Virus record (IMG/VR): IMGVR_UViG_3300045988_148145
Source of the DNA: a virus
Strand: one strand, 5' to 3'
Length of the DNA stretch: 56,785 nt
The translations under genes were made by a program, and so were the position numbers. The first letter of the stretch is position 1. Each line of letters begins with the position of its first letter. This document shows, piece after piece, positions 1-56,785 of this stretch. A model generated the notes under the pieces. That model searched no databases, was not told the DNA's origin, and saw only the letters and a list, made by a program, of their open reading frames with translations.

Positions 1-48
1 GTCGGGGTGACAGGATTCGAACCTGCGACCCTCTGCTCCCAAAGCAAA
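1..48 (-). other. tRNA-Pro(UGG) 3' fragment (anticodon stem to discriminator), candidate attP core; second copy at 56697..56744
   Basis: The reverse complement reads TTTGC-TTTGGGA-GCAGA-GGGTC-GCAGG-TTCGAAT-CCTGT-CACCCCG-A. That is an anticodon arm with UGG, a variable loop, a T arm and the 3' acceptor strand. No complementary 5' acceptor or D arm lies upstream in either copy. Confidence 0.7.
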
Positions 49-89
49 ATAAAATCAACCATATACTACTAAATATCATATCATTACAA
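1..89. repeat. 89-bp exact direct repeat, copy 1 (identical to 56697..56785)
   Basis: Base-by-base comparison shows 1-89 equals 56697-56785. The copies sit exactly at the two window ends, giving a unit length of 56696 bp. Confidence 0.95.
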
Positions 90-105
90 CTACAATAAAA
101 ATAAT

Positions 106-143
106 TTGCAAACTTTTTGCATACTTCATGCTCTTTTGCAAAC
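106..143. promoter_or_regulatory. TTGCAAAC repeats (106-113, 136-143), candidate integrase arm-type sites on one side of the att core
   Basis: The same octamer occurs twice more at 56573-56580 and 56584-56591, on the other side of the core in the circular map. Confidence 0.4.
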
Positions 144-202
144 AAATCATTTCAAAAAAATAGTTTAATTCTTAAATTAACGTGGTTAATTCGTTGAAAA
201 TA

Positions 203-234
203 TTTGCTTTAAACATGATAATTATCTATATTTG
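203..234 (+). promoter_or_regulatory. Bacteroidota-type promoter: -33 TTTG (203-206) and -7 TATATTTG (227-234)
   Basis: Exact match to the TAnnTTTG -7 consensus with TTTG 20 nt upstream. It is the only plausible promoter for the head gene block, because the neighbouring integrase is divergent. Confidence 0.5.
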
Positions 235-246
235 TCATACAATCAG

Positions 247-264
247 GCCTGTGAAGTTGCAGGC
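247..264 (+). promoter_or_regulatory. Conserved 5' stem-loop, copy 1 (GCCTGT-GAAGTT-GCAGGC)
   Basis: A 5-bp stem plus a T-G closing pair, with loop GAAGTT. It shares the core TGTGAWGTTRCA with copies at 11308-11327 and 14002-14019. Confidence 0.55.
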
Positions 265-295
265 AACCTAGTGTTAAAGAACGGAATTACAAACA

Positions 296-345
296 AGGAC
301 GAGGGCCTGATAGTAAACATGCTATTAGGCTTTCGTCCTTTTTTT
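296..345 (+). terminator. Strong intrinsic terminator in the leader, 11 nt upstream of the first head gene
   Basis: A nearly continuous hairpin of about 18 bp (296-313 paired with 322-339) is followed by a T run at 340-345. Confidence 0.7.
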
Positions 346-356
346 ATTGCCTAAAA

Positions 357-962
357 ATGAAAGAAAAAATTCTATCTGCCTTGAAAACTAAATACAAGAA
401 TTTAGGGTTCGGGGACAAAGCCTTCGATGGCGTGGCCGAATATCTATCCGGGAACGTTACCGAAGAATCTCAAATCGAAACTGCAATCGCAGGGGTCGAA
501 ATCTTATTAAAATCGTTCCAGGGCGACATTGACAAGGTTAGAACCGAGAAATCGGAACTACAAAAAAAATATGACGAACTGGAAAAATCTCAAGGGGGCA
601 CTCCTAAAAAAGAAGAAGAACCCGATCAAATGCCAGCATGGTTTAAAACTTACAAGGAAGAACAAGACAAAATAATAGAACGTCTTCAAGATGAAAATGT
701 CAAGTTCAGACAAGAAAAAGATTTAGCCAATCGGCAATCATTTATTTCCGGAGAACTTAAAAGGTTGGGTATAGACGAAAGAGATTTGGAATTTTTGAGT
801 ATTCCCGATTCTTTAGACAACGATGGGATTTCCAAACATCTCACGAATTATAAACAACGTCAAATTGACAAGGGACTACCGGGAGTAAATCCATTCCCGC
901 AATCCAAGGGAGAAATTTCCAAAGAAGAAGCGGATAGCATTGTTGAACACATGAGTTTTTAA
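357..962 (+). CDS. putative scaffolding protein
   Basis: 201-aa ORF with a charged coiled-coil-like centre (SELQKKYDELEKS...). It lies directly upstream of the small head protein and capsid genes. Confidence 0.45.
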   Translation: MKEKILSALKTKYKNLGFGDKAFDGVAEYLSGNVTEESQIETAIAGVEILLKSFQGDIDKVRTEKSELQKKYDELEKSQGGTPKKEEEPDQMPAWFKTYKEEQDKIIERLQDENVKFRQEKDLANRQSFISGELKRLGIDERDLEFLSIPDSLDNDGISKHLTNYKQRQIDKGLPGVNPFPQSKGEISKEEADSIVEHMSF

Positions 963-965
963 AAA

Positions 966-1364
966 ATGGGAACAGTAGTAGATTTAGTAAACGAAAAAGA
1001 AGAAATCGTCACAGATTTGGATAACATTGTTATCGTTAATCACTTTGACGGGGTTCGCGGAGGTGTTACTCTGGATGTTGCAGGTTTTCCACATCCAGTT
1101 ATTAAAGCCGGGCATGTAATCATCAAGGATAGTTCTGGTGTTTACAAACCAATGCCTCTGAACGAGGGCGGTGATGCTTATGGTACACTACCAGAAGAAG
1201 CCTCGTATGCAGGATATTTAGTTGCATCAATTTCGGTCAAAAAACCGATAGCGGCAATCATGCTGAGAGGGACAATTAATCCCAAGGCAACACCATTTGC
1301 AATGGACACAATCCTTGAAGAAGTAAAGACAGCGTTACCACTAATTGATTATCAGGAGGACTAA
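966..1364 (+). CDS. small head protein, possibly a decoration protein (lambda gpD-like position)
   Basis: 132-aa ORF between the scaffold-like and capsid genes. The function is inferred from position only. Confidence 0.35.
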   Translation: MGTVVDLVNEKEEIVTDLDNIVIVNHFDGVRGGVTLDVAGFPHPVIKAGHVIIKDSSGVYKPMPLNEGGDAYGTLPEEASYAGYLVASISVKKPIAAIMLRGTINPKATPFAMDTILEEVKTALPLIDYQED

Positions 1365-1368
1365 AAAA

Positions 1369-2457
1369 ATGGAAAAATCACTTTATTTTGAATACATCCA
1401 AAGGTATTTCCCAAAACTCGTTTTGAGTATCGTGGAAAAATTAAATGACAAAAAACAAACAGGATTGTCGTACCTATTCAAACAATTATTGACACCTGTT
1501 TACTCTGTAGACGGGAGATGGGAAGTCTTGTCTGGAATGTACACAAGAGTGGCGGCTGATGTTGTTGCGATGGATTCTCCCCTACCCTTAAAATCTAGAG
1601 ATTCTTTGAGTAGAGCAAGTGGGAATCTCCCGAAATTAGGGATGGAATTATTCTTAAACGAGAAACAGATGTCAGACATTGACGCTATGATCGCTCAAGG
1701 TATGGACATCAACACCATTGTTCAAAAAATCTTTGAAGATGGTCCTCGTGTTATCGCGGGTGTTTATGAACGACTCGAAGGAATGTTCTTGCAGGGTTTA
1801 TCCACTGGTATCGCTTTAGCTGACAATAATAACGTTGGCTCTGGAGTTCGAGTAAATTACGGGTACCTCGATGCAAACAAGTTCGGGGTTAAGGTAAAAT
1901 GGAATGGCAACGTTGACACCGCCACGCCTATTGATGACATCAATAAAGTCGTGAATAAGGCGAGTGAAGATGGTAACGTGATTATCAAAGCTTACGCAGA
2001 TAAGTACTGGATCGATGCTTTTGCCGCATCTAAGCAGGCTAGAGAACAATTTGCCTTTATTCAAGGCTTTGTAGGAACTTCCGTTCCCGTTCTAGGGAAA
2101 GACCAAGTAAATGCCGTTTTGAACAACAAATTTGGGTTTACTATAGAAGAGGTTGACCGCACTATCAAGTACGAGAAAAACGGTGTTAAAACAAACGAGA
2201 AGCCATGGAAAAAAGGAACAATCGTTTTTGTCTGCGACAATAAAATTGGTAGTCTTGTATGGACCCGATTAGCCGAGATGAATCACCCTGTTGCGGGTGT
2301 TTCATATCAAACGGCAGATCAATACATACTTGTTTCTAAATACAGGGTAAATCGTCCGTCATTACGTGAATACACGACTTCTCAAGCACGTGTTGTTCCG
2401 GTAATCTATAACGTTGAGCGTATTTACACGCAAGACATCGAAACAGTACAGGCATGA
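1369..2457 (+). CDS. putative major capsid protein
   Basis: 362 aa from the first ATG. The track ORF starts at TTG 1345 and overlaps the previous gene. Size and position after the scaffold are typical of capsid genes. Confidence 0.6.
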   Translation: MEKSLYFEYIQRYFPKLVLSIVEKLNDKKQTGLSYLFKQLLTPVYSVDGRWEVLSGMYTRVAADVVAMDSPLPLKSRDSLSRASGNLPKLGMELFLNEKQMSDIDAMIAQGMDINTIVQKIFEDGPRVIAGVYERLEGMFLQGLSTGIALADNNNVGSGVRVNYGYLDANKFGVKVKWNGNVDTATPIDDINKVVNKASEDGNVIIKAYADKYWIDAFAASKQAREQFAFIQGFVGTSVPVLGKDQVNAVLNNKFGFTIEEVDRTIKYEKNGVKTNEKPWKKGTIVFVCDNKIGSLVWTRLAEMNHPVAGVSYQTADQYILVSKYRVNRPSLREYTTSQARVVPVIYNVERIYTQDIETVQA

Positions 2458-2623
2458 AAGTTAAGATTCTAAAAGAGTTCAGGGATAAAGACAATTTTTC
2501 GAAGGTGTATAAAAAGGCACCTTCGAGAATTTCGATGATCAAAGAGCGAATTATCTCGCCTCTTTAGGATTGGTTGAGAAGGAAGTACTGGATAAGACAA
2601 GGAAAAACGAAAAAAACAAGTAA
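2454..2623 (+). CDS. small ORF requiring a -1 frame change at an A5 run (2511-2515)
   Basis: ATG 2454 overlaps the capsid stop (ATGA). Frame 0 stops at 2565. The -1 frame stays open to TAA 2621-2623, 1 nt before the next ATG. Confidence 0.35.
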
Positions 2624-2624
2624 C

Positions 2625-2942
2625 ATGACGTACAAGGAATACATATCAAACGAGTTATCTGACCTGTACATGTCTCCCGGCAAAATATCAAACTTGCTAG
2701 AAGGCATAAAACAAGCAGAAGGAATTAACCCGGACGATGAAGTTGACGTGAGCGTTGCCAAGAAAGCTTTGTACAATAGCTTTTCTTCCATCCTCCCGAA
2801 AGCAAACGTGTCGGAAGGAAAATTCTCTGTTAGCTGGTTAACGGATAATATCTTGACGTGGTATTCCTTGCTCGCTAACGAACTTGGATTGCCGAACGTT
2901 TTGGGAGATAACACGCTAAAGGACTATACTCCAACTTGGTAA
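2625..2942 (+). CDS. putative head-tail connector/adaptor protein
   Basis: 105 aa from ATG 2625 (the track ORF starts upstream at 2574). It lies in the connector gene run between capsid and tail genes. Confidence 0.35.
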   Translation: MTYKEYISNELSDLYMSPGKISNLLEGIKQAEGINPDDEVDVSVAKKALYNSFSSILPKANVSEGKFSVSWLTDNILTWYSLLANELGLPNVLGDNTLKDYTPTW

Positions 2943-3295
2943 TGTATTATTACAATGACACGATAGAAATTTTAGAGGGATCGGGAGTTCCTAACCCCGG
3001 GGAAATACAATACAACCCCGAGACAGGATCTCCCGTCGTTTCTAACGAAATAGATAAAGCATCGTATATCAAGCTATCCCCTTGCAGGATTGAAACAGAA
3101 AGTGCGAGAACCGCAAGTGGTACTTATGTCCGATCTTATTCTGTATTTCTCCCTAAATCTATTGATCCTAACCATCTTCCGGGTAGAGGGGCACACGTGA
3201 GACTGAGCAAGGAAGACGGAACGATAAAAAATGTCATTGGGACTGTAGCGAATAGCTTGTCAACGATGTTTGATTATTTAATTGAAGTGGAATGA
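2942..3295 (+). CDS. putative head-tail joining protein
   Basis: ATG 2942 overlaps the previous stop (TAATG). Function inferred from position only. Confidence 0.3.
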   Translation: MYYYNDTIEILEGSGVPNPGEIQYNPETGSPVVSNEIDKASYIKLSPCRIETESARTASGTYVRSYSVFLPKSIDPNHLPGRGAHVRLSKEDGTIKNVIGTVANSLSTMFDYLIEVE

Positions 3296-3768
3296 AAGAC
3301 GGTTTAGCATACGATCATGACATGCTCAAGTCTTTATCCCAGCTTTTAGAAAGGAAAGTTAAAGATTTAGACAGGGCGATTCGGTTCAATTTCATCGAAG
3401 TTATAGGACCTAAAGTCGTAATCAACGCTAAAAAAAATGGCAGTTACAAGAATAGGACTAGCAACTTGAGGAGTTCTATTGGTTTTATACTTGTAAAAGA
3501 CGGAAAAATAATTCGTAGGGGTGGATTTCAACAGGCTAGCGGGGGAAGCGAGAGTGGAGATAATGGAATTAAAGAGGGAGAAAAATACGCCACTGAACTA
3601 GCTAAAAACGCTGGTGATGGGTACACTCTCATCGTTGTAGCCGGGATGAATTACGCAAGACCAGTGGAGAGCAAGGGATTTAACGTTTTATCAAGATCAG
3701 GAAAATACTTGCAAAAAGAAGTCAATGATATGATCGAACGAGTACTAAAAAAAGCTGGATTCAAATGA
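3292..3768 (+). CDS. putative head-tail joining protein (HK97 gp10-like)
   Basis: 158-aa ORF with overlapping start and stop codons. Its position and general sequence character (NRTSNLRSSIGF...) fit the gp10-like family. Confidence 0.4.
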   Translation: MKDGLAYDHDMLKSLSQLLERKVKDLDRAIRFNFIEVIGPKVVINAKKNGSYKNRTSNLRSSIGFILVKDGKIIRRGGFQQASGGSESGDNGIKEGEKYATELAKNAGDGYTLIVVAGMNYARPVESKGFNVLSRSGKYLQKEVNDMIERVLKKAGFK

Positions 3769-4166
3769 TAGATTACGACGTTGAATTATCGGTGTACAAG
3801 GTTTTAAATGGAAAAACTAATGGCGTCCCCGTGTTCAGGAAAGACACCCGTGACCCTGATTACATTGGTGATTATATCGAGATAATACCGCTTGACAATG
3901 ATCACGAAAGTGTTATTGCCAACGGAGAGATTAATGTCAACGTTCACGTACCAGAACGAGACAAGGGAATCAAAAATGTTGACCGAATCGAAGAGATAAG
4001 TGATAACGTTTACCAATTATTCAGACAAGAAAAAGATGTCTTTAGCCAGTATTTCACCACGTTCGGTAAATTCACATTCTCCGTGATTGATCACGAGGAT
4101 TTCAAGGATGACAATAAAACTTATTACAGAAATTTTAAAATTAAAGTAACCTATTTAAATTTATAA
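3765..4166 (+). CDS. putative tail completion/terminator protein
   Basis: 133-aa ORF immediately upstream of the major tail protein gene. Confidence 0.3.
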   Translation: MIDYDVELSVYKVLNGKTNGVPVFRKDTRDPDYIGDYIEIIPLDNDHESVIANGEINVNVHVPERDKGIKNVDRIEEISDNVYQLFRQEKDVFSQYFTTFGKFTFSVIDHEDFKDDNKTYYRNFKIKVTYLNL

Positions 4167-4169
4167 ATT

Positions 4170-4748
4170 ATGGCTGATGCAGCAGATATTTCACATGGTA
4201 TAGAAAGTATCACTTTCCAAACCGCGAACACGTCAGGAGAAACCGCCGGACAGTTCCCAGATTTCGCATCCGGTGTCACGACACGGGATTTCAAGTTAAT
4301 CCAAATTGATTCCGTGACAGAAGACAAGGATGATGATACCGTTGAAGACATCATGGTAGAAGACATGGACGATCCATTGCTTCAATTAACGACAGAAAAA
4401 GGCCGCAAAACGTTCAACCTCGTATCATACGACCTTTCCCCTGAATCTTTAAAATACTGGCTTGGTGACAAGCTGAACGAAACCGCCGAGGACCCCAATA
4501 ACGGTTATTACGTCAACAATCCATCCTTTGAACTGCCGTTACAGGCAATAAAAATCGTGGACAAAAAAGTTGCCGGGTATGCGCAAAGGCAATGGGAATA
4601 CATGCCTGTCAAGGTTATCGCTAAAGTAACCGGTACGAGAGGAAAATCCGGGCTGCTCACGCTGTCATTAAGCGGTACATTGTTAGGTAACAAAGACAAG
4701 AACGGTAATGTTATTGGTAATTATCGTCACAAGGTGATTTCCGAGTAA
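4170..4748 (+). CDS. putative major tail protein
   Basis: 192-aa ORF directly upstream of the chaperone and tape measure genes, and followed by a hairpin. Confidence 0.5.
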   Translation: MADAADISHGIESITFQTANTSGETAGQFPDFASGVTTRDFKLIQIDSVTEDKDDDTVEDIMVEDMDDPLLQLTTEKGRKTFNLVSYDLSPESLKYWLGDKLNETAEDPNNGYYVNNPSFELPLQAIKIVDKKVAGYAQRQWEYMPVKVIAKVTGTRGKSGLLTLSLSGTLLGNKDKNGNVIGNYRHKVISE

Positions 4749-4768
4749 TTTAACAACACGAACGATCA

Positions 4769-4794
4769 AAACGGGAGGTGCAAACTTCCCGTTT
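4769..4794 (+). terminator. Hairpin after the major tail protein gene (AAACGGGA...TCCCGTTT)
   Basis: 8-bp stem with a 10-nt loop, in the 60-nt gap after the stop codon. There is no long T run, so it may be only a partial terminator. Confidence 0.45.
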
Positions 4795-4808
4795 CAAATA
4801 AAATAAAG

Positions 4809-5258
4809 ATGAGTAAAACCGTACAACAAAGAGTTTCAGAAGAAGCGAATGAATCCCCTACAGTGATTAAAATAGGGCAAAAGAATTTTAAAGTATTGCC
4901 TCTCACGTTCGGGCAATTACTGGATATTGACGCTCTAGTTTCACGGATGAATGACATCACGGAGGAAGATGCCAAATACGATTTACTTGGAGCGACTTTA
5001 AATCACATGCAAGACGTTCAACGTATGCTAGATATGTCGTTAGTTATCATGTTCAGGAATCCACAAGACCGGGAGAAAAACAGGGAATATATCACGATGC
5101 ACCTTGGAGAGAAAGAATTTACCTCTTTACAAGAGTTGTACGTTGATCGCTTGAATACCAGTTTTTTTTTGACCAATATAATTTTCCTAAAAAGAAACCT
5201 AAGGATAGCGACTCCAACAAAAGTGACTCCCCTTGGGCAATATGGTACGCTGCAATAG
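4809..5258 (+). CDS. tail assembly chaperone (G-like, frame-0 product)
   Basis: 149-aa ORF between the major tail protein and the tape measure. It contains the T9 slippery run. Confidence 0.65.
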   Translation: MSKTVQQRVSEEANESPTVIKIGQKNFKVLPLTFGQLLDIDALVSRMNDITEEDAKYDLLGATLNHMQDVQRMLDMSLVIMFRNPQDREKNREYITMHLGEKEFTSLQELYVDRLNTSFFLTNIIFLKRNLRIATPTKVTPLGQYGTLQ

Positions 5259-5437
5259 AAGGGTTGCACATGGATGTTAGAACAGCGATGTCCGGCATAA
5301 GCTGGGTGAACCTGCAAATGTTGTTAGGATGCATTCCCTCTTACGATCACGATGAAGAAGACGATGGCAAGCACGGAAGAGGCAAGAGAAAAAGTAAAAA
5401 AAATAATATCATAACAGGAGAAAACATATTCGGATAA
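4809..5437 (+). CDS. tail assembly chaperone frameshift product (GT-like), -1 slip in the T9 run at 5162-5170
   Basis: The -1 frame is open from the T run to TAA 5435-5437, 4 nt before the tape measure ATG. It reads ...DQYNFPKKKPKDSD...PWAIWYAAIEGLHMDVRTAMSGISWVNLQMLLGCIPSYD... Confidence 0.6.
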
Positions 5438-5441
5438 TATC

Positions 5442-8400
5442 ATGGCAGACGGGCAATTAAATATACAGGCAAAATTAGACATTAACGATTTGGTCAAAAC
5501 GGCAGCAAGATACCGCCAAGAAGTGACACGCATGGGGGTTATCACGGATCAACAAGGTAATGTAATGAGTACAGCATGGACCCGTATGAAACAAGCCGCC
5601 ACGGCGTACTTGTCATTAGATATAGCTAGAAAAATAGCCGAAACAAGGGGACAATTCCAACAACTAGAAGTAGCTTTCACAACGTTATTAGGTAGTCAGG
5701 AAAAATCAGCCGCACTCATGAGTCAACTTGTCGAAACAGCAGCTAAAACGCCATTTGATTTAAAAGGTGTAGCTGATGGAGCTAGACAATTACTTGCCTA
5801 TGGTTTTGCGGCTGAAGACGTGAACGAAACTTTGATCCGGTTAGGAAACGTGGCTGCAGGATTAGGGCTTCCTTTGGAACGTCTTACTTTCTTGTATGGA
5901 ACAACAGCCGTGCAAGGGAGATTATACGCACGTGATATGCTGCAATTCCAATCTTCTGGTATCCCCGTTTTACAAGGTTTGGCCGACATGTACGGTAAAA
6001 CGACCTCGGAAATAAACGATATGGTTACCGCCGGCAAAATTGGATTCGAGGATGTGAGAAAAGTCATCGAGCAAATGACAAACGAAGGAGGCAAGTTCTA
6101 CAATTTGATGGAGAATCAAAGTAAAACAATTACTGGACAAATATCTAACCTTGGCGATGCACTAGACATGATGTTTAACAACATAGGCCAAGCCAATGAA
6201 GGGATTATCTCTGACGTCATCTCTGGAGCCACATATATAGTTGAAAATTACGAGAAGGTTCTTAATATTCTAAAAATTCTCATCGCAACTTACGGAACCT
6301 ATAAAGCTTCTTTAATTGCTGTTGCTGCCGCGCAAAAAATATCTGTATCAATTCAAACTATATCTACATGGTTATCACTTGCCAAAACAATACGAACCGC
6401 CAAAGATGCGCAAATAGCTTTTAATCTTGCCACTAAAGCAAATCCTTACGTACTACTCGCAACTGTTTTAGTCGGGGTGGGGACAGCCCTATACCAGTTC
6501 ACAAAGAAAACTGATACAGCAAGAATAGCCCTTGAAAAATTTAACAAAGAGGCAGAAAAACAAGCAGAAGAGATTAAAACATTAATTGGGATTGCGAGCG
6601 ACGAGACGAATGCAACATACTCACGTCAACTTGCATTAGAAAGTCTGAGAAAAATAGATCCACAATATTTTAAAGATATGGATCTTGAATCCTTGAAGAC
6701 CGTAAATCTAATAGAATTAAATGATCGTCTAGCCAAAGCTATACGTGAAAAAAACAAGGCTGATGCCGAAACTAAAATAAAAGAGACTCAAAATGCTATA
6801 TCCGCAATAAAGAAAGAGATCGATTTTCTAAATAAAACTGCAGTTAAAAATAGAGGGGAACGTTTAAACAAAGCCAACAAACGTCTCAAAGAATTAAATC
6901 AAGAATTAGGAGAACAAAATTCCATCTTAAACAAAATAAATTCTGACATCAAATCCCAAGAAGAAGCAGAAAAAAGAGCTAAAGAAGAAGCAGCTAAACG
7001 TGGTGAAGAAGTAAAGAAAACAGTTAAATGGTACGAAGATGAAATTAAAGCATTAAAAGATCTTCAAGAAACATCAACCACAAGCAAGGAGTTTAATGAT
7101 TATCAAAAACGAATTGATCAGTTAAATAAAGAAAAAGAAGCGATAACAGGTGCTTCAAAAGCCACAAAAGATGCGGAAAAGAGAAGGCTAGAAACTGTAA
7201 AAAAAATCAACGAAGAACTCCTTTCCCTGGAGGAACAAAACCAAAATTCCCGTATCGAACTCATGAAAGAAGGTACGGAAAAAGAGATCGCTCAAATCAA
7301 TCTTGACTATCAAAGAAGAATTACCGAGATAAAAAAACTTGCCGATAAATGGGCTAAAGAGCAAGGCGGGAAATTAACGACCGAACAAAACATTCAAGTA
7401 TCGACAGCTTTCACTTCTGCCGAAAACATTAAAAACAAAGATACCGCAGAGGTATACAAAAAGGAACTTGACGATCTCCTAAAACAATATCAAGATTTTG
7501 ATGCCAAAAGGAGAAGTATCGATGACAAGTACGCTAAAGATAAGCAAACTTTAGAATCTAGACGAACAACTTCAAACGCTAGCGAGATAGATAGTGCCAT
7601 CAATGAATTGAATTACCAGAAAGAAGAAGCTTTAAAGGAAATAGCAATGGAATTCGCATCTCGAAATGAAGAATTCGAGATTTGGATGAATCAAATTGCC
7701 ACATTTTCAATGGAAGAACTTCAAAAAAGATTACGTGAAGCTAGAGCATTACTAGGATCTTTACAAATCGCAGGCGTGGGCGGTGATAAACTCGCAGAAG
7801 CTATAGCTAAAGTAGTGACTTTAGAAAAAGAAATAGCCAATCAAAAAAAGAAGACAAGTACTTCGCCAGACAAAAGAAGTGTAAAAGATTGGCAAGAACT
7901 TTACAAGACGTTATCTAAAGTAGATGAACAATTCAAAGAGATAGGTGATAGTATTGGGGGAACTGCCGGAGAGTTATTGTCTTCTGCGGGTAGTATAAGC
8001 ACCGCGATATTATCAATGATTGATGGTATCATCACGCTAACCACTGGATCAATTAAATCAGTTGAAGGGATGAGTGACGCCGCCGCCAAAGCAATTAAAG
8101 CGGTTGAGACCGCCTCCGTGATACTAGCAATAGTATCCGCAGCTCTTCAAGTTGTCACCAAGATCTTCAGTATGTTCAAGGGGAAAAGCAAAGCAGAAAA
8201 AGATTCCGAGAGACTATCCAAGGTCACGAACAAAATAGCGGAAACGAACGAGATTATAAATAACCTCATTGAAAAACGTATTGATCTAATCAAAGCTGCA
8301 ACTACCGCTGAAAGAAACGGGTTAAAACTAACAACAGAAGAAGCTATAAAAGCTCAGCAAGATTTAATCCAAGTACAATATAGCAAGCTATGGAAGAATG

Positions 8401-9260
8401 AAATTCTAGGGAAAAAAGGAAAAAATAACGACCTTGACGTTAGAGATCTTGGGTTGGCAACGGTAGAACAATTAAAAGATTTTTTAAGCGGAGGACAAAT
8501 AGCATTTAAAGATGGATTCACCACTTTAATTGAGCTAGAGAAACAGGGATACAGTTTAACTGATGCGGACAAGTGGAAAAGTATCGTCGATGAGTGGGAT
8601 AAATTAAACGAGCAAGCGGATCAATTAAAAGAAACCGTTAGCGAGATTAATACCGGGATTAATTTTGATGAAGCTCGAGACGGTTTAGATGATTTCCTTT
8701 TAAGTGCAGACACGACATTTAAAGACATTTCTGATAACTTCGAGGACTACATGAGACAATCTATATTAAACGTTGTCAAATCAGATTACCTAAATAAAGA
8801 AATGAAAGAATGGTACGATCAGTTTGACAAGATGTCTAAAGATGGTGCGTTATCAGCGTCTGATGTTGAAACTCTTCGGGAGAAATACGAAACCATTTAT
8901 AATGAAGCTCAAAATAGAATTGATGAACTATTAAACGCCGCCGGGGTGAACTTGGAAGGAGCAGTTCCTAATAGTCAAGCGGGGGCGATTTCAGAGACCA
9001 TAACAGAAGAAACAGCATCTGTTATGATGGGTATCTGGCGGGGACAGTATGACGTGACGAAGAATATTCACACGGAACTAATCTCGTTACGCTCGGATTA
9101 TAAAGCTGCTATTTCAAAATCTAACGACATTCTTGACATGATAGCTTCAAATACTGGAAGAACTGCCGACAACACGGATGGCATCGGAACAACCCTCAAG
9201 AGCATAGACAACAGACTAAAAACACTAGAAACTAACTCGAACAAGAAATACACGAAGTAG
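5442..9260 (+). CDS. tail tape measure protein
   Basis: 1272 aa. It has a TP901-type core near the N terminus (TPFDLKGVADGARQLLAYGF...GIPVLQGLADMYGKT), hydrophobic segments, and a long coiled coil. Confidence 0.9.
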   Translation: MADGQLNIQAKLDINDLVKTAARYRQEVTRMGVITDQQGNVMSTAWTRMKQAATAYLSLDIARKIAETRGQFQQLEVAFTTLLGSQEKSAALMSQLVETAAKTPFDLKGVADGARQLLAYGFAAEDVNETLIRLGNVAAGLGLPLERLTFLYGTTAVQGRLYARDMLQFQSSGIPVLQGLADMYGKTTSEINDMVTAGKIGFEDVRKVIEQMTNEGGKFYNLMENQSKTITGQISNLGDALDMMFNNIGQANEGIISDVISGATYIVENYEKVLNILKILIATYGTYKASLIAVAAAQKISVSIQTISTWLSLAKTIRTAKDAQIAFNLATKANPYVLLATVLVGVGTALYQFTKKTDTARIALEKFNKEAEKQAEEIKTLIGIASDETNATYSRQLALESLRKIDPQYFKDMDLESLKTVNLIELNDRLAKAIREKNKADAETKIKETQNAISAIKKEIDFLNKTAVKNRGERLNKANKRLKELNQELGEQNSILNKINSDIKSQEEAEKRAKEEAAKRGEEVKKTVKWYEDEIKALKDLQETSTTSKEFNDYQKRIDQLNKEKEAITGASKATKDAEKRRLETVKKINEELLSLEEQNQNSRIELMKEGTEKEIAQINLDYQRRITEIKKLADKWAKEQGGKLTTEQNIQVSTAFTSAENIKNKDTAEVYKKELDDLLKQYQDFDAKRRSIDDKYAKDKQTLESRRTTSNASEIDSAINELNYQKEEALKEIAMEFASRNEEFEIWMNQIATFSMEELQKRLREARALLGSLQIAGVGGDKLAEAIAKVVTLEKEIANQKKKTSTSPDKRSVKDWQELYKTLSKVDEQFKEIGDSIGGTAGELLSSAGSISTAILSMIDGIITLTTGSIKSVEGMSDAAAKAIKAVETASVILAIVSAALQVVTKIFSMFKGKSKAEKDSERLSKVTNKIAETNEIINNLIEKRIDLIKAATTAERNGLKLTTEEAIKAQQDLIQVQYSKLWKNEILGKKGKNNDLDVRDLGLATVEQLKDFLSGGQIAFKDGFTTLIELEKQGYSLTDADKWKSIVDEWDKLNEQADQLKETVSEINTGINFDEARDGLDDFLLSADTTFKDISDNFEDYMRQSILNVVKSDYLNKEMKEWYDQFDKMSKDGALSASDVETLREKYETIYNEAQNRIDELLNAAGVNLEGAVPNSQAGAISETITEETASVMMGIWRGQYDVTKNIHTELISLRSDYKAAISKSNDILDMIASNTGRTADNTDGIGTTLKSIDNRLKTLETNSNKKYTK

Positions 9261-9261
9261 C

Positions 9262-9867
9262 ATGAGCACATTGGGGAAGATGAAGGATAACAACGAGATT
9301 AAATTAACCAACAAACAGGAGCGTTTCTGTTACGAATATTGTATTGACTTCAACGCAACCCAAGCAGCTATTAGAGCTGGATATAATCCAACTGCCGCTT
9401 ACGCAACTGGATATGAAAACCTCAAAAAACCTCAAATTAAAAAGCGAATTGAAGAAATGCAAGCTAATCTCGCTAGAACATCGGGTATTTCAGCATTGCG
9501 TGTACTAAAAGAACACGAGAAACTTGCTTTCTCTAATGCCGCTAGATTCAGGAGCGGGTGGATAACCTTGAAAGAATTTGAATCTTTATCTGACGATGAT
9601 AAGGCTTGTATACAAGAAGTGTCAACAAAAACAATCAAAAGAACAATTGGTGACGAGCCAGTAGAAGAAGAATTCGTCAAAATAAAGTTATATGACAAGC
9701 AGAAAAGCTTGGATAGCATTAGCAAGATGTTAGGTTTTGACGCACCTGTAAAGCAAGAGATCACTGGGAAAGATGGGAAGAATATTTTCGAGAGTATCGA
9801 CCTAAGTAAACTATCTCAAGAAGAATTAACCCTATACTATAATCTTTTAAAAAAGGCTAATGGCTGA
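9262..9867 (+). CDS. terS: terminase small subunit
   Basis: The N terminus LTNKQERFCYEYCIDFNATQAAIRAGYNP...YENLKKPQIKKRI is typical of P27/Terminase_2 small subunits. Confidence 0.85.
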   Translation: MSTLGKMKDNNEIKLTNKQERFCYEYCIDFNATQAAIRAGYNPTAAYATGYENLKKPQIKKRIEEMQANLARTSGISALRVLKEHEKLAFSNAARFRSGWITLKEFESLSDDDKACIQEVSTKTIKRTIGDEPVEEEFVKIKLYDKQKSLDSISKMLGFDAPVKQEITGKDGKNIFESIDLSKLSQEELTLYYNLLKKANG

Positions 9868-11284
9868 AAAGATAACATATCACCCGCTCTTATCTGCAGA
9901 GATTGAAATGTTCAAACGTGGCATGTTTGATTTTGTCACGATTTGTGCCGGGTTAAAGCATTTAAAACAAGAACAAGCCTTACAAGTGTTGACTGGGAAC
10001 GATGTCGTTGAATTGCTTTACGGGGGTGCCGCAGGAGGAGCGAAATCATGGACTGGATGTACTTGGCTTGCTTTTTCATGCTTGGCTTATCCCGGCACAA
10101 AATGGTTTATAGGGCGTAAAGAATTAAAAAGCCTAAGAGAAACCACGTTGATTACTTTTTACAAGGTATGTTCGATGTATAATATTAAAAGAGGTGTTGA
10201 CTTTACTTATAACGGGCAAGATCATTTTATCGAATTCAAAAACGGATCTAGGATTGACTTGCTAGACCTTCGGTATTTACCTTCAGACCCCATGTATGAA
10301 AGATATGGTTCATCTGAGTATACAGGGGGATGGATCGAGGAAGGTGGAGAGATTGATTTCGGTGCTTACGATACTCTTAAAACCCGTGTCGGGCGGCACT
10401 TGAATTCTCAATATGGACTTTTACGTAAAATATTCATTTCTTGTAACCCGAAAAAAAACTGGATGTACACAACATTTTACAAGCCAGCAAAAAACGATGA
10501 ACTTCCCTCATACATGAGATATTTGTCATGTCTAGTTGATGACAACCCGTTTATGGATAAAGGTTACGTGGAGGCTCTTGAATCTACAAAAGACAAGGTA
10601 AAATACGAGAGGCTGAGGAAGGGAAATTGGGATTACGATGATAACCCAAACATGCTTTGCTCCTACGATGCAATCACAGAAATATTCAACAACGCTATAG
10701 CCAAGAAAACTGGAAAAAGATACTTGACCGCCGATATAGCAAGGTATGGGTCAGATAAAGCTATTATACTTGTATGGGATGGCTACGTGATTATTGATTA
10801 CATGGTGTTTGATATTAGTAGTACAACACAAATCCAATCAGCAATCATGCATCTTAGACAAAAATACCAAATCCCAACGTACAGGTGTATTGCTGACGAG
10901 GATGGTGTTGGCGGTGGTGTAGTTGATTCTTGTCGTATACTCGGTTTCCATAATGGCGGAAAACCTTTTGATGGGGAGAATTACCAGAATCTACAATCTC
11001 AATGCGTGTACAAGTTAGCGGAACACGTCAATGGTAATGACGTGGGTTTTGAGGCTGAAATAAGCGAAGATGATAAAGAATGCATAATCATCGAGCTTGA
11101 ACAAATGCAATCATGGGATGTTGACTCTGACGGGAAATTGAAAATTAAACCTAAAGAAGAAATAAAGAAAGATATTGGTCGCTCTCCGGACTGGAGAGAT
11201 GTTATAATGATGAGAGCGTATTTTGATTATAAAGACATCACCCCATTACCTAATAATGCGGATGAATACTTTGATTTGTTGTAA
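9860..11284 (+). CDS. terL: terminase large subunit
   Basis: 474 aa with Walker A-like GGAAGGAKSW, positioned after terS. Confidence 0.85.
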   Translation: MAEKITYHPLLSAEIEMFKRGMFDFVTICAGLKHLKQEQALQVLTGNDVVELLYGGAAGGAKSWTGCTWLAFSCLAYPGTKWFIGRKELKSLRETTLITFYKVCSMYNIKRGVDFTYNGQDHFIEFKNGSRIDLLDLRYLPSDPMYERYGSSEYTGGWIEEGGEIDFGAYDTLKTRVGRHLNSQYGLLRKIFISCNPKKNWMYTTFYKPAKNDELPSYMRYLSCLVDDNPFMDKGYVEALESTKDKVKYERLRKGNWDYDDNPNMLCSYDAITEIFNNAIAKKTGKRYLTADIARYGSDKAIILVWDGYVIIDYMVFDISSTTQIQSAIMHLRQKYQIPTYRCIADEDGVGGGVVDSCRILGFHNGGKPFDGENYQNLQSQCVYKLAEHVNGNDVGFEAEISEDDKECIIIELEQMQSWDVDSDGKLKIKPKEEIKKDIGRSPDWRDVIMMRAYFDYKDITPLPNNADEYFDLL

Positions 11285-11327
11285 ATTGTAGATATTTTTG
11301 TGAAACAAGCTTGTGATGTTGCAAGCT
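11270..11327 (+). promoter_or_regulatory. Promoter (-33 TTTG 11270-11273, -7 TATTTTTG 11293-11300) plus conserved stem-loop copy 2 (11308-11327)
   Basis: The hairpin is AGCTTGT-GATGTT-GCAAGCT. It starts 8 nt after the -7 box and ends 19 nt before the portal ATG. Confidence 0.5.
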
Positions 11328-11346
11328 ACTAAAATCAACGGCAGGC

Positions 11347-12834
11347 ATGATAATAATAGACTTTTTCAATTCTTCAGTAAATTGGTTCCTTAATACTTTT
11401 GGTGCAAAAAGAGATTTGTTAGAACTTATCAAGGATAAGGATATAAACAAGGCCATACAATCTTTCCAATGTAGGGATTCAGATGTTGAAATCGCAATAT
11501 CTGAATTAGATCCAGCATTGCACAAGGTTAATCGAAGGCCAAACAAGAAAAGAATCGGCAAACCAGACAAGATAACGGCAAAACTTGCAATCCCCTGTCA
11601 GCGACACATAAACGAGGTCGAGTTAGCGTTTTTATATGGCACGATGCCAACTTGGAATCAAACATCAATAAATACGGATAGGGCGTTTGAGGCTTTCGGC
11701 AATTTTTTAAAAAACACTCGCTGGGGAACGACACAGCGAGAATTTAAAAGAACTGCTGGTGGTGAAACTGAATCCGCAAAATTGTATTACGTGTACATGG
11801 ACACAGAAACACAAAAGAAAAAAGTTGGGGTAAAAGTCCTTGCCAAGACGAAAGGAGACGAAATTAGACCTTTATTTGATCAATATGGAAATATGCTTGC
11901 ATTCGGGCATGGGTATTACTTGAAAGAAGGTAATACAATCGTTCGGCATTTTGATATTTACTGCCCAGATTACGTTTTCAGATGCACTCAAAAGAATATT
12001 GGCTGGGATGTTATAACAGAGAAAAACGATATTGGCAAAATACCAGTTATATATGTGCAACAACCCAAAGCATGGGATGGTGTGCAAGCATTAATAGACA
12101 GGCTTGAAGAGTTACGATCACGTGTATCTGATGTTAATGACTACGTGGCGGATCCTATCTTGAAAATGTCAACAGATATTATGATTGCTCGAAATGAAGC
12201 AAAAATAAATAATAGCATTAAAAGTGGCCTTCCTGATCCAGACACGAGTGGAGGAGGTAAAACTGTCGGATTGCCAACAAAAGATAGTATCATGGAGTAT
12301 CTCACGGTAGATACTGCCGTTGACCTAAAAAAGAATGAAATTGAAGATTTAGACAAGGTAATCAAGGTAATGTCAATGACACCAGACCTTACTTTTGAAG
12401 CTTTAATATCCGCAGGGGCACCTACTGGAAGGGCGTTAAGGAGAGCTATGGCATTAGGCTACATGAAACGAGCTAAAAATATAGAAATATACTCGATAGC
12501 TCAAGACAGGGAAGCAAATTTGATTAAAGCTATAATCGGCAATGTTCTTGACATTTCTCTAAAATCAGAGATGGAAAAATTAATAGTCCATTCGGAATTT
12601 GGAGAACCATTCCAAGATGACATTAGCGAGAAAATAAGCGATATTATCAAACTGAGAGATGCAGGTCTCCTAAGTCAAGAAACGGCTATGTCTTTGATCG
12701 ATTACATTAAAGATGTTCAATCTGAAATAGATAAAATAAAGACAGAGCTAGAGGAAAAACAACAAATGTTATCCGAGCAAATGGGTGCAGGATCTTTATT
12801 CGGGCAATTCAGAAATAACACAGAAGAAGAATGA
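11347..12834 (+). CDS. portal protein
   Basis: 495 aa, positioned between terL and the MuF-like head morphogenesis gene. Confidence 0.75.
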   Translation: MIIIDFFNSSVNWFLNTFGAKRDLLELIKDKDINKAIQSFQCRDSDVEIAISELDPALHKVNRRPNKKRIGKPDKITAKLAIPCQRHINEVELAFLYGTMPTWNQTSINTDRAFEAFGNFLKNTRWGTTQREFKRTAGGETESAKLYYVYMDTETQKKKVGVKVLAKTKGDEIRPLFDQYGNMLAFGHGYYLKEGNTIVRHFDIYCPDYVFRCTQKNIGWDVITEKNDIGKIPVIYVQQPKAWDGVQALIDRLEELRSRVSDVNDYVADPILKMSTDIMIARNEAKINNSIKSGLPDPDTSGGGKTVGLPTKDSIMEYLTVDTAVDLKKNEIEDLDKVIKVMSMTPDLTFEALISAGAPTGRALRRAMALGYMKRAKNIEIYSIAQDREANLIKAIIGNVLDISLKSEMEKLIVHSEFGEPFQDDISEKISDIIKLRDAGLLSQETAMSLIDYIKDVQSEIDKIKTELEEKQQMLSEQMGAGSLFGQFRNNTEEE

Positions 12835-13934
12835 ACCTAGATAAACTCACCATCGAGGAACTAAAAAAAATGCTAGATCAGTTGCAGATAGAGACATCAA
12901 CACGAATTGATGACGCCTTCAATAAATTCGTGGATGATATTTCTAACATGGGGCTTATCAAGTCTTACCTGTCTTCTAAGGAGCAAAAATTTTTAAGCGA
13001 GATGAAAAGGCTATCAAATGCTATAAGCAATCACATTGATAGCCTTGTTGATGATATACACGTGATAAATACTACATCATCGAATATCTCATGGAAAATT
13101 GGAGAAAAAATTGCAGAGAAAGAGATTAAATCCATCATTCCTGAAGGTCTATTTGAAAAATTACGGGCAAACGGCATATTTGAACATAGGAAGAAATCCC
13201 TCGATAGTTTTACCATGAGTAAAAAGGATTTCAGAATATCTTCACGTGTATGGAAAGAGGGAATAAAAGGACAAATCGAAGATTCCTTACAACTTGCATT
13301 TGTAGATGGAAAGAGCGCAAACGAGTTATCACGTGATATTCGCAAGTGCTTGCAAGAACCTGACCGACTTTATAGGAGAGTCCGTGACGCAGAAACTGGA
13401 GAGTTAAAATTAAGCAAAGCGGCAAAAGAGTACCATCCGGGGCAGGGCGTTTACAGGTCAAGTTATAAAAACGCAATGAGATTATGCCGTAACGAGATAA
13501 ACAAATCATATAGACGTGCAGAATGGGAAAGCTATCAATATAATCCCGCCATTGTTGGATTCAGGATTAGGTTATCCAATAATCACACGCTAAACGGGAA
13601 ACCATTCGTTGATATATGTGATTATGCACAAGGCGTGTATCCAAAGGATTTCAAGTGGCATGGTTGGCACGTTCAATGTCGTTGCGTCATGGAACCTGTA
13701 TTCGCTCCAAGGATTGACTTGGAAAAGATGGAAGACGCTATTCTGGCAGGAGGTAACGCAGAAGATATTCAGGTGAAACAAGTATCATCTATCCCGAAGA
13801 AATTCATTGATTGGTCGCAAAAGCACAAAAAACAAATATCTGGTTGGGACTCAAAACCAGATTACATTCTTGATAATAAAGCTTACGCTGAAAAATATTT
13901 CACGTACAAGGATGTATTTAAGAAAGATTCATGA
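12831..13934 (+). CDS. minor head / head morphogenesis protein (SPP1 gp7 / Mu F-like)
   Basis: 367 aa. The C-terminal NHTLNGKPF...HVQCRCV resembles the MuF domain, and it follows the portal gene. Confidence 0.7.
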   Translation: MNLDKLTIEELKKMLDQLQIETSTRIDDAFNKFVDDISNMGLIKSYLSSKEQKFLSEMKRLSNAISNHIDSLVDDIHVINTTSSNISWKIGEKIAEKEIKSIIPEGLFEKLRANGIFEHRKKSLDSFTMSKKDFRISSRVWKEGIKGQIEDSLQLAFVDGKSANELSRDIRKCLQEPDRLYRRVRDAETGELKLSKAAKEYHPGQGVYRSSYKNAMRLCRNEINKSYRRAEWESYQYNPAIVGFRIRLSNNHTLNGKPFVDICDYAQGVYPKDFKWHGWHVQCRCVMEPVFAPRIDLEKMEDAILAGGNAEDIQVKQVSSIPKKFIDWSQKHKKQISGWDSKPDYILDNKAYAEKYFTYKDVFKKDS

Positions 13935-13966
13935 TTTTATACTGTATAAAATTTTGATATTATTCT

Positions 13967-14019
13967 TTTGAAAGAAACTATAATTTTATATCTTTGTTGA
14001 AGCATGTGATGTTACATGC
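13967..14019 (+). promoter_or_regulatory. Promoter (-33 TTTG 13967-13970, -7 TATCTTTG 13989-13996) plus conserved stem-loop copy 3 (14002-14019)
   Basis: The hairpin is GCATGT-GATGTT-ACATGC. Its loop contains the in-frame ATG at 14009. Confidence 0.5.
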
Positions 14020-14869
14020 CACCCAAATATCTACGGACGGAATGGCTGAATATTATCTTAATAATAAACCTCTTTCTGATTTTGGTATCGTACCATCTCG
14101 TAGCAACAAGCATATAGCTTTGTCGGGATGCTTTGACCTTCCTAAAAGAATTGGTGACACTTATTTTGACTGGCCTCGTGAAAACGGTGTAGATCCTTAT
14201 GTAGACGAAAGCGATATTCAATTTGACTCAAGAAGCATTAGATTCACCGGGTACATTATCGGGAATCTTGAATTAAATGTTCGGTCTTTACAAAATTACG
14301 TTTTAGCACTACCTGAATTATCCATGCTATCTTGTAAATGGGGGTCATGGAATGTTAAAGTCAACAAGAGCATAGACATCACCCCTATTGACAAAAATAA
14401 CGCAAGAATAAGCATTTCATTCGTTGAACCAACTCCAGATTTATCCGGAACATTACCACCTATATCAACGATCAAGGATATTGATGATTATTCTTGGAAA
14501 TCTTTAGGTTTATACATTGAAAAAATTAATGGGAGTTTTAATATTAAACCTCTCAAATCCCTTGACGTGACTCAAAACCCGGATAGAACAATTCGATCAA
14601 CAGGAGGAGAAGACAAGGGCAAGGTTACTATTTCGGCTCACGTTGTAGCAACTTCTTTTGAAGATTTCAAATCAAGAATAAAATCGCTATACAGATTATT
14701 CGGAAGTACTGGACTAAGAACAATAAATTATCGAGGCAGATCTATTTATTGTTTTGCTATTAATGGATTTACCATCACGAATGTTATCATGAAAGATATT
14801 ATCGTGGCAAAATTCACGTGCGAGCTAATTGAAACAAGCAAAATGATCAATGCAAATGAAGACATATAG
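14009..14869 (+). CDS. putative distal tail protein (Dit-like)
   Basis: ORF directly upstream of the Tal-like giant gene. The start is uncertain: ATG 14009 or 14042, while the track uses TTG 13994. Confidence 0.45.
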   Translation: MLHATQISTDGMAEYYLNNKPLSDFGIVPSRSNKHIALSGCFDLPKRIGDTYFDWPRENGVDPYVDESDIQFDSRSIRFTGYIIGNLELNVRSLQNYVLALPELSMLSCKWGSWNVKVNKSIDITPIDKNNARISISFVEPTPDLSGTLPPISTIKDIDDYSWKSLGLYIEKINGSFNIKPLKSLDVTQNPDRTIRSTGGEDKGKVTISAHVVATSFEDFKSRIKSLYRLFGSTGLRTINYRGRSIYCFAINGFTITNVIMKDIIVAKFTCELIETSKMINANEDI

Positions 14870-17800
14870 CATATACAGGCTAGGCGTAAAGAAGCACGAT
14901 TTCGTAATAGAAGATGATGACATAAGACGTTCGATGTCTCACGATAATAACGTGTCATTTAATGTTGAATCAAAGGATAGTCTTGACATCAAAATAGGGG
15001 ATTACATCATAGAAGACGGTAGCCATTACACTATTTATGACCCTATTGACGTGGAAGAAAGTAATGGGGTCTTCTCCTACCCTCTTGTCTTTCGTTCTCC
15101 TGACTATAAGTTGAAATTTTCCATTGTGAAAGACGAGGGAGCGACCACATTCCCTTATCACGGGGGAATAAAAGAATTCGTTGATCTTGTAATATTATCC
15201 TTGAACGAGGATCAACAAGAATACACTGCAGGGGATATTGACGAGGGTAATATTATCGATCTCGAATTTGACAATAGCTCTTGTTTCCAAGCTCTCGATG
15301 ATATATGCGAGGCGGCAAACATGGAATGGAACCTTATAGGCACTAGTATTAACGTGAAATACCGTATCGGGAAAGACGTGGATGTAGTGTTCGAATACGG
15401 CAAAGAGAAAGGTGGATATTCGGTTAGACTTGATAAAGTACAAAACACATCAATCGTAACCCGGTTAATTGGGAAAGGTGGAACGATTAACCTTCCCAAA
15501 GATTATGTGTCCCCCGACACGCCAAAGCGGTTGAATTTAGGGAACGAGATACTAGAAAAGAATATTGACAAATACGGCAAAATCACGGGTGTTTACACGA
15601 ACGATAATATATATCCACGACTAATAAATAAAACCGTTTTAGAAGTAACAATTCCAGAAGATATAGAAAAAGCAACTTCATGGAAGTTAAAACTTGATCT
15701 CCCGTTTGATCTATCACAACAATACGCAGATGATAAAACTCCATTAATAAAATTCCAAACAGGAGATCTAACCGGAAGTGAATTTGAAATTGTTGATAAT
15801 AGCTGGAATAACACTGATAAAACGTTACAAATCATCGTTCAAGAAGAAGAGGATGGTTACAGGCTGCCTAACACAAGTAGGCAACCTAGAATTGGGGACG
15901 TTTTTGTCTTGCTAAATATAAATATGCCTCAATCCTACATTGACGAGGCTGAAGAAGAATTAAGAAAAGCGACACAAGAAGAATTAAATAAAAGGAGTGA
16001 ACCACAATACGCTCCAAGTGTAAAAGTTAGTAAAAGATTTTTACGAAAAAAAGGTTATTCTCTTGAAATTGGGGATAGCATAACAGTAAAAGTTGGTGAT
16101 CATAGCATTAACACTAGAATATTGGCGATAAACCAATCTTCTAGTAGTGACGAAATAAACTATGAGCTTGGTGACGAAATATTGTATTCTTACGAGGATA
16201 ACGTGAATAATCAAATCGAACAAATACAAGTTACATTAAAACAGCTTATCAGTTTAGAAGATGTTCGAAGATTATTTAATATCCTTATCAACCAGTGGAG
16301 ACCGTTATGGTTCGATCAAAAGCTCCACACTTATGATCCGGTGGAGTTCAATAGCGTTACCTCCCCTCTTTTCATCTTCAACGAGCTTACCACTCCGGAG
16401 TTCGTTTCGGGCCTTCTCGGTGCCGGGACAAGGCTAAAGGACAATCACCTTGAACTCGACGAGATCACCGTGAGGAAACGCATGAACGTCTTCGAGTTGT
16501 TGATCCAGCGTGTTCGTGCCGTTGGAGGCCAGTTACTCCTGTCCCCGGCAAGTATCAAGATTTCAACCGTGGAAGAGCTAGAGAACGGTTACAAGTGTTC
16601 CTTCAACACCGATGACCAGACCATCCCAGAGCCTTTCGTGTTAAACGACCAAGCCTTTCACCAGACGTTTACAGGGAAGGGTATAAACCGTTACTGGCGT
16701 TTGACAACCGAGGCGGGAGACGATTACTTCGTCTTGAGTAAAACGGATTGCGAACCGGGTTCGGGGATACCACAACCCGGCGACGAGGTGATCCTGCTCG
16801 GTAACAGGACGGACAAGGCTCGTCAAAGTGCCATGATGCTCAGTGCTTACGGTAACGATGCCCCTTACCTTGACACTTACGACGGTATAAACGATTATAA
16901 CCTTAGCGGTAAATTGCTTACTAGAGAGGGGAACCTAACCGGGATAGTGGATGAAGTGTTCGGACAATTATCCGGTTCTGGATTCTACGGCAAGAACGTT
17001 TACTTGAGGGGGAAATTCGCCCTCTCTTCCGGTGTCAGCGTGGAGGACAAGTTCGGTCAAACCGATTCTCAAATGAACAACTTGCAAGGACAATTAACTA
17101 ACCAGCAAGGGCAGTTAAACACGCAGCAGGGACAGATAACGAACATTCAAACGGACATACTCGCAATCCCCGGACAGATCAAGCAAGAGGTGTCGCAAAC
17201 CGTGACGTACGAGGTCGGCAACCTCCAAATCGGCATGGTCAACCTGTTGAAGGGGAGTAACGTGGAGCTTGGGGCGCAGGCGTACAACATGGGTAGGTAT
17301 TATTACGACAAGAAGCCGGAAGTTGGCAAGACATACACGTTAGTCACTTGTTACACACTAGGGGAAGATAACACGAGTATCGGGGCATATCAAGATGGTG
17401 GTAGTTACTTTATTTCTAGTTTTACAACTAAAGGAGATAGGGTTGTTGAAAGTAAAACGTTCAAGTATTCGACTCCCAGTTCTCCAACCATGATGACATT
17501 CTACCAGTTCCCCAACGGCACCTACGGCAGTAAAGTACACTGGGCTGTACTAGTGGAAGGTAACAAGGGACCCAATAGCTGGATACCGTCACAGGCTGAC
17601 AATGATGCTAAAGCCCAAGCCATCGCCAAGGCCGAGGCAGAACTAGCAGAGACCAAGGCAAATGCCTACGCTGACGGTATCGTGACGGAAGCGGAGCAAA
17701 ACGCTATCAACGAGGCGCAGGCTAGGCTAGACGCTTTAAAAATCGGATCCGTAAACCTAGTGAGCAGGAAGATGATGCTCGCCTGGAACGAGAAGAACAA

Positions 17801-20800
17801 GGATATAGCGGTGTGGGGACAGGATTCTGATGGGATATACTTGGCGATAAATCAAGGACTCCTTTACACGAATGTTAGTGGTGGAACATCGAGACTAGAT
17901 TGTTTTCTCGGGGAAGGTAAATACAAAGCTAACACGCAATATGTTTTTTCAGTAGAATGGAAATTAGCAGGAGCGCAAACTAGTAATGGCGTATCTTTTT
18001 GGGCAACCTACACGGATGGAACAAATGATGGAATACGACTGGATGGAGCGAAAACCTCTTTAATTAGAGAAAGTTTTATCACGGCAAAGGGGAAAACAGT
18101 AACAAAGATATATGCTTCAGTTGGAGCCAATACTTACCGTTCCCTTATCTACTCCCTCGCCCTCTACGAGGGTAACAAGGTCTTGGCCGAACCTCCTGTT
18201 GCGACTGAAGACCTAACCGGGCAGAGTAACGTGAACCTCGTGGACGGGGGGAAAGAAGTGACGGTAGCAAGTGACTATTATAGCACGCTTAAAGTACCCG
18301 TGCTAAAGCCTAACACCGTGTACACGGTTCGGTTTACCAACGTGGAGGTAATATCTGGAGATACCCCTTCCGGGTACGAGTTCAGGTTATACGACACGGG
18401 GTTATCCGCCAATTACAGCACGGTAAAAATAAAAGCTGGAGATAATCACGGGATATTAATTACCTCTAATAACTTTACCGTTCCAATAGAGGGAAGATTA
18501 CTCTTTTATCCCGGTATACACTCCGAAGGGATAGCACGGAGTGTTAAATACACTGAAATCATGCTCGTCGAGGGCTTCACCCCTCCTTCTTCTTACTCTC
18601 CATCACCGGGGGACGTGCAAAAAGAGATTGATGACGTGAGCGATGCCGTTTCTAATCTGGACACCACGATTAACACCACGTTCAAGGACGGTATTATCAG
18701 CGAGGCAGAGGCGAAAGCGATAGCTTCAAACATAAACGTGTTAAACGCAGAGAAGGCGGATATTGACGCTTACTATACCAAGTTGTACGCTAACGCCTAT
18801 CTAACCGGTACGGCTAAAACGAACCTCGCAAGCGCCAAGACGGCATACAACACCGCTCACACGAACTTGATCAACTCGATCAACACGGCTATCGCAGACG
18901 GGAAGGCAACGGCAACGGAGAAAGCAGACGTGGACGCTAAATTCTCCGCTTACAATAACGCTTTATCCGCTTACCAAACGAGGGTCGGGGAAGCGGACAA
19001 GGCGATACAGGACACGATAAAGAAAGTTGCGGATGATGCTCAAACATCGGCCAATACTGCCCAATCAGCCGCCAATGCCGCTCAATCAACGGCGAATCAA
19101 GCGCAGGCTGACGCTAATGCAGCAAATTCAAAGCTAGCAACTTGGGCGAGCGATAACTACATCTCCCCGCAGGAGAAAACTGGACTGAAACAACAGAAGA
19201 GCGATATACAAGCGGAGTGCAACGATATTGTAGCGAACGCTAACAGGTACAATATTTCATCAACGTCCTACTCGACGGCGTATAATTCTGCCATATCCGC
19301 TTTAAACAAGTACACCGCAACGTCACCGGAGAACATAGCGGTGAGTTCTGATTACAATAACATAGCGGCCTACTACACCGCCCGTCAAACCATCCTTAAC
19401 TCGATAGCGGCAGCGGCGAAAGCGCAAGCCGACAAGGCAACCGGGGCGATCGGCATGGACGGGGGGAAGATGCTGTACGCTGACCCAGAGTTCAAGAAGG
19501 GATTAAACAATGTGTACAAGTATACCAATTCAAGTAACGTGGATCCTGACTATATAGCGTCTAAACTAACGGTAGAGAGAGTTACCAAGCCATCGGATGC
19601 CCCGACACAATCCGGGTACTGCCTGAAAGTCACGTGTAAAGCAGCTCAAGCACCCGGGTATGGCGGGGTGCACCAGTCTATAACTTCCCGGGCGAATGCC
19701 GTGTTTGTGCAAAAAATTATCGCCAAAATACCTGTTGGTTATAAAATAAATACAGCTTCCAATAGCATGGGAACAGGTTACACTGACACGTGGCTAACTC
19801 CCACGGAGGGTACAGGGAAATACACGACGTACCTTCGTAAGGTTGTCTGCGGGACAACCGGAAATTTTAGCTCAGGCGGACACGTGTATATAACCGGTAG
19901 CCCCGCTCCCACCGAATCCGCCCCGTTAGAATGGTATATCGCTTACATGACGGCGTTCGACCTGACCGCCGACGGGTACGGGGACATCGTGGAGATAGCC
20001 AAGACCGAGACCGTCGCGGGGATAAACAACAACCCGGACTCCGTGACCGTTTACGCCAAGAAGACCGATTTTAACTCGTTAAATCAAGTTGTCAACCAGC
20101 AAGGTTCTCAATTACAAGTCAACACGAACAGCATTGATGCTATCGTCACGAAGAACGGAAGCGGGACGATTGTTTCTATTAAACCGGAGATGGTTGAGAT
20201 CACGGGGGCCACGGTGATAAAAGACGGTAACGGGAACAAGGTTAATATATTCGGTATAGGAGACAAGGTTATATCGGTGAACGGCGGGGTGTTCTCCGTT
20301 GACAAAGCTGGTAAGGTTATCATGCAAAATGCAGAGATTGCCGGGAAGATTACAGCTAAAACCGGACAAATAGGTGATTTCACGATAGATGGGATATGGT
20401 TAAAAGGAAGTCAATTAAGAATATCCGGGAGTCAAATAACATTTGAAAACGGTAACAATCAAGTTTACTTAAATAGCCACCCGGACATGACAACTGGCGG
20501 TGCAGTGAAGCTTGGGACATTCGTTTTGACGGGAGGTAGTTATAACGGACTGGAAAGTGCACGAGCTGTCGCCTTGATAGCTGCTGCCCCTAGCGATAAT
20601 TATTCTTGCGCAATAGCAGTCACGAGCGGTAGGGTTCTCATGAAAGGCCAAATCCACTTTGACAACGTGGTTACTTATACTGGAAGCGGTGCGGTTACCA
20701 TAACTGCTGACTCTGGACATTTCATTTATTTAACTCCCATAACTGGTAATCCAGTGGTTAGCGTGTCTTCCGGTTTGCCTATCGGGAGCTGGTTTATTAT

Positions 20801-20987
20801 AGCACATGCAACAACTGCGGGAGGCTTTTATTACATCAAGCTGAGTGGATCGGATCGTTTTAGACGGAGAGGTAACGCATATCAACAGGTAAACTCGAAT
20901 AACCAAGATCCATCTTTGATATTTAAAGTCAATAATACCACGTGGGTCATTGGGAATTTACCCGTGAACTGGATAGATTGGAATTAA
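14850..20987 (+). CDS. tail-associated / host-specificity protein (Tal-like N terminus, multi-domain fibre)
   Basis: 2045 aa. It has a prophage-tail-like N terminus, Q-rich heptads (LQGQLTNQQGQLNTQQGQITNIQ), three segments each ending in EGNK/VEGF, and long Ala-rich coiled coils. Confidence 0.7.
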   Translation: MQMKTYSIYRLGVKKHDFVIEDDDIRRSMSHDNNVSFNVESKDSLDIKIGDYIIEDGSHYTIYDPIDVEESNGVFSYPLVFRSPDYKLKFSIVKDEGATTFPYHGGIKEFVDLVILSLNEDQQEYTAGDIDEGNIIDLEFDNSSCFQALDDICEAANMEWNLIGTSINVKYRIGKDVDVVFEYGKEKGGYSVRLDKVQNTSIVTRLIGKGGTINLPKDYVSPDTPKRLNLGNEILEKNIDKYGKITGVYTNDNIYPRLINKTVLEVTIPEDIEKATSWKLKLDLPFDLSQQYADDKTPLIKFQTGDLTGSEFEIVDNSWNNTDKTLQIIVQEEEDGYRLPNTSRQPRIGDVFVLLNINMPQSYIDEAEEELRKATQEELNKRSEPQYAPSVKVSKRFLRKKGYSLEIGDSITVKVGDHSINTRILAINQSSSSDEINYELGDEILYSYEDNVNNQIEQIQVTLKQLISLEDVRRLFNILINQWRPLWFDQKLHTYDPVEFNSVTSPLFIFNELTTPEFVSGLLGAGTRLKDNHLELDEITVRKRMNVFELLIQRVRAVGGQLLLSPASIKISTVEELENGYKCSFNTDDQTIPEPFVLNDQAFHQTFTGKGINRYWRLTTEAGDDYFVLSKTDCEPGSGIPQPGDEVILLGNRTDKARQSAMMLSAYGNDAPYLDTYDGINDYNLSGKLLTREGNLTGIVDEVFGQLSGSGFYGKNVYLRGKFALSSGVSVEDKFGQTDSQMNNLQGQLTNQQGQLNTQQGQITNIQTDILAIPGQIKQEVSQTVTYEVGNLQIGMVNLLKGSNVELGAQAYNMGRYYYDKKPEVGKTYTLVTCYTLGEDNTSIGAYQDGGSYFISSFTTKGDRVVESKTFKYSTPSSPTMMTFYQFPNGTYGSKVHWAVLVEGNKGPNSWIPSQADNDAKAQAIAKAEAELAETKANAYADGIVTEAEQNAINEAQARLDALKIGSVNLVSRKMMLAWNEKNKDIAVWGQDSDGIYLAINQGLLYTNVSGGTSRLDCFLGEGKYKANTQYVFSVEWKLAGAQTSNGVSFWATYTDGTNDGIRLDGAKTSLIRESFITAKGKTVTKIYASVGANTYRSLIYSLALYEGNKVLAEPPVATEDLTGQSNVNLVDGGKEVTVASDYYSTLKVPVLKPNTVYTVRFTNVEVISGDTPSGYEFRLYDTGLSANYSTVKIKAGDNHGILITSNNFTVPIEGRLLFYPGIHSEGIARSVKYTEIMLVEGFTPPSSYSPSPGDVQKEIDDVSDAVSNLDTTINTTFKDGIISEAEAKAIASNINVLNAEKADIDAYYTKLYANAYLTGTAKTNLASAKTAYNTAHTNLINSINTAIADGKATATEKADVDAKFSAYNNALSAYQTRVGEADKAIQDTIKKVADDAQTSANTAQSAANAAQSTANQAQADANAANSKLATWASDNYISPQEKTGLKQQKSDIQAECNDIVANANRYNISSTSYSTAYNSAISALNKYTATSPENIAVSSDYNNIAAYYTARQTILNSIAAAAKAQADKATGAIGMDGGKMLYADPEFKKGLNNVYKYTNSSNVDPDYIASKLTVERVTKPSDAPTQSGYCLKVTCKAAQAPGYGGVHQSITSRANAVFVQKIIAKIPVGYKINTASNSMGTGYTDTWLTPTEGTGKYTTYLRKVVCGTTGNFSSGGHVYITGSPAPTESAPLEWYIAYMTAFDLTADGYGDIVEIAKTETVAGINNNPDSVTVYAKKTDFNSLNQVVNQQGSQLQVNTNSIDAIVTKNGSGTIVSIKPEMVEITGATVIKDGNGNKVNIFGIGDKVISVNGGVFSVDKAGKVIMQNAEIAGKITAKTGQIGDFTIDGIWLKGSQLRISGSQITFENGNNQVYLNSHPDMTTGGAVKLGTFVLTGGSYNGLESARAVALIAAAPSDNYSCAIAVTSGRVLMKGQIHFDNVVTYTGSGAVTITADSGHFIYLTPITGNPVVSVSSGLPIGSWFIIAHATTAGGFYYIKLSGSDRFRRRGNAYQQVNSNNQDPSLIFKVNNTTWVIGNLPVNWIDWN

Positions 20988-21018
20988 TTATAAATTCAAT
21001 AATTTTTAAATAAATATC

Positions 21019-21315
21019 ATGGAAATAAATTATTACATTTCAGCAAGAGGAGAGGCACTGGTACAAGGTATCAACGTGTCTTTATCCGCCGAGTTTCAAA
21101 AAAACAACATCCCCGCTACTGTATCTTTCAGCTCTAGCGGTAATTTCGACGTGAACGGGGAACCAGTTTTCATGAACATCAATGGCGGCTATAACGTCGA
21201 GAAGAGAATATTCAATAACTTGAACAGTTCTTTCCTACCTTCCGGTTTTGTTGCGGAACTTGAAACCAAGGTTATAGAATTCTTTAACCAAATTAAAATC
21301 GATCAAGCGTTATGA
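21019..21315 (+). CDS. hypothetical protein
   Basis: 98-aa ORF after the giant tail gene. Confidence 0.55.
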   Translation: MEINYYISARGEALVQGINVSLSAEFQKNNIPATVSFSSSGNFDVNGEPVFMNINGGYNVEKRIFNNLNSSFLPSGFVAELETKVIEFFNQIKIDQAL

Positions 21316-21605
21316 GGTACGAATTTGACGTGAACAAGGTAGACCTAGTTGATCTTGACGGTCACGACTGGAGAAACGGTTTCCCGGATGACAAGCCTTT
21401 GAACAAACACATCGGCAGTAGCGTGTATAATCAAGTGAGAGACGTTGGACTTGATGACAAGTGCAAGGCTATTTACAATGGAGAAAAGGTCGAGTTTGAT
21501 GACAGGGAGAAAGAATTATTCGAGAAAACAATCAAGGAACTAGGGATAAGTCCCGGCTTGGTCGAGCGCAGGATATTGCAGCAAATCGTGAAGATCGGGG
21601 AATAA
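21312..21605 (+). CDS. hypothetical protein
   Basis: 97-aa ORF with an overlapping start, followed by a hairpin. Confidence 0.55.
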   Translation: MRYEFDVNKVDLVDLDGHDWRNGFPDDKPLNKHIGSSVYNQVRDVGLDDKCKAIYNGEKVEFDDREKELFEKTIKELGISPGLVERRILQQIVKIGE

Positions 21606-21609
21606 AAAA

Positions 21610-21636
21610 GGGGCGTTCCGTCTCGGAACAGACCCC
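21610..21636 (+). terminator. Hairpin after 21312..21605 (GGGGCGTTCCG-TCT-CGGAACAGACCCC)
   Basis: Inner perfect stem GTTCCG/CGGAAC, with outer GGGG/CCCC pairing. Confidence 0.45.
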
Positions 21637-21696
21637 GCTTATGCAAGAGGCTACCTTGTAACCCCGAGACAAAGGTATAACTTAAATTTAAATATC

Positions 21697-21867
21697 ATGA
21701 AGAAGAAGCAAATTTTTTGGTTGATCGTTGCCCTAGCGGCGGTGGCGTTGATCGTTCTCGTGAAGGTGGTCCCGGCTTGGGCGTCGTTGACTAGTGTTAT
21801 CTCTTTCGGTTGCGGCGTGGTGCTGGGATTCTGGGGCAAGATGTTTCGTGATAAGTATATCAAGTGA
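21697..21867 (+). CDS. putative holin (56 aa, two hydrophobic helices); missing from the ORF track because it is under 60 aa
   Basis: Hand translation: MKKKQIFWLIVALAAVALIVLVKVVPAWASLTSVISFGCGVVLGFWGKMFRDKYIK. It lies just upstream of the endolysin cassette. Confidence 0.55.
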   Translation: MKKKQIFWLIVALAAVALIVLVKVVPAWASLTSVISFGCGVVLGFWGKMFRDKYIK

Positions 21868-21872
21868 TAGCG

Positions 21873-22271
21873 ATGGAAGAATTAAAAGAGATAGTGGACC
21901 TGATCAGCAAGATCGTTACGATAATAATCGTGCCGTTGCTCGGGATATTCTTGTTCTACAGTTCCAAGAAACGAAAAGAGACGGCGGCGGCGGTCAAGGC
22001 AGAGGCGGACAATACAAGTCAATACGCCGCGGAATGGAAGGAGTTGTACGATAAGAAGGAAGCGAAGGTGATAGAGCTAGAGGGGACGGTAAGCCGGCTT
22101 TACTCGGAGAAGAACGAGGATCGTTTAAGGATACGGGAAAGCATGGAAGAGATAACACGTTTAAAGATGGAAAACCAGAGATTAGATTTCTTGAAATGTA
22201 ACATAGCGTTGAAGTGTTTTAAAAGGGTTCCACCTAACGAATTTATAGAGAAGGAGGATAATGATGAATAA
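21873..22271 (+). CDS. membrane-anchored coiled-coil protein (i-spanin-like or lysis regulator)
   Basis: From ATG 21873: an N-terminal TM segment (IVTIIIVPLLGIFLFY) followed by a charged coiled coil. It overlaps the endolysin start. Confidence 0.45.
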   Translation: MEELKEIVDLISKIVTIIIVPLLGIFLFYSSKKRKETAAAVKAEADNTSQYAAEWKELYDKKEAKVIELEGTVSRLYSEKNEDRLRIRESMEEITRLKMENQRLDFLKCNIALKCFKRVPPNEFIEKEDNDE

Positions 22272-22680
22272 CGAGCGATTGAGCAATAATTTCACGCTAG
22301 ACGAGTTCACCAGAAGTGATACCGCTAGCAGGCTGGGAATAATTAACGAGCCGGGAGAGAAAGAACTGGCGGCGTTACGTGTACTGGTTAGCCGGACGAT
22401 ACAGCCCTTACGGGACGCTCTTGGCGTGGCTATTCACGTCAATTCCGGTTACAGGTGTCCGGAGTTAAACAAGGCGGTGGGCGGTGTACCCACATCACAA
22501 CACCAGAAAGGCGAGGCGGCAGATTTGAGTATTGACGGGAAGGCGAATGACATTCTAGAGGCGTTAGAGAATAACAATATCCCCTTCGACCAAGCAATAC
22601 TTTACCGGAGGCAGAATTTCCTTCACGTGTCGTTAAAGCTTGACGGGGTGCAAAGAAGTAACGTTATAATAAAGATGTGA
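22261..22680 (+). CDS. endolysin, peptidase M15 (L-alanyl-D-glutamate / D-Ala-D-Ala peptidase type)
   Basis: Contains SGYRCPELNKAVGGVPTSQHQKGEAADL...FLHVS, a pattern consistent with H/D/H zinc ligands. Confidence 0.85.
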   Translation: MMNNERLSNNFTLDEFTRSDTASRLGIINEPGEKELAALRVLVSRTIQPLRDALGVAIHVNSGYRCPELNKAVGGVPTSQHQKGEAADLSIDGKANDILEALENNNIPFDQAILYRRQNFLHVSLKLDGVQRSNVIIKM

Positions 22681-22681
22681 C

Positions 22682-24880
22682 ATGAGAATAAGGGTAGGCA
22701 AAAATATATTTTTCAAGATAACGGTGAACCGGCTGAACGACGAGCCGGAAGATTTCACGGACGCTAGAAACGTGAAATTGACGATAAACCGGAAGTACAG
22801 CAGTTATCAAGTATCTCCCCCTCTAACGATACACGACAACATTATTGAATTCGAGTTCGTTGGCGGCGGTAACGCTACCTCGGGGCAGTACGAGGTTCAC
22901 CTGTATTACGAGAAGCTGAACGAGGCTAGCGTGACCGGCGTTGACAAGTTCTACCTTGACTTCTGCAACGCTTTCATTCTAGTTGACTTGACTTGCAAGG
23001 AAGACGCCGGTTTCGAGAGTGAATCACCGTCCATCAACTTGAAAGGGATTATCGAGCGTAACAGGGACGGGAAAGACGGGGTGACACCGAGGATAGACCC
23101 GGAAACGAAGCACTGGATGATCGGCATAGAGGATACCGGGATCATGGCAGAGGGGAAAGACGGCTTAACCCCGTCTATCGGCGAGAACGGCAACTGGTGG
23201 ATCGGTGACGTTGACACGGGCAAACCTTCCCGTGGTAAGGCTTTCGAGTATTCCGATTTCACGGAAGAGCAAATCAAGGAGTTACAGGAGCCGGCTAGAG
23301 CCATGATCGATGCCTTGGATACCCTTGATAAAGCGGTGACTGCAAACGAGCAACAGCGAATCAATAACGAGAATACACGTGTTTCCAGCGAGAATGCCCG
23401 AAAAGAATCCGAGAGCCTGAGAAAAAGTGCAGAGGATACCCGTGCCAGCAACGAGGAAGCTAGAAAAAAGGCAGAGACTGGCAGGGCGAGTGCCGAGGAT
23501 AACAGGGTAAAAGCCGAGCAATCGAGGGTTGAATCGGAAAGCAACAGGGTGAAAGCGGAAAACACCCGTGTCGAGAAAGAGAACGAGCGTCAAACGGCGG
23601 AGAACACCCGTGACACGAACGAGCAATCACGAAAAGAAGCCGAAACGAACCGGGTAACGGCAGAAGAAGGACGTGTTACCGAGTTCAACCGCTTGAAATC
23701 CGAATCGGAAACGGCAACTTCAAACGCCACGACACAAGCCGATTACGCCAAGCAACAAGGGGACAACGTTGCGGGGACGGTGAACGAGATAAAGACCGCT
23801 CACTCTTCCCTTCTAACGAGGGTGAACGATTACATGTACGACATGAGCGGGTTGCTGGGGAAACTGGCGGTAAGGGATGGAACTGGGACGGATGAGAAAA
23901 ATACTCAAGGTGATGGTTATTTTAATTCGAATGGAATTTTAGTACAAACATCTGGTGCTGGATTTATATATCAGAAATTAGAAATTGATTCGTCTAAAAT
24001 TTATCGTATTAGACAAATGGCCGGAAATTACCCAATCGTTTCTGCGCTAGTATTATTTGATGAACATGATGAAATAATTAGTATCGTACCTTACAACTAT
24101 CCATCGGCAAGTTCTGATAAATATCTCGTGTTTGCTGGGGTACATAGTATCGGTATTTCTTTTGTTGGAGTAGATAATAATTCCCGGTTAGAATCCTTCG
24201 ACATCCAAGACCTCACCACCGTTCTCAACACCCAGCAGGGAAACCGTGCCTTGTACGTTGCCGCCGGTGCTGTTTATAATCGAAATACAGGCTTCTACGA
24301 GCTAAACGGGCTAACGGATATAACGGAGGAGGAGATGAAGGTGATTTATGTTCAAACAAATCACATGGACTATATTGAAAATATGAACGATGTCTTTTCA
24401 AACCTTAATTTTAGAACAAATTTAGGGTTTAAACAAATAAGGAGAGCAAATAACCGGACTTTTAATTTAAAAAATGCTTTTAGGGAAAATGCAAATTTGG
24501 AAGTATTAAAATTGGGTGATAGTACCAATGATAATTGGGTGATGAAATGCTCGGATATGCAAGATTTTGTTGCTTATTGTAGTAACCTTAAAGAAATAAT
24601 AGGATATATAGAATGTCCTGTTGCTGTTAATTTTTTACATACTCCTTTATTAGAAGAAATAAGATTTAAAAATATAGTAAGAAATTTTGGTATCAAGGAT
24701 TCCCCTCTCATCAGCCTCGAATCATTGCAATACCTGATCACTAACGCCGCCAACACCTCCCCGATCACGGTTACAGTTCACGCTGACGTGTACGCAAAGA
24801 TTCAAGACGAGGGGCAGGTAGATTGGCACGCCTTGATCGAGACCGCAGCAGCTAAACAGATAACATTCGCAACCGCTTAA
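22682..24880 (+). CDS. second tail fibre / receptor-binding protein
   Basis: 732 aa. It contains GKDGVTP/GKDGLTP motifs, 15 consecutive heptads of the form [AS]ExxRxx (NENTRVS SENARKE ... AEEGRVT), and a C-terminal leucine-rich-repeat-like segment. Confidence 0.6.
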   Translation: MRIRVGKNIFFKITVNRLNDEPEDFTDARNVKLTINRKYSSYQVSPPLTIHDNIIEFEFVGGGNATSGQYEVHLYYEKLNEASVTGVDKFYLDFCNAFILVDLTCKEDAGFESESPSINLKGIIERNRDGKDGVTPRIDPETKHWMIGIEDTGIMAEGKDGLTPSIGENGNWWIGDVDTGKPSRGKAFEYSDFTEEQIKELQEPARAMIDALDTLDKAVTANEQQRINNENTRVSSENARKESESLRKSAEDTRASNEEARKKAETGRASAEDNRVKAEQSRVESESNRVKAENTRVEKENERQTAENTRDTNEQSRKEAETNRVTAEEGRVTEFNRLKSESETATSNATTQADYAKQQGDNVAGTVNEIKTAHSSLLTRVNDYMYDMSGLLGKLAVRDGTGTDEKNTQGDGYFNSNGILVQTSGAGFIYQKLEIDSSKIYRIRQMAGNYPIVSALVLFDEHDEIISIVPYNYPSASSDKYLVFAGVHSIGISFVGVDNNSRLESFDIQDLTTVLNTQQGNRALYVAAGAVYNRNTGFYELNGLTDITEEEMKVIYVQTNHMDYIENMNDVFSNLNFRTNLGFKQIRRANNRTFNLKNAFRENANLEVLKLGDSTNDNWVMKCSDMQDFVAYCSNLKEIIGYIECPVAVNFLHTPLLEEIRFKNIVRNFGIKDSPLISLESLQYLITNAANTSPITVTVHADVYAKIQDEGQVDWHALIETAAAKQITFATA

Positions 24881-24891
24881 AAATAGAAACC

Positions 24892-25248
24892 ATGATACAG
24901 ATCACGAGCAAAGAAGTGTACAGCGATTCCGGCAAGTTCGTTCATCGGCTTGGCACGGAATCTTATTTCAAACGATCTACCTTGTTACCGGGTGATACAG
25001 TAGATAAATTCGAGGAAGTTGATGAAATACCGGAAGAAACGGGAACTAGCTACAATGAAGAGGTGAATAGCATGATTCGACAGAGATACTCTCTTTCTGA
25101 AGAGTTAGCCATCCTCCGGCAAAGGGATTCAAAGCCGGACGAGTTCGAGGCTTACAACGAGTACGCCGAGTATTGTAAAGTGGAAGTAAAAAATAGAAAG
25201 CATGAAACCAACGATACTTTTAATGATCTTGTTGATGTCGGGTTGTAA
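24892..25248 (+). CDS. hypothetical acidic protein
   Basis: 118-aa ORF. Confidence 0.5.
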   Translation: MIQITSKEVYSDSGKFVHRLGTESYFKRSTLLPGDTVDKFEEVDEIPEETGTSYNEEVNSMIRQRYSLSEELAILRQRDSKPDEFEAYNEYAEYCKVEVKNRKHETNDTFNDLVDVGL

Positions 25249-25588
25249 GAGCGTGAAGTACATCCCCGTTAAAACGACGGAAACGAGGACTGAATACGTT
25301 GACCGTTTCAAGACGGATAGCGTTCACGTCCGGGATAGCGTGTTCGTGATGATGCAAGGTGACACGGTGTACAGGGACAGGTGGCATACCGAGTATAGGG
25401 AAGTGTACATTAGAGACACTATCCATGTCAGCGAGCAAGATACCATCCGGGAACCTTACCCTGTTGAGATAGTGAAAGAAAAATACAAGGTGCCTAAATC
25501 GTTATGGTGGCTCGTTATCCTGCTAGCCGGGTTAAGCGTCCCTTCCATCCTTAAAATACTACGTAAACTAAAGCTGATAAAAATATAA
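25202..25588 (+). CDS. candidate unimolecular spanin (N-terminal lipobox plus C-terminal TM)
   Basis: MKPTILLMILLMSGC gives a lipoprotein signal. The C-terminal LWWLVILLAGLSVPSILKIL is a TM helix. Length is 128 aa. Confidence 0.45.
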   Translation: MKPTILLMILLMSGCKSVKYIPVKTTETRTEYVDRFKTDSVHVRDSVFVMMQGDTVYRDRWHTEYREVYIRDTIHVSEQDTIREPYPVEIVKEKYKVPKSLWWLVILLAGLSVPSILKILRKLKLIKI

Positions 25589-25590
25589 AA

Positions 25591-25701
25591 GGGGAGAGAG
25601 AGTTTTTCTCCCAAAAGACCAGTACCACCCAATCCTGTTGTAAGATTTCCTCTCCCTCTCCCTCTCTCTCTTGGAAAATATTACGACAGGATTTTTATTT
25701 T
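25591..25701 (+). promoter_or_regulatory. Structured intergenic region with a purine tract, a 27-nt CT tract and a terminator-like hairpin
   Basis: The tracts are GGGGAGAGAGAG (25591-25602) and TTTCCTCTCCCTCTCCCTCTCTCTCTT (25646-25672). AATCCTGT (25631-25638) pairs with ACAGGATT (25686-25693), followed by TTTATTTT. Confidence 0.4.
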
Positions 25702-25722
25702 GTTTCAATAAAACGAGAAAAA

Positions 25723-26025
25723 ATGGAAAAAATTTTTCAAGAGGTGGTAAAAATAGTCTCCGAGGGAACCGGGATAAACGGTAACGATTTAATACATAGC
25801 AAGAAAGAGGAATGCGTTGACGCTCGCTCTATCTTGATAAATTTACTATCAGAACTCGGTTTTACCGATACTTTAATATCAAGGTACACTTGTTTAACCC
25901 GTCAAGGTGTCAACAAGCTCAAGAACACGTTTCACGACAGGAAGAGGAATTCTTTCATCTTGTCAACGAATTATCAACAAATAAGAAACGAACTAGCAAC
26001 CAATAATTTAATTAGCAACGTGTGA
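25723..26025 (+). CDS. small putative DNA-binding protein (DnaA C-terminal-like HTH)
   Basis: 100 aa. The segment ECVDARSILINLLSELGFTDTLISRYTCLTRQGV resembles the DnaA domain IV-like regulators common in Bacteroidota phages. Confidence 0.35.
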   Translation: MEKIFQEVVKIVSEGTGINGNDLIHSKKEECVDARSILINLLSELGFTDTLISRYTCLTRQGVNKLKNTFHDRKRNSFILSTNYQQIRNELATNNLISNV

Positions 26026-26077
26026 TTCCCGAAATTTGTTTCAATCCCGATAGTGGGAGAAATAAAAATAATATATC

Positions 26078-26839
26078 ATGGAAATTATCGAGAAGAAAGT
26101 CTACGAGGAAGGCGGGGAAAACCGTCGTTCAACTCGTGAAAGGGCGAATGCCGGGCTCACCTTGGGAATCATCGGTACGGTTTTAGGTGCCGCCGCCTTG
26201 TGGGGACGCAACAACGGCGGGATCGGTTCTATCCTTGGGGGAGGGACATCCTTGGCCGGGGGTGGAAGCGTTCCAAGTAACGTGAACATTAACTCTTACG
26301 GTGGCGGGGCTACCGGTTGTGTTGCACCCACGCCTTTTCAAGCTTGGGAAAAGGGATGCGAGGACGCTCTCGCTCTCACGAACGAGATGTGGCGATTAAA
26401 AGTTGGATCCATGCAAGCTATCTCCGATTCGAGAGAGGTTGACGTGGCGGAGAAATTCGGGCTGTACAAAACGATGGTTGACGCCGATTTTGGGTTGTAC
26501 AAGTCAAACCGGGATAACATTGACGCCGTTAACAACCGGATTAACGCCGAGTTGTTTAGCTTGTACAAGTACACCCGTGACAAGGACGATGAAACTCGCA
26601 AGGAGCTGTGTGACCTTAAAGCACAAGTTGCCATCAGCAACGCCGTTAGACCGTATCAAGACAAGTTGATCCAGTGCGAGATCGAGAAAGCGTTCACCGC
26701 CGGCATCAATTACACCGATCGCAAAACGTGCAAGATGGTAGAAGGTGTTGTCGTGGTTCCCACCGAGCCGACCATCACCGGTATCGGGAGCTACTGTTGT
26801 TTTCGCAACAACACGACGGGAGGCAACACCCCAGCTTAA
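26078..26839 (+). CDS. hypothetical membrane protein with a Gly-rich segment
   Basis: 253 aa, with TM segment LTLGIIGTVLGAAALW followed by GGIGSILGGGTSLAGGGS. It lies in the G+C-rich block. Confidence 0.55.
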   Translation: MEIIEKKVYEEGGENRRSTRERANAGLTLGIIGTVLGAAALWGRNNGGIGSILGGGTSLAGGGSVPSNVNINSYGGGATGCVAPTPFQAWEKGCEDALALTNEMWRLKVGSMQAISDSREVDVAEKFGLYKTMVDADFGLYKSNRDNIDAVNNRINAELFSLYKYTRDKDDETRKELCDLKAQVAISNAVRPYQDKLIQCEIEKAFTAGINYTDRKTCKMVEGVVVVPTEPTITGIGSYCCFRNNTTGGNTPA

Positions 26840-26895
26840 ACAATCGAGCAAGAGAAGAACTCGCAAGCGTTCAAGTAAAACGAAATTATCAAATC

Positions 26896-27420
26896 ATGCA
26901 AGGAAATAACTTTTTCTTCACGGGAGGGGATCCGTTACTGGGTCAATCTCCCGGCTACATGGAATCTCAATTCCAAGAACTAGAGAGGATGCAGGCGGCC
27001 ATCGAGCAAAAGAAGAAGGCGATGCTTCAAGCCAAGGAGCAGATGTCGAGACAAGAGCAACACCCGAGTCAAAGTCAAACCCCTGTTTGGGACGAGATCG
27101 AGAGTATCGTGTCCGGGATGACGGACAAGGAATTCGAGATCGTGACGGGTAACGAGGAGTTCGTCGAGAGCCAGAACGCCATCATGTCTATCTTGCAAGC
27201 GAAATACATGCAAATGATGCGTCCAGTCGTGGAGGGTTCCCCAGAGGGGAAAGACGCCCTTGACAAGCATCTAACGCTTGTAAAAAGGTTGCGCAAGTCG
27301 GCAGCCTCGGAGGTTGACAAGGAAATAAGTGATTTTCAAGAGTACAAGGAAAAGTATCCGGACATACCGTATTCGGAGTACCAGAAGATGAAACGTTCAA
27401 GCAAGGGAGGTAAAAAATGA
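26896..27420 (+). CDS. hypothetical coiled-coil protein
   Basis: 174 aa from ATG 26896. The track ORF starts upstream at 26674 and overlaps the previous gene. Confidence 0.5.
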   Translation: MQGNNFFFTGGDPLLGQSPGYMESQFQELERMQAAIEQKKKAMLQAKEQMSRQEQHPSQSQTPVWDEIESIVSGMTDKEFEIVTGNEEFVESQNAIMSILQAKYMQMMRPVVEGSPEGKDALDKHLTLVKRLRKSAASEVDKEISDFQEYKEKYPDIPYSEYQKMKRSSKGGKK

Positions 27421-27848
27421 AAAAAGAAGACCTTAACCAGTTCAAGGGCGAGGTGAAAGACGCCATTCGCTCGTGGGGAGAAAGCAAGATTGATTCTATT
27501 TTTCCTAAAAAAGCTCAAGCGAGGACGTTTTTCAAGAACGGCTTCAACAACTTGTTATCAAGGGAAGATTCCAGGGTGAACAAGTGGTTGGACACCGCCT
27601 TCTTGTTTATCGCAAACGAGGATGGAACCGTTGATAGTGATGTCATGATTGACACTCTAGCCGGGTTGTTTCAAGAGATGGACGTTAAAGAATACAAGCA
27701 TGGCATGATTAAAATGGTTGTCGGTAAGGGAGAAGCCGTGATAAGCCTCCAGCAAAACTTCATGCTTGATATGCTCGTGGGAGATTTGGGCAGCTTGAAA
27801 TTCACTGTTGCTGACATACAAGAATTAAAAGAGTTTTTTAACGATTAA
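27417..27848 (+). CDS. hypothetical protein
   Basis: 143-aa ORF with ATGA overlap to the previous gene. Confidence 0.55.
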   Translation: MKKEDLNQFKGEVKDAIRSWGESKIDSIFPKKAQARTFFKNGFNNLLSREDSRVNKWLDTAFLFIANEDGTVDSDVMIDTLAGLFQEMDVKEYKHGMIKMVVGKGEAVISLQQNFMLDMLVGDLGSLKFTVADIQELKEFFND

Positions 27849-27859
27849 AACAACAAGTT

Positions 27860-28099
27860 ATGAATGAAGAAATCATCGAACTTAGAGAAGAATTGCAAGA
27901 TCATATAAAGAGATGCAACAAGTTGCTGAACAAGATCGGGCAAAGCATGGGACAACGTGGCGGTAACCAAGGTTATGGGCAACGTGGCGGTCAAATGGGC
28001 TACCGTGAGAACGGGGGACAATGGAACGGTGGAATGAACGGGGGCATGAACGAGCGTGTTGATCCGTTTTTCCCGGGGTACGACCCACGTTTCATGTAA
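27860..28099 (+). CDS. hypothetical low-complexity G/N/Q-rich protein
   Basis: 79 aa, containing QRGGNQGYGQRGGQMGYRENGGQWNGGMNGGMN. Confidence 0.45.
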   Translation: MNEEIIELREELQDHIKRCNKLLNKIGQSMGQRGGNQGYGQRGGQMGYRENGGQWNGGMNGGMNERVDPFFPGYDPRFM

Positions 28100-28150
28100 T
28101 CAAATGTAGAACGGGGGACGGGAAACCGCCCCTCTTAAAATTATACCATC

Positions 28151-28573
28151 ATGTGTAAACAGGCATTAAGTAGTTTTAACTACATACCGCAAGAGATGAG
28201 AGCGTACCTCAGGAATTACGGGTACTCGTTCTCGAAGAGAGCGTGCGAGTACGCCGTGAACCAGATGAAGCGAAAGAACAACGCCACCGGGAAACTGGAA
28301 AACATAGAGCCGTATTCTAAAGACAAGGCGGAAGAGTTGCTATCCAAGAACGGGGTAACACTGGAGAACAACGTTGGTTACAACTTCGTGTACGTGATGA
28401 ACATGATTCTCGCTGACCGGTGGAAGTCTAGCGTGGAGGACGAGCTGCACTTGTGTAAAGCGGTGAAAGACGAGATTGATGACGTTGACGGGGTACCGGA
28501 AAGCGTGTTCCGTTGCTGGATAACCAAACAAGAAGACAAGGGTATTCCTATACCCTGGGAAGACATGATATGA
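28151..28573 (+). CDS. hypothetical protein
   Basis: 140-aa ORF. Confidence 0.55.
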   Translation: MCKQALSSFNYIPQEMRAYLRNYGYSFSKRACEYAVNQMKRKNNATGKLENIEPYSKDKAEELLSKNGVTLENNVGYNFVYVMNMILADRWKSSVEDELHLCKAVKDEIDDVDGVPESVFRCWITKQEDKGIPIPWEDMI

Positions 28574-29022
28574 TCCGGCAGGAGTTAAATATCACCGTTA
28601 AAGGTAAAAAGTGGCACGTCACCGCTTTTTACCCCGTCACCAGGTATCACGTGAACGAGATCATGCGCACGTTAAAATCTCTCGGGTGTGATAGCTATAG
28701 CTTGAAGCGGGCGTACATGAACCTAGCAACGGGGCAGGTAAACAACGGGTTAACTTTCAGTAATTTCTTCTCCCGGGAATCCGTGGTCGTGTTCGCCATG
28801 TCAACGAGCCCGGAACAATATTTTAATCTGATCGTTCACGAGCTACATCACTTGTCAGTACACGTTGCCGTGGCGAACGGGCTAGACCTTGAAGGAGAAG
28901 AGACTTGTTATATTAACGGGGATATAGCGCAAATGATGTTCCCGACTATCAAGAGATTGATATGTGATTGTCACGATAAAGATATAGATGTAAAACTTAA
29001 AAACACGCTCCATGAAAAATGA
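28570..29022 (+). CDS. hypothetical protein with an HExxH motif (possible metallopeptidase)
   Basis: 150 aa from ATG 28570, which overlaps the previous stop. It contains VHELHHL. Confidence 0.4.
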   Translation: MIRQELNITVKGKKWHVTAFYPVTRYHVNEIMRTLKSLGCDSYSLKRAYMNLATGQVNNGLTFSNFFSRESVVVFAMSTSPEQYFNLIVHELHHLSVHVAVANGLDLEGEETCYINGDIAQMMFPTIKRLICDCHDKDIDVKLKNTLHEK

Positions 29023-29165
29023 CGCTAATTTATTGTATTTAATGGACTTGCTGGATAACGAGTGTATCGCCGGGGTCGCTGCTATAATCATAGCGGAGAT
29101 GCTCGCTATCGTTTGAAAGCGGTTAAACAGTTACTTGAAGTGTGGCACGATTGGCGGCGTGTTAG

Positions 29166-29190
29166 AGGGGCGGGATGCCCCTTTATTTTT
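29166..29190 (+). terminator. Intrinsic terminator ending the plus-strand late block
   Basis: Hairpin AGGGGC-GGGAT-GCCCCT followed by TTTATTTTT. Confidence 0.65.
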
Positions 29191-29203
29191 GGTATATAAA
29201 AAA

Positions 29204-29242
29204 AGAAAGTGAATTAAAGACGGCAATCCTGATTCACTTTCT
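29204..29242 (-). terminator. Intrinsic terminator of the minus-strand three-gene cassette
   Basis: 11-bp stem AGAAAGTGAAT/ATTCACTTTCT. On the minus strand it is followed by T7 (plus-strand A run 29197-29203). Confidence 0.6.
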
Positions 29243-29306
29243 TTTAGACTATTATCTAATTCCCCAATTAGACTAAGGCTTCTCTCCTTAGGTGTATAAT
29301 AGTTTA

Positions 29307-29711
29307 TTACTTACTAGCATTTGTAAAATTAACTGGGGGCAAGATTATTGCTCCTATTCCAGATTTTAATGTAATATTCGTAATGTGCTCTCTTATAAAC
29401 GGGGAAATAATAGCAGCCCCATTCACTTTTCCAAATTCATTAAAATCACGAATGATAGATTCTCCGATAGATTCAAAAATACCAATCATTTTCACTTTTA
29501 TATTCACTTGCTCAACCTCATGATATTTCTGTACAAGTATTACTTCTTCGGCCACGATAATAGAACTTCCATTTACCGAAACTTCGGTATTTATTTCTAC
29601 GTCATTTTTAGCATCCTCGCCAAATTGTACATTGTTTATTCGTGAAAAATGACTCTCCACCAGTAATAGATTAGTAATCTTGAATCCTGATTCCAGCTTG
29701 TTATTTCCCAT
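29307..29711 (-). CDS. SecB-like chaperone
   Basis: 134 aa. GIFESIG and ISPFIREHITNITLKSGIGAIILPPVNF align by eye with E. coli SecB GIFSIAG and [29 protein letters not shown]. Confidence 0.6.
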   Translation of the reverse strand: MGNNKLESGFKITNLLLVESHFSRINNVQFGEDAKNDVEINTEVSVNGSSIIVAEEVILVQKYHEVEQVNIKVKMIGIFESIGESIIRDFNEFGKVNGAAIISPFIREHITNITLKSGIGAIILPPVNFTNASK

Positions 29712-29713
29712 GA

Positions 29714-30175
29714 TTATGCCGCATTTAAGTATGAATAATTTGTGTATTCAACGGGAATATTAGTTTCCTCGATTGTGTTTAATTCTGGTTGTGATTGATT
29801 ATACGTAAATAAAAGATTGTGTTTTGTTAATTTACGAGAAATCTGTACACTTGACATATCAAATACAATTGATTTCCTCTCCACGGAAAAAGGAGTATAA
29901 TACAATCCTTCTTTCTCGAATACCGGACTATCTATTTTCACTAAAGAATCATCAGAAATAAAACAAATATTTTCAGAAGGATATTTACTAATAAATTCAT
30001 CAAATGTTTCACTCTCCCACTCTATATAATCATCATTTTGTTGATAAATTTCTATAGGTAACACCTCAATCATATGAGATCGAGACTTTTCATCGTACTC
30101 GTAACGAACTTTCGAACTTAAAAATACACTAATGAAAGATTCTAATTTCCCAATAATATAATCTACTGCATTCAT
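29714..30175 (-). CDS. hypothetical acidic protein (candidate antitoxin/partner); no family recognised
   Basis: 153-aa ORF, separated by 2-3 nt from both neighbours. No nucleotidyltransferase GS...DxD motif is present. Confidence 0.55.
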   Translation of the reverse strand: MNAVDYIIGKLESFISVFLSSKVRYEYDEKSRSHMIEVLPIEIYQQNDDYIEWESETFDEFISKYPSENICFISDDSLVKIDSPVFEKEGLYYTPFSVERKSIVFDMSSVQISRKLTKHNLLFTYNQSQPELNTIEETNIPVEYTNYSYLNAA

Positions 30176-30178
30176 GAT

Positions 30179-30574
30179 CTAATATTTTTTTAGAATTGGA
30201 AGAATATCTTTTGATAAAGATAGCGAATTTGAACTTTTCGAAAAATCAAACATGCTATCATCATAATCGGCGGTTACTCTAAGTTTTTTTAACTGCACGA
30301 TCTTCGTGTTAAATTCTCTAAATTCTTGATTCGAATTATTTTTAATATACTTTCCAATTTCGTTAATTAAAAATTCATGAGTTCCAACTTTATTAATACT
30401 ACATCTCGATTCTAGTTCTGTCTGTGTTTTACGCATACTATATATCCAAATATGCTTTAATAACAGGAAACAGCTATAATAAGCACTATGACCAACAGCA
30501 GGATAATAATTACTTTCATGTGATAGTTCTACAGAAGCAATCAACATTTCTGATTTATTTTGAAAGTTGCTCAT
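30179..30574 (-). CDS. HEPN-like domain protein (candidate toxin)
   Basis: 131 aa from ATG 30574 (the track uses TTG 30628). The layout SNYYPAVGHSAYYSCFLLLKH...GTHEF...LRVTADYDD resembles HEPN four-helix domains. Confidence 0.5.
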   Translation of the reverse strand: MSNFQNKSEMLIASVELSHESNYYPAVGHSAYYSCFLLLKHIWIYSMRKTQTELESRCSINKVGTHEFLINEIGKYIKNNSNQEFREFNTKIVQLKKLRVTADYDDSMFDFSKSSNSLSLSKDILPILKKY

Positions 30575-30639
30575 AAATATTAATATTGCAATCCTTTGTT
30601 GTACCTGATGCCGCAAATTTAAATCCAATATTTAATTAT

Positions 30640-31125
30640 TACAAGTATTTCTTTGGGTTTTACGAAAATATTTGTTATTGGTTGCATTAGACAGCAACAA
30701 AAAGCGGCCCCCGTTTCCAGAAGCCGCCGTGGTGCCACTCTAACTTGCATCACTCGCCACACGGCACATCTAGCATAGTACGTTTAATTGTTACATGGTG
30801 GGTATTTCTCTAAAACCAGAGCGGGATCCAATGGTATTTCGGCGAGACACCAAATATCGAACCTCTCGCTAATCACGAGTGGCGATATGTCGATTATAAC
30901 TTGTTTTGTTTCGTTATCCATAAAAAAGTGGCTTAACGTTCGCTGTCAGCAAGGAATCGCCAGAGACCTAACAATCAAACTACTAGCCAAGCCACCGTAT
31001 AGGAAGCCCAACTAGCTCATTTGATTGTTCAAATTTGAAACTGGCGATTTCTGCTGAACAATGAACTAGTTCGTAATATCTTCTTGGCACACCTTCACGT
31101 GCCGTGGTGCAAAGATATAAAATAT
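30640..31125. ncRNA. candidate structured RNA or cis-element; ORF-free and G+C-elevated
   Basis: No ORF of 60 aa or more on the minus strand. A nested long hairpin spans 30954-31050, with two 10-bp stems. Further hairpins lie at 30704-30727, 30842-30869 and 31086-31103. The 10-nt direct repeat GCCGTGGTGC occurs at 30726 and 31101. Confidence 0.35.
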
Positions 31126-31126
31126 T

Positions 31127-31312
31127 TTAATAACACTTGTCTGATATGAAATTATCCTTCCCGTACTTCGTTATCCAATCCCGCGTGATTTTAATTCTAT
31201 GCTGGGGATAACAAAAAGTGCGTGATTCGACGGAAAACCACAGGAAACCCAGTCTTCTCCGGTAGAGGGTTATCACGCTACCCCTTGTCTCGATCTTGTA
31301 CACTCTTTTCAT
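31127..31312 (-). CDS. hypothetical protein
   Basis: 61-aa ORF, the last gene of the minus-strand early operon. Confidence 0.45.
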   Translation of the reverse strand: MKRVYKIETRGSVITLYRRRLGFLWFSVESRTFCYPQHRIKITRDWITKYGKDNFISDKCY

Positions 31313-31497
31313 TTCGTTTCTCGATCTAATTTTAAATCCTTAACATTTACTTCCCACACGTCCCCCTCGTTGCCCTCAAAGTCAAGGTATACCGTGCCGT
31401 CTTGAAAGATACCGACCACTTGCATGGGGATGGTTTCTCTTCCATAGGGTGATACTTCTACCACGGTCATTCCTATATGCAATTGTTCGATGTTCAT
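31309..31497 (-). CDS. hypothetical protein
   Basis: 62-aa ORF that overlaps the downstream gene by 4 nt. Confidence 0.5.
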   Translation of the reverse strand: MNIEQLHIGMTVVEVSPYGRETIPMQVVGIFQDGTVYLDFEGNEGDVWEVNVKDLKLDRETK

Positions 31498-31505
31498 TTA
31501 CAATT

Positions 31506-31682
31506 CTATTTAATTCGTTTTTGGTCTACCTCTTTCTTGAAAAAGAAGTTACTGATTTTCTTTTCACTATCAACAATCATCCCGGTTAACTCCCAACCGG
31601 ATTGTCCAAGCTCGTTTAACCGTTGCTCGTCCGGTATCATGCCATAACCGAATGTTAACACCTTGTACTCGAATTTTTTCAT
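31506..31682 (-). CDS. small protein (DUF4177-like); missing from the ORF track because it is 58 aa
   Basis: Hand translation: MKKFEYKVLTFGYGMIPDEQRLNELGQSGWELTGMIVDSEKKISNFFFKKEVDQKRIK. Confidence 0.45.
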   Translation of the reverse strand: MKKFEYKVLTFGYGMIPDEQRLNELGQSGWELTGMIVDSEKKISNFFFKKEVDQKRIK

Positions 31683-31709
31683 GTTGTATTTGATTATTTT
31701 TTTAGATGG

Positions 31710-32051
31710 TTATATCTCTTGTTTAAGTTTCTTCACTATCCACTCCCCGAAGTCATCCTGTATCTCGATTGCTTCTTCAGGTGAAAGGTTTAAAGCACCA
31801 CGCCCGGTTAAATGTCCCCACCCACGGAGTAGCATGATGTTTACACCTTTTATAGATACTATACCTTTATCGTACTTGACTTCGTGCTTTACCCTTTTTT
31901 TACTATTCCCGTTAAGGATGCGTATTAATTCTTTTCTTGTCCGGGAGTCTACACGTGCAATCCAATCGAAACAACGAACGTCCCCTTGCGTGTAAACCCA
32001 AAAATCAAGAACTTCATGAAAAGGAGGCTTGTATATCTCGTCAAACTTCAT
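31710..32051 (-). CDS. hypothetical protein
   Basis: 113-aa ORF. Confidence 0.55.
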   Translation of the reverse strand: MKFDEIYKPPFHEVLDFWVYTQGDVRCFDWIARVDSRTRKELIRILNGNSKKRVKHEVKYDKGIVSIKGVNIMLLRGWGHLTGRGALNLSPEEAIEIQDDFGEWIVKKLKQEI

Positions 32052-32063
32052 TATTATTCTTTT

Positions 32064-32468
32064 TTATTTAAAATTAGGTATTTGAATATAAAATTTAAAC
32101 TTAGCCATCGGGTTCCACGTGTCTAAATGATGGTTGCAAAAATGGAAATTATCTCCAAATCTATCTTTAATAGCGTTGTAAATGGCTATATACACTTTAT
32201 TGAGATAACGTCTATTTATCACATCATGATTATCTATTTTAAACATCGGAACATATATTCTTATCTCGTATTCTCCACCTTCACTAGCATTCCATCTACC
32301 TTGAGTGAACACGATATGCGGGTTCTTGTCCTTGTATTCGTTCGTGATAGAAATGTACATTTTCCCCATGAAATCACGTGGTTCTCCCTCGTAGACTTTA
32401 AGCCGTGTGGCATCCTTGAGAAGTTTCTTCAAGCCTCTCTTGTCTGCCACGATTTGAGATACTGCCAT
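32064..32468 (-). CDS. hypothetical protein
   Basis: 134-aa ORF. Confidence 0.55.
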   Translation of the reverse strand: MAVSQIVADKRGLKKLLKDATRLKVYEGEPRDFMGKMYISITNEYKDKNPHIVFTQGRWNASEGGEYEIRIYVPMFKIDNHDVINRRYLNKVYIAIYNAIKDRFGDNFHFCNHHLDTWNPMAKFKFYIQIPNFK

Positions 32469-32472
32469 TTTT

Positions 32473-32664
32473 TTATTCTTTTACTTCGATGAATATCACG
32501 TTCTTTTCGTCTGACCTATGAAATTTATGACAGTGACTCATGAATTTTCTACAATGAGATGTTTCTGATAAAACGCATCCACGGCAATCAGTGTCAATCG
32601 ATTCCACGCATTTCAGTTTAATTTTCCCGAACTGGAATACCTCGCCTATTTTATATTCTTCCAT
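32473..32664 (-). CDS. hypothetical Cys/His-rich small protein
   Basis: 63 aa with CxxC and HCxxH patterns. Confidence 0.45.
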   Translation of the reverse strand: MEEYKIGEVFQFGKIKLKCVESIDTDCRGCVLSETSHCRKFMSHCHKFHRSDEKNVIFIEVKE

Positions 32665-32773
32665 GATTATTTTGTATTAAGTAAACACCAATCAGATACT
32701 GTAATAATCTGACCTTCATCTATTTTGTTTGTAGTCATTTTAACTACCTGCGCCCAAATGTATTCTTGCATAA

Positions 32774-33070
32774 TTATTTAGATTTAAGATGCTTAATTAA
32801 CTCGTCAGCATATTCTATCGCTCGACTTACATCTTTGTCAATATAATGAAATGGATCAGTACCGGGAATACTTTCCTCTGATATGATTCCGGCTAGAGCA
32901 TCTTTCGCTATCTCGTACCTGCGTTGCTCCCAGTCAATCGCTTTATCCGTGCTATCATCAATTATCTCAATATCATGCACGCTTGCGTTGTAAAGAGAGT
33001 CATCATCACGCAACATTGTAATGTATCCAACTTTAAGTATCTCTCCCGTGCTAATTATCTTTGCTTTCAT
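32774..33070 (-). CDS. hypothetical protein
   Basis: 98-aa ORF. Confidence 0.55.
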   Translation of the reverse strand: MKAKIISTGEILKVGYITMLRDDDSLYNASVHDIEIIDDSTDKAIDWEQRRYEIAKDALAGIISEESIPGTDPFHYIDKDVSRAIEYADELIKHLKSK

Positions 33071-33090
33071 GATTATTTTTCTAATAGTTT

Positions 33091-33312
33091 TTAGTTAAAT
33101 TCTTCTCCTATTATATCTTTAATTAAGTGATTTATTTCATCACTAGACAAGAATTTTTTTCCTTCTTTGCGTTGCTTATTTAGCTTATTTCGGTACAGTT
33201 TACCGATATGCATGTTTGCCTTCTTGTACCTATGCCACCAAATCTTACTTTTAGGATCTGTTTCAGGAGGTGTATCTTGATTTACTATCTTTTTTGCCTG
33301 TCTTAAATTCAT
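33091..33312 (-). CDS. hypothetical basic protein
   Basis: 73-aa ORF. Confidence 0.5.
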   Translation of the reverse strand: MNLRQAKKIVNQDTPPETDPKSKIWWHRYKKANMHIGKLYRNKLNKQRKEGKKFLSSDEINHLIKDIIGEEFN

Positions 33313-33317
33313 ATCGT

Positions 33318-33668
33318 TTAATAACCTAATTTCTTTATAAGTTCTTCGTCACCAACTAAGACCAAATCTGCACCAGCCTCGTTAGGATCAAATTCACAGT
33401 CTTTCCATTCGTCGTAACGTTCTTGGTCGTACTCTTTCAAGTCTTGTAAATCGCACTCTGTCGCCAATGGACAAGACCAAGCGTAACACATTCCTTGCTT
33501 AACCTTTGGCTCTTTGTCCTCTCTATGCGTGTAACCTTTGTTGTCTTGATACAACATTTCAAACTCTTCCTGATCAGGATGATTACACCCGTAACCATTG
33601 TTAGCATCCGTTTGCGTTGCAAAATACCCGCAAACATTGGCAAGTTCATCTATATGTACTACTTTCAT
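33318..33668 (-). CDS. hypothetical Cys-rich protein
   Basis: 116-aa ORF. Confidence 0.55.
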   Translation of the reverse strand: MKVVHIDELANVCGYFATQTDANNGYGCNHPDQEEFEMLYQDNKGYTHREDKEPKVKQGMCYAWSCPLATECDLQDLKEYDQERYDEWKDCEFDPNEAGADLVLVGDEELIKKLGY

Positions 33669-34027
33669 GATTTATTTGGATTATCAGTTAACTCGAATTC
33701 GTAAACCCATACCCACGGGTTAGATTCCCACATTCCCTTGCCGGAAACACGATCAATCAAACCATAATTAATTGCTTTATTTCTTCCCGAACAATATATC
33801 ATAGCATACCCATGTTAAGGCGCACAATGATATAATAATTATTACACCTTGCCATACTTGACTAATCTTGATCAAATAGCCTATTAATGCTACCGTGAAA
33901 AAAAGCCCCATAACGACGAGGAAAGACACGATAATTTTTGCAATTTTATTCTTCATATATTTCTATTTGGTAATCAATTACTTTTATTTTGGTCACCTTA
34001 CAAATAAGGCGACCAGATTATTACATT

Positions 34028-34055
34028 TTGCTCCCGACATTCATGTCGGGAGCAA
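34028..34055. terminator. Perfect 12-bp hairpin (TTGCTCCCGACA-TTCA-TGTCGGGAGCAA) downstream of 34162..34572
   Basis: The strongest short hairpin in the early region. It has no flanking T run, so its role as a terminator is uncertain. Confidence 0.4.
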
Positions 34056-34161
34056 CGTTAATCATCTTTCCTTGTAAATATTACCCTCAAGCAATAGTAC
34101 ACGAATGTTGCCAAGCATAGAGCCGTGATCGGGTACTCGTTGAGAAGGTTGAAAAAATCTC

Positions 34162-34572
34162 TCATGCTATTGGTGTTTTAAAACAATTCATTATCTCCTC
34201 CTTCGTTGCCTTGTGCAACGGCGTATCCATGTCACGTGGGAAACTTAGGTATTCAAACCCCGGTAATCCCAAGTTTCTAGCTGCTTCCCTCTTGATTGCC
34301 CAGTCGATGCCGTTCGTGAAGAGTTGATCCTTGTCGGTATCATCCCTCATTGCGGCGAGGGCGAGAAAGAGAAACTCGTTGTCCCCGCAATCAACTAGAC
34401 CGTTACGAACAATATCTTCGTATGCTGTACATGAAGATATGCAGTCGAATATCCCGTGACTCGTGAACAAGTATTTCTCGTCTTCAATAATACAATTCGT
34501 GTATCCCAGCTTCTCTAGCTTTTGCCGGAGTTCTGGCGTGTTTTTTCTTATAATGCAAGGTGTCGTGAACAT
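34162..34572 (-). CDS. hypothetical protein
   Basis: 136-aa ORF. Confidence 0.55.
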   Translation of the reverse strand: MFTTPCIIRKNTPELRQKLEKLGYTNCIIEDEKYLFTSHGIFDCISSCTAYEDIVRNGLVDCGDNEFLFLALAAMRDDTDKDQLFTNGIDWAIKREAARNLGLPGFEYLSFPRDMDTPLHKATKEEIMNCFKTPIA

Positions 34573-34574
34573 GA

Positions 34575-34832
34575 CTATTTTATTTTATCTGAATAAAAAT
34601 CTAGGATCTCTTTCAACGTGTCACGTGCTTTCTCGGCGCATCTCCTGTTAGAAAGATTCTCGTTATCCTTGTTCGAATCGTACACGTTATAAACTTCTAA
34701 AAACAAAGTATTTAGCAGCTTGCATTGATCTAATAGATTACAATATCTCTCTTTATTAGTACCATCATCACTGATAGGAGTGATATTACCGATCAACTTG
34801 CGTACCACATAGTAAATATCGAAATAATTCAT
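34575..34832 (-). CDS. hypothetical protein
   Basis: 85-aa ORF. Confidence 0.5.
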   Translation of the reverse strand: MNYFDIYYVVRKLIGNITPISDDGTNKERYCNLLDQCKLLNTLFLEVYNVYDSNKDNENLSNRRCAEKARDTLKEILDFYSDKIK

Positions 34833-34834
34833 TG

Positions 34835-35221
34835 TTATTGTTTTGATTGTTCAACTTCCGTTATCGAGTTCAGATCGTACACGTTGCATTTAAGCAGGTG
34901 TACCAGCTCTATGTTGGCGTCGTAACACAGGCTCTTGAACTTGCAATTATCACAGCTAGTCTGTCCTTTTTGAACCGTGAAGGTGACGGGTTCCGGTTCT
35001 TCGATCTCGATTTCTTCCCATTCATCAACGATGAATCTACCAAATAGCGAATAGTTATATTCGAAGCAAATTATCCCTGACTTCGGGTACACGAAGTAAA
35101 CTGCTGTTAAATAATCACCCTTTAAATTGTTGGCATTTTTACCTCCCATGGAGATTAACTTGTCGATCACCGCCTTCCCCTTATCGTTACCTCGTATGTA
35201 ATAGTGTTTTTCTTTTTCCAT
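34835..35221 (-). CDS. hypothetical protein
   Basis: 128 aa from ATG 35221 (the track uses GTG 35227). Confidence 0.55.
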   Translation of the reverse strand: MEKEKHYYIRGNDKGKAVIDKLISMGGKNANNLKGDYLTAVYFVYPKSGIICFEYNYSLFGRFIVDEWEEIEIEEPEPVTFTVQKGQTSCDNCKFKSLCYDANIELVHLLKCNVYDLNSITEVEQSKQ

Positions 35222-35251
35222 GATCACTTTCTCTTTTTAGTTAGCTTCTGT

Positions 35252-36202
35252 TTACTTGAATATCTTTTTTAAACCGCTGTTTACAGCTTCCATTTTTGTT
35301 TGATCCGATGGATGCACGTAGATGTCCATCGTTGTGCTTATATCGGAATGCCCTAGTAGCATTGAAACTGTTTTCACGTCAACCTTATTCTCTATAAGCG
35401 TGGTAGCGAAAGTATGACGGAGCCCGTGGAACTTGATACAATGATCCAGTTTCACCCTTTTTAATATAAAATCACGGTAATAATTTCTGAACGTGCGTGG
35501 TTCCGTGAACTTGTTAGAGCAAGTACACACGTAGTAATCAGGGTTGCATACAGCGGAAAATTTCTTGATTATTGGCAGCACGTTTTTCATGATAGGTATG
35601 TACCTGTCAGACGATGATGTTTTTGGAGGTCCTATTTCGATTCTTGATTTTTTATCATGATCGCTGTCGTTATCCATCATGTATATTCTTCCCAAAGTTT
35701 TACTAACGTGTATAGTCTTGTTGCCAATATCTATGTCACTCCATTGTAACGCGCATATTTCACCTATTCTCATCCCGGTGCAAATTGTCAACAGTATCCC
35801 GAGGTTGAGCGGTGAAGGGTTTTCAAGAACGTAATCCACAATAGCACGATATTCTGACGGCGTGTATCTTTCTATTTTTGTCGCTAAAATCTTGTTCTTG
35901 GTTGGCCATGTCATTTTCCAGCTCGTATCAGGAACTATTATATCAAGTTCATCCGATGCAAACTTGATAAGCATCTTTAGAACTATGAGTATATCCGAAC
36001 AATATTTTTTTGATTTCCCGGAATCCATCAATTTATAGATAAAAGGGATTATCACCTTCTTGTTTAACGTTTCCACGTCCAAGTTCCCAAGTACTGGGTC
36101 TATGATGTTAACGTATAGCATTTTGTAACAGCTTAACGTGGATATTTTCACTTGACGTTTTTTAAACGGCATCCAAGTATCGTACACTTCTCTAAGTTTC
36201 AT
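35252..36202 (-). CDS. second tyrosine recombinase (XerC/D / phage integrase family)
   Basis: 316 aa. It contains [12 protein letters not shown], and [12 protein letters not shown]...[16 protein letters not shown], which gives the R, HxxR, H and Y catalytic pattern. Confidence 0.8.
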
Positions 36203-36774
36203 TTTTGAACTATTTTCATGTTAGCACTAGCTTTAATTATTTCCGAGAACGCCAGGGTGTCATCCCTCTGGTTCAGTAATATGTATTTTTGTTTTATCTC
36301 GTTTTCAAGCACGTCCCCGTGATACACGTACCCCATGATTCCACGAATCGACAGGTTCAGTAACAGGATCGGGATAGATCTCGATGACAACTCCCAGCAC
36401 GTTACCATGTGTTGAGACGGGAAATGTTCCCACGGGATCAACTTGTTGCAACGCTGCCACCAGTCTGCTATTATCATAGAACCGTTCCCGGCGGTTGGCT
36501 CGTGAAGGTGCCCATGTTGTCCGGTTAATTCCGAGCATAGAATTCCTAGAGAATTGGGCGTGAAATCTTGTTTTTTCTGTTTTCTCTCGGATAGCTCGCT
36601 CTCGTATAATTCCTGGAACCAATCGTGAGACATATCGTAATTGTTCAATCTAATTAATTCCTTGTATACATCGTTTCGGTCGTTTAAATCGCCCGCTATA
36701 ATTTTTGTAACGGCATCAGGAAGATCCCTTAGATCGTCTATGCCGAAAAGTTTAAACACGTCTTCTTTTTTCAT
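36199..36774 (-). CDS. N6-adenine methyltransferase-like protein lacking the catalytic NPPF/DPPY motif
   Basis: 191 aa. [15 protein letters not shown]...[11 protein letters not shown]...[20 protein letters not shown]...HGDVL matches the HsdM-type N-terminal half. The ORF ends before motif IV and overlaps the recombinase start by 4 nt. Confidence 0.5.
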
Positions 36775-37660
36775 AATATTCCAGGTCTTTTTTTAATATT
36801 TTCTTGATCAAGGTTAATGATCTTGATATTCTAGCATCCACGTTTCCTTTACTAATCGATAATATTTTAGCAATTTCCGTGTTCTTGTATCCCTTGTATC
36901 TCATCTCTAGTATCTCCCTGTCTCTCTTCACGGGTAACAAGTCGTAAAGGGGGAACTCGAAATCCTTGTTGAAAAAAAACGGGTCGTAATCAAAACACGA
37001 TAACGAGCATCGCTTTTGAATGAAATCTTTTACCCTTTGTTTGCAATACCAGACCCACGTGGCAAGAACGTCTTCACAATCCATGTTGCATGTCACGTGA
37101 ATAAAAGCATCTTGAACAACGTCTTCTGAATCTTCCTTTGATAAGTTAAACGTTCTTGACAAGTATAACCGTACCCGTTCAAAATGTGATTTATACAATC
37201 CAGCGTACATGCCCATTTTGCTTGATGATATGACTTGGGAGGCCTCGAAAGATAATACTAAATTGTCTAACGAGTAATCAAGCTTGTTGCCGTTTTTGTA
37301 ACACGGCCTGACATCAAGCCACTTGCCAATCACGAACGAGTTGTACAGGCATTGCGCCACCGTCACTTGAATTTCACGGTGTTTCCCGGTTGATAGCTTG
37401 ACGAATTTCTCGGACGAAGGACGCCTCACGTGTTCCTTTTGAATCACGAATCCTTTCCCGCTAATCGTTTTAGCAAAGAATACTTTCCCGCTGATCGTTA
37501 TATAATAACTCTTGTCACTTGAATCCATGGGATAAGGAATTTGGGCCGTTTTTTCATTTGTTATCTTTTCGATAAAAGATTGAGCTTCATCCACGTGATT
37601 TATAAAATATCCTTTTTTTGTGTCCATGGTCTCTAGCCAGCTTTCGCTGGTATTCTTCAC
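36752..37660 (-). CDS. sigma-70-family-like factor fused to an N-terminal degenerate HNH/NUMOD4-like domain
   Basis: The C terminus carries DVVQDAFIHV (region 2-like) and EILEMRYKGYKNTEIAKILSISKGNVDARISRS (region 4 HTH). The N terminus carries YYITISGKVF...CYKNGNKLDYSLDNL. Confidence 0.5.
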   Translation of the reverse strand: MKNTSESWLETMDTKKGYFINHVDEAQSFIEKITNEKTAQIPYPMDSSDKSYYITISGKVFFAKTISGKGFVIQKEHVRRPSSEKFVKLSTGKHREIQVTVAQCLYNSFVIGKWLDVRPCYKNGNKLDYSLDNLVLSFEASQVISSSKMGMYAGLYKSHFERVRLYLSRTFNLSKEDSEDVVQDAFIHVTCNMDCEDVLATWVWYCKQRVKDFIQKRCSLSCFDYDPFFFNKDFEFPLYDLLPVKRDREILEMRYKGYKNTEIAKILSISKGNVDARISRSLTLIKKILKKDLEYYEKRRRV

Positions 37661-37796
37661 TTAATTTCTTGTTACGCTTGTCTGATTGCTCCCCGGCGTT
37701 GTAAACTGTTTGCGTGTACCAGATTTGATTGGGGATGTACACGACACGCTCTTTCTTGCGCTTGTTCATGATTATCTCTATATTTAACTGTTTAAT

Positions 37797-38606
37797 TTAT
37801 TCGTGAATTCCCAGGTAGTTATTTACCATGATCTCGAAATCGTTCTTGAACATGGATGCCGTTTTCATGAACTTGAAATCCTGCAAGGACAAGTCGTTGA
37901 TGTAGTAATAAAACGCCTCGTGGCCGTTATCAAAATTCTTTCCCCAGAAGGTTTCCGGGTGCGTTTCCATGAACTTTTTTATAGCTTTAATTAGGTTTAT
38001 CGCGTACCTGGGGAACGTTTTAAACTCGATTCTCATTTGTTGTTTCGTTGCGAGAGGGCACCCGACACACCCGTGTCGGGTGAAGTTGTAAGGCGGATCG
38101 TAATACTTCATGTAAGGAAGGTTGTGCTTGTGAATGTACTCCCAAATTTGCCTTTCCGTCCAAAATACAAGTGGCAACACGTGACAAGCTCCCTTCATGC
38201 TCTTCCTGCTATCACATTGCTCCGGCTCGTAACCCGCACGGTTGTTTGATTCATCCCTGCGCATCCCTTCCAAGTTTCGCTTACCTATCCCGTAGTTCTC
38301 TTTTAGTATCTCGCAGCAAAAGCGTCGTTGTCGAGAAGGAAGTCCTTTTCTAGCTACCAGTTGAAGGAACGACTCCCTCGGGTTGACAATCTTCACTTCC
38401 GGGTAATTTTCCCGGATAAACGGGATCGTCCCGGGAGGGTCTATTGTCGTGTTCGAGTAGACAGCCTCGAATTTAACTCCCGCTCTTTTTGCTATATCGA
38501 GAAGGACAACGCTGTCTTTACCGCCGGAGAAACCTAGGTTATAGATCTTGTCCGTTTCAAGGTTACGAACCAGTTCAATACTTCGCTTAACGTGTTCTTC
38601 TATCAT
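37797..38606 (-). CDS. PAPS reductase / PP-loop ATPase family protein
   Basis: 269 aa with the LGFSGGKDSVVLLD PP-loop and a C-terminal HGCVGCP. Confidence 0.7.
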   Translation of the reverse strand: MIEEHVKRSIELVRNLETDKIYNLGFSGGKDSVVLLDIAKRAGVKFEAVYSNTTIDPPGTIPFIRENYPEVKIVNPRESFLQLVARKGLPSRQRRFCCEILKENYGIGKRNLEGMRRDESNNRAGYEPEQCDSRKSMKGACHVLPLVFWTERQIWEYIHKHNLPYMKYYDPPYNFTRHGCVGCPLATKQQMRIEFKTFPRYAINLIKAIKKFMETHPETFWGKNFDNGHEAFYYYINDLSLQDFKFMKTASMFKNDFEIMVNNYLGIHE

Positions 38607-38607
38607 A

Positions 38608-39309
38608 TCACGCCGTTTGTTTTAATATTTCATGAATCTTGTTCATCTTCTTGTCAATGATCGAGAAGGCCGTGAATATCTCGTCGCAATTATTCAAGTC
38701 TATATCCACCTCACCGTAAATAGAGGCAAAGTAACCAGTGAATTTCTTCGATTCGAAGTTTATAGCCTTGATGTTAACGTCATCCAGGCAAACGTCACGC
38801 ATCATAACCTTGCTCATGATCCTCGATACCTTCTCGTCATTCATGATCGAGTAGCCGGAAAGGACGTTGATAATTGACGCTCTCGCTATGCAAGTGACGT
38901 GATCCGGGTTATCGATGAACTTCTGCACGTATCTCTTGATCGAGTGAAATAATATCTTGATGTCGTTCCCGAACTCGTCATCAAGGATGTCAAGGTTACT
39001 TGTCAACTCTCTCTTTGAAGATTCAGTTATGCATACCGAGTCATACATGATTGACTTGTACTTGTCAATCCGGCGTTTCATCTCGTTTAACGATCCATTG
39101 AACCCTTGCCGGTACAGGTTAGACCGTTTCGTGTCGTTGATCAACTCTAGTATATACCCGTCGATCGTGTCAGCGACGATCAAGCCGGAATAAATGTACT
39201 TCATCCTGTCATCAAGATCTAGCACTGAAATAGCGTCAATCCCGTTTCTTCTCGGGATTACTACCGGGATCCTAAACTTGCCTGGTTTGATATTTATCGT
39301 TGTTCCCAT
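38608..39309 (-). CDS. hypothetical protein
   Basis: 233-aa ORF. Confidence 0.6.
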   Translation of the reverse strand: MGTTINIKPGKFRIPVVIPRRNGIDAISVLDLDDRMKYIYSGLIVADTIDGYILELINDTKRSNLYRQGFNGSLNEMKRRIDKYKSIMYDSVCITESSKRELTSNLDILDDEFGNDIKILFHSIKRYVQKFIDNPDHVTCIARASIINVLSGYSIMNDEKVSRIMSKVMMRDVCLDDVNIKAINFESKKFTGYFASIYGEVDIDLNNCDEIFTAFSIIDKKMNKIHEILKQTA

Positions 39310-39310
39310 G

Positions 39311-39535
39311 TTAATCCATCCTTTTAAAATACCTTGATTTAAATTCCTTGGTGTGGATGATCGAGTTCTTCATCCGTTCCTCGGTTTGAAAGAAATAAAT
39401 AGCGTTTCCATCCTTGACCCGGAACTCACCTAGTTCCGGTGCCTTGATCTTCTTCTGTTTTATCGTTTCACTGTCACGCCGGGCCAGTTCCTTTGAATTC
39501 TGGAAGTCCGGGTGTTCTATACCGTTTGCTGTCAT
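39311..39535 (-). CDS. hypothetical protein
   Basis: 74-aa ORF. Confidence 0.5.
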   Translation of the reverse strand: MTANGIEHPDFQNSKELARRDSETIKQKKIKAPELGEFRVKDGNAIYFFQTEERMKNSIIHTKEFKSRYFKRMD

Positions 39536-39560
39536 GATTGTAACTTTTGTGTCAATTTTA

Positions 39561-40973
39561 TCAAAACGGGTTTACAGGATCGATGTTCACGTCGTAATCC
39601 GTTATCCTTGTCATGCTAGGGTTGTGCTTGAATTTAACTGTTCCCGTGGCCCCGTCTCTTTGTTTCTCCACGCATAGTAACCCTATCCCCTTGGTTGAAA
39701 CGGGTATTACCCCCCGGTCACTCTTGACGTTAATGGTTTCTATGTTGTAATATGCCGGGCGGTAAATAAATATCACGGTATCAGCGTCTTGTTCTATCGC
39801 CCCGGATTCACGAAGATCGGATAATTGTGGTTTCTTGTCAGCCCTTGCCTCCACGCCTCTTGATAACTGGGACAAGAGGATGAAAGGAATTCCCAGTTCT
39901 TTCGATATAATCTTGGCCATTCTCGAAGCCTGGGCTATCTCTTGTTCCCTGTTCCGGTTGGTTCCCGGTTTACCCACGTCGGCTAGTTGCAAGTAATCCA
40001 CGAGGATCATCCTGCATTGCCCCTTGTCGGCCATGATCTTGCTATGACTCCTGATGTATTCCATCGATACAACCGGGTTGTCATCAACGTAAATAGGCAA
40101 CTTTTCTATCACCCCGGCCGCCCGGTTCAAGCTAGCGAACTCTTCATCGCTCATCCTTCCGGTTTTGAACCTGTCCACGTCAACATCGCACTCTGACAGT
40201 ATCAACCTGTTAGCCAAGCTAACGTCACTCATTTCCAGTGAATATATGCACGAGGGAGTACCGTTTAACGCCGCTTGTTTCGCGAGGTGAAGTAGCACGG
40301 CAGTTTTTCCCATCGCTGGTCTTGCCGCTATCACTATCAATTGTCCCGGTTTCCACCCGCCCCCGGTTATGACGTTCAAGTCGTGTATGCCGGTATCCAC
40401 GCCGACCGTTATCCCCTTGCGAGACATATTTTGCCTGTTTTCGGCCTCTCTCATCGCTTTAGAGACACTTTTACTGACGTGTCGTATATTTGACCTACCG
40501 CATAACATTTCGCTTATCTCACGGCTTGTATTCGACAATTCCTCAACCACGTCACCGATGTCTACCGAATCATCGTACGCTTGGCGTGAGATTTTATTGC
40601 ACTTGTCAATAACGCTCCGGGCAACGTGTTTCTGTAACAGGATCATGGTCATGTACTCTATGTTCGCCGCACCGGCAACCATGTTCGTGAGACTGGACAC
40701 GTAAGAGATACCCCCGTTAGAGTTCACCGTCTCGTTATTCATCACCCTCTCGGCAACGGAGAGTAAATCCACCGGCTTGTTATCCCTGTGCAATGCAATC
40801 ATGTTCTCGTAAATAACCCTGTTAGCCGGGATGTAAAAACAATCGGGAGTTAGTAGCGTTATCACTTTCGTCAAGGCGTTTTGCTCGAGCATTAACGCCC
40901 CTAGCACGGCACACTCCACGTCCTTGGCTTGAGGGGTTACTAATCCTTCAATACACCCTGTCATCTGTTGCAT
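39561..40973 (-). CDS. dnaB: replicative DNA helicase (DnaB family)
   Basis: 470 aa. It contains ECAVLGALMLEQ, Walker A ARPAMGKT, and ILVDYLQL...REQEIAQASR. Confidence 0.9.
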   Translation of the reverse strand: MQQMTGCIEGLVTPQAKDVECAVLGALMLEQNALTKVITLLTPDCFYIPANRVIYENMIALHRDNKPVDLLSVAERVMNNETVNSNGGISYVSSLTNMVAGAANIEYMTMILLQKHVARSVIDKCNKISRQAYDDSVDIGDVVEELSNTSREISEMLCGRSNIRHVSKSVSKAMREAENRQNMSRKGITVGVDTGIHDLNVITGGGWKPGQLIVIAARPAMGKTAVLLHLAKQAALNGTPSCIYSLEMSDVSLANRLILSECDVDVDRFKTGRMSDEEFASLNRAAGVIEKLPIYVDDNPVVSMEYIRSHSKIMADKGQCRMILVDYLQLADVGKPGTNRNREQEIAQASRMAKIISKELGIPFILLSQLSRGVEARADKKPQLSDLRESGAIEQDADTVIFIYRPAYYNIETINVKSDRGVIPVSTKGIGLLCVEKQRDGATGTVKFKHNPSMTRITDYDVNIDPVNPF

Positions 40974-41715
40974 TTTTTACCTCCTTTCTATCGTTATCAA
41001 GTTGATTTCTAAGCCAGTTGTTAAAATGTTTTTTTATGTCTTTAAGGCTCCTTTCCGTTTCCCCGTTCATTTCCTGTTCCGAGAAGAAAGTTTCTAGCCA
41101 CTTGATTATAGAACCGGGAGACAAGCGTCTATTCATGGCTATATTCTCGTACCACGCTTGCTCGAAGTTTATCACGTGATCTTTCAGCTTGGATAGCTCC
41201 ACGTACTCGTTCGGATCAACAAGGGGGGATATAGGGGGAATATTATTTACTTTACTTTTATTTGTGGGGTTATTGTTTACATTAATTGTAGTTGATGCAT
41301 GGTTATTGTCTACATTAATAGTGCATTTTGTTGCATTAACTAAAATGTAAGGTAATTCGCAAGATAATTTGCGTCTTTTTACAGCCTCGAAATATCTCTT
41401 TTGAATTCCCCTGCTTGTCAAAATCTTTACCGAGTTAAAAAGGTGTTCGTCAAAAAATCCCCATTTAACCAAGCGATTTATGATTTGATCGAGTAATTCA
41501 GGGCTGACACCGGGTAAATTTCGAAGTAATTTCATTTTCAGCATTTCATTCCACTCTATGAAGTAACCGTTGCGATATACCGCACAAAGCAGCTTTATGG
41601 CTGCAATTTCTCCTTTTATACCGAATTCCCCAGATATAGCCTCTATCTTCTCGTCTGTAAAAAAATCCACGTCGAAAGAAAAGTATTTTAGCCCGTATTC
41701 TTCTGGTCTTGCCAT
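40948..41715 (-). CDS. replication initiator / replisome organiser (DUF4373-like N terminus)
   Basis: Contains KYFSFDVDFFTDEKIEAISGEFGIKGEIAAIKLLCAVYRNGYF. It lies immediately upstream of dnaB. Confidence 0.6.
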   Translation of the reverse strand: MARPEEYGLKYFSFDVDFFTDEKIEAISGEFGIKGEIAAIKLLCAVYRNGYFIEWNEMLKMKLLRNLPGVSPELLDQIINRLVKWGFFDEHLFNSVKILTSRGIQKRYFEAVKRRKLSCELPYILVNATKCTINVDNNHASTTINVNNNPTNKSKVNNIPPISPLVDPNEYVELSKLKDHVINFEQAWYENIAMNRRLSPGSIIKWLETFFSEQEMNGETERSLKDIKKHFNNWLRNQLDNDRKEVKNATDDRVY

Positions 41716-41728
41716 AATTTTAATTCAT

Positions 41729-42043
41729 TTATATGCTTGCCACTACTTTCAAGGCACAAGCAATAACCTCAAGCTGATCGGCAAAATATTTCATTTTCTT
41801 CACGTCATGATGGTATTTCTTGTGACAGTCCTCGCAAAGCGTGATCAAGTCCCTCGTCTCGTATTCCCACGGCATCGCCCCTTGAATGTATGTCTTGTGA
41901 TGAACGTTCAATGGTTTGTCTTTCCGGAAACAGCATTGACAAGTGAAGTTGTCCGCTTTCATGACCTCAAGCCTTTTTCTTTGCCACCTGGGATCTTTTA
42001 ATAAAGTCGGGTAGCTTTGTTCTGTTATCGTATCCATAATCAC
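41729..42043 (-). CDS. HNH-type zinc-finger protein
   Basis: Contains CQCCFRKDKPLNVHHKTY...LCEDCHKKYHH. Confidence 0.55.
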   Translation of the reverse strand: MIMDTITEQSYPTLLKDPRWQRKRLEVMKADNFTCQCCFRKDKPLNVHHKTYIQGAMPWEYETRDLITLCEDCHKKYHHDVKKMKYFADQLEVIACALKVVASI

Positions 42044-42181
42044 AACTATTGTTTCTTTTTCTCCATGAACTCTATCAACCCTTCAACGATCTTGTTAGGT
42101 TTAATTGTCGTTTTGCTCCCGTCTTCCATGACGAGAACTACTCTTGTTATCTTTACTTTCATGGATTAAATTGTTTCGTTT

Positions 42182-42400
42182 TTACCATTCAACCTTAATA
42201 ACATTCATTCCGATTTGATCAATGAATTTTGATAACCTAAATCCACATTCAAACAGTTCTTGAAAAGCTCCTTCGCTTAAATTTGAGAATAATGCACAAG
42301 ATTCCCCGTGATTAGCCCTATCTTCTATATGTTTCAATACTTGATCTATATTGAGTTGATTACTTTTCGTTATTGCTCTGATTTTTTCTATTGTCGTCAT
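42182..42400 (-). CDS. hypothetical protein
   Basis: 72-aa ORF. Confidence 0.5.
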   Translation of the reverse strand: MTTIEKIRAITKSNQLNIDQVLKHIEDRANHGESCALFSNLSEGAFQELFECGFRLSKFIDQIGMNVIKVEW

Positions 42401-42513
42401 ATTTTCTTATTTTAGTTTTTCTCCATTTTCTAAAATAACGTCTTCTACTATTTTAATTTTTCGCCTTAAACTAGAATTATAATTCATTCATCTCTTGGTG
42501 GATTCTTTCATCA

Positions 42514-42726
42514 CTACTTGTCTTTAATCACTTCCTGTATTCTCGCCAGCTTGATCCTTAACATCGTTATCTCGTCCATCGCTGCATCGAAAGCGTTAGC
42601 CAGCATCTCGTAAGCTGTCATGCTGACGAATTCTTCTTCACCTTCCGGTTTTACCGTCTTGAATTTCACTTCTACTTCTACCGGGATCGTGATTTTCCCG
42701 GAGTGGGTTACTCTTTTCTCGCTCAT
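42514..42726 (-). CDS. hypothetical protein
   Basis: 70-aa ORF. Confidence 0.5.
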   Translation of the reverse strand: MSEKRVTHSGKITIPVEVEVKFKTVKPEGEEEFVSMTAYEMLANAFDAAMDEITMLRIKLARIQEVIKDK

Positions 42727-42738
42727 GTGTATTTTTAT

Positions 42739-43478
42739 TTAATTTGTTTCTACTTGCCTGTCAAATTCTTTTATGCACTCGAATAAATAATGAGCTACAA
42801 TAGGCTGTACCGCATTCCCTAAACAGTGAGTTCTGTCCACCCGATCGGGAAGTTCATTATGCTTTCCAGCAAAACGGGGTGAGGGTATTGACTGTCTTGT
42901 TCTCCATCCCGGATATACTCGTGTATGTTGCCACGATAAGTATGGCTTCCGAAATATCGATTCTTGCATGCCCCGTTTGCGGTTGACTTCGTTGGAGTAG
43001 GCAATACAATATAATCGTTCCCGACCCTGTTGTATGCCAAAGTCGGTGCCAGATAAACATTGCCACTCGACATCATACCCGATTTGGGAAAGGTCGCATA
43101 ACACTCTCTCGAATCCTCGAACAAGGAGCATTGGGCTGTTTTCAATGATGACGTAATCGGGTCTAACTTCCCCCACAATTCTAAACATCTCGCTCCACAA
43201 CCCGCTTCTTTCACCTTTAATTCCGATGCCTTTTCCAGCAATTGATTGTCTTGACAAGGGAATCCACCGCTAATGATGTCAACAAACGGCGGGTTTCTAT
43301 AACTTCTAATATCTCTGTTGATGTCATGATTTTTACCAAAATTTTTTTTAATTACTCTCGTTTGATAATCTTCAAATTCGCAACTCCAATCGGTTTTAAT
43401 ACCAGCCAGAGCTGCTCCTAGCCCGAAACCTTCAATTCCGCTAAAAAGACTACCGTGTGTCATTGTTCTATCTCTCAT
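42739..43478 (-). pseudogene. DNA (cytosine-5) methyltransferase spread over two overlapping reading frames
   Basis: ORF 42819..43478 carries FSGIEGFG (motif I), GGFPCQ (IV), LPTPT and MNFPIGWTE. ORF 42739..43257 carries SIAGKG..GERSGLW, IIENS (VI), QQGRER (VIII) and LGNAVQP (X). Confidence 0.7.
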
Positions 43479-43668
43479 AATTCACGCAAGTGATGTTGTT
43501 GTGTTTACAGTTAGGCTGCGGGCAAACCCTGTACTTGCACTCGATCAAGTTGTACTTCCAAACTGAATGATGAATGCAGGTAAGGCAGTCTGAAGGAGTG
43601 ATTTTAGGTTTTAGTACCGCTTCTCGGTCGGGAAACGGTACTATCTTTTTGTTTGGACGTTTAGGCAA
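43468..43668 (-). CDS. hypothetical Cys-rich protein
   Basis: 66-aa ORF. Confidence 0.5.
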   Translation of the reverse strand: MPKRPNKKIVPFPDREAVLKPKITPSDCLTCIHHSVWKYNLIECKYRVCPQPNCKHNNITCVNYER

Positions 43669-43695
43669 TTTCTTTTAAAATTTTATCTTCTTCCA

Positions 43696-44349
43696 TTATG
43701 CTTGCAATACTTTAGGTTGCCAATTATTATTCCATTGTTTCCTTAAATATTTAAGAAGTTGATCGTACGACGTGATAAATCCCTCGTTTATAAGATCTGT
43801 AACCTTGGATTCCAAGTGAAACAATTCTCTTTGCTTGCTTTCCTCCCCGTGCTTGTTCCTGATCCCGCTCTCGTGTTCGTTAAATATTACCCAGTTTAAA
43901 GCCTCCGCTATTTTCTTCATCGCTTTAGGCATGAAATCCCTTGGTACTATTTTCATCACGGCAGAACTTAATTTCAAGTAAGCATCCCCGGCATCATTGC
44001 GGTAACGAATCATCTCGTCGGAAACGAATTTTAAAACCTTTACCTTAAAGGTTGGGTTTAACCACATGGCAAAGTCGATAAAAAGTAAAGGATGCATCCA
44101 CGTTCCACCATTTTTACCTCTGCATTGTATAATAACGGAATTCCGTTCTTTTAAATTTTCCTCTAGTATCAAGGCGTTTATAAATTCAGACGTGGAAGAA
44201 TTCTCCGTGTAGTGGACTATCTGTTTTTGCTGACTATTGAATGAATTCCATTGTTTCAATAAATCAGTGGCGTTAAACATACCGTCCTTCGTCCTCTGGA
44301 TAACGTTAAAATTACCCATCGGACGAATCATTTCTTGATTTGTCTTCAT
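43696..44349 (-). CDS. KilA-N domain protein
   Basis: Contains GNFNVIQRTKDGMFNATDLLK...GGTWMHPLLFIDFAMWLNPTFKVKVL. Confidence 0.75.
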   Translation of the reverse strand: MKTNQEMIRPMGNFNVIQRTKDGMFNATDLLKQWNSFNSQQKQIVHYTENSSTSEFINALILEENLKERNSVIIQCRGKNGGTWMHPLLFIDFAMWLNPTFKVKVLKFVSDEMIRYRNDAGDAYLKLSSAVMKIVPRDFMPKAMKKIAEALNWVIFNEHESGIRNKHGEESKQRELFHLESKVTDLINEGFITSYDQLLKYLRKQWNNNWQPKVLQA

Positions 44350-44366
44350 GTATTATTTGGTTTAGA

Positions 44367-44648
44367 TTATTTACTTTCCAACGCGTCCATTTGCATTTTC
44401 ACCACGCACGCCTCGTGCCATGCCGTGAAACCGTCAAATTTTTTACTGAATTCAGCATATCTATTAAAATTGTTCGTGCTAAGGATGAAGTAATAAGCTT
44501 TGTTCTTGCACTCTTTCTCCTTGCTTAATTCTTCGTGCAACTTGGAAAGTTTGTGTTGCAACTTTTGGATTTCCCTCTTTCGTTGGGATTCACGTGTTCG
44601 GGTGTTACTATACTTCGCACCTTTACAAATCTCGCTTGTTCTTGGCAT
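44367..44648 (-). CDS. hypothetical basic coiled-coil protein
   Basis: 93-aa ORF. Confidence 0.5.
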   Translation of the reverse strand: MPRTSEICKGAKYSNTRTRESQRKREIQKLQHKLSKLHEELSKEKECKNKAYYFILSTNNFNRYAEFSKKFDGFTAWHEACVVKMQMDALESK

Positions 44649-44885
44649 AACTTGGTCGAAATTTGAATTTAATATAATAAAGAAAGGCTATCGCCTCCTT
44701 TTATTCTGCCAAGAACAAACTATAACTAAAAAGTCACAGCCCAATAGGAGTGATAGCCTTATATCGTTAGATAATAGCTTACCAGTAGCCATAAAAATAG
44801 CTCTGACTTTTTTAGTATGTATGTTTTGTCCTTGGCATGAACACCACAAACGTACAACTATTATCTTTAAATTCCAAATTCCACG

Positions 44886-44910
44886 AAAAAAGCGAGTAGA
44901 ATTTACTCGC
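44886..44910 (-). terminator. Intrinsic terminator after 44942..45778
   Basis: Hairpin GCGAGTA-GAATT-TACTCGC. On the minus strand it is followed by T6. Confidence 0.6.
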
Positions 44911-44941
44911 CTTGATACTAAAAATATAAATATGTGGAAGG

Positions 44942-45778
44942 TTAGTCTTCTATATCAAAAACATCAAGTAGTTTAACGATTTTATAAGCAAACGGTTTGT
45001 TATTCATGTTTTGTATAACAACATCAACGGCAAACACTTTCTTTAATGGATTGTTCTTTGAATTTATTATCTGATCCTTGATTCCATCAGATTCAAACAA
45101 GAGATTTAACGCCTTTTTGTTTAACGCTTCTATTATCCCTTTATTTCCAGAATTGCTATTGATACCCCTGATTTGATACATGATCATGAGTTGATTCGTG
45201 TGTATCTCGTCTTGTTCAGATACGGATTTTACAATTTCAATCTCTTTATCAATTAAATTTTGGGTACCGTTGCTCTCTATATAATTGAAAGTGCAACCAG
45301 TATAGACAACATTATTAACATCTCCTTTTATCACCTGAATGTCCATTTGCCCACATTGATCTTTAGAAGGTATTGACAGAATATCATGCAAATCTTGCAA
45401 TTCTTTAGCTGTCAATTCTGGTTTTTCGCCAGAAGATGAAGTGAAATAATCGTAGACGTTTTTCAAGTTCTTGGCAAACTCCATGATTAAGTTGAAATTC
45501 TCCACGAACGGGATCATGGATAGGGAAACCAGTTCAACGAGATGAATGTCAATAGAACCTTCGGTTATCTTGCTAACGCATAGCTTGGCGTTAGATAATT
45601 CCTTGGACATACCGTTCTTTTGAGCAAAACTAGAAAAGTACGATCCGATAGCGTTCATTGATGCAGTAAAATCAGACACTTGGATAGGTTCTGAATTCTT
45701 GATATGAATTCTCAATGCGAGCTGTGAATTATCATTACATTGTCCCATGATCTTGCGTTTTAACAACATTTCAAACAT
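44942..45778 (-). CDS. hypothetical protein; AT-rich stand-alone gene (moron-like)
   Basis: 278-aa ORF with its own terminator. No family recognised. Confidence 0.6.
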   Translation of the reverse strand: MFEMLLKRKIMGQCNDNSQLALRIHIKNSEPIQVSDFTASMNAIGSYFSSFAQKNGMSKELSNAKLCVSKITEGSIDIHLVELVSLSMIPFVENFNLIMEFAKNLKNVYDYFTSSSGEKPELTAKELQDLHDILSIPSKDQCGQMDIQVIKGDVNNVVYTGCTFNYIESNGTQNLIDKEIEIVKSVSEQDEIHTNQLMIMYQIRGINSNSGNKGIIEALNKKALNLLFESDGIKDQIINSKNNPLKKVFAVDVVIQNMNNKPFAYKIVKLLDVFDIED

Positions 45779-45806
45779 ACAACTATTATCCGTAATTTCA
45801 AATATC

Positions 45807-46148
45807 CTAGCCGAAATATTCGTTCAAAACCTTCATGAAATCGTCAAGCGACCAGCACACGGCACACTTGTAACCTCTCTCTTTTAACTTACCGATCATG
45901 TTCTTTTGCGTCTGCTGCAACCGTCCACCCTTCACCTTCATTTCCACGAATAGACCGTGATATTGTCCGGACGGCTCCGGGATGAACAAATCCGGGACTC
46001 CGGCTACAACTCCTTCCGCTTTCAGCTTGGCTGCCGTGACTATATTCCTAGCCCCACCGTTAGGGATAGCGTGAATCAGCTTTCCGGGGTATTGCATCCG
46101 GAACCAGTTCACGGCAGCGACTTGCGTTTGATGTTCTCTGTCTCTCAT
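45807..46148 (-). CDS. VRR-NUC domain nuclease
   Basis: Contains AIPNGG...GVVAGVPDLFIPEP...GLFVEMKVKGGRLQQTQ...GYKCAV. Confidence 0.75.
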   Translation of the reverse strand: MRDREHQTQVAAVNWFRMQYPGKLIHAIPNGGARNIVTAAKLKAEGVVAGVPDLFIPEPSGQYHGLFVEMKVKGGRLQQTQKNMIGKLKERGYKCAVCWSLDDFMKVLNEYFG

Positions 46149-46170
46149 AAGTGTATGTTTTTTTAATTAG

Positions 46171-46318
46171 TGAATGAGGCGGGGATCGAACCCGCACCGT
46201 ACGATAACTTCCAGCGTGTCAGGCTTTATTTTCGACGTACTAGCACTTAGCATCATCTTTAGGCATGATACGACCATAACCGGAACATTATAGTGTCTAC
46301 CAATTGCACCACTCATTC
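46171..46318 (-). tRNA. tRNA-like element with canonical acceptor, D and T arms but a 71-nt insertion in the anticodon loop
   Basis: The acceptor GAATGAG/CTCATTC is perfect. It has U8, D loop AATTGGTAG and T arm GCGGG-TTCGATC-CCCGC. The anticodon stem ATAAT/GTTAT is extended by TTCCGG/CTGGAA. Confidence 0.45.
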
Positions 46319-46341
46319 ATGCCCGTTTCACGGGCTGTGTT

Positions 46342-46791
46342 TTATTCTTGTTTGTCCTCGAAATAAGGGAACACGTCCATTATATTGGAATCACCAACTT
46401 GCACGATCTCGAACGGGACAACGTAAGTGGATAACGCTTTCTGTAAATTTTCCAACGACTTGTCAACGTCGGAACCGGCAACGAGAAAATACTGGTTCGA
46501 TCTCTTCTCCTTGCCGGAAATGCTGTCAGCGTCAATGATCGCTACTTTCGCTTTGAACCACTTGTCATCATTACCGTCTTTAGATTCTACCAACTCGGTA
46601 ATGTTGGATTTCTTTATCGCCTCTATGTAGAAATCGCCCTGAATTATCTCTCTTAATTCCTCGATAATTCTACTCTCCGCTTCCGTGAAGCTAACGGCAT
46701 CCAATAGGTATAATTTGGACACTTTTCTTTGCCTGCCGTCTTCATCTACTTTCGTGTATTTTACTTTTACTTCAAACCAATTCGCTGTCAT
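46342..46791 (-). CDS. DUF4494-like protein
   Basis: The N terminus NWFEVKVKYTKVDEDGRQRKVSKLYLLDAVSFTEAESRIIEEL matches my recollection of the Bacteroidota DUF4494 family. Confidence 0.55.
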   Translation of the reverse strand: MTANWFEVKVKYTKVDEDGRQRKVSKLYLLDAVSFTEAESRIIEELREIIQGDFYIEAIKKSNITELVESKDGNDDKWFKAKVAIIDADSISGKEKRSNQYFLVAGSDVDKSLENLQKALSTYVVPFEIVQVGDSNIMDVFPYFEDKQE

Positions 46792-46796
46792 AATTT

Positions 46797-47000
46797 TTAT
46801 TGTTTTAAAATTTTAATCTTTCCAATCATGTCCATGCCCCGAAGGACAAGGTGTTCATTATCTTCCTTGCCAGATGGTGACAACTCCCAGCAAGTGGTTA
46901 ACACGTGCTTGTTGATTATCCTCTGCAAGACTTTCATGTCAGCCGGGTAAACGATCTCGTTCACCTTGTTCCGGCCGAGGTTTATTAGCTGTACTTTCAT
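46797..47000 (-). CDS. hypothetical protein
   Basis: 67-aa ORF. Confidence 0.45.
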   Translation of the reverse strand: MKVQLINLGRNKVNEIVYPADMKVLQRIINKHVLTTCWELSPSGKEDNEHLVLRGMDMIGKIKILKQ

Positions 47001-47154
47001 GTGTTATATCCTTACATCTTTCAAGTTTCCTTTTTAATAACGTTGCCTTCCTCTTGAACTCAAGATCCCGAATCGTGTTCCCGGTTACGTGATCGGGTAA
47101 CGATTCAAGGAACTTGATTAAGTCGGCGTGTAGGGTGTTGGGGATGGATTTCAT
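46939..47154 (-). CDS. hypothetical protein
   Basis: 71-aa ORF. It overlaps the downstream ORF, so the true start or extent is uncertain. Confidence 0.4.
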   Translation of the reverse strand: MKSIPNTLHADLIKFLESLPDHVTGNTIRDLEFKRKATLLKRKLERCKDITHESTANKPRPEQGERDRLPG

Positions 47155-47588
47155 AAGTACTCCTTGTGTCGTTGCAACTCTATCTCGATATATTGAAGAA
47201 ACTTGTCCTCGTTAGGTTCGGGAAGGTATATTCCAGTTTCTGACGAGGCCCAGTTTCTGAAACGTTGAATCGCCGTTGTCATTTCTCCCGTGTCAAGATC
47301 TTTACTACTTCGATAATAAGGTTCATCACCGAGAAATTTATCGTGTTTCACCCTGTAAAATACATCCTTGTTACAAAGTTTCTTGAAATACTTTTCTTTT
47401 ACCCATTCAATGGTATAACCCGTCTCGACGGCGAAATAACCTAGGATAAGATGCAAGTACGAGTTCTGACGGATCGTCCTTTTAGGATTTTTCCCCGTCA
47501 AATCAAACACTTGTCCTTTTTGAAAGAACTCGTTCATCCGTCTAGTGGCTCTCTCCCTGTCTATTGGGTTTTTCGGGTCGTACAACAT
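47151..47588 (-). CDS. NinB/Orf-like recombination mediator
   Basis: RTIRQNSYLHLILG and SSKDLDTGEMTTAIQRFRNWASSETGIYLPEP parallel lambda NinB RSLDQNRKLWACLG and STSRMRVGEFAELLELIQAFGTERGV. Confidence 0.5.
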   Translation of the reverse strand: MLYDPKNPIDRERATRRMNEFFQKGQVFDLTGKNPKRTIRQNSYLHLILGYFAVETGYTIEWVKEKYFKKLCNKDVFYRVKHDKFLGDEPYYRSSKDLDTGEMTTAIQRFRNWASSETGIYLPEPNEDKFLQYIEIELQRHKEYL

Positions 47589-47590
47589 GA

Positions 47591-47968
47591 TCAGAATGGT
47601 ATATTGTCACTATCATCATCCTGCGGGATGTTATCCAACCCTCCACCGTTGCCTTCTTCTTTTTTCATCCCTTCTTGAAATTCGAGCTCGTTCATCACCC
47701 ATATCGTCAGGGTTGAAACGATGTCACCGTTCTTGTTCGTGTAACCGGACGTGGTCGGTTTACCTATAACTTGAACCCGGACACCCTTCTTCAAGTAAGG
47801 GGTTAATTTCCCTTCCTTGTCGTACTTCACGACATCAACCCATGTCGTTCGTGATTCCCCTTTTACCTTCTCCGTGATGGCGATGGAAAAGCAAGCGTAA
47901 TTATTGCCCCCGATTTGTTTCAACTCGGCATCCTTGCCGATGTTTCCTGTTGCTATAATCTTTATCAT
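47591..47968 (-). CDS. ssb: single-stranded DNA-binding protein
   Basis: OB-fold-like N terminus (IIATGNIGKDAELK...TTWVDVV), a Gly-rich linker, and an acidic tail DDDSDNIPF. Confidence 0.85.
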   Translation of the reverse strand: MIKIIATGNIGKDAELKQIGGNNYACFSIAITEKVKGESRTTWVDVVKYDKEGKLTPYLKKGVRVQVIGKPTTSGYTNKNGDIVSTLTIWVMNELEFQEGMKKEEGNGGGLDNIPQDDDSDNIPF

Positions 47969-47987
47969 CTTGTCTGAATTTTAATTA

Positions 47988-48668
47988 TTAAGCACATTGC
48001 AACTTGATGATCTCATCCATCACCTTTTCCTTGTACTCGTTTGCCTTCGCTAGTTTTTTGATACAATTCTCGATAAATTCTTGATCAGGCAAAACACGTA
48101 TCACTTTGAGTGCAAAAAGTTCACTTTGGCATCTAGGGTCATAGCTAATGAAATCACACCATTTGCGTCCCGTTGCGATAAAATTACCTTGTATCTGCAC
48201 GTAATACTCGTAATGCTCTTTTTTCAAGTCATTCTCGTCCTTTAAGCGAAGATGCTTAACGTGAATCGAGGTGTTAAACGGGCATTTTATCTCGATAAAA
48301 CCGTCTTGACCGACAAGTCCATCCGGGGATCCACCGAAGTAATCATTAAACTCGAAAAAACCGCAGTCGTTTACCTCCACGCCTTTTTTCTTCTCGTAAG
48401 CGTGTCTTGCACTTATCTCTAGTTCCTTACCCCACGCCACCTCTCTAGTGTTAATATCCTTGTAATCTAGGCAAGTTCCATTAGTTATGTACTCTGAAAT
48501 TTTATCGTACACGTACGATTTTGAAGTTTCGGAAAGCTCTCCAGCTTCTTTCTTTACCTTTTCACGTGGCTCGGAAAGTAGCTTGTACAATTCCGAGCTG
48601 GTGAAATGGAATAACCTGTCTCTGTACCATTCAGGATTGTCCTGAAGGTTGTTCTTTTGTCTCTCCAT
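47988..48668 (-). CDS. YqaJ-type (lambda Exo-like) recombination exonuclease
   Basis: Contains GGSPDGLVGQDGFIEIKCP, a PD-(D/E)XK motif. It lies next to the annealase gene. Confidence 0.75.
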   Translation of the reverse strand: MERQKNNLQDNPEWYRDRLFHFTSSELYKLLSEPREKVKKEAGELSETSKSYVYDKISEYITNGTCLDYKDINTREVAWGKELEISARHAYEKKKGVEVNDCGFFEFNDYFGGSPDGLVGQDGFIEIKCPFNTSIHVKHLRLKDENDLKKEHYEYYVQIQGNFIATGRKWCDFISYDPRCQSELFALKVIRVLPDQEFIENCIKKLAKANEYKEKVMDEIIKLQCA

Positions 48669-49542
48669 TGTTTAATGAATTTGCCTGTTTTAAATTCTCG
48701 ATCAACTTGTCGGCCTCCTCTTTGGTTACTTGGCCTTTCAACAAGGCGGCCTTCACGTCAGATTCCGTTTTGAGAGTCGAGGGATCGAGAGAAGTGTCAA
48801 CAACCGTCTCGAACTTGTTCCCGAACGTTTCTTTTACCGACGTGGTACCTTCTTTTATAGCGTTGGCGAGGCTCCTGAGGTATATTATGTTTTCCTTGTC
48901 GATTTGATCAACACCTTTCACCTCCAAGTGATCAAGAAGTTGTTCTTGGGTTACACCGATTTTCGAGAAATAATCGATCATTCTCTTGCGACTAGTTTCT
49001 AAATCGATACTTTGACCTAATGCAACTTGTTTCACGTTAGCGATCACCTTTTTCGTCACCGCTTTCGGGATAACCTTGAAAACGGCGTTCCTGAAAGCGA
49101 TAGCCGAAGCGGCGTTTCCCGTGACTACTTGCATGTCCTCGGAGAATGTTTTCCCGTACTTGTCAGTTATCCTGCGTTTCACTTCAACGGAAGCGGCAAA
49201 ATTCGTTTCGAGATCGTGACAAATACCCATCGCCGTGATCGTCTTCCCGTCATTGCCTATTATCCTAGTTTGAACTCGGATGTTTCCCCACGCCCCCGCC
49301 ACGATCTCGGCCATGCGAACCGATAACCCCTCGATCACGGCTGCATCATTACCTCGTCCTCTTCGTAAAGCGTAAAAACAATCTTCTGCCGTTTCCGTGT
49401 CCATCGTGGCGTAAGTCTCTATCGTGCTTAGCACCTTGTGTATGTCCCGTGGATATTGTTTCGCTGTCGATATTTGAATGTCCACTTCTGCCTTGTTGAT
49501 AGCCTGTAACATCTCGGCTTGATTAATTTGAATTATTTCCAT
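48631..49542 (-). CDS. single-strand annealing protein (RecT/Bet-like)
   Basis: 303 aa from ATG 49542 (the track ORF starts upstream at 49653). It is paired with the exonuclease and contains CFYALRRG...AASAIAFRNAVFKVIP. Confidence 0.5.
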   Translation of the reverse strand: MEIIQINQAEMLQAINKAEVDIQISTAKQYPRDIHKVLSTIETYATMDTETAEDCFYALRRGRGNDAAVIEGLSVRMAEIVAGAWGNIRVQTRIIGNDGKTITAMGICHDLETNFAASVEVKRRITDKYGKTFSEDMQVVTGNAASAIAFRNAVFKVIPKAVTKKVIANVKQVALGQSIDLETSRKRMIDYFSKIGVTQEQLLDHLEVKGVDQIDKENIIYLRSLANAIKEGTTSVKETFGNKFETVVDTSLDPSTLKTESDVKAALLKGQVTKEEADKLIENLKQANSLNNGETKEQPSGQS

Positions 49543-49844
49543 ACCTTTGTGTTTGAATTGATTAATAATTGTCCCCGGCTCGCATCGAAGCGCACGACTG
49601 AATCGACCGGGGTTTATGAAGTTCTTATTTTTACCTGCTGCTGAAAGGGACAAGTCAACCAGTCATGTTCTCCGCGAGGATTGTTTCGATACTACTCTAT
49701 TCGAGGTTCACGGCAGATTCAACCGGGGCTGCACCCGTGACGATGATTCGCTACCGTCATGCGTTGACTGGATTCATTTCCCTGCACCAGTTTCGGGATT
49801 TTTTTAACCGCTATCGTTCAATACAGGCGGTTTTCTTTTTTAGA

Positions 49845-49918
49845 GAGGTGGGAAGGGGAATCGAACCCCTTGGGTGTCATCGGTTTCAGGAATAATGCTT
49901 CTCCAAGCTGTTACCCAC
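49845..49918 (-). tRNA. degenerate tRNA-like element (possible pseudo-tRNA; best anticodon reading GAA)
   Basis: T arm AGGGG-TTCGATT-CCCCT and acceptor GGTGGG/CCCACC are good. The D arm is non-canonical (GCTT-GGAG-AAGC) and the anticodon stem is weak. Confidence 0.3.
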
Positions 49919-49974
49919 CGTGTGCCGGGACTTCCACCCGGCCGTTTTTAATTACCAACAAACAAATAACAGAA

Positions 49975-50124
49975 CTAAAGAACCTTGCGTAGAGAGCTAA
50001 CGGGAACCTTGAACATCAATCCTCTCTGCTGCTTGATCGTGGCGATCCCGCTTTTTTCGTCAATGCTTTTCACCGTGAATATCCCTTCCACGTGTGTTGT
50101 AGTTACTTTATCACCTTTTTTCAT
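49975..50124 (-). CDS. small hypothetical protein (49 aa); missing from the ORF track
   Basis: Hand translation: MKKGDKVTTTHVEGIFTVKSIDEKSGIATIKQQRGLMFKVPVSSLRKVL. Confidence 0.4.
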   Translation of the reverse strand: MKKGDKVTTTHVEGIFTVKSIDEKSGIATIKQQRGLMFKVPVSSLRKVL

Positions 50125-50136
50125 ATACTTAAATTA

Positions 50137-51156
50137 TTATCTATCAACTTCCGTGAATACCCCGTTGACTAACTTGTAATAAGTGTCTTCTTTTATCTCG
50201 ACCCCGTCAACCCTTTTTGTTACCACGTTTATCGGGATCCAATCTCCATTATCGTCTCTTCCCCATTCAGCAAGTGTTATCCAAGAGCCAATTTTTGCCT
50301 TCGCTATTGAATTATTCCCGGCACACATTACCACGCTATTTTTACCCGATGACCCGATCTTTGCGCCATTACCCGATGACCCGATCTTTGCGCCATAACC
50401 CGATGACCCGATCTTTGCGCCATTACCCGATGACCCGATCTGTGCGTCATCACCCGATGACCCGATCTTTGCGCCATCACCCGATGACCCGATCTTTGCG
50501 TAATTACCCGATGACCCGATCTGTGCGTCATAACCCGATGACCCGATCTTTGCGTCATCACCCGATGACCCGATCTTTGCGCCATTACCCGATGACCCGA
50601 TCTGTGCGTAATTACCCGATGACCCGATCTGTGCGTAATTACCCGATGACCCGATCTGTGCGCCATCACCCGATGACCCGATCTTTGCGTCATAACCCGA
50701 TGACCCGATCTTTGCGTCATCACCCGATGACCCGATCTGTGCGTCATAACCCGATGACCCGATCTTTGCGTCATCACCCGATGACCCGATCTGTGCGTAA
50801 TTACCCGATGATTTTTCTAACTCTTTTGTATCATTTTTCGAGAATGTAGTTTGTTCCTTCAACCATTCTATCCCCATCTTGAATAATCCAACAAATCCGA
50901 TTTCAGCATTTATTTTTATCCGTTTGCCACAGATTTTAGAATCATTCTCTTTTTTGTCATTTGATACCTCGTCAAGTTCTACCTCGCAGTACTTGCCTTC
51001 CACGTCGTTGTAATAGTTAAGAACGTCAAGGGGGTTGGTGCAGGCGTGAAAACATTTCTCGCATAACACTGCCTCCTCTTCCTCGTATTCCTTTCCTTCC
51101 TCGAACTGGAAACCTCTGCACGTGAAATCTTTATTAAATCCTTTGTACGCTTTCAT
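50137..51156 (-). CDS. repeat protein: Cys-containing N-terminal domain plus 17 x nonapeptide IGSSGxxAx
   Basis: 339 aa from ATG 51156 (MKAYKGFNKDFTCRGFQFEEGKEY...). The central repeats probably form a beta-helix. Confidence 0.65.
   Translation of the reverse strand: MKAYKGFNKDFTCRGFQFEEGKEYEEEEAVLCEKCFHACTNPLDVLNYYNDVEGKYCEVELDEVSNDKKENDSKICGKRIKINAEIGFVGLFKMGIEWLKEQTTFSKNDTKELEKSSGNYAQIGSSGDDAKIGSSGYDAQIGSSGDDAKIGSSGYDAKIGSSGDGAQIGSSGNYAQIGSSGNYAQIGSSGNGAKIGSSGDDAKIGSSGYDAQIGSSGNYAKIGSSGDGAKIGSSGDDAQIGSSGNGAKIGSSGYGAKIGSSGNGAKIGSSGKNSVVMCAGNNSIAKAKIGSWITLAEWGRDDNGDWIPINVVTKRVDGVEIKEDTYYKLVNGVFTEVDR
50344..50811. repeat. 17 tandem 27-bp units plus a partial unit
   Basis: The unit is ACCCGATGACCCGATCT[T/G]TGCG[CC/TC/TA]AT[T/A/C]. 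In my hand alignment, 23 of 27 positions are invariant in all 17 units. Confidence 0.95.
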
Positions 51157-51237
51157 GTTTATGTTATTTATTGTTCGTTTCCAAAATTTCGCCCTTTCGA
51201 GTATCACTACTTTGTCCGGGCTAATTATCTACTCACT

Positions 51238-51480
51238 TTAAAAGAAATTGCGTTCTTGATTGTATTCCTCGTTCCATTCATCCACCACGTGCATCCACTT
51301 CTGACCGGTTACCTCTTCTCTAGATTCCATCTTGACAAGGTCAGATTCCAACATACCCAGAAAAACACCCCTCTCTTCCGGGTCCCAAGCGTAAGTCTTG
51401 AAAAACTCCTCGTCGCTCATGGTCTTGACATTATTAATGTCTTCCATCACTTCCGATGTCGTGTCGTAAATAAAGTTCAT
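51238..51480 (-). CDS. hypothetical acidic protein
   Basis: 80-aa ORF. Confidence 0.5.
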   Translation of the reverse strand: MNFIYDTTSEVMEDINNVKTMSDEEFFKTYAWDPEERGVFLGMLESDLVKMESREEVTGQKWMHVVDEWNEEYNQERNFF

Positions 51481-51662
51481 GACTTCCTAGATTTACTCCT
51501 CGTCCTGAAATGCTCCTCGATAAACAACAATGTCAAGAACCAGCAAAAGCCAGAGACATAAAACTGGTGTGTCGCAGGCTCGCCAAGAGTAGTGGTGCCG
51601 AACAAGCCCCCGAAAAGGCTGACTAGCGACAGGGTGAAGAATAGGGTGATGTGTGTTTTCAT
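51477..51662 (-). CDS. small membrane protein
   Basis: 61 aa with two hydrophobic segments. Confidence 0.45.
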   Translation of the reverse strand: MKTHITLFFTLSLVSLFGGLFGTTTLGEPATHQFYVSGFCWFLTLLFIEEHFRTRSKSRKS

Positions 51663-51871
51663 ATAACTTTACACTTTTGAATAAACTTATCGATAGATGA
51701 CTTTTCGTACCATATCTTGTTCTCTCCAAAACGGAAAAAACTAATCAACGCCTTATCTCTCAATTCACGGATAAAATCCTCGGAACAATCAAGATATTTC
51801 ATGACTTCCGACGTGGAAAGAAAGACTTTTTCTACAGGAACTATCATACCTTGTTTGCGCTGGCGTGGCAT
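51659..51871 (-). CDS. excisionase-type HTH protein (Xis/MerR-like)
   Basis: Contains LSTSEVMKYLDCSEDFIRELRDKALISFFRFGENKIWYEKSSIDKFI. Confidence 0.55.
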   Translation of the reverse strand: MPRQRKQGMIVPVEKVFLSTSEVMKYLDCSEDFIRELRDKALISFFRFGENKIWYEKSSIDKFIQKCKVI

Positions 51872-51877
51872 AATTCA

Positions 51878-52081
51878 TTATTTATCAAGTTTCACAATAA
51901 CTTCCTTCACCACGTGGCAATTGAGGTATTTCAAAGCAAAGTCACGAATTGCGTCAGCCTGTTCGCCGGTGGTGATAAACTTCAAGGCGTGTCTAACGGT
52001 GTTATCAGACACCCCGAACTCTTGCATTAGCTTTTTTACAACGCCCCTCTCGTAAACAATTCTCATTCTACTTATTGGCAT
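51878..52081 (-). CDS. Cro-like small regulator; first gene of the early operon
   Basis: 67 aa, divergent from the repressor gene. It contains an HTH-like segment LMQEFGVSDNTVRHAL. Confidence 0.45.
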   Translation of the reverse strand: MPISRMRIVYERGVVKKLMQEFGVSDNTVRHALKFITTGEQADAIRDFALKYLNCHVVKEVIVKLDK

Positions 52082-52096
52082 AGTGTTTTATTTTTA

Positions 52097-52382
52097 TATA
52101 TTTGTGTTTAACTTTTAAAATTCGTTTTCGAAGTGTATCAACCTCGATTACGATGCAAATATACAAACATTTCGGTAAACACCCTTTATTTATACAAAAA
52201 TGTTTGTACAAAACAATTAATTTAGAATTATTTTAAATACAACTAATTGATAGTATGATAAAACCAATACATAAAGATCTAATAATAGAGGCAATCATCG
52301 CTGCAAATTCCAGCTTTGTCGAACTAAAAATACTCTCTAATATAGATTAATAATACATATATACACACAAACATTTCAGTAA
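52097..52382. promoter_or_regulatory. Genetic switch region: two -7 boxes and three copies of ACAAACATTT
   Basis: A plus-strand TATATTTG lies at 52097-52104 and a minus-strand TATATTTG at 52156-52163. The repeats lie at 52163-52178 (forward), 52198-52207 (reverse) and 52367-52382 (forward). Confidence 0.5.
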
Positions 52383-52383
52383 C

Positions 52384-52920
52384 ATGGAACTACCACATTT
52401 AAATAAACGAATTAATGATTTAGTTGATTATTTTTGTAAAGGGAACAAAAAAGAGTTTTCTTCTCTATTAAATGGCGTTTCTCAACAAAGATTTAATAGG
52501 CTTTTTATACCAGATCCTAGAACTAACAAAATCCCTACTGTCCCAGGGGATATTATCAGCGAAATATTAGTGGCATATAAAGACGTAAATGCGGAATGGC
52601 TTATGATAGGAGAGGGGGAAATGATTAAAGAAAATATTTTAGAAGATTCTACAAATTTATCGAAACAAACGTTTGCAGAGGATCGTAATAGCGTTGACAT
52701 CATAATTAAAAATGAAATAAAAAAAACTATTATGGAAAACATCCCCGCAATCATTTCTGCCGTAATGCAAGGCATGAATCAACAAATGGAAGGGCAAAAC
52801 CAAATTATTAACAAGCAGCTAGACATGTTACAAGATGTGATAAAAAGCTTGGCCACTCTAAACACGAAAAGTGATTCTATCCAGAGAGATGTTATTAAAC
52901 TAACAAGAAAAGTAGGCTAA
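52384..52920 (+). CDS. putative CI-like repressor
   Basis: 178 aa, divergent from the early operon. The N-terminal domain ends in the AEWLMIGEGEM motif typical of Bacteroidota phage repressor HTH domains. Confidence 0.55.
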   Translation: MELPHLNKRINDLVDYFCKGNKKEFSSLLNGVSQQRFNRLFIPDPRTNKIPTVPGDIISEILVAYKDVNAEWLMIGEGEMIKENILEDSTNLSKQTFAEDRNSVDIIIKNEIKKTIMENIPAIISAVMQGMNQQMEGQNQIINKQLDMLQDVIKSLATLNTKSDSIQRDVIKLTRKVG

Positions 52921-53102
52921 TGGAAACACAAGAAGAAAACATCCAAACTTTGGCGAAGACTTTAGAAAATGTGACACAGATGCTTACACAAGTTGTTTTA
53001 AAACAAACAGAATTAAGCAATAGGCAATTAGACATCTTTGAAAAAGGTAGCGATTTTATCAAACAAATGTATGATGATTCTCTGAAAAATAAAGAGGATT
53101 AA
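52920..53102 (+). CDS. hypothetical protein
   Basis: 60-aa ORF with an overlapping start. Confidence 0.4.
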   Translation: METQEENIQTLAKTLENVTQMLTQVVLKQTELSNRQLDIFEKGSDFIKQMYDDSLKNKED

Positions 53103-53202
53103 TTTTAACGTGCGTGCGTTTTTTCTTCTTGTCATGATATAAACTTATTCAATTATATACTATGTTTGAGAATATTAAATTATAAACATAAACGTTTGAA
53201 TT

Positions 53203-53523
53203 ATGAACAATAACACTGAAATTTTTATCTTAATTATGGTGGCTTTACTTCACCTTATTGTATTAATTGTATTTTTTACAATGGCTGGGAATGTTGCAAA
53301 AATAAAAAACAGTCTATCCATGAATGCAAAAAAATACATTGAAATGGGAGACATGGAAGAATACGCAGGAAATAAATCGAAAGCTAAAGAATACTATCTT
53401 AAAGCAAAATATTGCATGGATGCATTGAAAGATACATCATTCCTTAATGCTGACAACAAGCCTTATCCTGGTATGTCAAAGACAAATTTAGATGACAAAA
53501 TAAACCATTTGAACAATCAATAA
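53203..53523 (+). CDS. membrane-anchored hypothetical protein
   Basis: 106 aa with an N-terminal TM segment IFILIMVALLHLIVLIVFFTM. Confidence 0.5.
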   Translation: MNNNTEIFILIMVALLHLIVLIVFFTMAGNVAKIKNSLSMNAKKYIEMGDMEEYAGNKSKAKEYYLKAKYCMDALKDTSFLNADNKPYPGMSKTNLDDKINHLNNQ

Positions 53524-53597
53524 ATGACAAGAAGTTATTCAATCACTATTATAGACCTAATATTTTATTAATTACTAAATTTAAGCATTTGATTATC

Positions 53598-54437
53598 ATG
53601 AAAAAACAACTTTTATTAGCAATGCTATCTATGTTAATATTTATTGCATGTTCAAAAGATGATGACGCAAATAATGATGAAGATAAAAAATACCTTTCTG
53701 AAATAAGAGTCACAGAACATAAAGTTCAATTTGGTTCCCCGTCACAAAGTGGAGAACTTTACGAATCATACAAATACAATAACAAAGGGAAACTCGTTCA
53801 AAAAACTACAAATTATTATCATGGAGGATTAGACGGTAGAATTTTAAATGAATACAAATATTCTTATGACGAACGTGGAAAATTAATAGAATATGCAGAA
53901 TATCAATTTACATTACTAGAAAGCAAACAAATTTATTCATACAATTCTATCGATTCCATTTCCGAAATGAAAAAATACAATGAAGATGGAGATTTAATTG
54001 AGGTTTGGTCTTATGAATATAATGCCGATAATAAATTGAATAAAATAATAGAAAAAGATGTTTGGGTTTCTTCTAACTACGGATATGAACATTACTATAT
54101 TTATGAAGCAAATAAAATAAAAAAAACTAGCTATTCATTACAAGATGGAAATTTGTTTGGAACCATGATTTATGAATTTGACAACAAAGGGAATCTTACA
54201 AGAGAAACGTGGATAAATGGTGAAGATAACCGTAGTACTATTCAAAAAAACATTGAATATGAATACAACTCAAAAGGACAAATCACAAAAAAATCAAGTA
54301 GTGGTATATTACGAGATGATATTACTTACCTAGAATATACATATAATGATGACGGGAGTATATCCAAAATAAATAAATCGTATTCTTACAAAACAGAAGA
54401 ATCTGTTTTGATTTACGAGTATATATATACCAAATAA
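53598..54437 (+). CDS. surface lipoprotein with YD-like repeats
   Basis: From ATG 53598: MKKQLLLAMLSMLIFIAC followed by SKDDD, and repeated Y-x-Y-[DN]-x-x-G-x-L motifs. Confidence 0.65.
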   Translation: MKKQLLLAMLSMLIFIACSKDDDANNDEDKKYLSEIRVTEHKVQFGSPSQSGELYESYKYNNKGKLVQKTTNYYHGGLDGRILNEYKYSYDERGKLIEYAEYQFTLLESKQIYSYNSIDSISEMKKYNEDGDLIEVWSYEYNADNKLNKIIEKDVWVSSNYGYEHYYIYEANKIKKTSYSLQDGNLFGTMIYEFDNKGNLTRETWINGEDNRSTIQKNIEYEYNSKGQITKKSSSGILRDDITYLEYTYNDDGSISKINKSYSYKTEESVLIYEYIYTK

Positions 54438-54612
54438 TACCCATATATTATCTAATATTGGTTCATTTTTGCAAGTTAAATATTAAAGGATTAACAAAAA
54501 AGGAAGTGAAAAATATAAGACATTTCAATTCCTGTATAGAAGTTCTCCAAGATTTATTAACATAGAAAACATTTACTGTAATAGTCAAGACTTGTTCAAG
54601 ATCCTCAAATAA

Positions 54613-54641
54613 ATACCCCGGCAGATTTACTACCGGGGTAT
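54613..54641. terminator. Bidirectional hairpin between the convergent lipoprotein and hicB genes
   Basis: 9-bp stem ATACCCCGG/CCGGGGTAT, followed by TGCTTTT on the plus strand. Confidence 0.55.
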
Positions 54642-54674
54642 TGCTTTTCTAATAGTACAAGTCGTCAAACAAAA

Positions 54675-55073
54675 CTATAAAGATAAAGCAATAAGTTCTC
54701 TGCCTAAACGATGAAGGGCCGTTTCTATTCTTTTCACTTGAGCCGGACGAGGTTTACTTACCCCATTTGCGTAATTCCATAATTGTTTCTTGTTAATCCC
54801 CGTGAGACGTTCCAAGGCAGCGTTTGTAAGTATACCTGAATAATAATTCAATAAACTTTGAGTGTCATATTTATACACGATTTCATACTCTCCCTTCAAT
54901 ATTTCCGGCCATTGTTCCTCTGGCATATTTTTTTTGATTAACCGAATCGCCTCCTCCACGTCTTTTCTCGCTTCCTCTACCGTGTTTCCGGCAGCGTAAA
55001 TACCCTCACAATTCTCGGCAAACGCCCCAAAATGATCTTTACTTGCACAGATAATAATTTCTAATTTTTCCAT
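54675..55073 (-). CDS. hicB: HicB-family antitoxin with a C-terminal HTH
   Basis: 132 aa downstream of hicA. It contains FGAFAENCEGIYAAGNTVEEARKDVEEAI. Confidence 0.7.
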   Translation of the reverse strand: MEKLEIIICASKDHFGAFAENCEGIYAAGNTVEEARKDVEEAIRLIKKNMPEEQWPEILKGEYEIVYKYDTQSLLNYYSGILTNAALERLTGINKKQLWNYANGVSKPRPAQVKRIETALHRLGRELIALSL

Positions 55074-55102
55074 AATTCAGCTTTACATATTTGGGGAGGG
55101 GA

Positions 55103-55291
55103 TTATTTAATCCCCATTTCCCTTGCAATTTTTCTTCTTAACGGTTCCGGAATCTCTTTTGCCCCATGATAAGGAACAGGTTGAGATAGTTTCCCGTCTT
55201 TCTCGTAAAAATAGTGACTACCTTCCGCATGATTGAATTTCCAACCTGCCTTGATAATCTTCCTGTGAAATTCCGTGTACTTCATCTTCAT
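55103..55291 (-). CDS. hicA: HicA-family toxin
   Basis: 62 aa, containing KAGWKFNHAEGSHYFYEKDGK...VPYHGAKEIPEPLRRKIAREMGI. Confidence 0.75.
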   Translation of the reverse strand: MKMKYTEFHRKIIKAGWKFNHAEGSHYFYEKDGKLSQPVPYHGAKEIPEPLRRKIAREMGIK

Positions 55292-55359
55292 GTTTTGTTT
55301 GACACTTCAAAAATAGGAAATATTTCTATTGTTTCCAAGTAAAATGGGAAATATTTCTA

Positions 55360-56556
55360 TTATTTATTAATCAAAAGATGATCAATAACTTTTCTATTAG
55401 CTTCTTCTACTTTCTTTCTATCGAATTTTATATAAATATCCGTGACACTATTGGAAGAGTGACCTAAAGCTGCAGCTATCGTTTCTTTTGGAATATCAAG
55501 ACTCGCCGCAATAGTTGCCCATGTATGGCGGGACCAGTATGAAGAGATTCCGGGAAATTTAGGTGTCACGTGTTTCTTGCCTCCTAATCCTTTACGCTCG
55601 ACATCCCCGATTTTCTGAAGACCTATATTCATCCGGTGCAAGAAATCCTTGTAGTTCTTGTAATCATCTAAAACATTAAGCATGTATTTCCCCTGTCCCC
55701 TGTATTTCTCAATAATTTTCAACGCTTCCGGTTCCACTTTTATCTCGTACAAGCGATTCGTTTTCGCCCGGTGAAAAACAATTTTATCGCCTTTTAACGC
55801 GGGAAGATTAAACAAATCCACGGCATTAATGCCCATCAAGTAAAACATCAACATGAACATATCCCGGTATCGTTCTTGATACTCCTCCACGTCAAAATTC
55901 ATCAACTCCCGCAACTCTTCAACAGACAACGACCTTTTAGCTGTTTCCTCTTTTTTTATCTTGTACTTCCTGAACGGGTAAATATTAGTGTACTCGTTAT
56001 CTATAGCGTAATTAAAAACAGAACGTATGTTCCTGAGGTGAATTCCTATCGTGTTTATCTTGTTATCACGCTCAAGTAGCCAGTTCTCGAATCGGATTAA
56101 CCATTCCTTGTTGATTGATTCAAAAGTCGCATATTGATCGAATTCCAGGATCTTGCTTTTCGTGTGAGTGTAAACAGCAATCGTCCCTTCCTTTGTCTTG
56201 GTATCAATGAACTCGTCCAAGCATTCAAGAAAACTAATACCTTCCAGTTTACCGGAAATCTTTTTCTCTATAATATCCTTCAACCTCTCGTTGGAAATCG
56301 AGTACGACTCCCCCCTTTCTTCCACGTCAAAAATAACTTTCTCAACCTTGTTCAAAATATCTCTTAATCGCACGTTCTTCGCCCTGTGATTTGGCTCGTT
56401 TGAAGTAAACTTATCGGAATCCCAATTATCAATAATAGAAGACAGGCCTGTTTTTACCAAAAAATATTTTCTATTTTTGCTAACGTAAATTTTCACGGGG
56501 AAAGACCCGTCTTTCTTTTGAGATCTTGTATCGAGGTAAATTTTTGCGCTTATCAT
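55360..56556 (-). CDS. int: tyrosine integrase (Bacteroidota phage/CTn type)
   Basis: 398 aa from ATG 56556 (the track uses TTG 56589). It has an arm-binding-like N terminus ISAKIYLDTRSQKKDGSFPV and a catalytic SRHTWATIAA...LGHSSNSVTDIYI. It lies about 140 nt from the att core. Confidence 0.9.
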   Translation of the reverse strand: MISAKIYLDTRSQKKDGSFPVKIYVSKNRKYFLVKTGLSSIIDNWDSDKFTSNEPNHRAKNVRLRDILNKVEKVIFDVEERGESYSISNERLKDIIEKKISGKLEGISFLECLDEFIDTKTKEGTIAVYTHTKSKILEFDQYATFESINKEWLIRFENWLLERDNKINTIGIHLRNIRSVFNYAIDNEYTNIYPFRKYKIKKEETAKRSLSVEELRELMNFDVEEYQERYRDMFMLMFYLMGINAVDLFNLPALKGDKIVFHRAKTNRLYEIKVEPEALKIIEKYRGQGKYMLNVLDDYKNYKDFLHRMNIGLQKIGDVERKGLGGKKHVTPKFPGISSYWSRHTWATIAASLDIPKETIAAALGHSSNSVTDIYIKFDRKKVEEANRKVIDHLLINK

Positions 56557-56572
56557 ATTTCTCACCAATTTT

Positions 56573-56630
56573 TTGCAAACTATTTGCAAACAAATGTACG
56601 AAAAAACGGGTAAAAACGGGTAAAAACGGG
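56573..56630. promoter_or_regulatory. attP arm: two TTGCAAAC sites (56573-56580, 56584-56591) plus 3 x 10-bp tandem AAAAACGGG[T/A] (56601-56630)
   Basis: Direct reading. The octamer is shared with 106-113 and 136-143. The repeat period of 10 bp equals one helical turn. Confidence 0.45.
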
Positions 56631-56696
56631 AGTATATTATATTTTAGGATACAAAAAAAGGAGTCATCTTTTATCATAACCCCTTGATTTTCAGTA

Positions 56697-56785
56697 GTCG
56701 GGGTGACAGGATTCGAACCTGCGACCCTCTGCTCCCAAAGCAAAATAAAATCAACCATATACTACTAAATATCATATCATTACAA
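56697..56785. repeat. 89-bp exact direct repeat, copy 2 (identical to 1..89)
   Basis: See copy 1. Confidence 0.95.

Follow-up and report, generated by a model that had tools for sequence, protein, structure and literature searches.

The lambdoid N/nut and HK022 put RNAs confer terminator resistance on RNA polymerase. The short terminated late transcript of phage lambda is known as the "6S RNA". Among NusG-paralogue systems, a leader RNA hairpin is the proposed recognition target of LoaP (as cited in PMC11685472), and the features that define opsX, an element of ~40 bp, are a pause site, non-template DNA and contacts with the duplex upstream (PMC11685472). The stem-loops of the E. coli ompA leader, B. 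subtilis aprE and phage SP82 are 5´ stabilisers, which act by structure alone. We analysed a 56.8-kb stretch of viral DNA (IMG/VR record IMGVR_UViG_3300045988_148145; 56,785 nt, the whole of which is referred to as the window), which is part of a Butyricimonas prophage. The window carries three copies of a stem-loop that, like nut and put, would be a short cis-acting RNA hairpin just after a promoter, with a sequence-specific loop, and that, like the 5´ stabilisers, would lie at the extreme 5´ end of an mRNA.

Three hairpin copies follow predicted promoters of virion modules

Seven full matches to TTTG-N17-21-TAnnTTTG are present in the window, and those that are intergenic and on the + strand are exactly promoters 1-3 (Table 1). 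These meet the criteria for Bacteroidota sigma-A type promoters (-33 TTTG / -7 TAnnTTTG, intergenic, facing a gene), an inference from sequence alone, as activity was not measured. Transcription start sites likewise were inferred from the accepted -33/-7 geometry, with no measured 5´ ends, and the label "late" rests on the identity of the downstream genes: the modules headed by copies 1, 2 and 3 are scaffold/capsid, portal and Dit/tail, respectively.

Table 1. Coordinates of promoters, hairpin copies, leader elements and genes in the window.
Feature	Position	Strand	Remarks
Promoter 1	203-234	+	TTTG 203-206, 20-nt spacer, -7 box TATATTTG 227-234
5´ flank of hairpin 1, ACAAUCAGGCC	239-249	+	putative anti-terminator strand; complementary to 304-312
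Hairpin copy 1	247-264	+	GCC UGU [GAAGUU] GCA GGC; covariance model 27.8 bits; -9.7 kcal/mol
Invariant AC of copy 1	266-267	+	+5/+6 after core
Conserved single-stranded box AACGGAAUUAC	280-290	+	copy-1 leader
Intrinsic terminator, copy-1 leader	295-348	+	20-bp stem 295-340 and T-run; precedes first gene (ATG 357)
First gene of head module	357-962	+	scaffold-like, phrog_5824; major head protein next
Major head protein	1345-2457
TerS	at 9262
TerL	at 9860
Promoter 2	11270-11300	+	TTTG 11270-11273, 19-nt spacer, -7 box TATTTTTG 11293-11300; overlaps TerL gene end
Hairpin copy 2	11308-11329 including AC (hairpin 11308-11327)	+	AGCU UGU [GAUGUU] GCA AGCU; 40.0 bits
Portal	ATG 11347
MuF-like protein	at 12831
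Promoter 3	13967-13996	+	TTTG 13967-13970, 18-nt spacer, -7 box TATCTTTG 13989-13996
Hairpin copy 3	14002-14022 including C then AC (hairpin 14002-14019)	+	GCA UGU [GAUGUU] ACA UGC; 39.8 bits
Dit-like gene	ATG 14042
Tail protein	at 14850
Terminator closing late gene block	29163-29192	+	sole other strong + strand terminator in 1-31000

When both strands of the window were searched, the degenerate 12-mer TGTGAWGTTRCA had exactly three matches (0.01 expected from dinucleotide shuffles; 0 of 100 shuffles with three), all intergenic and on the + strand, and each copy starts 6-13 nt past the G of the -7 box. A covariance model found only the three copies in the window (next match, 15.9 bits), and no extra degenerate copies are present, the count with two mismatches allowed being at chance. 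The RNA hairpins of the three copies are predicted to fold with -7.8 to -9.7 kcal/mol (z -1.7 to -2.4), and the antisense strand folds more weakly for copies 1 and 2. Copies 2 and 3 lie 17-25 nt ahead of the start codon, without a terminator.

An earlier note on this DNA had placed three copies at 247-264, 11308-11327 and 14002-14019, each 6-13 nt past the G of a -7 box with TTTG 18-20 nt upstream, at the heads of late modules; all of these claims held, the last through the identities of the genes downstream. Its description of an outer stem varying as GCC/GGC, AGCT/AGCT and GCA/TGC held only in part. With the copies in register (ARGC-N-TGTGAWGTT-R-CA-N´-GC-N-AC), the GC..GC of this "outer stem" is identical in all three, and a single pair truly covaries (C-G, U-A, A-U), along with a closing U.G/U-A change. 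Covariation within the window is weak (~1/64 by chance); the data from outside the window make the case convincing.

The hairpin is conserved as a sense-strand helix in gut Bacteroidales phages

A promoter-plus-core scan of viral contigs matched at least 119 loci, 98 with a bona fide copy. The family consensus is 5´-N3-4 UGU [R-A-W-G-N-U] RCA N´3-4 AC-3´. The hairpin should be at or very near the 5´ end of virion-module transcripts, because its stem begins 4-13 nt past the G of the TAnnTTTG -7 box; here again, start sites are inferred from promoter geometry. The genes downstream are scaffold/MCP, TerS, portal, TMP and Dit-like. About 12 outer-stem pair combinations occur across all sets. No sequence leaves any of the three outer pairs unpaired, each of these pairs takes 4-5 types, and the covariation score is 0.633, where shuffles give 0.231 (0/500) and slid controls 0.01-0.11. 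The invariant AC at +5/+6 tracks pairing perfectly (15/15 vs 0/15; 24 vs 15 in another set), and a C3-G10 variant is rare. On the sense strand the stem has 12 G.U pairs and zero A.C mismatches, and near-identical leaders of Dit-like genes show the steps from GAUG/CAUC through GAUG/CGUC to GACG/CGUC.

Orthologous leaders were retrieved via the neighbouring protein, without the hairpin as a criterion. In these leaders, the hairpin is kept by compensatory changes, including a change of the inner pair from G-C to A-U, and RNAalifold detected seven pairs with double changes. Close relatives of copy 2 carry the loop AAUGUU, the outer stem is GUCU/AGGC in the L219 orthologue of copy 2, and L125 has an orthologue of copy 3. 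With compensatory changes in independent lineages and on one strand, the criterion for a structured cis-regulatory RNA is met. The three sites in the window are one conserved stem-loop that evolves as a sense-strand helix, and the family is spread in gut Bacteroidales siphophages and prophages. No matches to the hairpin were found in 1.39 Mb of other portal-related phage loci or in phage B124-14, and the matches in cellular genomes are Bacteroidales contigs, namely the window's own prophage, one L137-type head leader and one third contig. Rfam gave no match at the gathering threshold in the whole window and only chance-level matches at E<=10 in positions 200-360, with no known ligand aptamer there, and no publication describing the element was found in the literature searched. 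With neither an Rfam family nor a paper, the hairpin family is likely undescribed.

Three inferences of the earlier note are supported by these results: selection on a single-stranded hairpin rather than a double-stranded palindrome, on the strength of data from outside the window; a position at the start of late transcription units, for which start sites and lateness are inferred only; and the lack of any earlier description. A search of related phages, which it had proposed as a check, yielded further copies with compensatory changes.

One alternative holds that the element is a double-stranded DNA site, either the operator or activator site of a dimeric regulator, spanning +1..+20, or a promoter element recognised by a phage sigma-like protein. 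A palindrome with conserved TGT..RCA overlapping the expected start is in the classical operator position, and a phage protein resembling sigma factors, with sigma-70 regions r2 and r4, is encoded at 36752-37660 (- strand) of the window. However, the conserved centre is asymmetric, the arm sequence is free to vary while complementarity is kept, and G.T "pairs" are found in the sense orientation only, leaving a DNA site very unlikely. The sigma-factor site, which the earlier note had entertained, is disfavoured since the hairpin follows the -7 box and has changed over evolution in the manner of an RNA helix, and since only 10 homologues of the sigma-like protein, at >=51% identity, were detected among 5.8 billion proteins, whereas the hairpin occurs in many unrelated phages.

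Another alternative is a mobile promoter cassette, in which the likeness among copies reflects recent horizontal spread and the hairpin itself is functionless. Some groups indeed have flanks in common, for example TCTAAATA upstream and CGAAAAGAC downstream in the large Dit/TMP contig group, L172 and L213. Neutral spread, however, predicts neither compensatory double substitutions nor pairing that is retained without exception, nor would it conserve the hairpin in leaders next to proteins that share only 51-59% identity. We regard this explanation too as very improbable.

The copy-1 leader combines the hairpin with a conserved box and an intrinsic terminator

In the head-module type of leader, a conserved single-stranded flank, CUAUCAG, lies 5´ of the stem, and ~90-110 nt that include a terminator separate the hairpin from the start codon. 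Intrinsic terminators between the hairpin and the first gene were found in four lineages (the window with L219, L223, L224 and L227; L091, L137 and L215; L157; and L172b), and their sequences are mutually unrelated. In L219, the leader unit sits within the late cluster, with a MuF-like gene on one side and a scaffold gene on the other. Across orthologues, the copy-1 terminator shows compensatory change at four pairs, and the box core AACGGAAUU does not vary among six orthologous leaders in which the spacer beside it, the hairpin and the stems of the terminator have diverged.

The duplex between the 5´ flank of copy 1 and the terminator arm is calculated at -14.1 kcal/mol (z -3.95 vs shuffled flank). 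The complementarity is retained in five orthologous leaders. Truncated transcripts of six of six orthologous leaders fold into the 5´-flank:terminator-arm helix, with a duplex range of -13.3 to -15.6 kcal/mol (z -3.2 to -5.6), and the unrelated L172b leader has a flank/terminator duplex of -14.3 (z -4.4). The segment with two possible partners, CCUGAUAG, is nearly invariant, and its terminator partner drifts via wobbles. Of the four lineages with a terminator, two (L091/L137 and L157) lack the pairing; a mutually exclusive anti-terminator helix over the terminator 5´ arm is predicted, and that criterion met, for the copy-1 type and L172b only. Since the terminator stem greatly exceeds the anti-terminator helix in stability, any switch would need to be kinetic or factor-driven.

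Copy 1 might instead be the gene of a trans-acting sRNA of ~105 nt, consisting of promoter, 5´ hairpin, the seed AACGGAAUUAC and a Rho-independent terminator, with the hairpin merely a 5´ module put to repeated use, at the head of some mRNAs as well. This is a classical sRNA architecture with a strong terminator, and orthologues keep the linker box unchanged between drifting flanks. However, no target stands out in the window (22 matches to the box or its complement vs 24 expected), the unit is always directly before scaffold/capsid genes that are otherwise without a visible promoter, and the hairpin heads mRNAs directly in most family members. We consider an sRNA gene unlikely.

The hairpin may be a tag for read-through control

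Because terminators follow the hairpin in four lineages, and because the flank of copy 1 and its orthologues can pair with the terminator arm, our best reading is that the hairpin is a recognition tag for read-through (antitermination) control by a common, unidentified factor. The considerations for and against this reading are close to balanced, the function is inferred, and there are no transcript-end, termination-efficiency or binding data. Either a phage protein or the host's own transcription complex could serve as this factor, and the tag would enable elongation or expression of transcripts begun at these promoters. In the ~105 nt copy-1 leader, made up of 5´ flank, hairpin, AC, AACGGAAUU box and strong intrinsic terminator, the flank would pair with the terminator 5´ arm, closing a domain around the hairpin and box and excluding the terminator. 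Whether transcription ended early, with a short terminated RNA, or continued into the scaffold/capsid genes would then depend on whether the hairpin and box were occupied, and copies 2 and 3 would flag their transcripts for this factor as well. Sequence-specific recognition, inferred here without binding data, is favoured by the conserved loop, U3, AC and box. The leader terminators lend indirect support to the boxB/put-like antitermination role suggested in the earlier note; the 5´ stability role it also suggested stays open.

Against read-through, most family members, including copies 2 and 3, are without a leader terminator, and no strong internal + strand terminator was found in the late block for copies 2 and 3 to overcome. 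Pfam identified no N, Q, NusG-like or BglG-like protein among the early ORFs, and the hairpin-bearing loci share no early protein except common antirepressor-type proteins. The window also encodes a 93-aa basic protein (44367-44648, - strand) with an Arg/Lys-rich N-terminus; nothing ties it to the hairpin.

A serious and possible rival is that the hairpin is a 5´-terminal mRNA stabiliser and/or a translation element with no effect on RNA polymerase. It would guard late mRNAs from 5´-end-dependent decay, perhaps with a protective protein, or organise the leader before A-rich, GGA-containing initiation regions. For this rival, the stem starts only 4-6 nt past the -7 box in most members, leaving an overhang of ~0-2 nt; the hairpin is 17-25 nt from the start codon in portal, Dit, TMP and TerS units; its stability is modest yet real (-7.8 to -9.7 kcal/mol); and most members have no terminator to overcome. 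However, a simple stabiliser needs no invariant loop (GAWGNU), U3, fixed-distance AC or AACGGAAUU box, and the head-module type has single-stranded CUAUCAG before the stem and a terminator ahead of a start codon ~90-110 nt off.

Read-through control also admits a bolder form, in which the hairpin, AC and GRACG/AACGGAAUU box are the cis element of a new Bacteroidota-phage read-through system; here, the evidence leaves us leaning towards doubt. If this were true, a put-like RNA alone might reprogram host RNA polymerase, which would explain its near-invariance across unrelated phages, or an unrecognised late regulator of the phage might dock on the hairpin. The head-module leader would be a riboswitch-like ON switch, with 5´-end helix and terminator as alternatives, that gates scaffold/capsid synthesis.

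Comparison with known systems

The hairpin resembles the 5´ stabilisers in position but, unlike them, conserves its loop, closing pairs and 3´ AC in sequence. Like RAT/BglG-SacY and riboswitch leaders, the copy-1 type has a 5´-end helix with a terminator arm that encloses conserved elements and excludes the terminator; unlike in those systems, the same hairpin also is found without any terminator, and Pfam detected no PRD/CAT-domain antiterminator protein. In the NusG-paralogue systems (Bacteroides UpxY/opsX, LoaP, RfaH/ops), similarly, leader elements of Bacteroides operons recruit an elongation factor through a hairpin in the nascent RNA together with nearby sequence, but opsX differs from the phage hairpin in being defined by pause site, non-template DNA and duplex contacts. 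No NGN/KOW (NusG-like) hit was obtained in the window ORFs scanned, which does not exclude a host paralogue.

The lambda PR´-qut-tR´/Q arrangement is like copy 1 and its orthologues in that a host-type promoter is followed ~100 nt on by a strong intrinsic terminator, which polymerase has to pass to reach the virion genes, with a regulatory element within the first ~20 transcribed bases. The downstream-terminator criterion of Q/qut is met at copy 1 and its orthologues, not at copies 2 and 3. Unlike the phage element, which evolves as an RNA helix, Q reads duplex DNA (QBE) and a sigma-dependent pause; the phage, moreover, has three tagged promoters, two without a terminator, and no Q-like Pfam domain was found in early ORFs.

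The lambdoid nut boxB has a 5-nt GNRA-like loop, which is not met by the 6-nt family loop (G/A-A-W-G-N-U), and HK022 put RNA, with two stem-loops in ~70 nt, is not matched by a family core that is a single short hairpin. BoxB also requires boxA, whereas the phage family has a 6-7-bp stem, the 6-nt loop GAWGNU and AC; no boxA (CGCUCUUA-like, [CT]G[CT]TCTT) was found within the three window leaders, and Pfam did not identify an arginine-rich N homologue. Put works without a phage protein, a mode of action that would suit a motif common to unrelated phages.

Promoter-linked hairpins at the heads of the late modules

The Butyricimonas prophage is a complete temperate siphophage genome. Positions 1-46/47 correspond to the 3´ portion of tRNA-Pro genes, and the opposite end holds a tyrosine integrase (55360-56589, minus strand), indicating that the window spans the prophage from att site to att site. 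The Butyricimonas virosa MAG contig DYVS01000149.1 carries the same prophage, including all three hairpins. We found three matches to TGTGAWGTTRCA in the window, against 0.01 expected, and neither a mismatch-tolerant scan nor a covariance model detected additional degenerate copies there; weak model matches at 51640-51681, 52373-52403 and 53196-53222 were rejected as unlike family members. A full TTTG-N18-20-TAnnTTTG promoter precedes each copy and, among seven such matches in the window, the intergenic ones on the plus strand are exactly these three. The modules downstream of copies 1, 2 and 3 are scaffold-like/major-head-protein, portal/MuF and Dit-like/tail/lysis, respectively. The earlier note had placed a hairpin and promoter at the head of each of these modules, and this held exactly when coordinates were re-read, promoters scanned and genes annotated.

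Features of the prophage and of related leaders (L-numbers are phage or prophage loci from outside the window)
Feature	Coordinates	Strand	Detail
Hairpin copy 1	247-264	+	
Hairpin copy 2	11308-11327	+	
Hairpin copy 3	14002-14019	+	
Virion and lysis genes	357 to 29022	+	gene annotation
Early genes	~52081 down to 29307	-	gene annotation
Sigma-70-like protein	36752-37660	-	302 aa; region 4 E = 2.5e-8, region 2 weak
Leader terminator, lineage 1	295-340 (window stem) + T-run		window, L219, L223, L224, L227
Leader terminator, lineage 2			L091, L137, L215
Leader terminator, lineage 3			L157
Leader terminator, lineage 4			L172 second copy (L172b)
Orthologue hairpin			GUG UAU [GAUGAU] GUA CAC vs window GCC UGU [GAAGUU] GCA GGC
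Orthologue hairpin			GUG UAU [GAAGCU] AUA CAC vs window GCC UGU [GAAGUU] GCA GGC
Orthologue hairpin			GCG UAU [GAAGCU] AUA CGC vs window GCC UGU [GAAGUU] GCA GGC

Other features of the prophage were also noted. A 356-aa protein (50137-51207, minus strand) has an N-terminal DUF7666 followed by ~20 tandem repeats of IGSSG(D/N/Y)xA(K/Q). One accessory cassette (54675-55291, minus strand), adjoining the integrase, encodes a HicA toxin and a HicB-like (UPF0150) partner. Another (29307-30628, minus strand), downstream of a minus-strand terminator at 30703-30728, encodes a HEPN-domain match (weak, below the Pfam cutoff), an unknown 153-aa protein and a weakly SecB-like protein. The plus-strand ORFs 26078-26839 and 26674-27420 are both long and overlap by 166 nt in different frames, possibly reflecting a miscalled start or a programmed frameshift.

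Covariation supports selection on a sense-strand helix

The claim that the stems of the three copies covary held only in part and is weaker than had been stated: the outer-stem GC..GC is the same in all three, and in-register alignment gives one covarying pair plus a U.G/U-A change at the closing pair. The search of related phages and metagenomes that had been proposed as a check did reveal compensatory stem changes. An IMG/VR scan with the promoter and core, in which the flanks were left free, matched at least 119 loci, and 98 loci carry a genuine member. Genuine members could be told from chance matches since two independent features, flanking pairing and an AC dinucleotide after the core, co-occurred perfectly: AC was found exactly at +5/+6 in 15/15 unique match types with at least three further flanking pairs and in 0/15 with fewer.

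Across all sets, the outer stems include GAUG/CAUC, GAUG/CGUC, GAUG/UAUC, GACG/CGUC, CCA/UGG, UCA/UGA, GCG/CGC, AGCU/AGCU, GCA/UGC, GCC/GGC, CUA/UAG and AUGG/CCGU. The three outer pairs are intact in all 20 distinct sequences, with 4-5 pair types each, and the covariation score for this set was 0.633, compared to 0.231 for shuffled sequences (0/500) and ≤0.11 for slid controls. That the hairpin is merely a neutral cassette is very unlikely. Members of the 20-sequence set were chosen partly by pairing; we thus give more weight to the pairing-AC link, to a series of Dit-like leaders and to orthologues fetched by protein, which are free of this bias. The Dit-like series comprises leaders before one same gene that are near-identical, except for stepwise U-A, U.G and C-G at one pair.

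For the orthologues, nine genomic contexts of homologues of the scaffold-like protein (357-962; 381 homologues) were retrieved without reference to the hairpin. The whole leader is kept in four (51-59% protein identity), and the orthologue hairpins (Table) reveal that the inner G-C pair covaries with A-U and relax the loop consensus to G-A-W-G-N-U. RNAalifold analysis of six leaders predicted both the hairpin and a terminator, with changes on both sides at seven pairs. L219 has a further canonical hairpin between TerL and portal, with a distinct outer stem (GUCU/AGGC). The element is absent from the other five scaffold-like contexts (45-56% identity) and is therefore an optional module.

Read on the sense strand, the 12 wobble pairs are G.U without exception and no A.C occurs; the antisense hairpins are weaker for copies 1 and 2. 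The element thus is a sense-strand, single-stranded structure; the alternative, that it is a site in DNA, is very unlikely. Its position makes nascent RNA the natural reading, though we infer this from sequence without RNA data. Collectively, the earlier interpretation of a hairpin under selection is supported, on covariation data from outside the window.

A proposed switch-like leader at copy 1

The hairpin starts 4-13 nt downstream of the -7 box, with one exception at 20 nt, and this spacing is the constant feature; its distance to the start codon varies, from 17-25 nt in most members to ~90-110 nt in head-module leaders. This combination argues for a role tied to the transcription start. 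In four lineages the hairpin is followed, ahead of the first gene, by an intrinsic terminator, and the terminator sequences are unrelated (Table). In L219, the hairpin-terminator unit lies well inside the late cluster, with a MuF-like gene on one side and the scaffold gene on the other, and so is not merely an insulator at a prophage edge. That a 20-bp terminator stands immediately before the genes for proteins needed in greatest abundance implies that read-through is either regulated or built in.

In copy-1-type leaders, the 5´ flank (239-249) is complementary to the terminator 5´ arm (304-312). Transcripts cut before the terminator 3´ arm are predicted to fold into this flank:arm helix in 6/6 orthologues (-13.3 to -15.6 kcal/mol, z -3.2 to -5.6 vs shuffled flanks). 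A like duplex is found in the unrelated L172b leader (-14.3, z -4.4); no such complementarity is present in the L091/L137 and L157 leaders. The flank:arm helix closes around the hairpin and a single-stranded box of invariant sequence, AACGGAAUU (280-290). CCUGAUAG, for which two alternative partners are possible, hardly varies, whereas wobble changes accumulate in its partner within the terminator. As inferred from sequence alone, with no RNA measured, the copy-1 leader has the anatomy of a terminator/anti-terminator switch, in which the hairpin-plus-box domain would serve as the sensor.

The broader reading, that the hairpin is a recognition tag for read-through control, within a switch-like leader at copy 1, is the one we favour, at slightly less than even odds, without RNA measurements. 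Against it, a leader terminator is missing from copies 2 and 3 and from most of the family, and no other strong plus-strand terminator is found in the late block until its end at 29163. A 5´ stabilizer remains possible, and for units without a leader terminator a stabilizing or translational role is equally plausible. Copy 1 acting as a small RNA is unlikely; no part of the window shows enrichment for the complement of AACGGAAUUAC.

We also noted a GGA-containing motif (GGACG, GAACG or ACGGA) 8-17 nt after the AC in many loci (for example, L088 4036-4056 and window 14030-14041). It often is just before the start codon but also occurs at a distance from any start codon, in leaders with a terminator, and may serve either as a further recognition box or as a Shine-Dalgarno-like signal. 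The latter would be unusual in Bacteroidota.

Distribution among phages and bacterial genomes

The genes downstream of the hairpin in other phages include scaffold/MCP, TerS, portal, tape-measure and Dit-like genes. Two hairpin promoters are back to back within ~100 bp in L082 (75-206) and in 12 loci like it, driving a tape-measure-like gene one way and a Dit-like gene the opposite way. When run over 1.39 Mb from other portal-related phage loci, the covariance model had no match. Neither a promoter nor a hairpin separates TerL from portal in distant portal relatives (36-42% identity), which yielded no covariation data. Among GenBank phages, the TerL-to-Dit region is matched only by Bacteroides phage Versailles (TerL, 65% nt), and the L088 leader region by three unannotated faecal contigs. 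The element is absent from Versailles (41.3 of 58.1 kb examined) and B. fragilis phage B124-14.

A scan of 185,579 species genomes with the promoter-linked pattern recovered the window's own prophage in Butyricimonas virosa and, in Prevotella sp. KH2C16, a head-module leader of the L137 type. It also matched a copy with intact pairing on a Bacteroidaceae contig and a few probable chance sites. Matches in cyanobacterial and Ureibacillus genomes (L206, L207) were treated as chance. A scan for the C3-G10 variant of the core gave two matches, one of them in L218; the other, which was inspected, resembles an unrelated terminator. No match was found in Rfam, and literature searches, including with literal sequences, returned no description of the hairpin and no late regulator or leader element for temperate Bacteroidales phages. 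To the extent of these searches, the earlier view that no such element has been described held.

Search for a trans-acting partner

Pfam searches of all early ORFs revealed no N, Q, NusG-like or CAT/PRD protein. The sigma-70-like protein (Table) has only ten homologues among 5.8 billion proteins; given this tiny family and the presence of the motif in many unrelated phages, we rejected it as the general partner, and the suggestion that the hairpin is a site for a phage sigma-like factor is disfavoured. The proteins shared among hairpin-bearing loci are limited to structural ones and common KilA-N/KilAC antirepressor-type proteins; these loci do not reach far enough to cover the early regions. 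The genes that precede the hairpins of L172 and L213 include an integrase, a WYL protein and one with a weak HTH match, none of them an obvious regulator. The loop, U3 of the core and the AC are near-invariant across phages of Odoribacteraceae, Prevotellaceae and Bacteroidaceae hosts, which, by analogy with HK022 put and as inference only, would be compatible with a conserved target in the host, RNA polymerase for example.

Several other genes drew our attention. The sigma-70-like protein, which has a 150-aa N-terminal extension of unknown type, is in a three-gene cluster (35252-37660, minus strand) with a 191-aa ORF bearing an EPTAGNG methyltransferase-like motif and a second, XerC-like tyrosine recombinase. 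The sole other intergenic full-consensus promoter in the window (~44847) drives a 93-aa basic protein (44367-44648, minus strand; pI 9.5) with an Arg/Lys-rich N-terminus, NTRTRESQRKREIQK. That it is an RNA-binding regulator is possible but speculative, as nothing ties it to the hairpin. In the late/lysis region, a 100-aa protein (25723-26025, plus strand) that resembles a helix-turn-helix by eye but gives no Pfam hit has 40-42% identical homologues in hairpin-bearing L136 and L180 (large Dit/TMP group).

Implications and comparison with known leader elements

Temperate Bacteroidales phages are among the most abundant of the human gut, and to our knowledge little is established about the timing of their virion genes. 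The hairpin provides a sequence handle for late transcription units in >100 metagenomic phages and a concrete cis element with which to search for a trans factor, and could be useful as a compact leader part in Bacteroides expression tools. Were the read-through model true, this would be the first antitermination-type late switch in the phylum known to us; if only a stabilizer, the hairpin is still a new conserved RNA motif, of lesser interest. The element does not meet the defining features of the nut, put, qut, ops or RAT families but, by analogy, may still work like one of them.

Follow-up and report, generated by a model that had tools for sequence, protein, structure and literature searches.

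What does a compact block of three genes encode on a phage of the Bacteroidota, and what might the phage gain from carrying it? The genes, here called g1, g2 and g3, lie on the minus strand at positions 29307–30574 of the virus record IMGVR_UViG_3300045988_148145, the whole of which (56,785 nucleotides) is referred to as the window. A reading of the DNA alone had proposed the block as a candidate system of the toxin–antitoxin–chaperone (TAC) type. This proposal is supported in silico: g3 is SecB-like, g1 is predicted to adopt a HEPN fold and the triad is co-conserved. The computational tests by which the original prediction might have been overturned were run, and none went against it. We consider it probable that the cassette is a TAC module in three parts and represents an undescribed family. 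The three genes are best read as encoding a toxin (g1), an antitoxin that is labile and has a tail for chaperone addiction (g2), and a chaperone (g3), and phage exclusion or addiction is the likely role of the module.

The cassette and its boundaries

The open reading frames confirm three tightly packed minus-strand genes, separated by gaps of 3 nt (g1 to g2) and 2 nt (g2 to g3). The coding block is AT-rich, as had been stated, with a G+C content of 30.3%, where the window as a whole has 40.7%; the value of 33–35% counted earlier by hand was slightly too high. The host is a temperate, siphovirus-like Bacteroidota phage in which the cassette fills a variable slot. A sister phage (L073), 96–98% identical, carries unrelated cargo in this slot. 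Its homology to the window resumes at 30699, and a terminator-like site on the minus strand (30703..30728), which ends the upstream minus-strand operon, forms the left boundary of the slot. At the other end, a segment that includes the terminator of the cassette (29196–29260) is kept in the sister phage at 98% identity, despite the different cargo. The cassette is an autonomous, swappable unit.

The terminator itself is an intrinsic one on the minus strand (29204..29242), with a stem of 13–14 bp followed by U7. Its folding energy is -17.1 kcal/mol (z = -5.2) and none of 200 shuffled sequences folds as well, which upholds the hairpin and T-tract claimed at this position. A further terminator-like site, on the plus strand at 29163–29185, ends the late operon. 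Because distinct terminators close the cassette, the upstream minus-strand operon and the plus-strand late operon, we regard the cassette as a separate unit between converging operons.

Upstream of g1 is a Bacteroidota-type -7 promoter box, TAAATTTG (30614..30621, minus strand), with a cTTG 20 nt further upstream at 30642–30645. Within the window the motif TAnnTTTG occurs at chance level (53 found, 56.7 expected), and was for this reason weighed by comparison across loci only. Elsewhere, it is present within 120 nt upstream of g1 homologues in 25 of 34 distinct regions, mostly at -18 to -47 and between unrelated flanks, where about 2 of 34 would be expected by chance (estimated from the frequency in the window). 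The claim that the cassette has its own -7 box draws its support from this recurrence, the motif alone being at chance level. The reading frame of g1 is open up to a TTG at 30628 (149 aa); since the -7 box falls within this longer frame, the ATG at 30574 is favored as the true start. A scan for sigma-70 promoters returned fewer matches than shuffled sequences did; the sigma-70 model is unsuited to Bacteroidota. Comparison of the region with GenBank phages by blastn gave no match. An Rfam scan of 28800–31200 found no RNA family and a tRNA search of the whole window found none; a type III system, with an RNA antitoxin, is therefore unsupported.

g1: a predicted HEPN fold

The g1 gene (30179..30574, minus strand) encodes, from its ATG, a basic protein of 131 residues (pI 8.8), already labeled as a HEPN domain protein in NCBI records. 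Its score against the Pfam HEPN model PF05168 is just below the gathering score (21.8 bits, against 22); in the family as a whole, 16 of 29 members match this model at E <= 0.01 (best 7.9e-6), and one matches HEPN_AbiV. The AF2 model (pLDDT 97.9) and its matches in the PDB agree on a four-helix, up-and-down HEPN core. All of the top nine Foldseek matches are HEPN proteins (TM 0.52–0.73), the best being AF_0298 (2hsb, TM 0.70/0.73); the E-values are weak (best 0.017), though the TM scores are high and the matches consistent.

The HEPN-like layout noted earlier, including R-x4-Y, is borne out. The motif R99-V-T-A-D-Y104 has no histidine at the R-x4-6-H position and carries R-x4-Y instead. Nine positions are invariant across the 29 family sequences (44–89% identity), among them R99, D103, Y104, H29 and H66. 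In the model, core helix 3 carries R99, D103 and Y104 at its end, and H66 is in an insert that links this helix to core helix 2. Lactococcal AbiV and HEPN-T proteins of the AF_0298 type resemble g1: they share its fold and have likewise kept the arginine but lost the histidine of R-x4-6-H, an alternative conserved histidine being found in the insert that separates helices 2 and 3 of the core. An alternative active site has been proposed for this class (PMC3710099). As modeled, g1 is a HEPN-fold protein of the AF0298/AbiV-like class, to which its invariant H66 and H29 also conform. Proteins of the AF_0298 type are solitary or associated with MNT, and AbiV is a single-gene abortive-infection factor; none has been reported with SecB or with the g2 family. 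Lacking the canonical histidine, g1 is not assured of catalytic activity; it is probably a HEPN-fold toxin, with a predicted RNase function.

g2: a folded domain, a variable tail and a putative degron

The second gene (29714–30175, minus strand) encodes 153 residues and is acidic (pI 4.46). That it matches nothing known, as first remarked, holds: searches of Pfam, NCBIfam, PHROGs, PADLOC and PDB profiles returned nothing meaningful, and a Pfam search of 93 family members likewise gave no meaningful match and no nucleotidyltransferase. The family is nevertheless large. A profile search recovered 1239 cluster representatives at 50% identity, most of which match only from position 1 to about 95–150. 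H34 and E37 are invariant, and W53-E54 nearly so.

Residues 1–95 (29891..30175, minus strand) form an N-terminal domain, defined from the AF2 model and the family profile, that we predict to be the toxin-neutralizing core. The model is confident over residues 1–90 (pLDDT 94–98), with the order alpha-beta-beta-alpha-alpha-beta(-beta). No PDB entry matches this fold at E <= 1e-3. The best matches, all weak, are KH-like (Jag/KhpB, NusA, RbfA and DnaA-N), and the order of secondary-structure elements would tentatively fit a type II KH topology. In Pfam, NCBIfam, PADLOC and PDB sequence searches the core matches none of the canonical antitoxin families (HigA, MqsA, HicB or HTH-like). Such a core is typical of TACs but not defining, because CmdA also lacks one. 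As g2 has no recognizable DNA-binding domain, autoregulation, if any, must differ from that of HigA, MqsA and HicB.

The remaining residues, 96–153 plus stop (29714..29890, minus strand), make up a tail of some 58 residues in which pLDDT drops from 84 to 54 and which is variable in alignments; it is the predicted chaperone-addiction (ChAD) segment. Its last six codons (29717..29734, minus strand) spell S-Y-L-N-A-A, picked out by comparison of termini across the family as a putative SsrA-like degron. An Ala-Ala terminus is found in 96 of 114 long g2 representatives (84%); among short representatives the count is 2 of 34, and among g1 and g3 homologues 0 of 166. The consensus of the long members is N-Y/F-x-L-A-A and the copy in the window ends YLNAA; in Bacteroides the SsrA tag, which causes strong degradation, reads GETNYALAA. 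From this likeness the g2 terminus is predicted to be a protease degron. In M. tuberculosis HigA1 the ClpX degron is inside the ChAD. Taken together, g2 is predicted to be built like a TAC antitoxin, with a folded N-terminal domain, a disordered and variable tail, and a C-terminal degron.

g3: a predicted dedicated chaperone

The third gene (29307..29711, minus strand) encodes a SecB-fold protein of 134 residues, predicted to be a dedicated chaperone of the SecB-TA or CmdC-like kind and already labeled SecB in NCBI records. Against Pfam SecB (PF02556) it scores 23.1 bits (E 7.4e-5), just below the gathering score of 26, and this domain is present in nearly all of the listed homologues. The match to the PADLOC model PD-T4-9_C (CmdC) is stronger (E 2.7e-11), and all 31 aligned family members match CmdC models. 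The likeness to SecB along the whole length, as initially read, is confirmed end to end by the family profile, which aligns with E. coli SecB (1qyn) at E 1.2e-8, positions 1–131 against 1–134 of a chain of 153–155 residues.

In the alignment with E. coli SecB the protein stops at residue 134, where the C-terminal segment of that chaperone starts. This segment, missing in g3, binds SecA in SecB. The equivalog TIGR00809 has a cut-off of 102.8 and g3 scores 23.4 bits; four other NCBIfam SecB equivalogs are similarly far off. With too low an equivalog score and no C-terminal segment, g3 does not have the features of a housekeeping SecB; by sequence comparison it is closer to CmdC models.

Conservation of the triad

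From whichever of the three genes was used as anchor, the triad was recovered in the same order and spacing, the loci lying in Bacteroidota phages and chromosomes as well as in other mobile elements of the phylum; the co-conservation on which the original prediction was staked is thereby found. A genome search with a g2 motif (taken from an alignment of nine sequences) gave the triad in 17 of 17 intact loci, viral loci gave it in 26 of 33, look-ups anchored on g1 in 4 of 4, and those anchored on g3 in 2 of 2 informative cases; these loci are phylogenetically non-independent, and many of the viral ones are near-identical. One distant long member of the g2 family also has the triad. The order of predicted roles, toxin–antitoxin–chaperone, is the same in every intact related locus. 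The 21 loci from the genome collection are almost all from Bacteroidota, the named members being Butyricimonas virosa from the human gut. The module is widespread in Bacteroidota chromosomes, both gut and environmental, and is not phage-specific. Neighbors elsewhere include restriction enzymes, RloB/AAA_21, AAA_15, a methylase, PIN and a Rep_1 element.

Departures from the triad are informative with respect to the tail. Three independent loci have just two genes, a g1 homologue and a short g2 (101–120 aa), with no long tail, no Ala-Ala and no SecB; the two-gene and three-gene versions stand in the relation of a plain toxin–antitoxin pair to a TAC. All the SecB-linked loci examined have a tail, and those without SecB lack it, save for one viral locus (L054) in which a long g2 ending ALAA has no SecB gene downstream. 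In at least six phage contigs the N-terminal domain of g2 is found solo, with no HEPN or SecB match within each locus of 8.7–12.3 kb; one solo phage protein, encoded at 5992–6267 of locus L037, has 91 residues. The occurrence of a tail-less N-domain alone in phages is compatible with a harmless antitoxin, and not with a toxin.

A model for the module and its relation to known systems

We infer the toxicity of g1, its RNase activity, the physical interactions, the identity of the protease, the trigger and the phenotype. The active site of g1 would use Arg99 together with alternative histidines (His66 and His29) in place of R-x4-6-H. The acidic N-terminal domain of g2 would bind g1 and neutralize it, while the disordered tail would serve as chaperone-addiction segment, ending in the SsrA-like degron. 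By holding this tail, g3 would keep the antitoxin soluble and hide the degron from proteases of the ClpXP type. Should the chaperone be titrated away, g2 would be degraded, the HEPN toxin freed and the cell arrested; if HigBAC and CmdTAC are a guide, what titrates the chaperone may be a structural protein that an infecting phage makes in abundance. For a prophage, the likely benefit would be exclusion of superinfecting phages, with addiction or stabilization as a non-exclusive alternative.

All known TACs have the gene order toxin–antitoxin–chaperone (PMC3581621). The classical systems (M. tuberculosis HigB1-HigA1-SecB-TA, Rv1955-57; MqsRAC; HicAB-SecB) share with the cassette this order of toxin, antitoxin and SecB-like genes, an antitoxin with a variable, disordered C-terminal extension that contains a hydrophobic ClpX-type degron (here at the level of sequence), and the existence of chaperone-less two-gene relatives. 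They differ in the toxin, which is RelE/HigB, MqsR or HicA in place of a HEPN fold, and in the antitoxin core, the predicted alpha/beta domain of g2 being new and without a DNA-binding module of the HTH or RHH type. The degron here, moreover, copies the end of the host SsrA tag (NYxLAA), and the host phylum is Bacteroidota. The anti-phage system CmdTAC (PD-T4-9) of E. coli contains, in CmdC, the closest modeled relative of g3; it too is prophage-borne, and its middle gene is fast-evolving and without known domain. However, CmdT is an mRNA ADP-ribosyltransferase and not a HEPN protein, and neither g1 nor g2 gives a PADLOC match. The type VII system HEPN-MNT (HepT-MntA) resembles the predicted arrangement in that a HEPN toxin is neutralized by a small adjacent protein, but g2 is not a nucleotidyltransferase, and neutralization is here predicted to occur by binding and to depend on the chaperone. 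In HEPN-MNT operons, the MNT gene is first, the reverse of the order here.

Alternative explanations

The assignment of roles could be mistaken at several points. Were g1 an inactive HEPN protein, an adaptor that binds RNA or protein, the cassette would be no toxin system and might serve, for example, as a chaperone-assisted regulator or a folding aid for phage proteins. The tyrosine in place of the canonical histidine would fit this, and the paper on the HEPN superfamily reads HEPN domains without the conserved motif as likely catalytically inactive. Yet R99, D103, Y104, H29 and H66 are invariant and placed as in the AF0298/AbiV class, and a basic g1 paired with an acidic g2, a partner that bears a degron and the existence of two-gene variants are all typical of toxin–antitoxin systems; we judge an inactive g1 improbable. 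A reversal of polarity, with the N-terminal domain of g2 as effector and the HEPN protein as inhibitor or sensor, draws on a g2 fold without characterized relative and on polar residues (H34 and E37, and near-invariant W53-E54) that could be catalytic. But the degron and the chaperone-bound tail mark g2 as the labile partner – by toxin–antitoxin logic, the antitoxin – the solo domains in phages would be lethal were they toxins, and g1 was never seen without g2 among the loci examined, so that reversal appears very improbable. The least probable reading that we weighed is a system like type VII, in which g2 would be a divergent minimal nucleotidyltransferase that AMPylates Tyr104 of g1, as MntA does HepT. 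The conserved tyrosine within the HEPN motif is suggestive, and there are weak Foldseek matches of g2 to MntA (6m6w_A and 5yep_A; E 0.4–0.7, TM about 0.3). Against this, none of the 93 family members has a nucleotidyltransferase match in Pfam, the G-S / D-x-D signature was not seen among the conserved columns, KH-like proteins are better fold matches and the nucleotidyltransferase fold has a different order of secondary-structure elements. We therefore reject an MNT-like g2, in keeping with the initial view that g2 is not the usual partner of HEPN toxins.

A different matter is whether a genuine TAC need serve in defense. Its role on the prophage could be addiction, or post-segregational stabilization, a reading that differs in phenotype only. 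Classical TACs were first described as stress-responsive toxin–antitoxin systems; mobile elements carry the module (it is on this prophage and, in locus L070, lies beside a Rep_1 element), and two copies (L008 and L087) lie among housekeeping genes with few defense neighbors. On the other hand CmdTAC and MqsRAC, the two TACs tested in this respect, and also HigBAC protect against phages, several chromosomal copies adjoin restriction or Abi-like genes, and the slot in the sister phage carries other accessory cargo. On balance we think a role in addiction to the exclusion of defense rather unlikely.

Implications

TACs are an emerging class of anti-phage defense, in which few families (HigBA, MqsRA, HicAB and CmdTA) are known to be chaperone-addicted, and work on them has so far been almost entirely in Proteobacteria and Mycobacteria. 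The literature that we searched, which covers few subscription journals, contained no description of this triad, in line with the earlier statement that no described TAC combining a HEPN-like protein, a novel partner and SecB was known. The module would bring to TACs a predicted HEPN toxin and a wholly uncharacterized antitoxin fold, in a phylum whose defense systems have been little studied. To our knowledge, Bacteroidota lack a housekeeping SecB.

The terminus resembling an SsrA tag shows a possible route by which a chaperone could gate the turnover of an antitoxin, and the two-gene versions, without tail or chaperone, form with the three-gene versions a natural series for the evolution of chaperone addiction. 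A bolder and more tentative reading, which we think possible but doubtful, is that of an unrecognized, Bacteroidota-wide TAC family whose antitoxin is hair-triggered by its own copy of the host's SsrA tag, a copy that can be masked by a dedicated SecB-like chaperone and by nothing else. The answer of some phages to the system would then be a tail-less, degron-less antitoxin domain, a stable decoy that neutralizes the HEPN toxin; solo antitoxin domains in phages hint at such a possible counter-defense.

A separate unit between converging operons

The cassette consists of three minus-strand ORFs (29307-30574): g1, the predicted HEPN-fold toxin (30179-30574, 131 aa from its ATG); g2, the predicted antitoxin (29714-30175, 153 aa); and g3, the predicted SecB-fold chaperone (29307-29711, 134 aa). 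They are separated by 3 nt and 2 nt, as tightly packed as first described, and the AT-richness claimed for the cassette is evident from a G+C-content of 30.3% for the coding block compared to 40.7% for the window. The proposed terminator, a hairpin followed by seven U (29242-29204, minus strand), folds with -17.1 kcal/mol (z = -5.2). The neighbouring operons have terminator-like sites of their own, at 30728-30703 (minus strand) and 29163-29185 (plus strand); together with that of the cassette they define a separate unit between converging operons, the location first assigned to it.

The promoter box TAAATTTG (30621-30614, minus strand) is present as described, although in the window the motif alone means little: TAnnTTTG occurs 53 times, compared to 56.7 expected, that is, at chance frequency. 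It nevertheless recurs upstream of g1 homologues elsewhere: of 34 distinct upstream regions, 25 have it within 120 nt, most often between -18 and -47; from the window frequency, about two would be expected by chance. Because the flanking DNA of these regions is unrelated, the module appears to bring its own Bacteroidota-type promoter with it. Some public gene calls (cluster representative P0008) start g1 at a TTG at 30628, giving 149 aa; however, the promoter box (30614-30621) falls within this extension (30575-30628) and the alignment of g1 homologues begins at the ATG, which indicates that the ATG, and a protein of 131 aa, is correct.

A variable slot in a temperate phage

Genes for a major head protein, tape measure, large terminase, portal and DnaB-like helicase, together with an integrase gene (55360-56589), mark the window as a temperate siphovirus-like phage. 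Its plus-strand late operon also holds, downstream of the genes for terminase, portal and tape measure, a 2045-aa ORF (14850-20987). Counterparts of g1, g2 and g3 with 90% identity or more (members of the same 90% clusters; g3 is 100% identical to the representative of its own) occur in Butyricimonas virosa records under the consecutive accessions RGY21338-40, annotated as 'HEPN domain-containing protein', 'hypothetical protein' and 'preprotein translocase subunit SecB'.

A sister phage (L073) is 96-98% identical to the window at 27000-29191, in the hairpin (29196-29260) and from 30699 on, but its genes are unrelated where the window has 29261-30698, and none of g1, g2 and g3 has a match in it. 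With other cargo in the same slot of a sister phage, the cassette is, on this comparison, a swappable moron, in agreement with the position originally ascribed to it. The equivalent of window 29192-30698 is L073:5680-7764, which encodes on its minus strand a 199-aa protein and a 90-aa Asp/Glu-rich protein, neither with a Pfam match, and ~0.9 kb of additional plus-strand genes, including an HTH_3 protein. The comparison suggests that the slot is a hot spot of accessory genes.

Predicted products of the cassette

Against the Pfam SecB model g3 scores 23.1 bits (gathering score 26; E 7e-5), and its PADLOC matches are the models of CmdC, the chaperone of the toxin-antitoxin-chaperone (TAC) system CmdTAC (E 2.7e-11). 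PF02556 is present in all but one of 120 g3 homologues among the matches listed (167 in total), and CmdC models match 31 of 31 aligned family members. The likeness to SecB does extend along the length of g3: aligned to E. coli SecB, the family profile matches end to end (E 1.2e-8). We rejected g3 as a housekeeping SecB: it scores far below the NCBIfam SecB equivalog cut-offs and ends where the last ~20 residues of E. coli SecB, which include the SecA-binding tail, begin.

The basic g1 (pI 8.8) scores 21.8 bits against Pfam HEPN (gathering score 22), a model matched by 16 of 29 family members. Its AF2 model (pLDDT 97.9) confirms the suspected HEPN-like nature, the nine best PDB matches all being HEPN proteins (top, AF_0298, 2hsb; TM 0.70/0.73).

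No match to g2 or its family was obtained in Pfam, NCBIfam, PADLOC or PDB sequences, consistent with its description as a protein of no recognised family; its acidity was also corroborated (pI 4.46). Searched with a profile, 1.84 billion cluster representatives yielded 1239 relatives, of which 564 reach E <= 1e-10; the majority align over the first ~95-150 positions only. In the AF2 model (93-sequence alignment) residues 1-90 form an alpha-beta-beta-alpha-alpha-beta-beta fold (pLDDT 94-98), while pLDDT drops to 54 over the last ~58 residues. An Ala-Ala end is found in 96 of the 114 family representatives that are 140 aa or longer, compared to 2 of 34 shorter ones and none of 166 g1 or g3 homologues. 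The consensus of the last six residues, N-Y/F-x-L-A-A, resembles GETNYALAA, the SsrA tag native to Bacteroides, which causes strong degradation of a fused reporter in Bacteroides (bioRxiv 10.1101/2025.03.18.644028). This degron-like end parallels that of HigA1, the M. tuberculosis TAC antitoxin, which has a ClpX degron within its chaperone-addiction region (PMC8165232).

Co-conservation and two-gene relatives

HMMs for g1, g2 and g3 were run on the six-frame ORFs of every fetched locus. Anchored on a g2 motif, the complete triad was recovered in the same order at 17 of 21 loci of the genome collection, almost all from Bacteroidota (the remaining four lie at contig ends or are decayed), and at 26 of 33 viral loci. 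Anchoring on g1 homologues, the most divergent included, recovered it at 4/4 loci, on g3 homologues at 2/2 informative loci, and on a distant 180-aa g2 at 1/1; the predicted co-occurrence thus emerges from any of the three genes. At one viral locus (L035:5548-6474) g1 and g2 are joined in one reading frame, which departs from the g1 sequence over its last ~12 residues and continues into g2. Either the fusion is natural or the assembly is wrong there; a real fusion would speak for a physical complex of g1 with g2.

Three independent loci (L081/82, L085/86 and L087/88) each carry a clear g1 homologue (HMM E 1e-45 to 1e-56; for L081, hhalign probability 100%) with, next in order, a g2 of 101-120 aa that matches the N-domain only and has no Ala-Ala end; no SecB was found in the available downstream DNA. 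From these pairs, the core is HEPN plus the g2 N-domain, and the long, putatively degron-bearing tail comes and goes with the chaperone. We found one exception: L054 encodes a full-length g2 homologue (L054:175-615, 146 aa, ALAA end; upstream cut by the contig end) followed not by SecB but by ORFs of 129 and 502 aa, which may be terminase subunits. Grafting of chaperone-addiction segments has shown experimentally how two-component TA systems relate to TACs (PMC5105189); the two- and three-gene versions stand in the same relation.

Interpretation

The most economical reading is that the cassette is a TAC, in which g1 would be the toxin and g2 a labile antitoxin, with g3 holding its tail and masking its SsrA-like end. 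A reversed polarity is unlikely: the g2 N-domain stands alone, as 91 aa with conserved residues intact and with neither tail nor Ala-Ala end, in six phage contigs (L037, L040, L041, L042, L046 and L059), and neither HEPN nor SecB is encoded nearby. Such isolation would not be possible for a toxin, which argues that the N-domain is not one. At L037:5992-6267 its neighbours are, on one side, a weak DUF5678-like ORF and, on the other, a SocA/Panacea antitoxin-domain gene (PF13274, E 2e-15) in convergent orientation. Another unlikely reading makes g2 an enzymatic antitoxin like MNT, the nucleotidyltransferase that usually partners HEPN toxins; its fold matches are weak and KH-like. Among viral proteins the best match is an uncharacterised phage protein of 90 aa (TM 0.80).

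It is also unlikely that g1 is an inactive HEPN. As first noticed, its motif is R-x4-Y in place of R-x4-6-H, but R99 and Y104, at the end of helix 82-104, are invariant in 29 sequences, as are H29, Y32, Y33, C35, H66, A102 and D103. According to a survey of the HEPN superfamily (PMC3710099), AF0298-like HEPN-T and AbiV proteins have likewise lost the His and kept the Arg, and another conserved His, in the insert that separates core helices 2 and 3, possibly provides an alternative active site; g1 is similar, H66 sitting in this insert (helices 51-61 and 65-80). A solved 'HEPN domain-containing protein' (PDB 9xbd) has the same R-x3-D-Y motif (LRNRSDYD), and PDB 9xbc is its Y-to-F variant, which suggests that the motif tyrosine of a HEPN related to g1 is already being probed by others.

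By analogy with HigBAC and CmdTAC, titration of the chaperone would release the toxin, and the TAC may serve superinfection exclusion; a rival is that it serves addiction only. Elsewhere the triad neighbours restriction enzymes, HNH, RloB/AAA_21 and AAA_15 genes, a DNA methylase, a PIN gene and a Rep_1 replication gene. The solitary N-domains could be stable antitoxin decoys against host copies of the system.

Known TAC toxins are HigB, MqsR, HicA and CmdT, and known antitoxin families HigA, MqsA, HicB, MqsA-like, HTH-like and CmdA. In the searchable literature, whose coverage is incomplete, we found no paper linking HEPN to SecB or describing the g2 family. The cassette is real and more than a chance arrangement. 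Folds, degron consensus, co-conservation and two-gene relatives support and extend the TAC-type reading computationally: in its predicted function, the cassette is a new version of a known kind of system.
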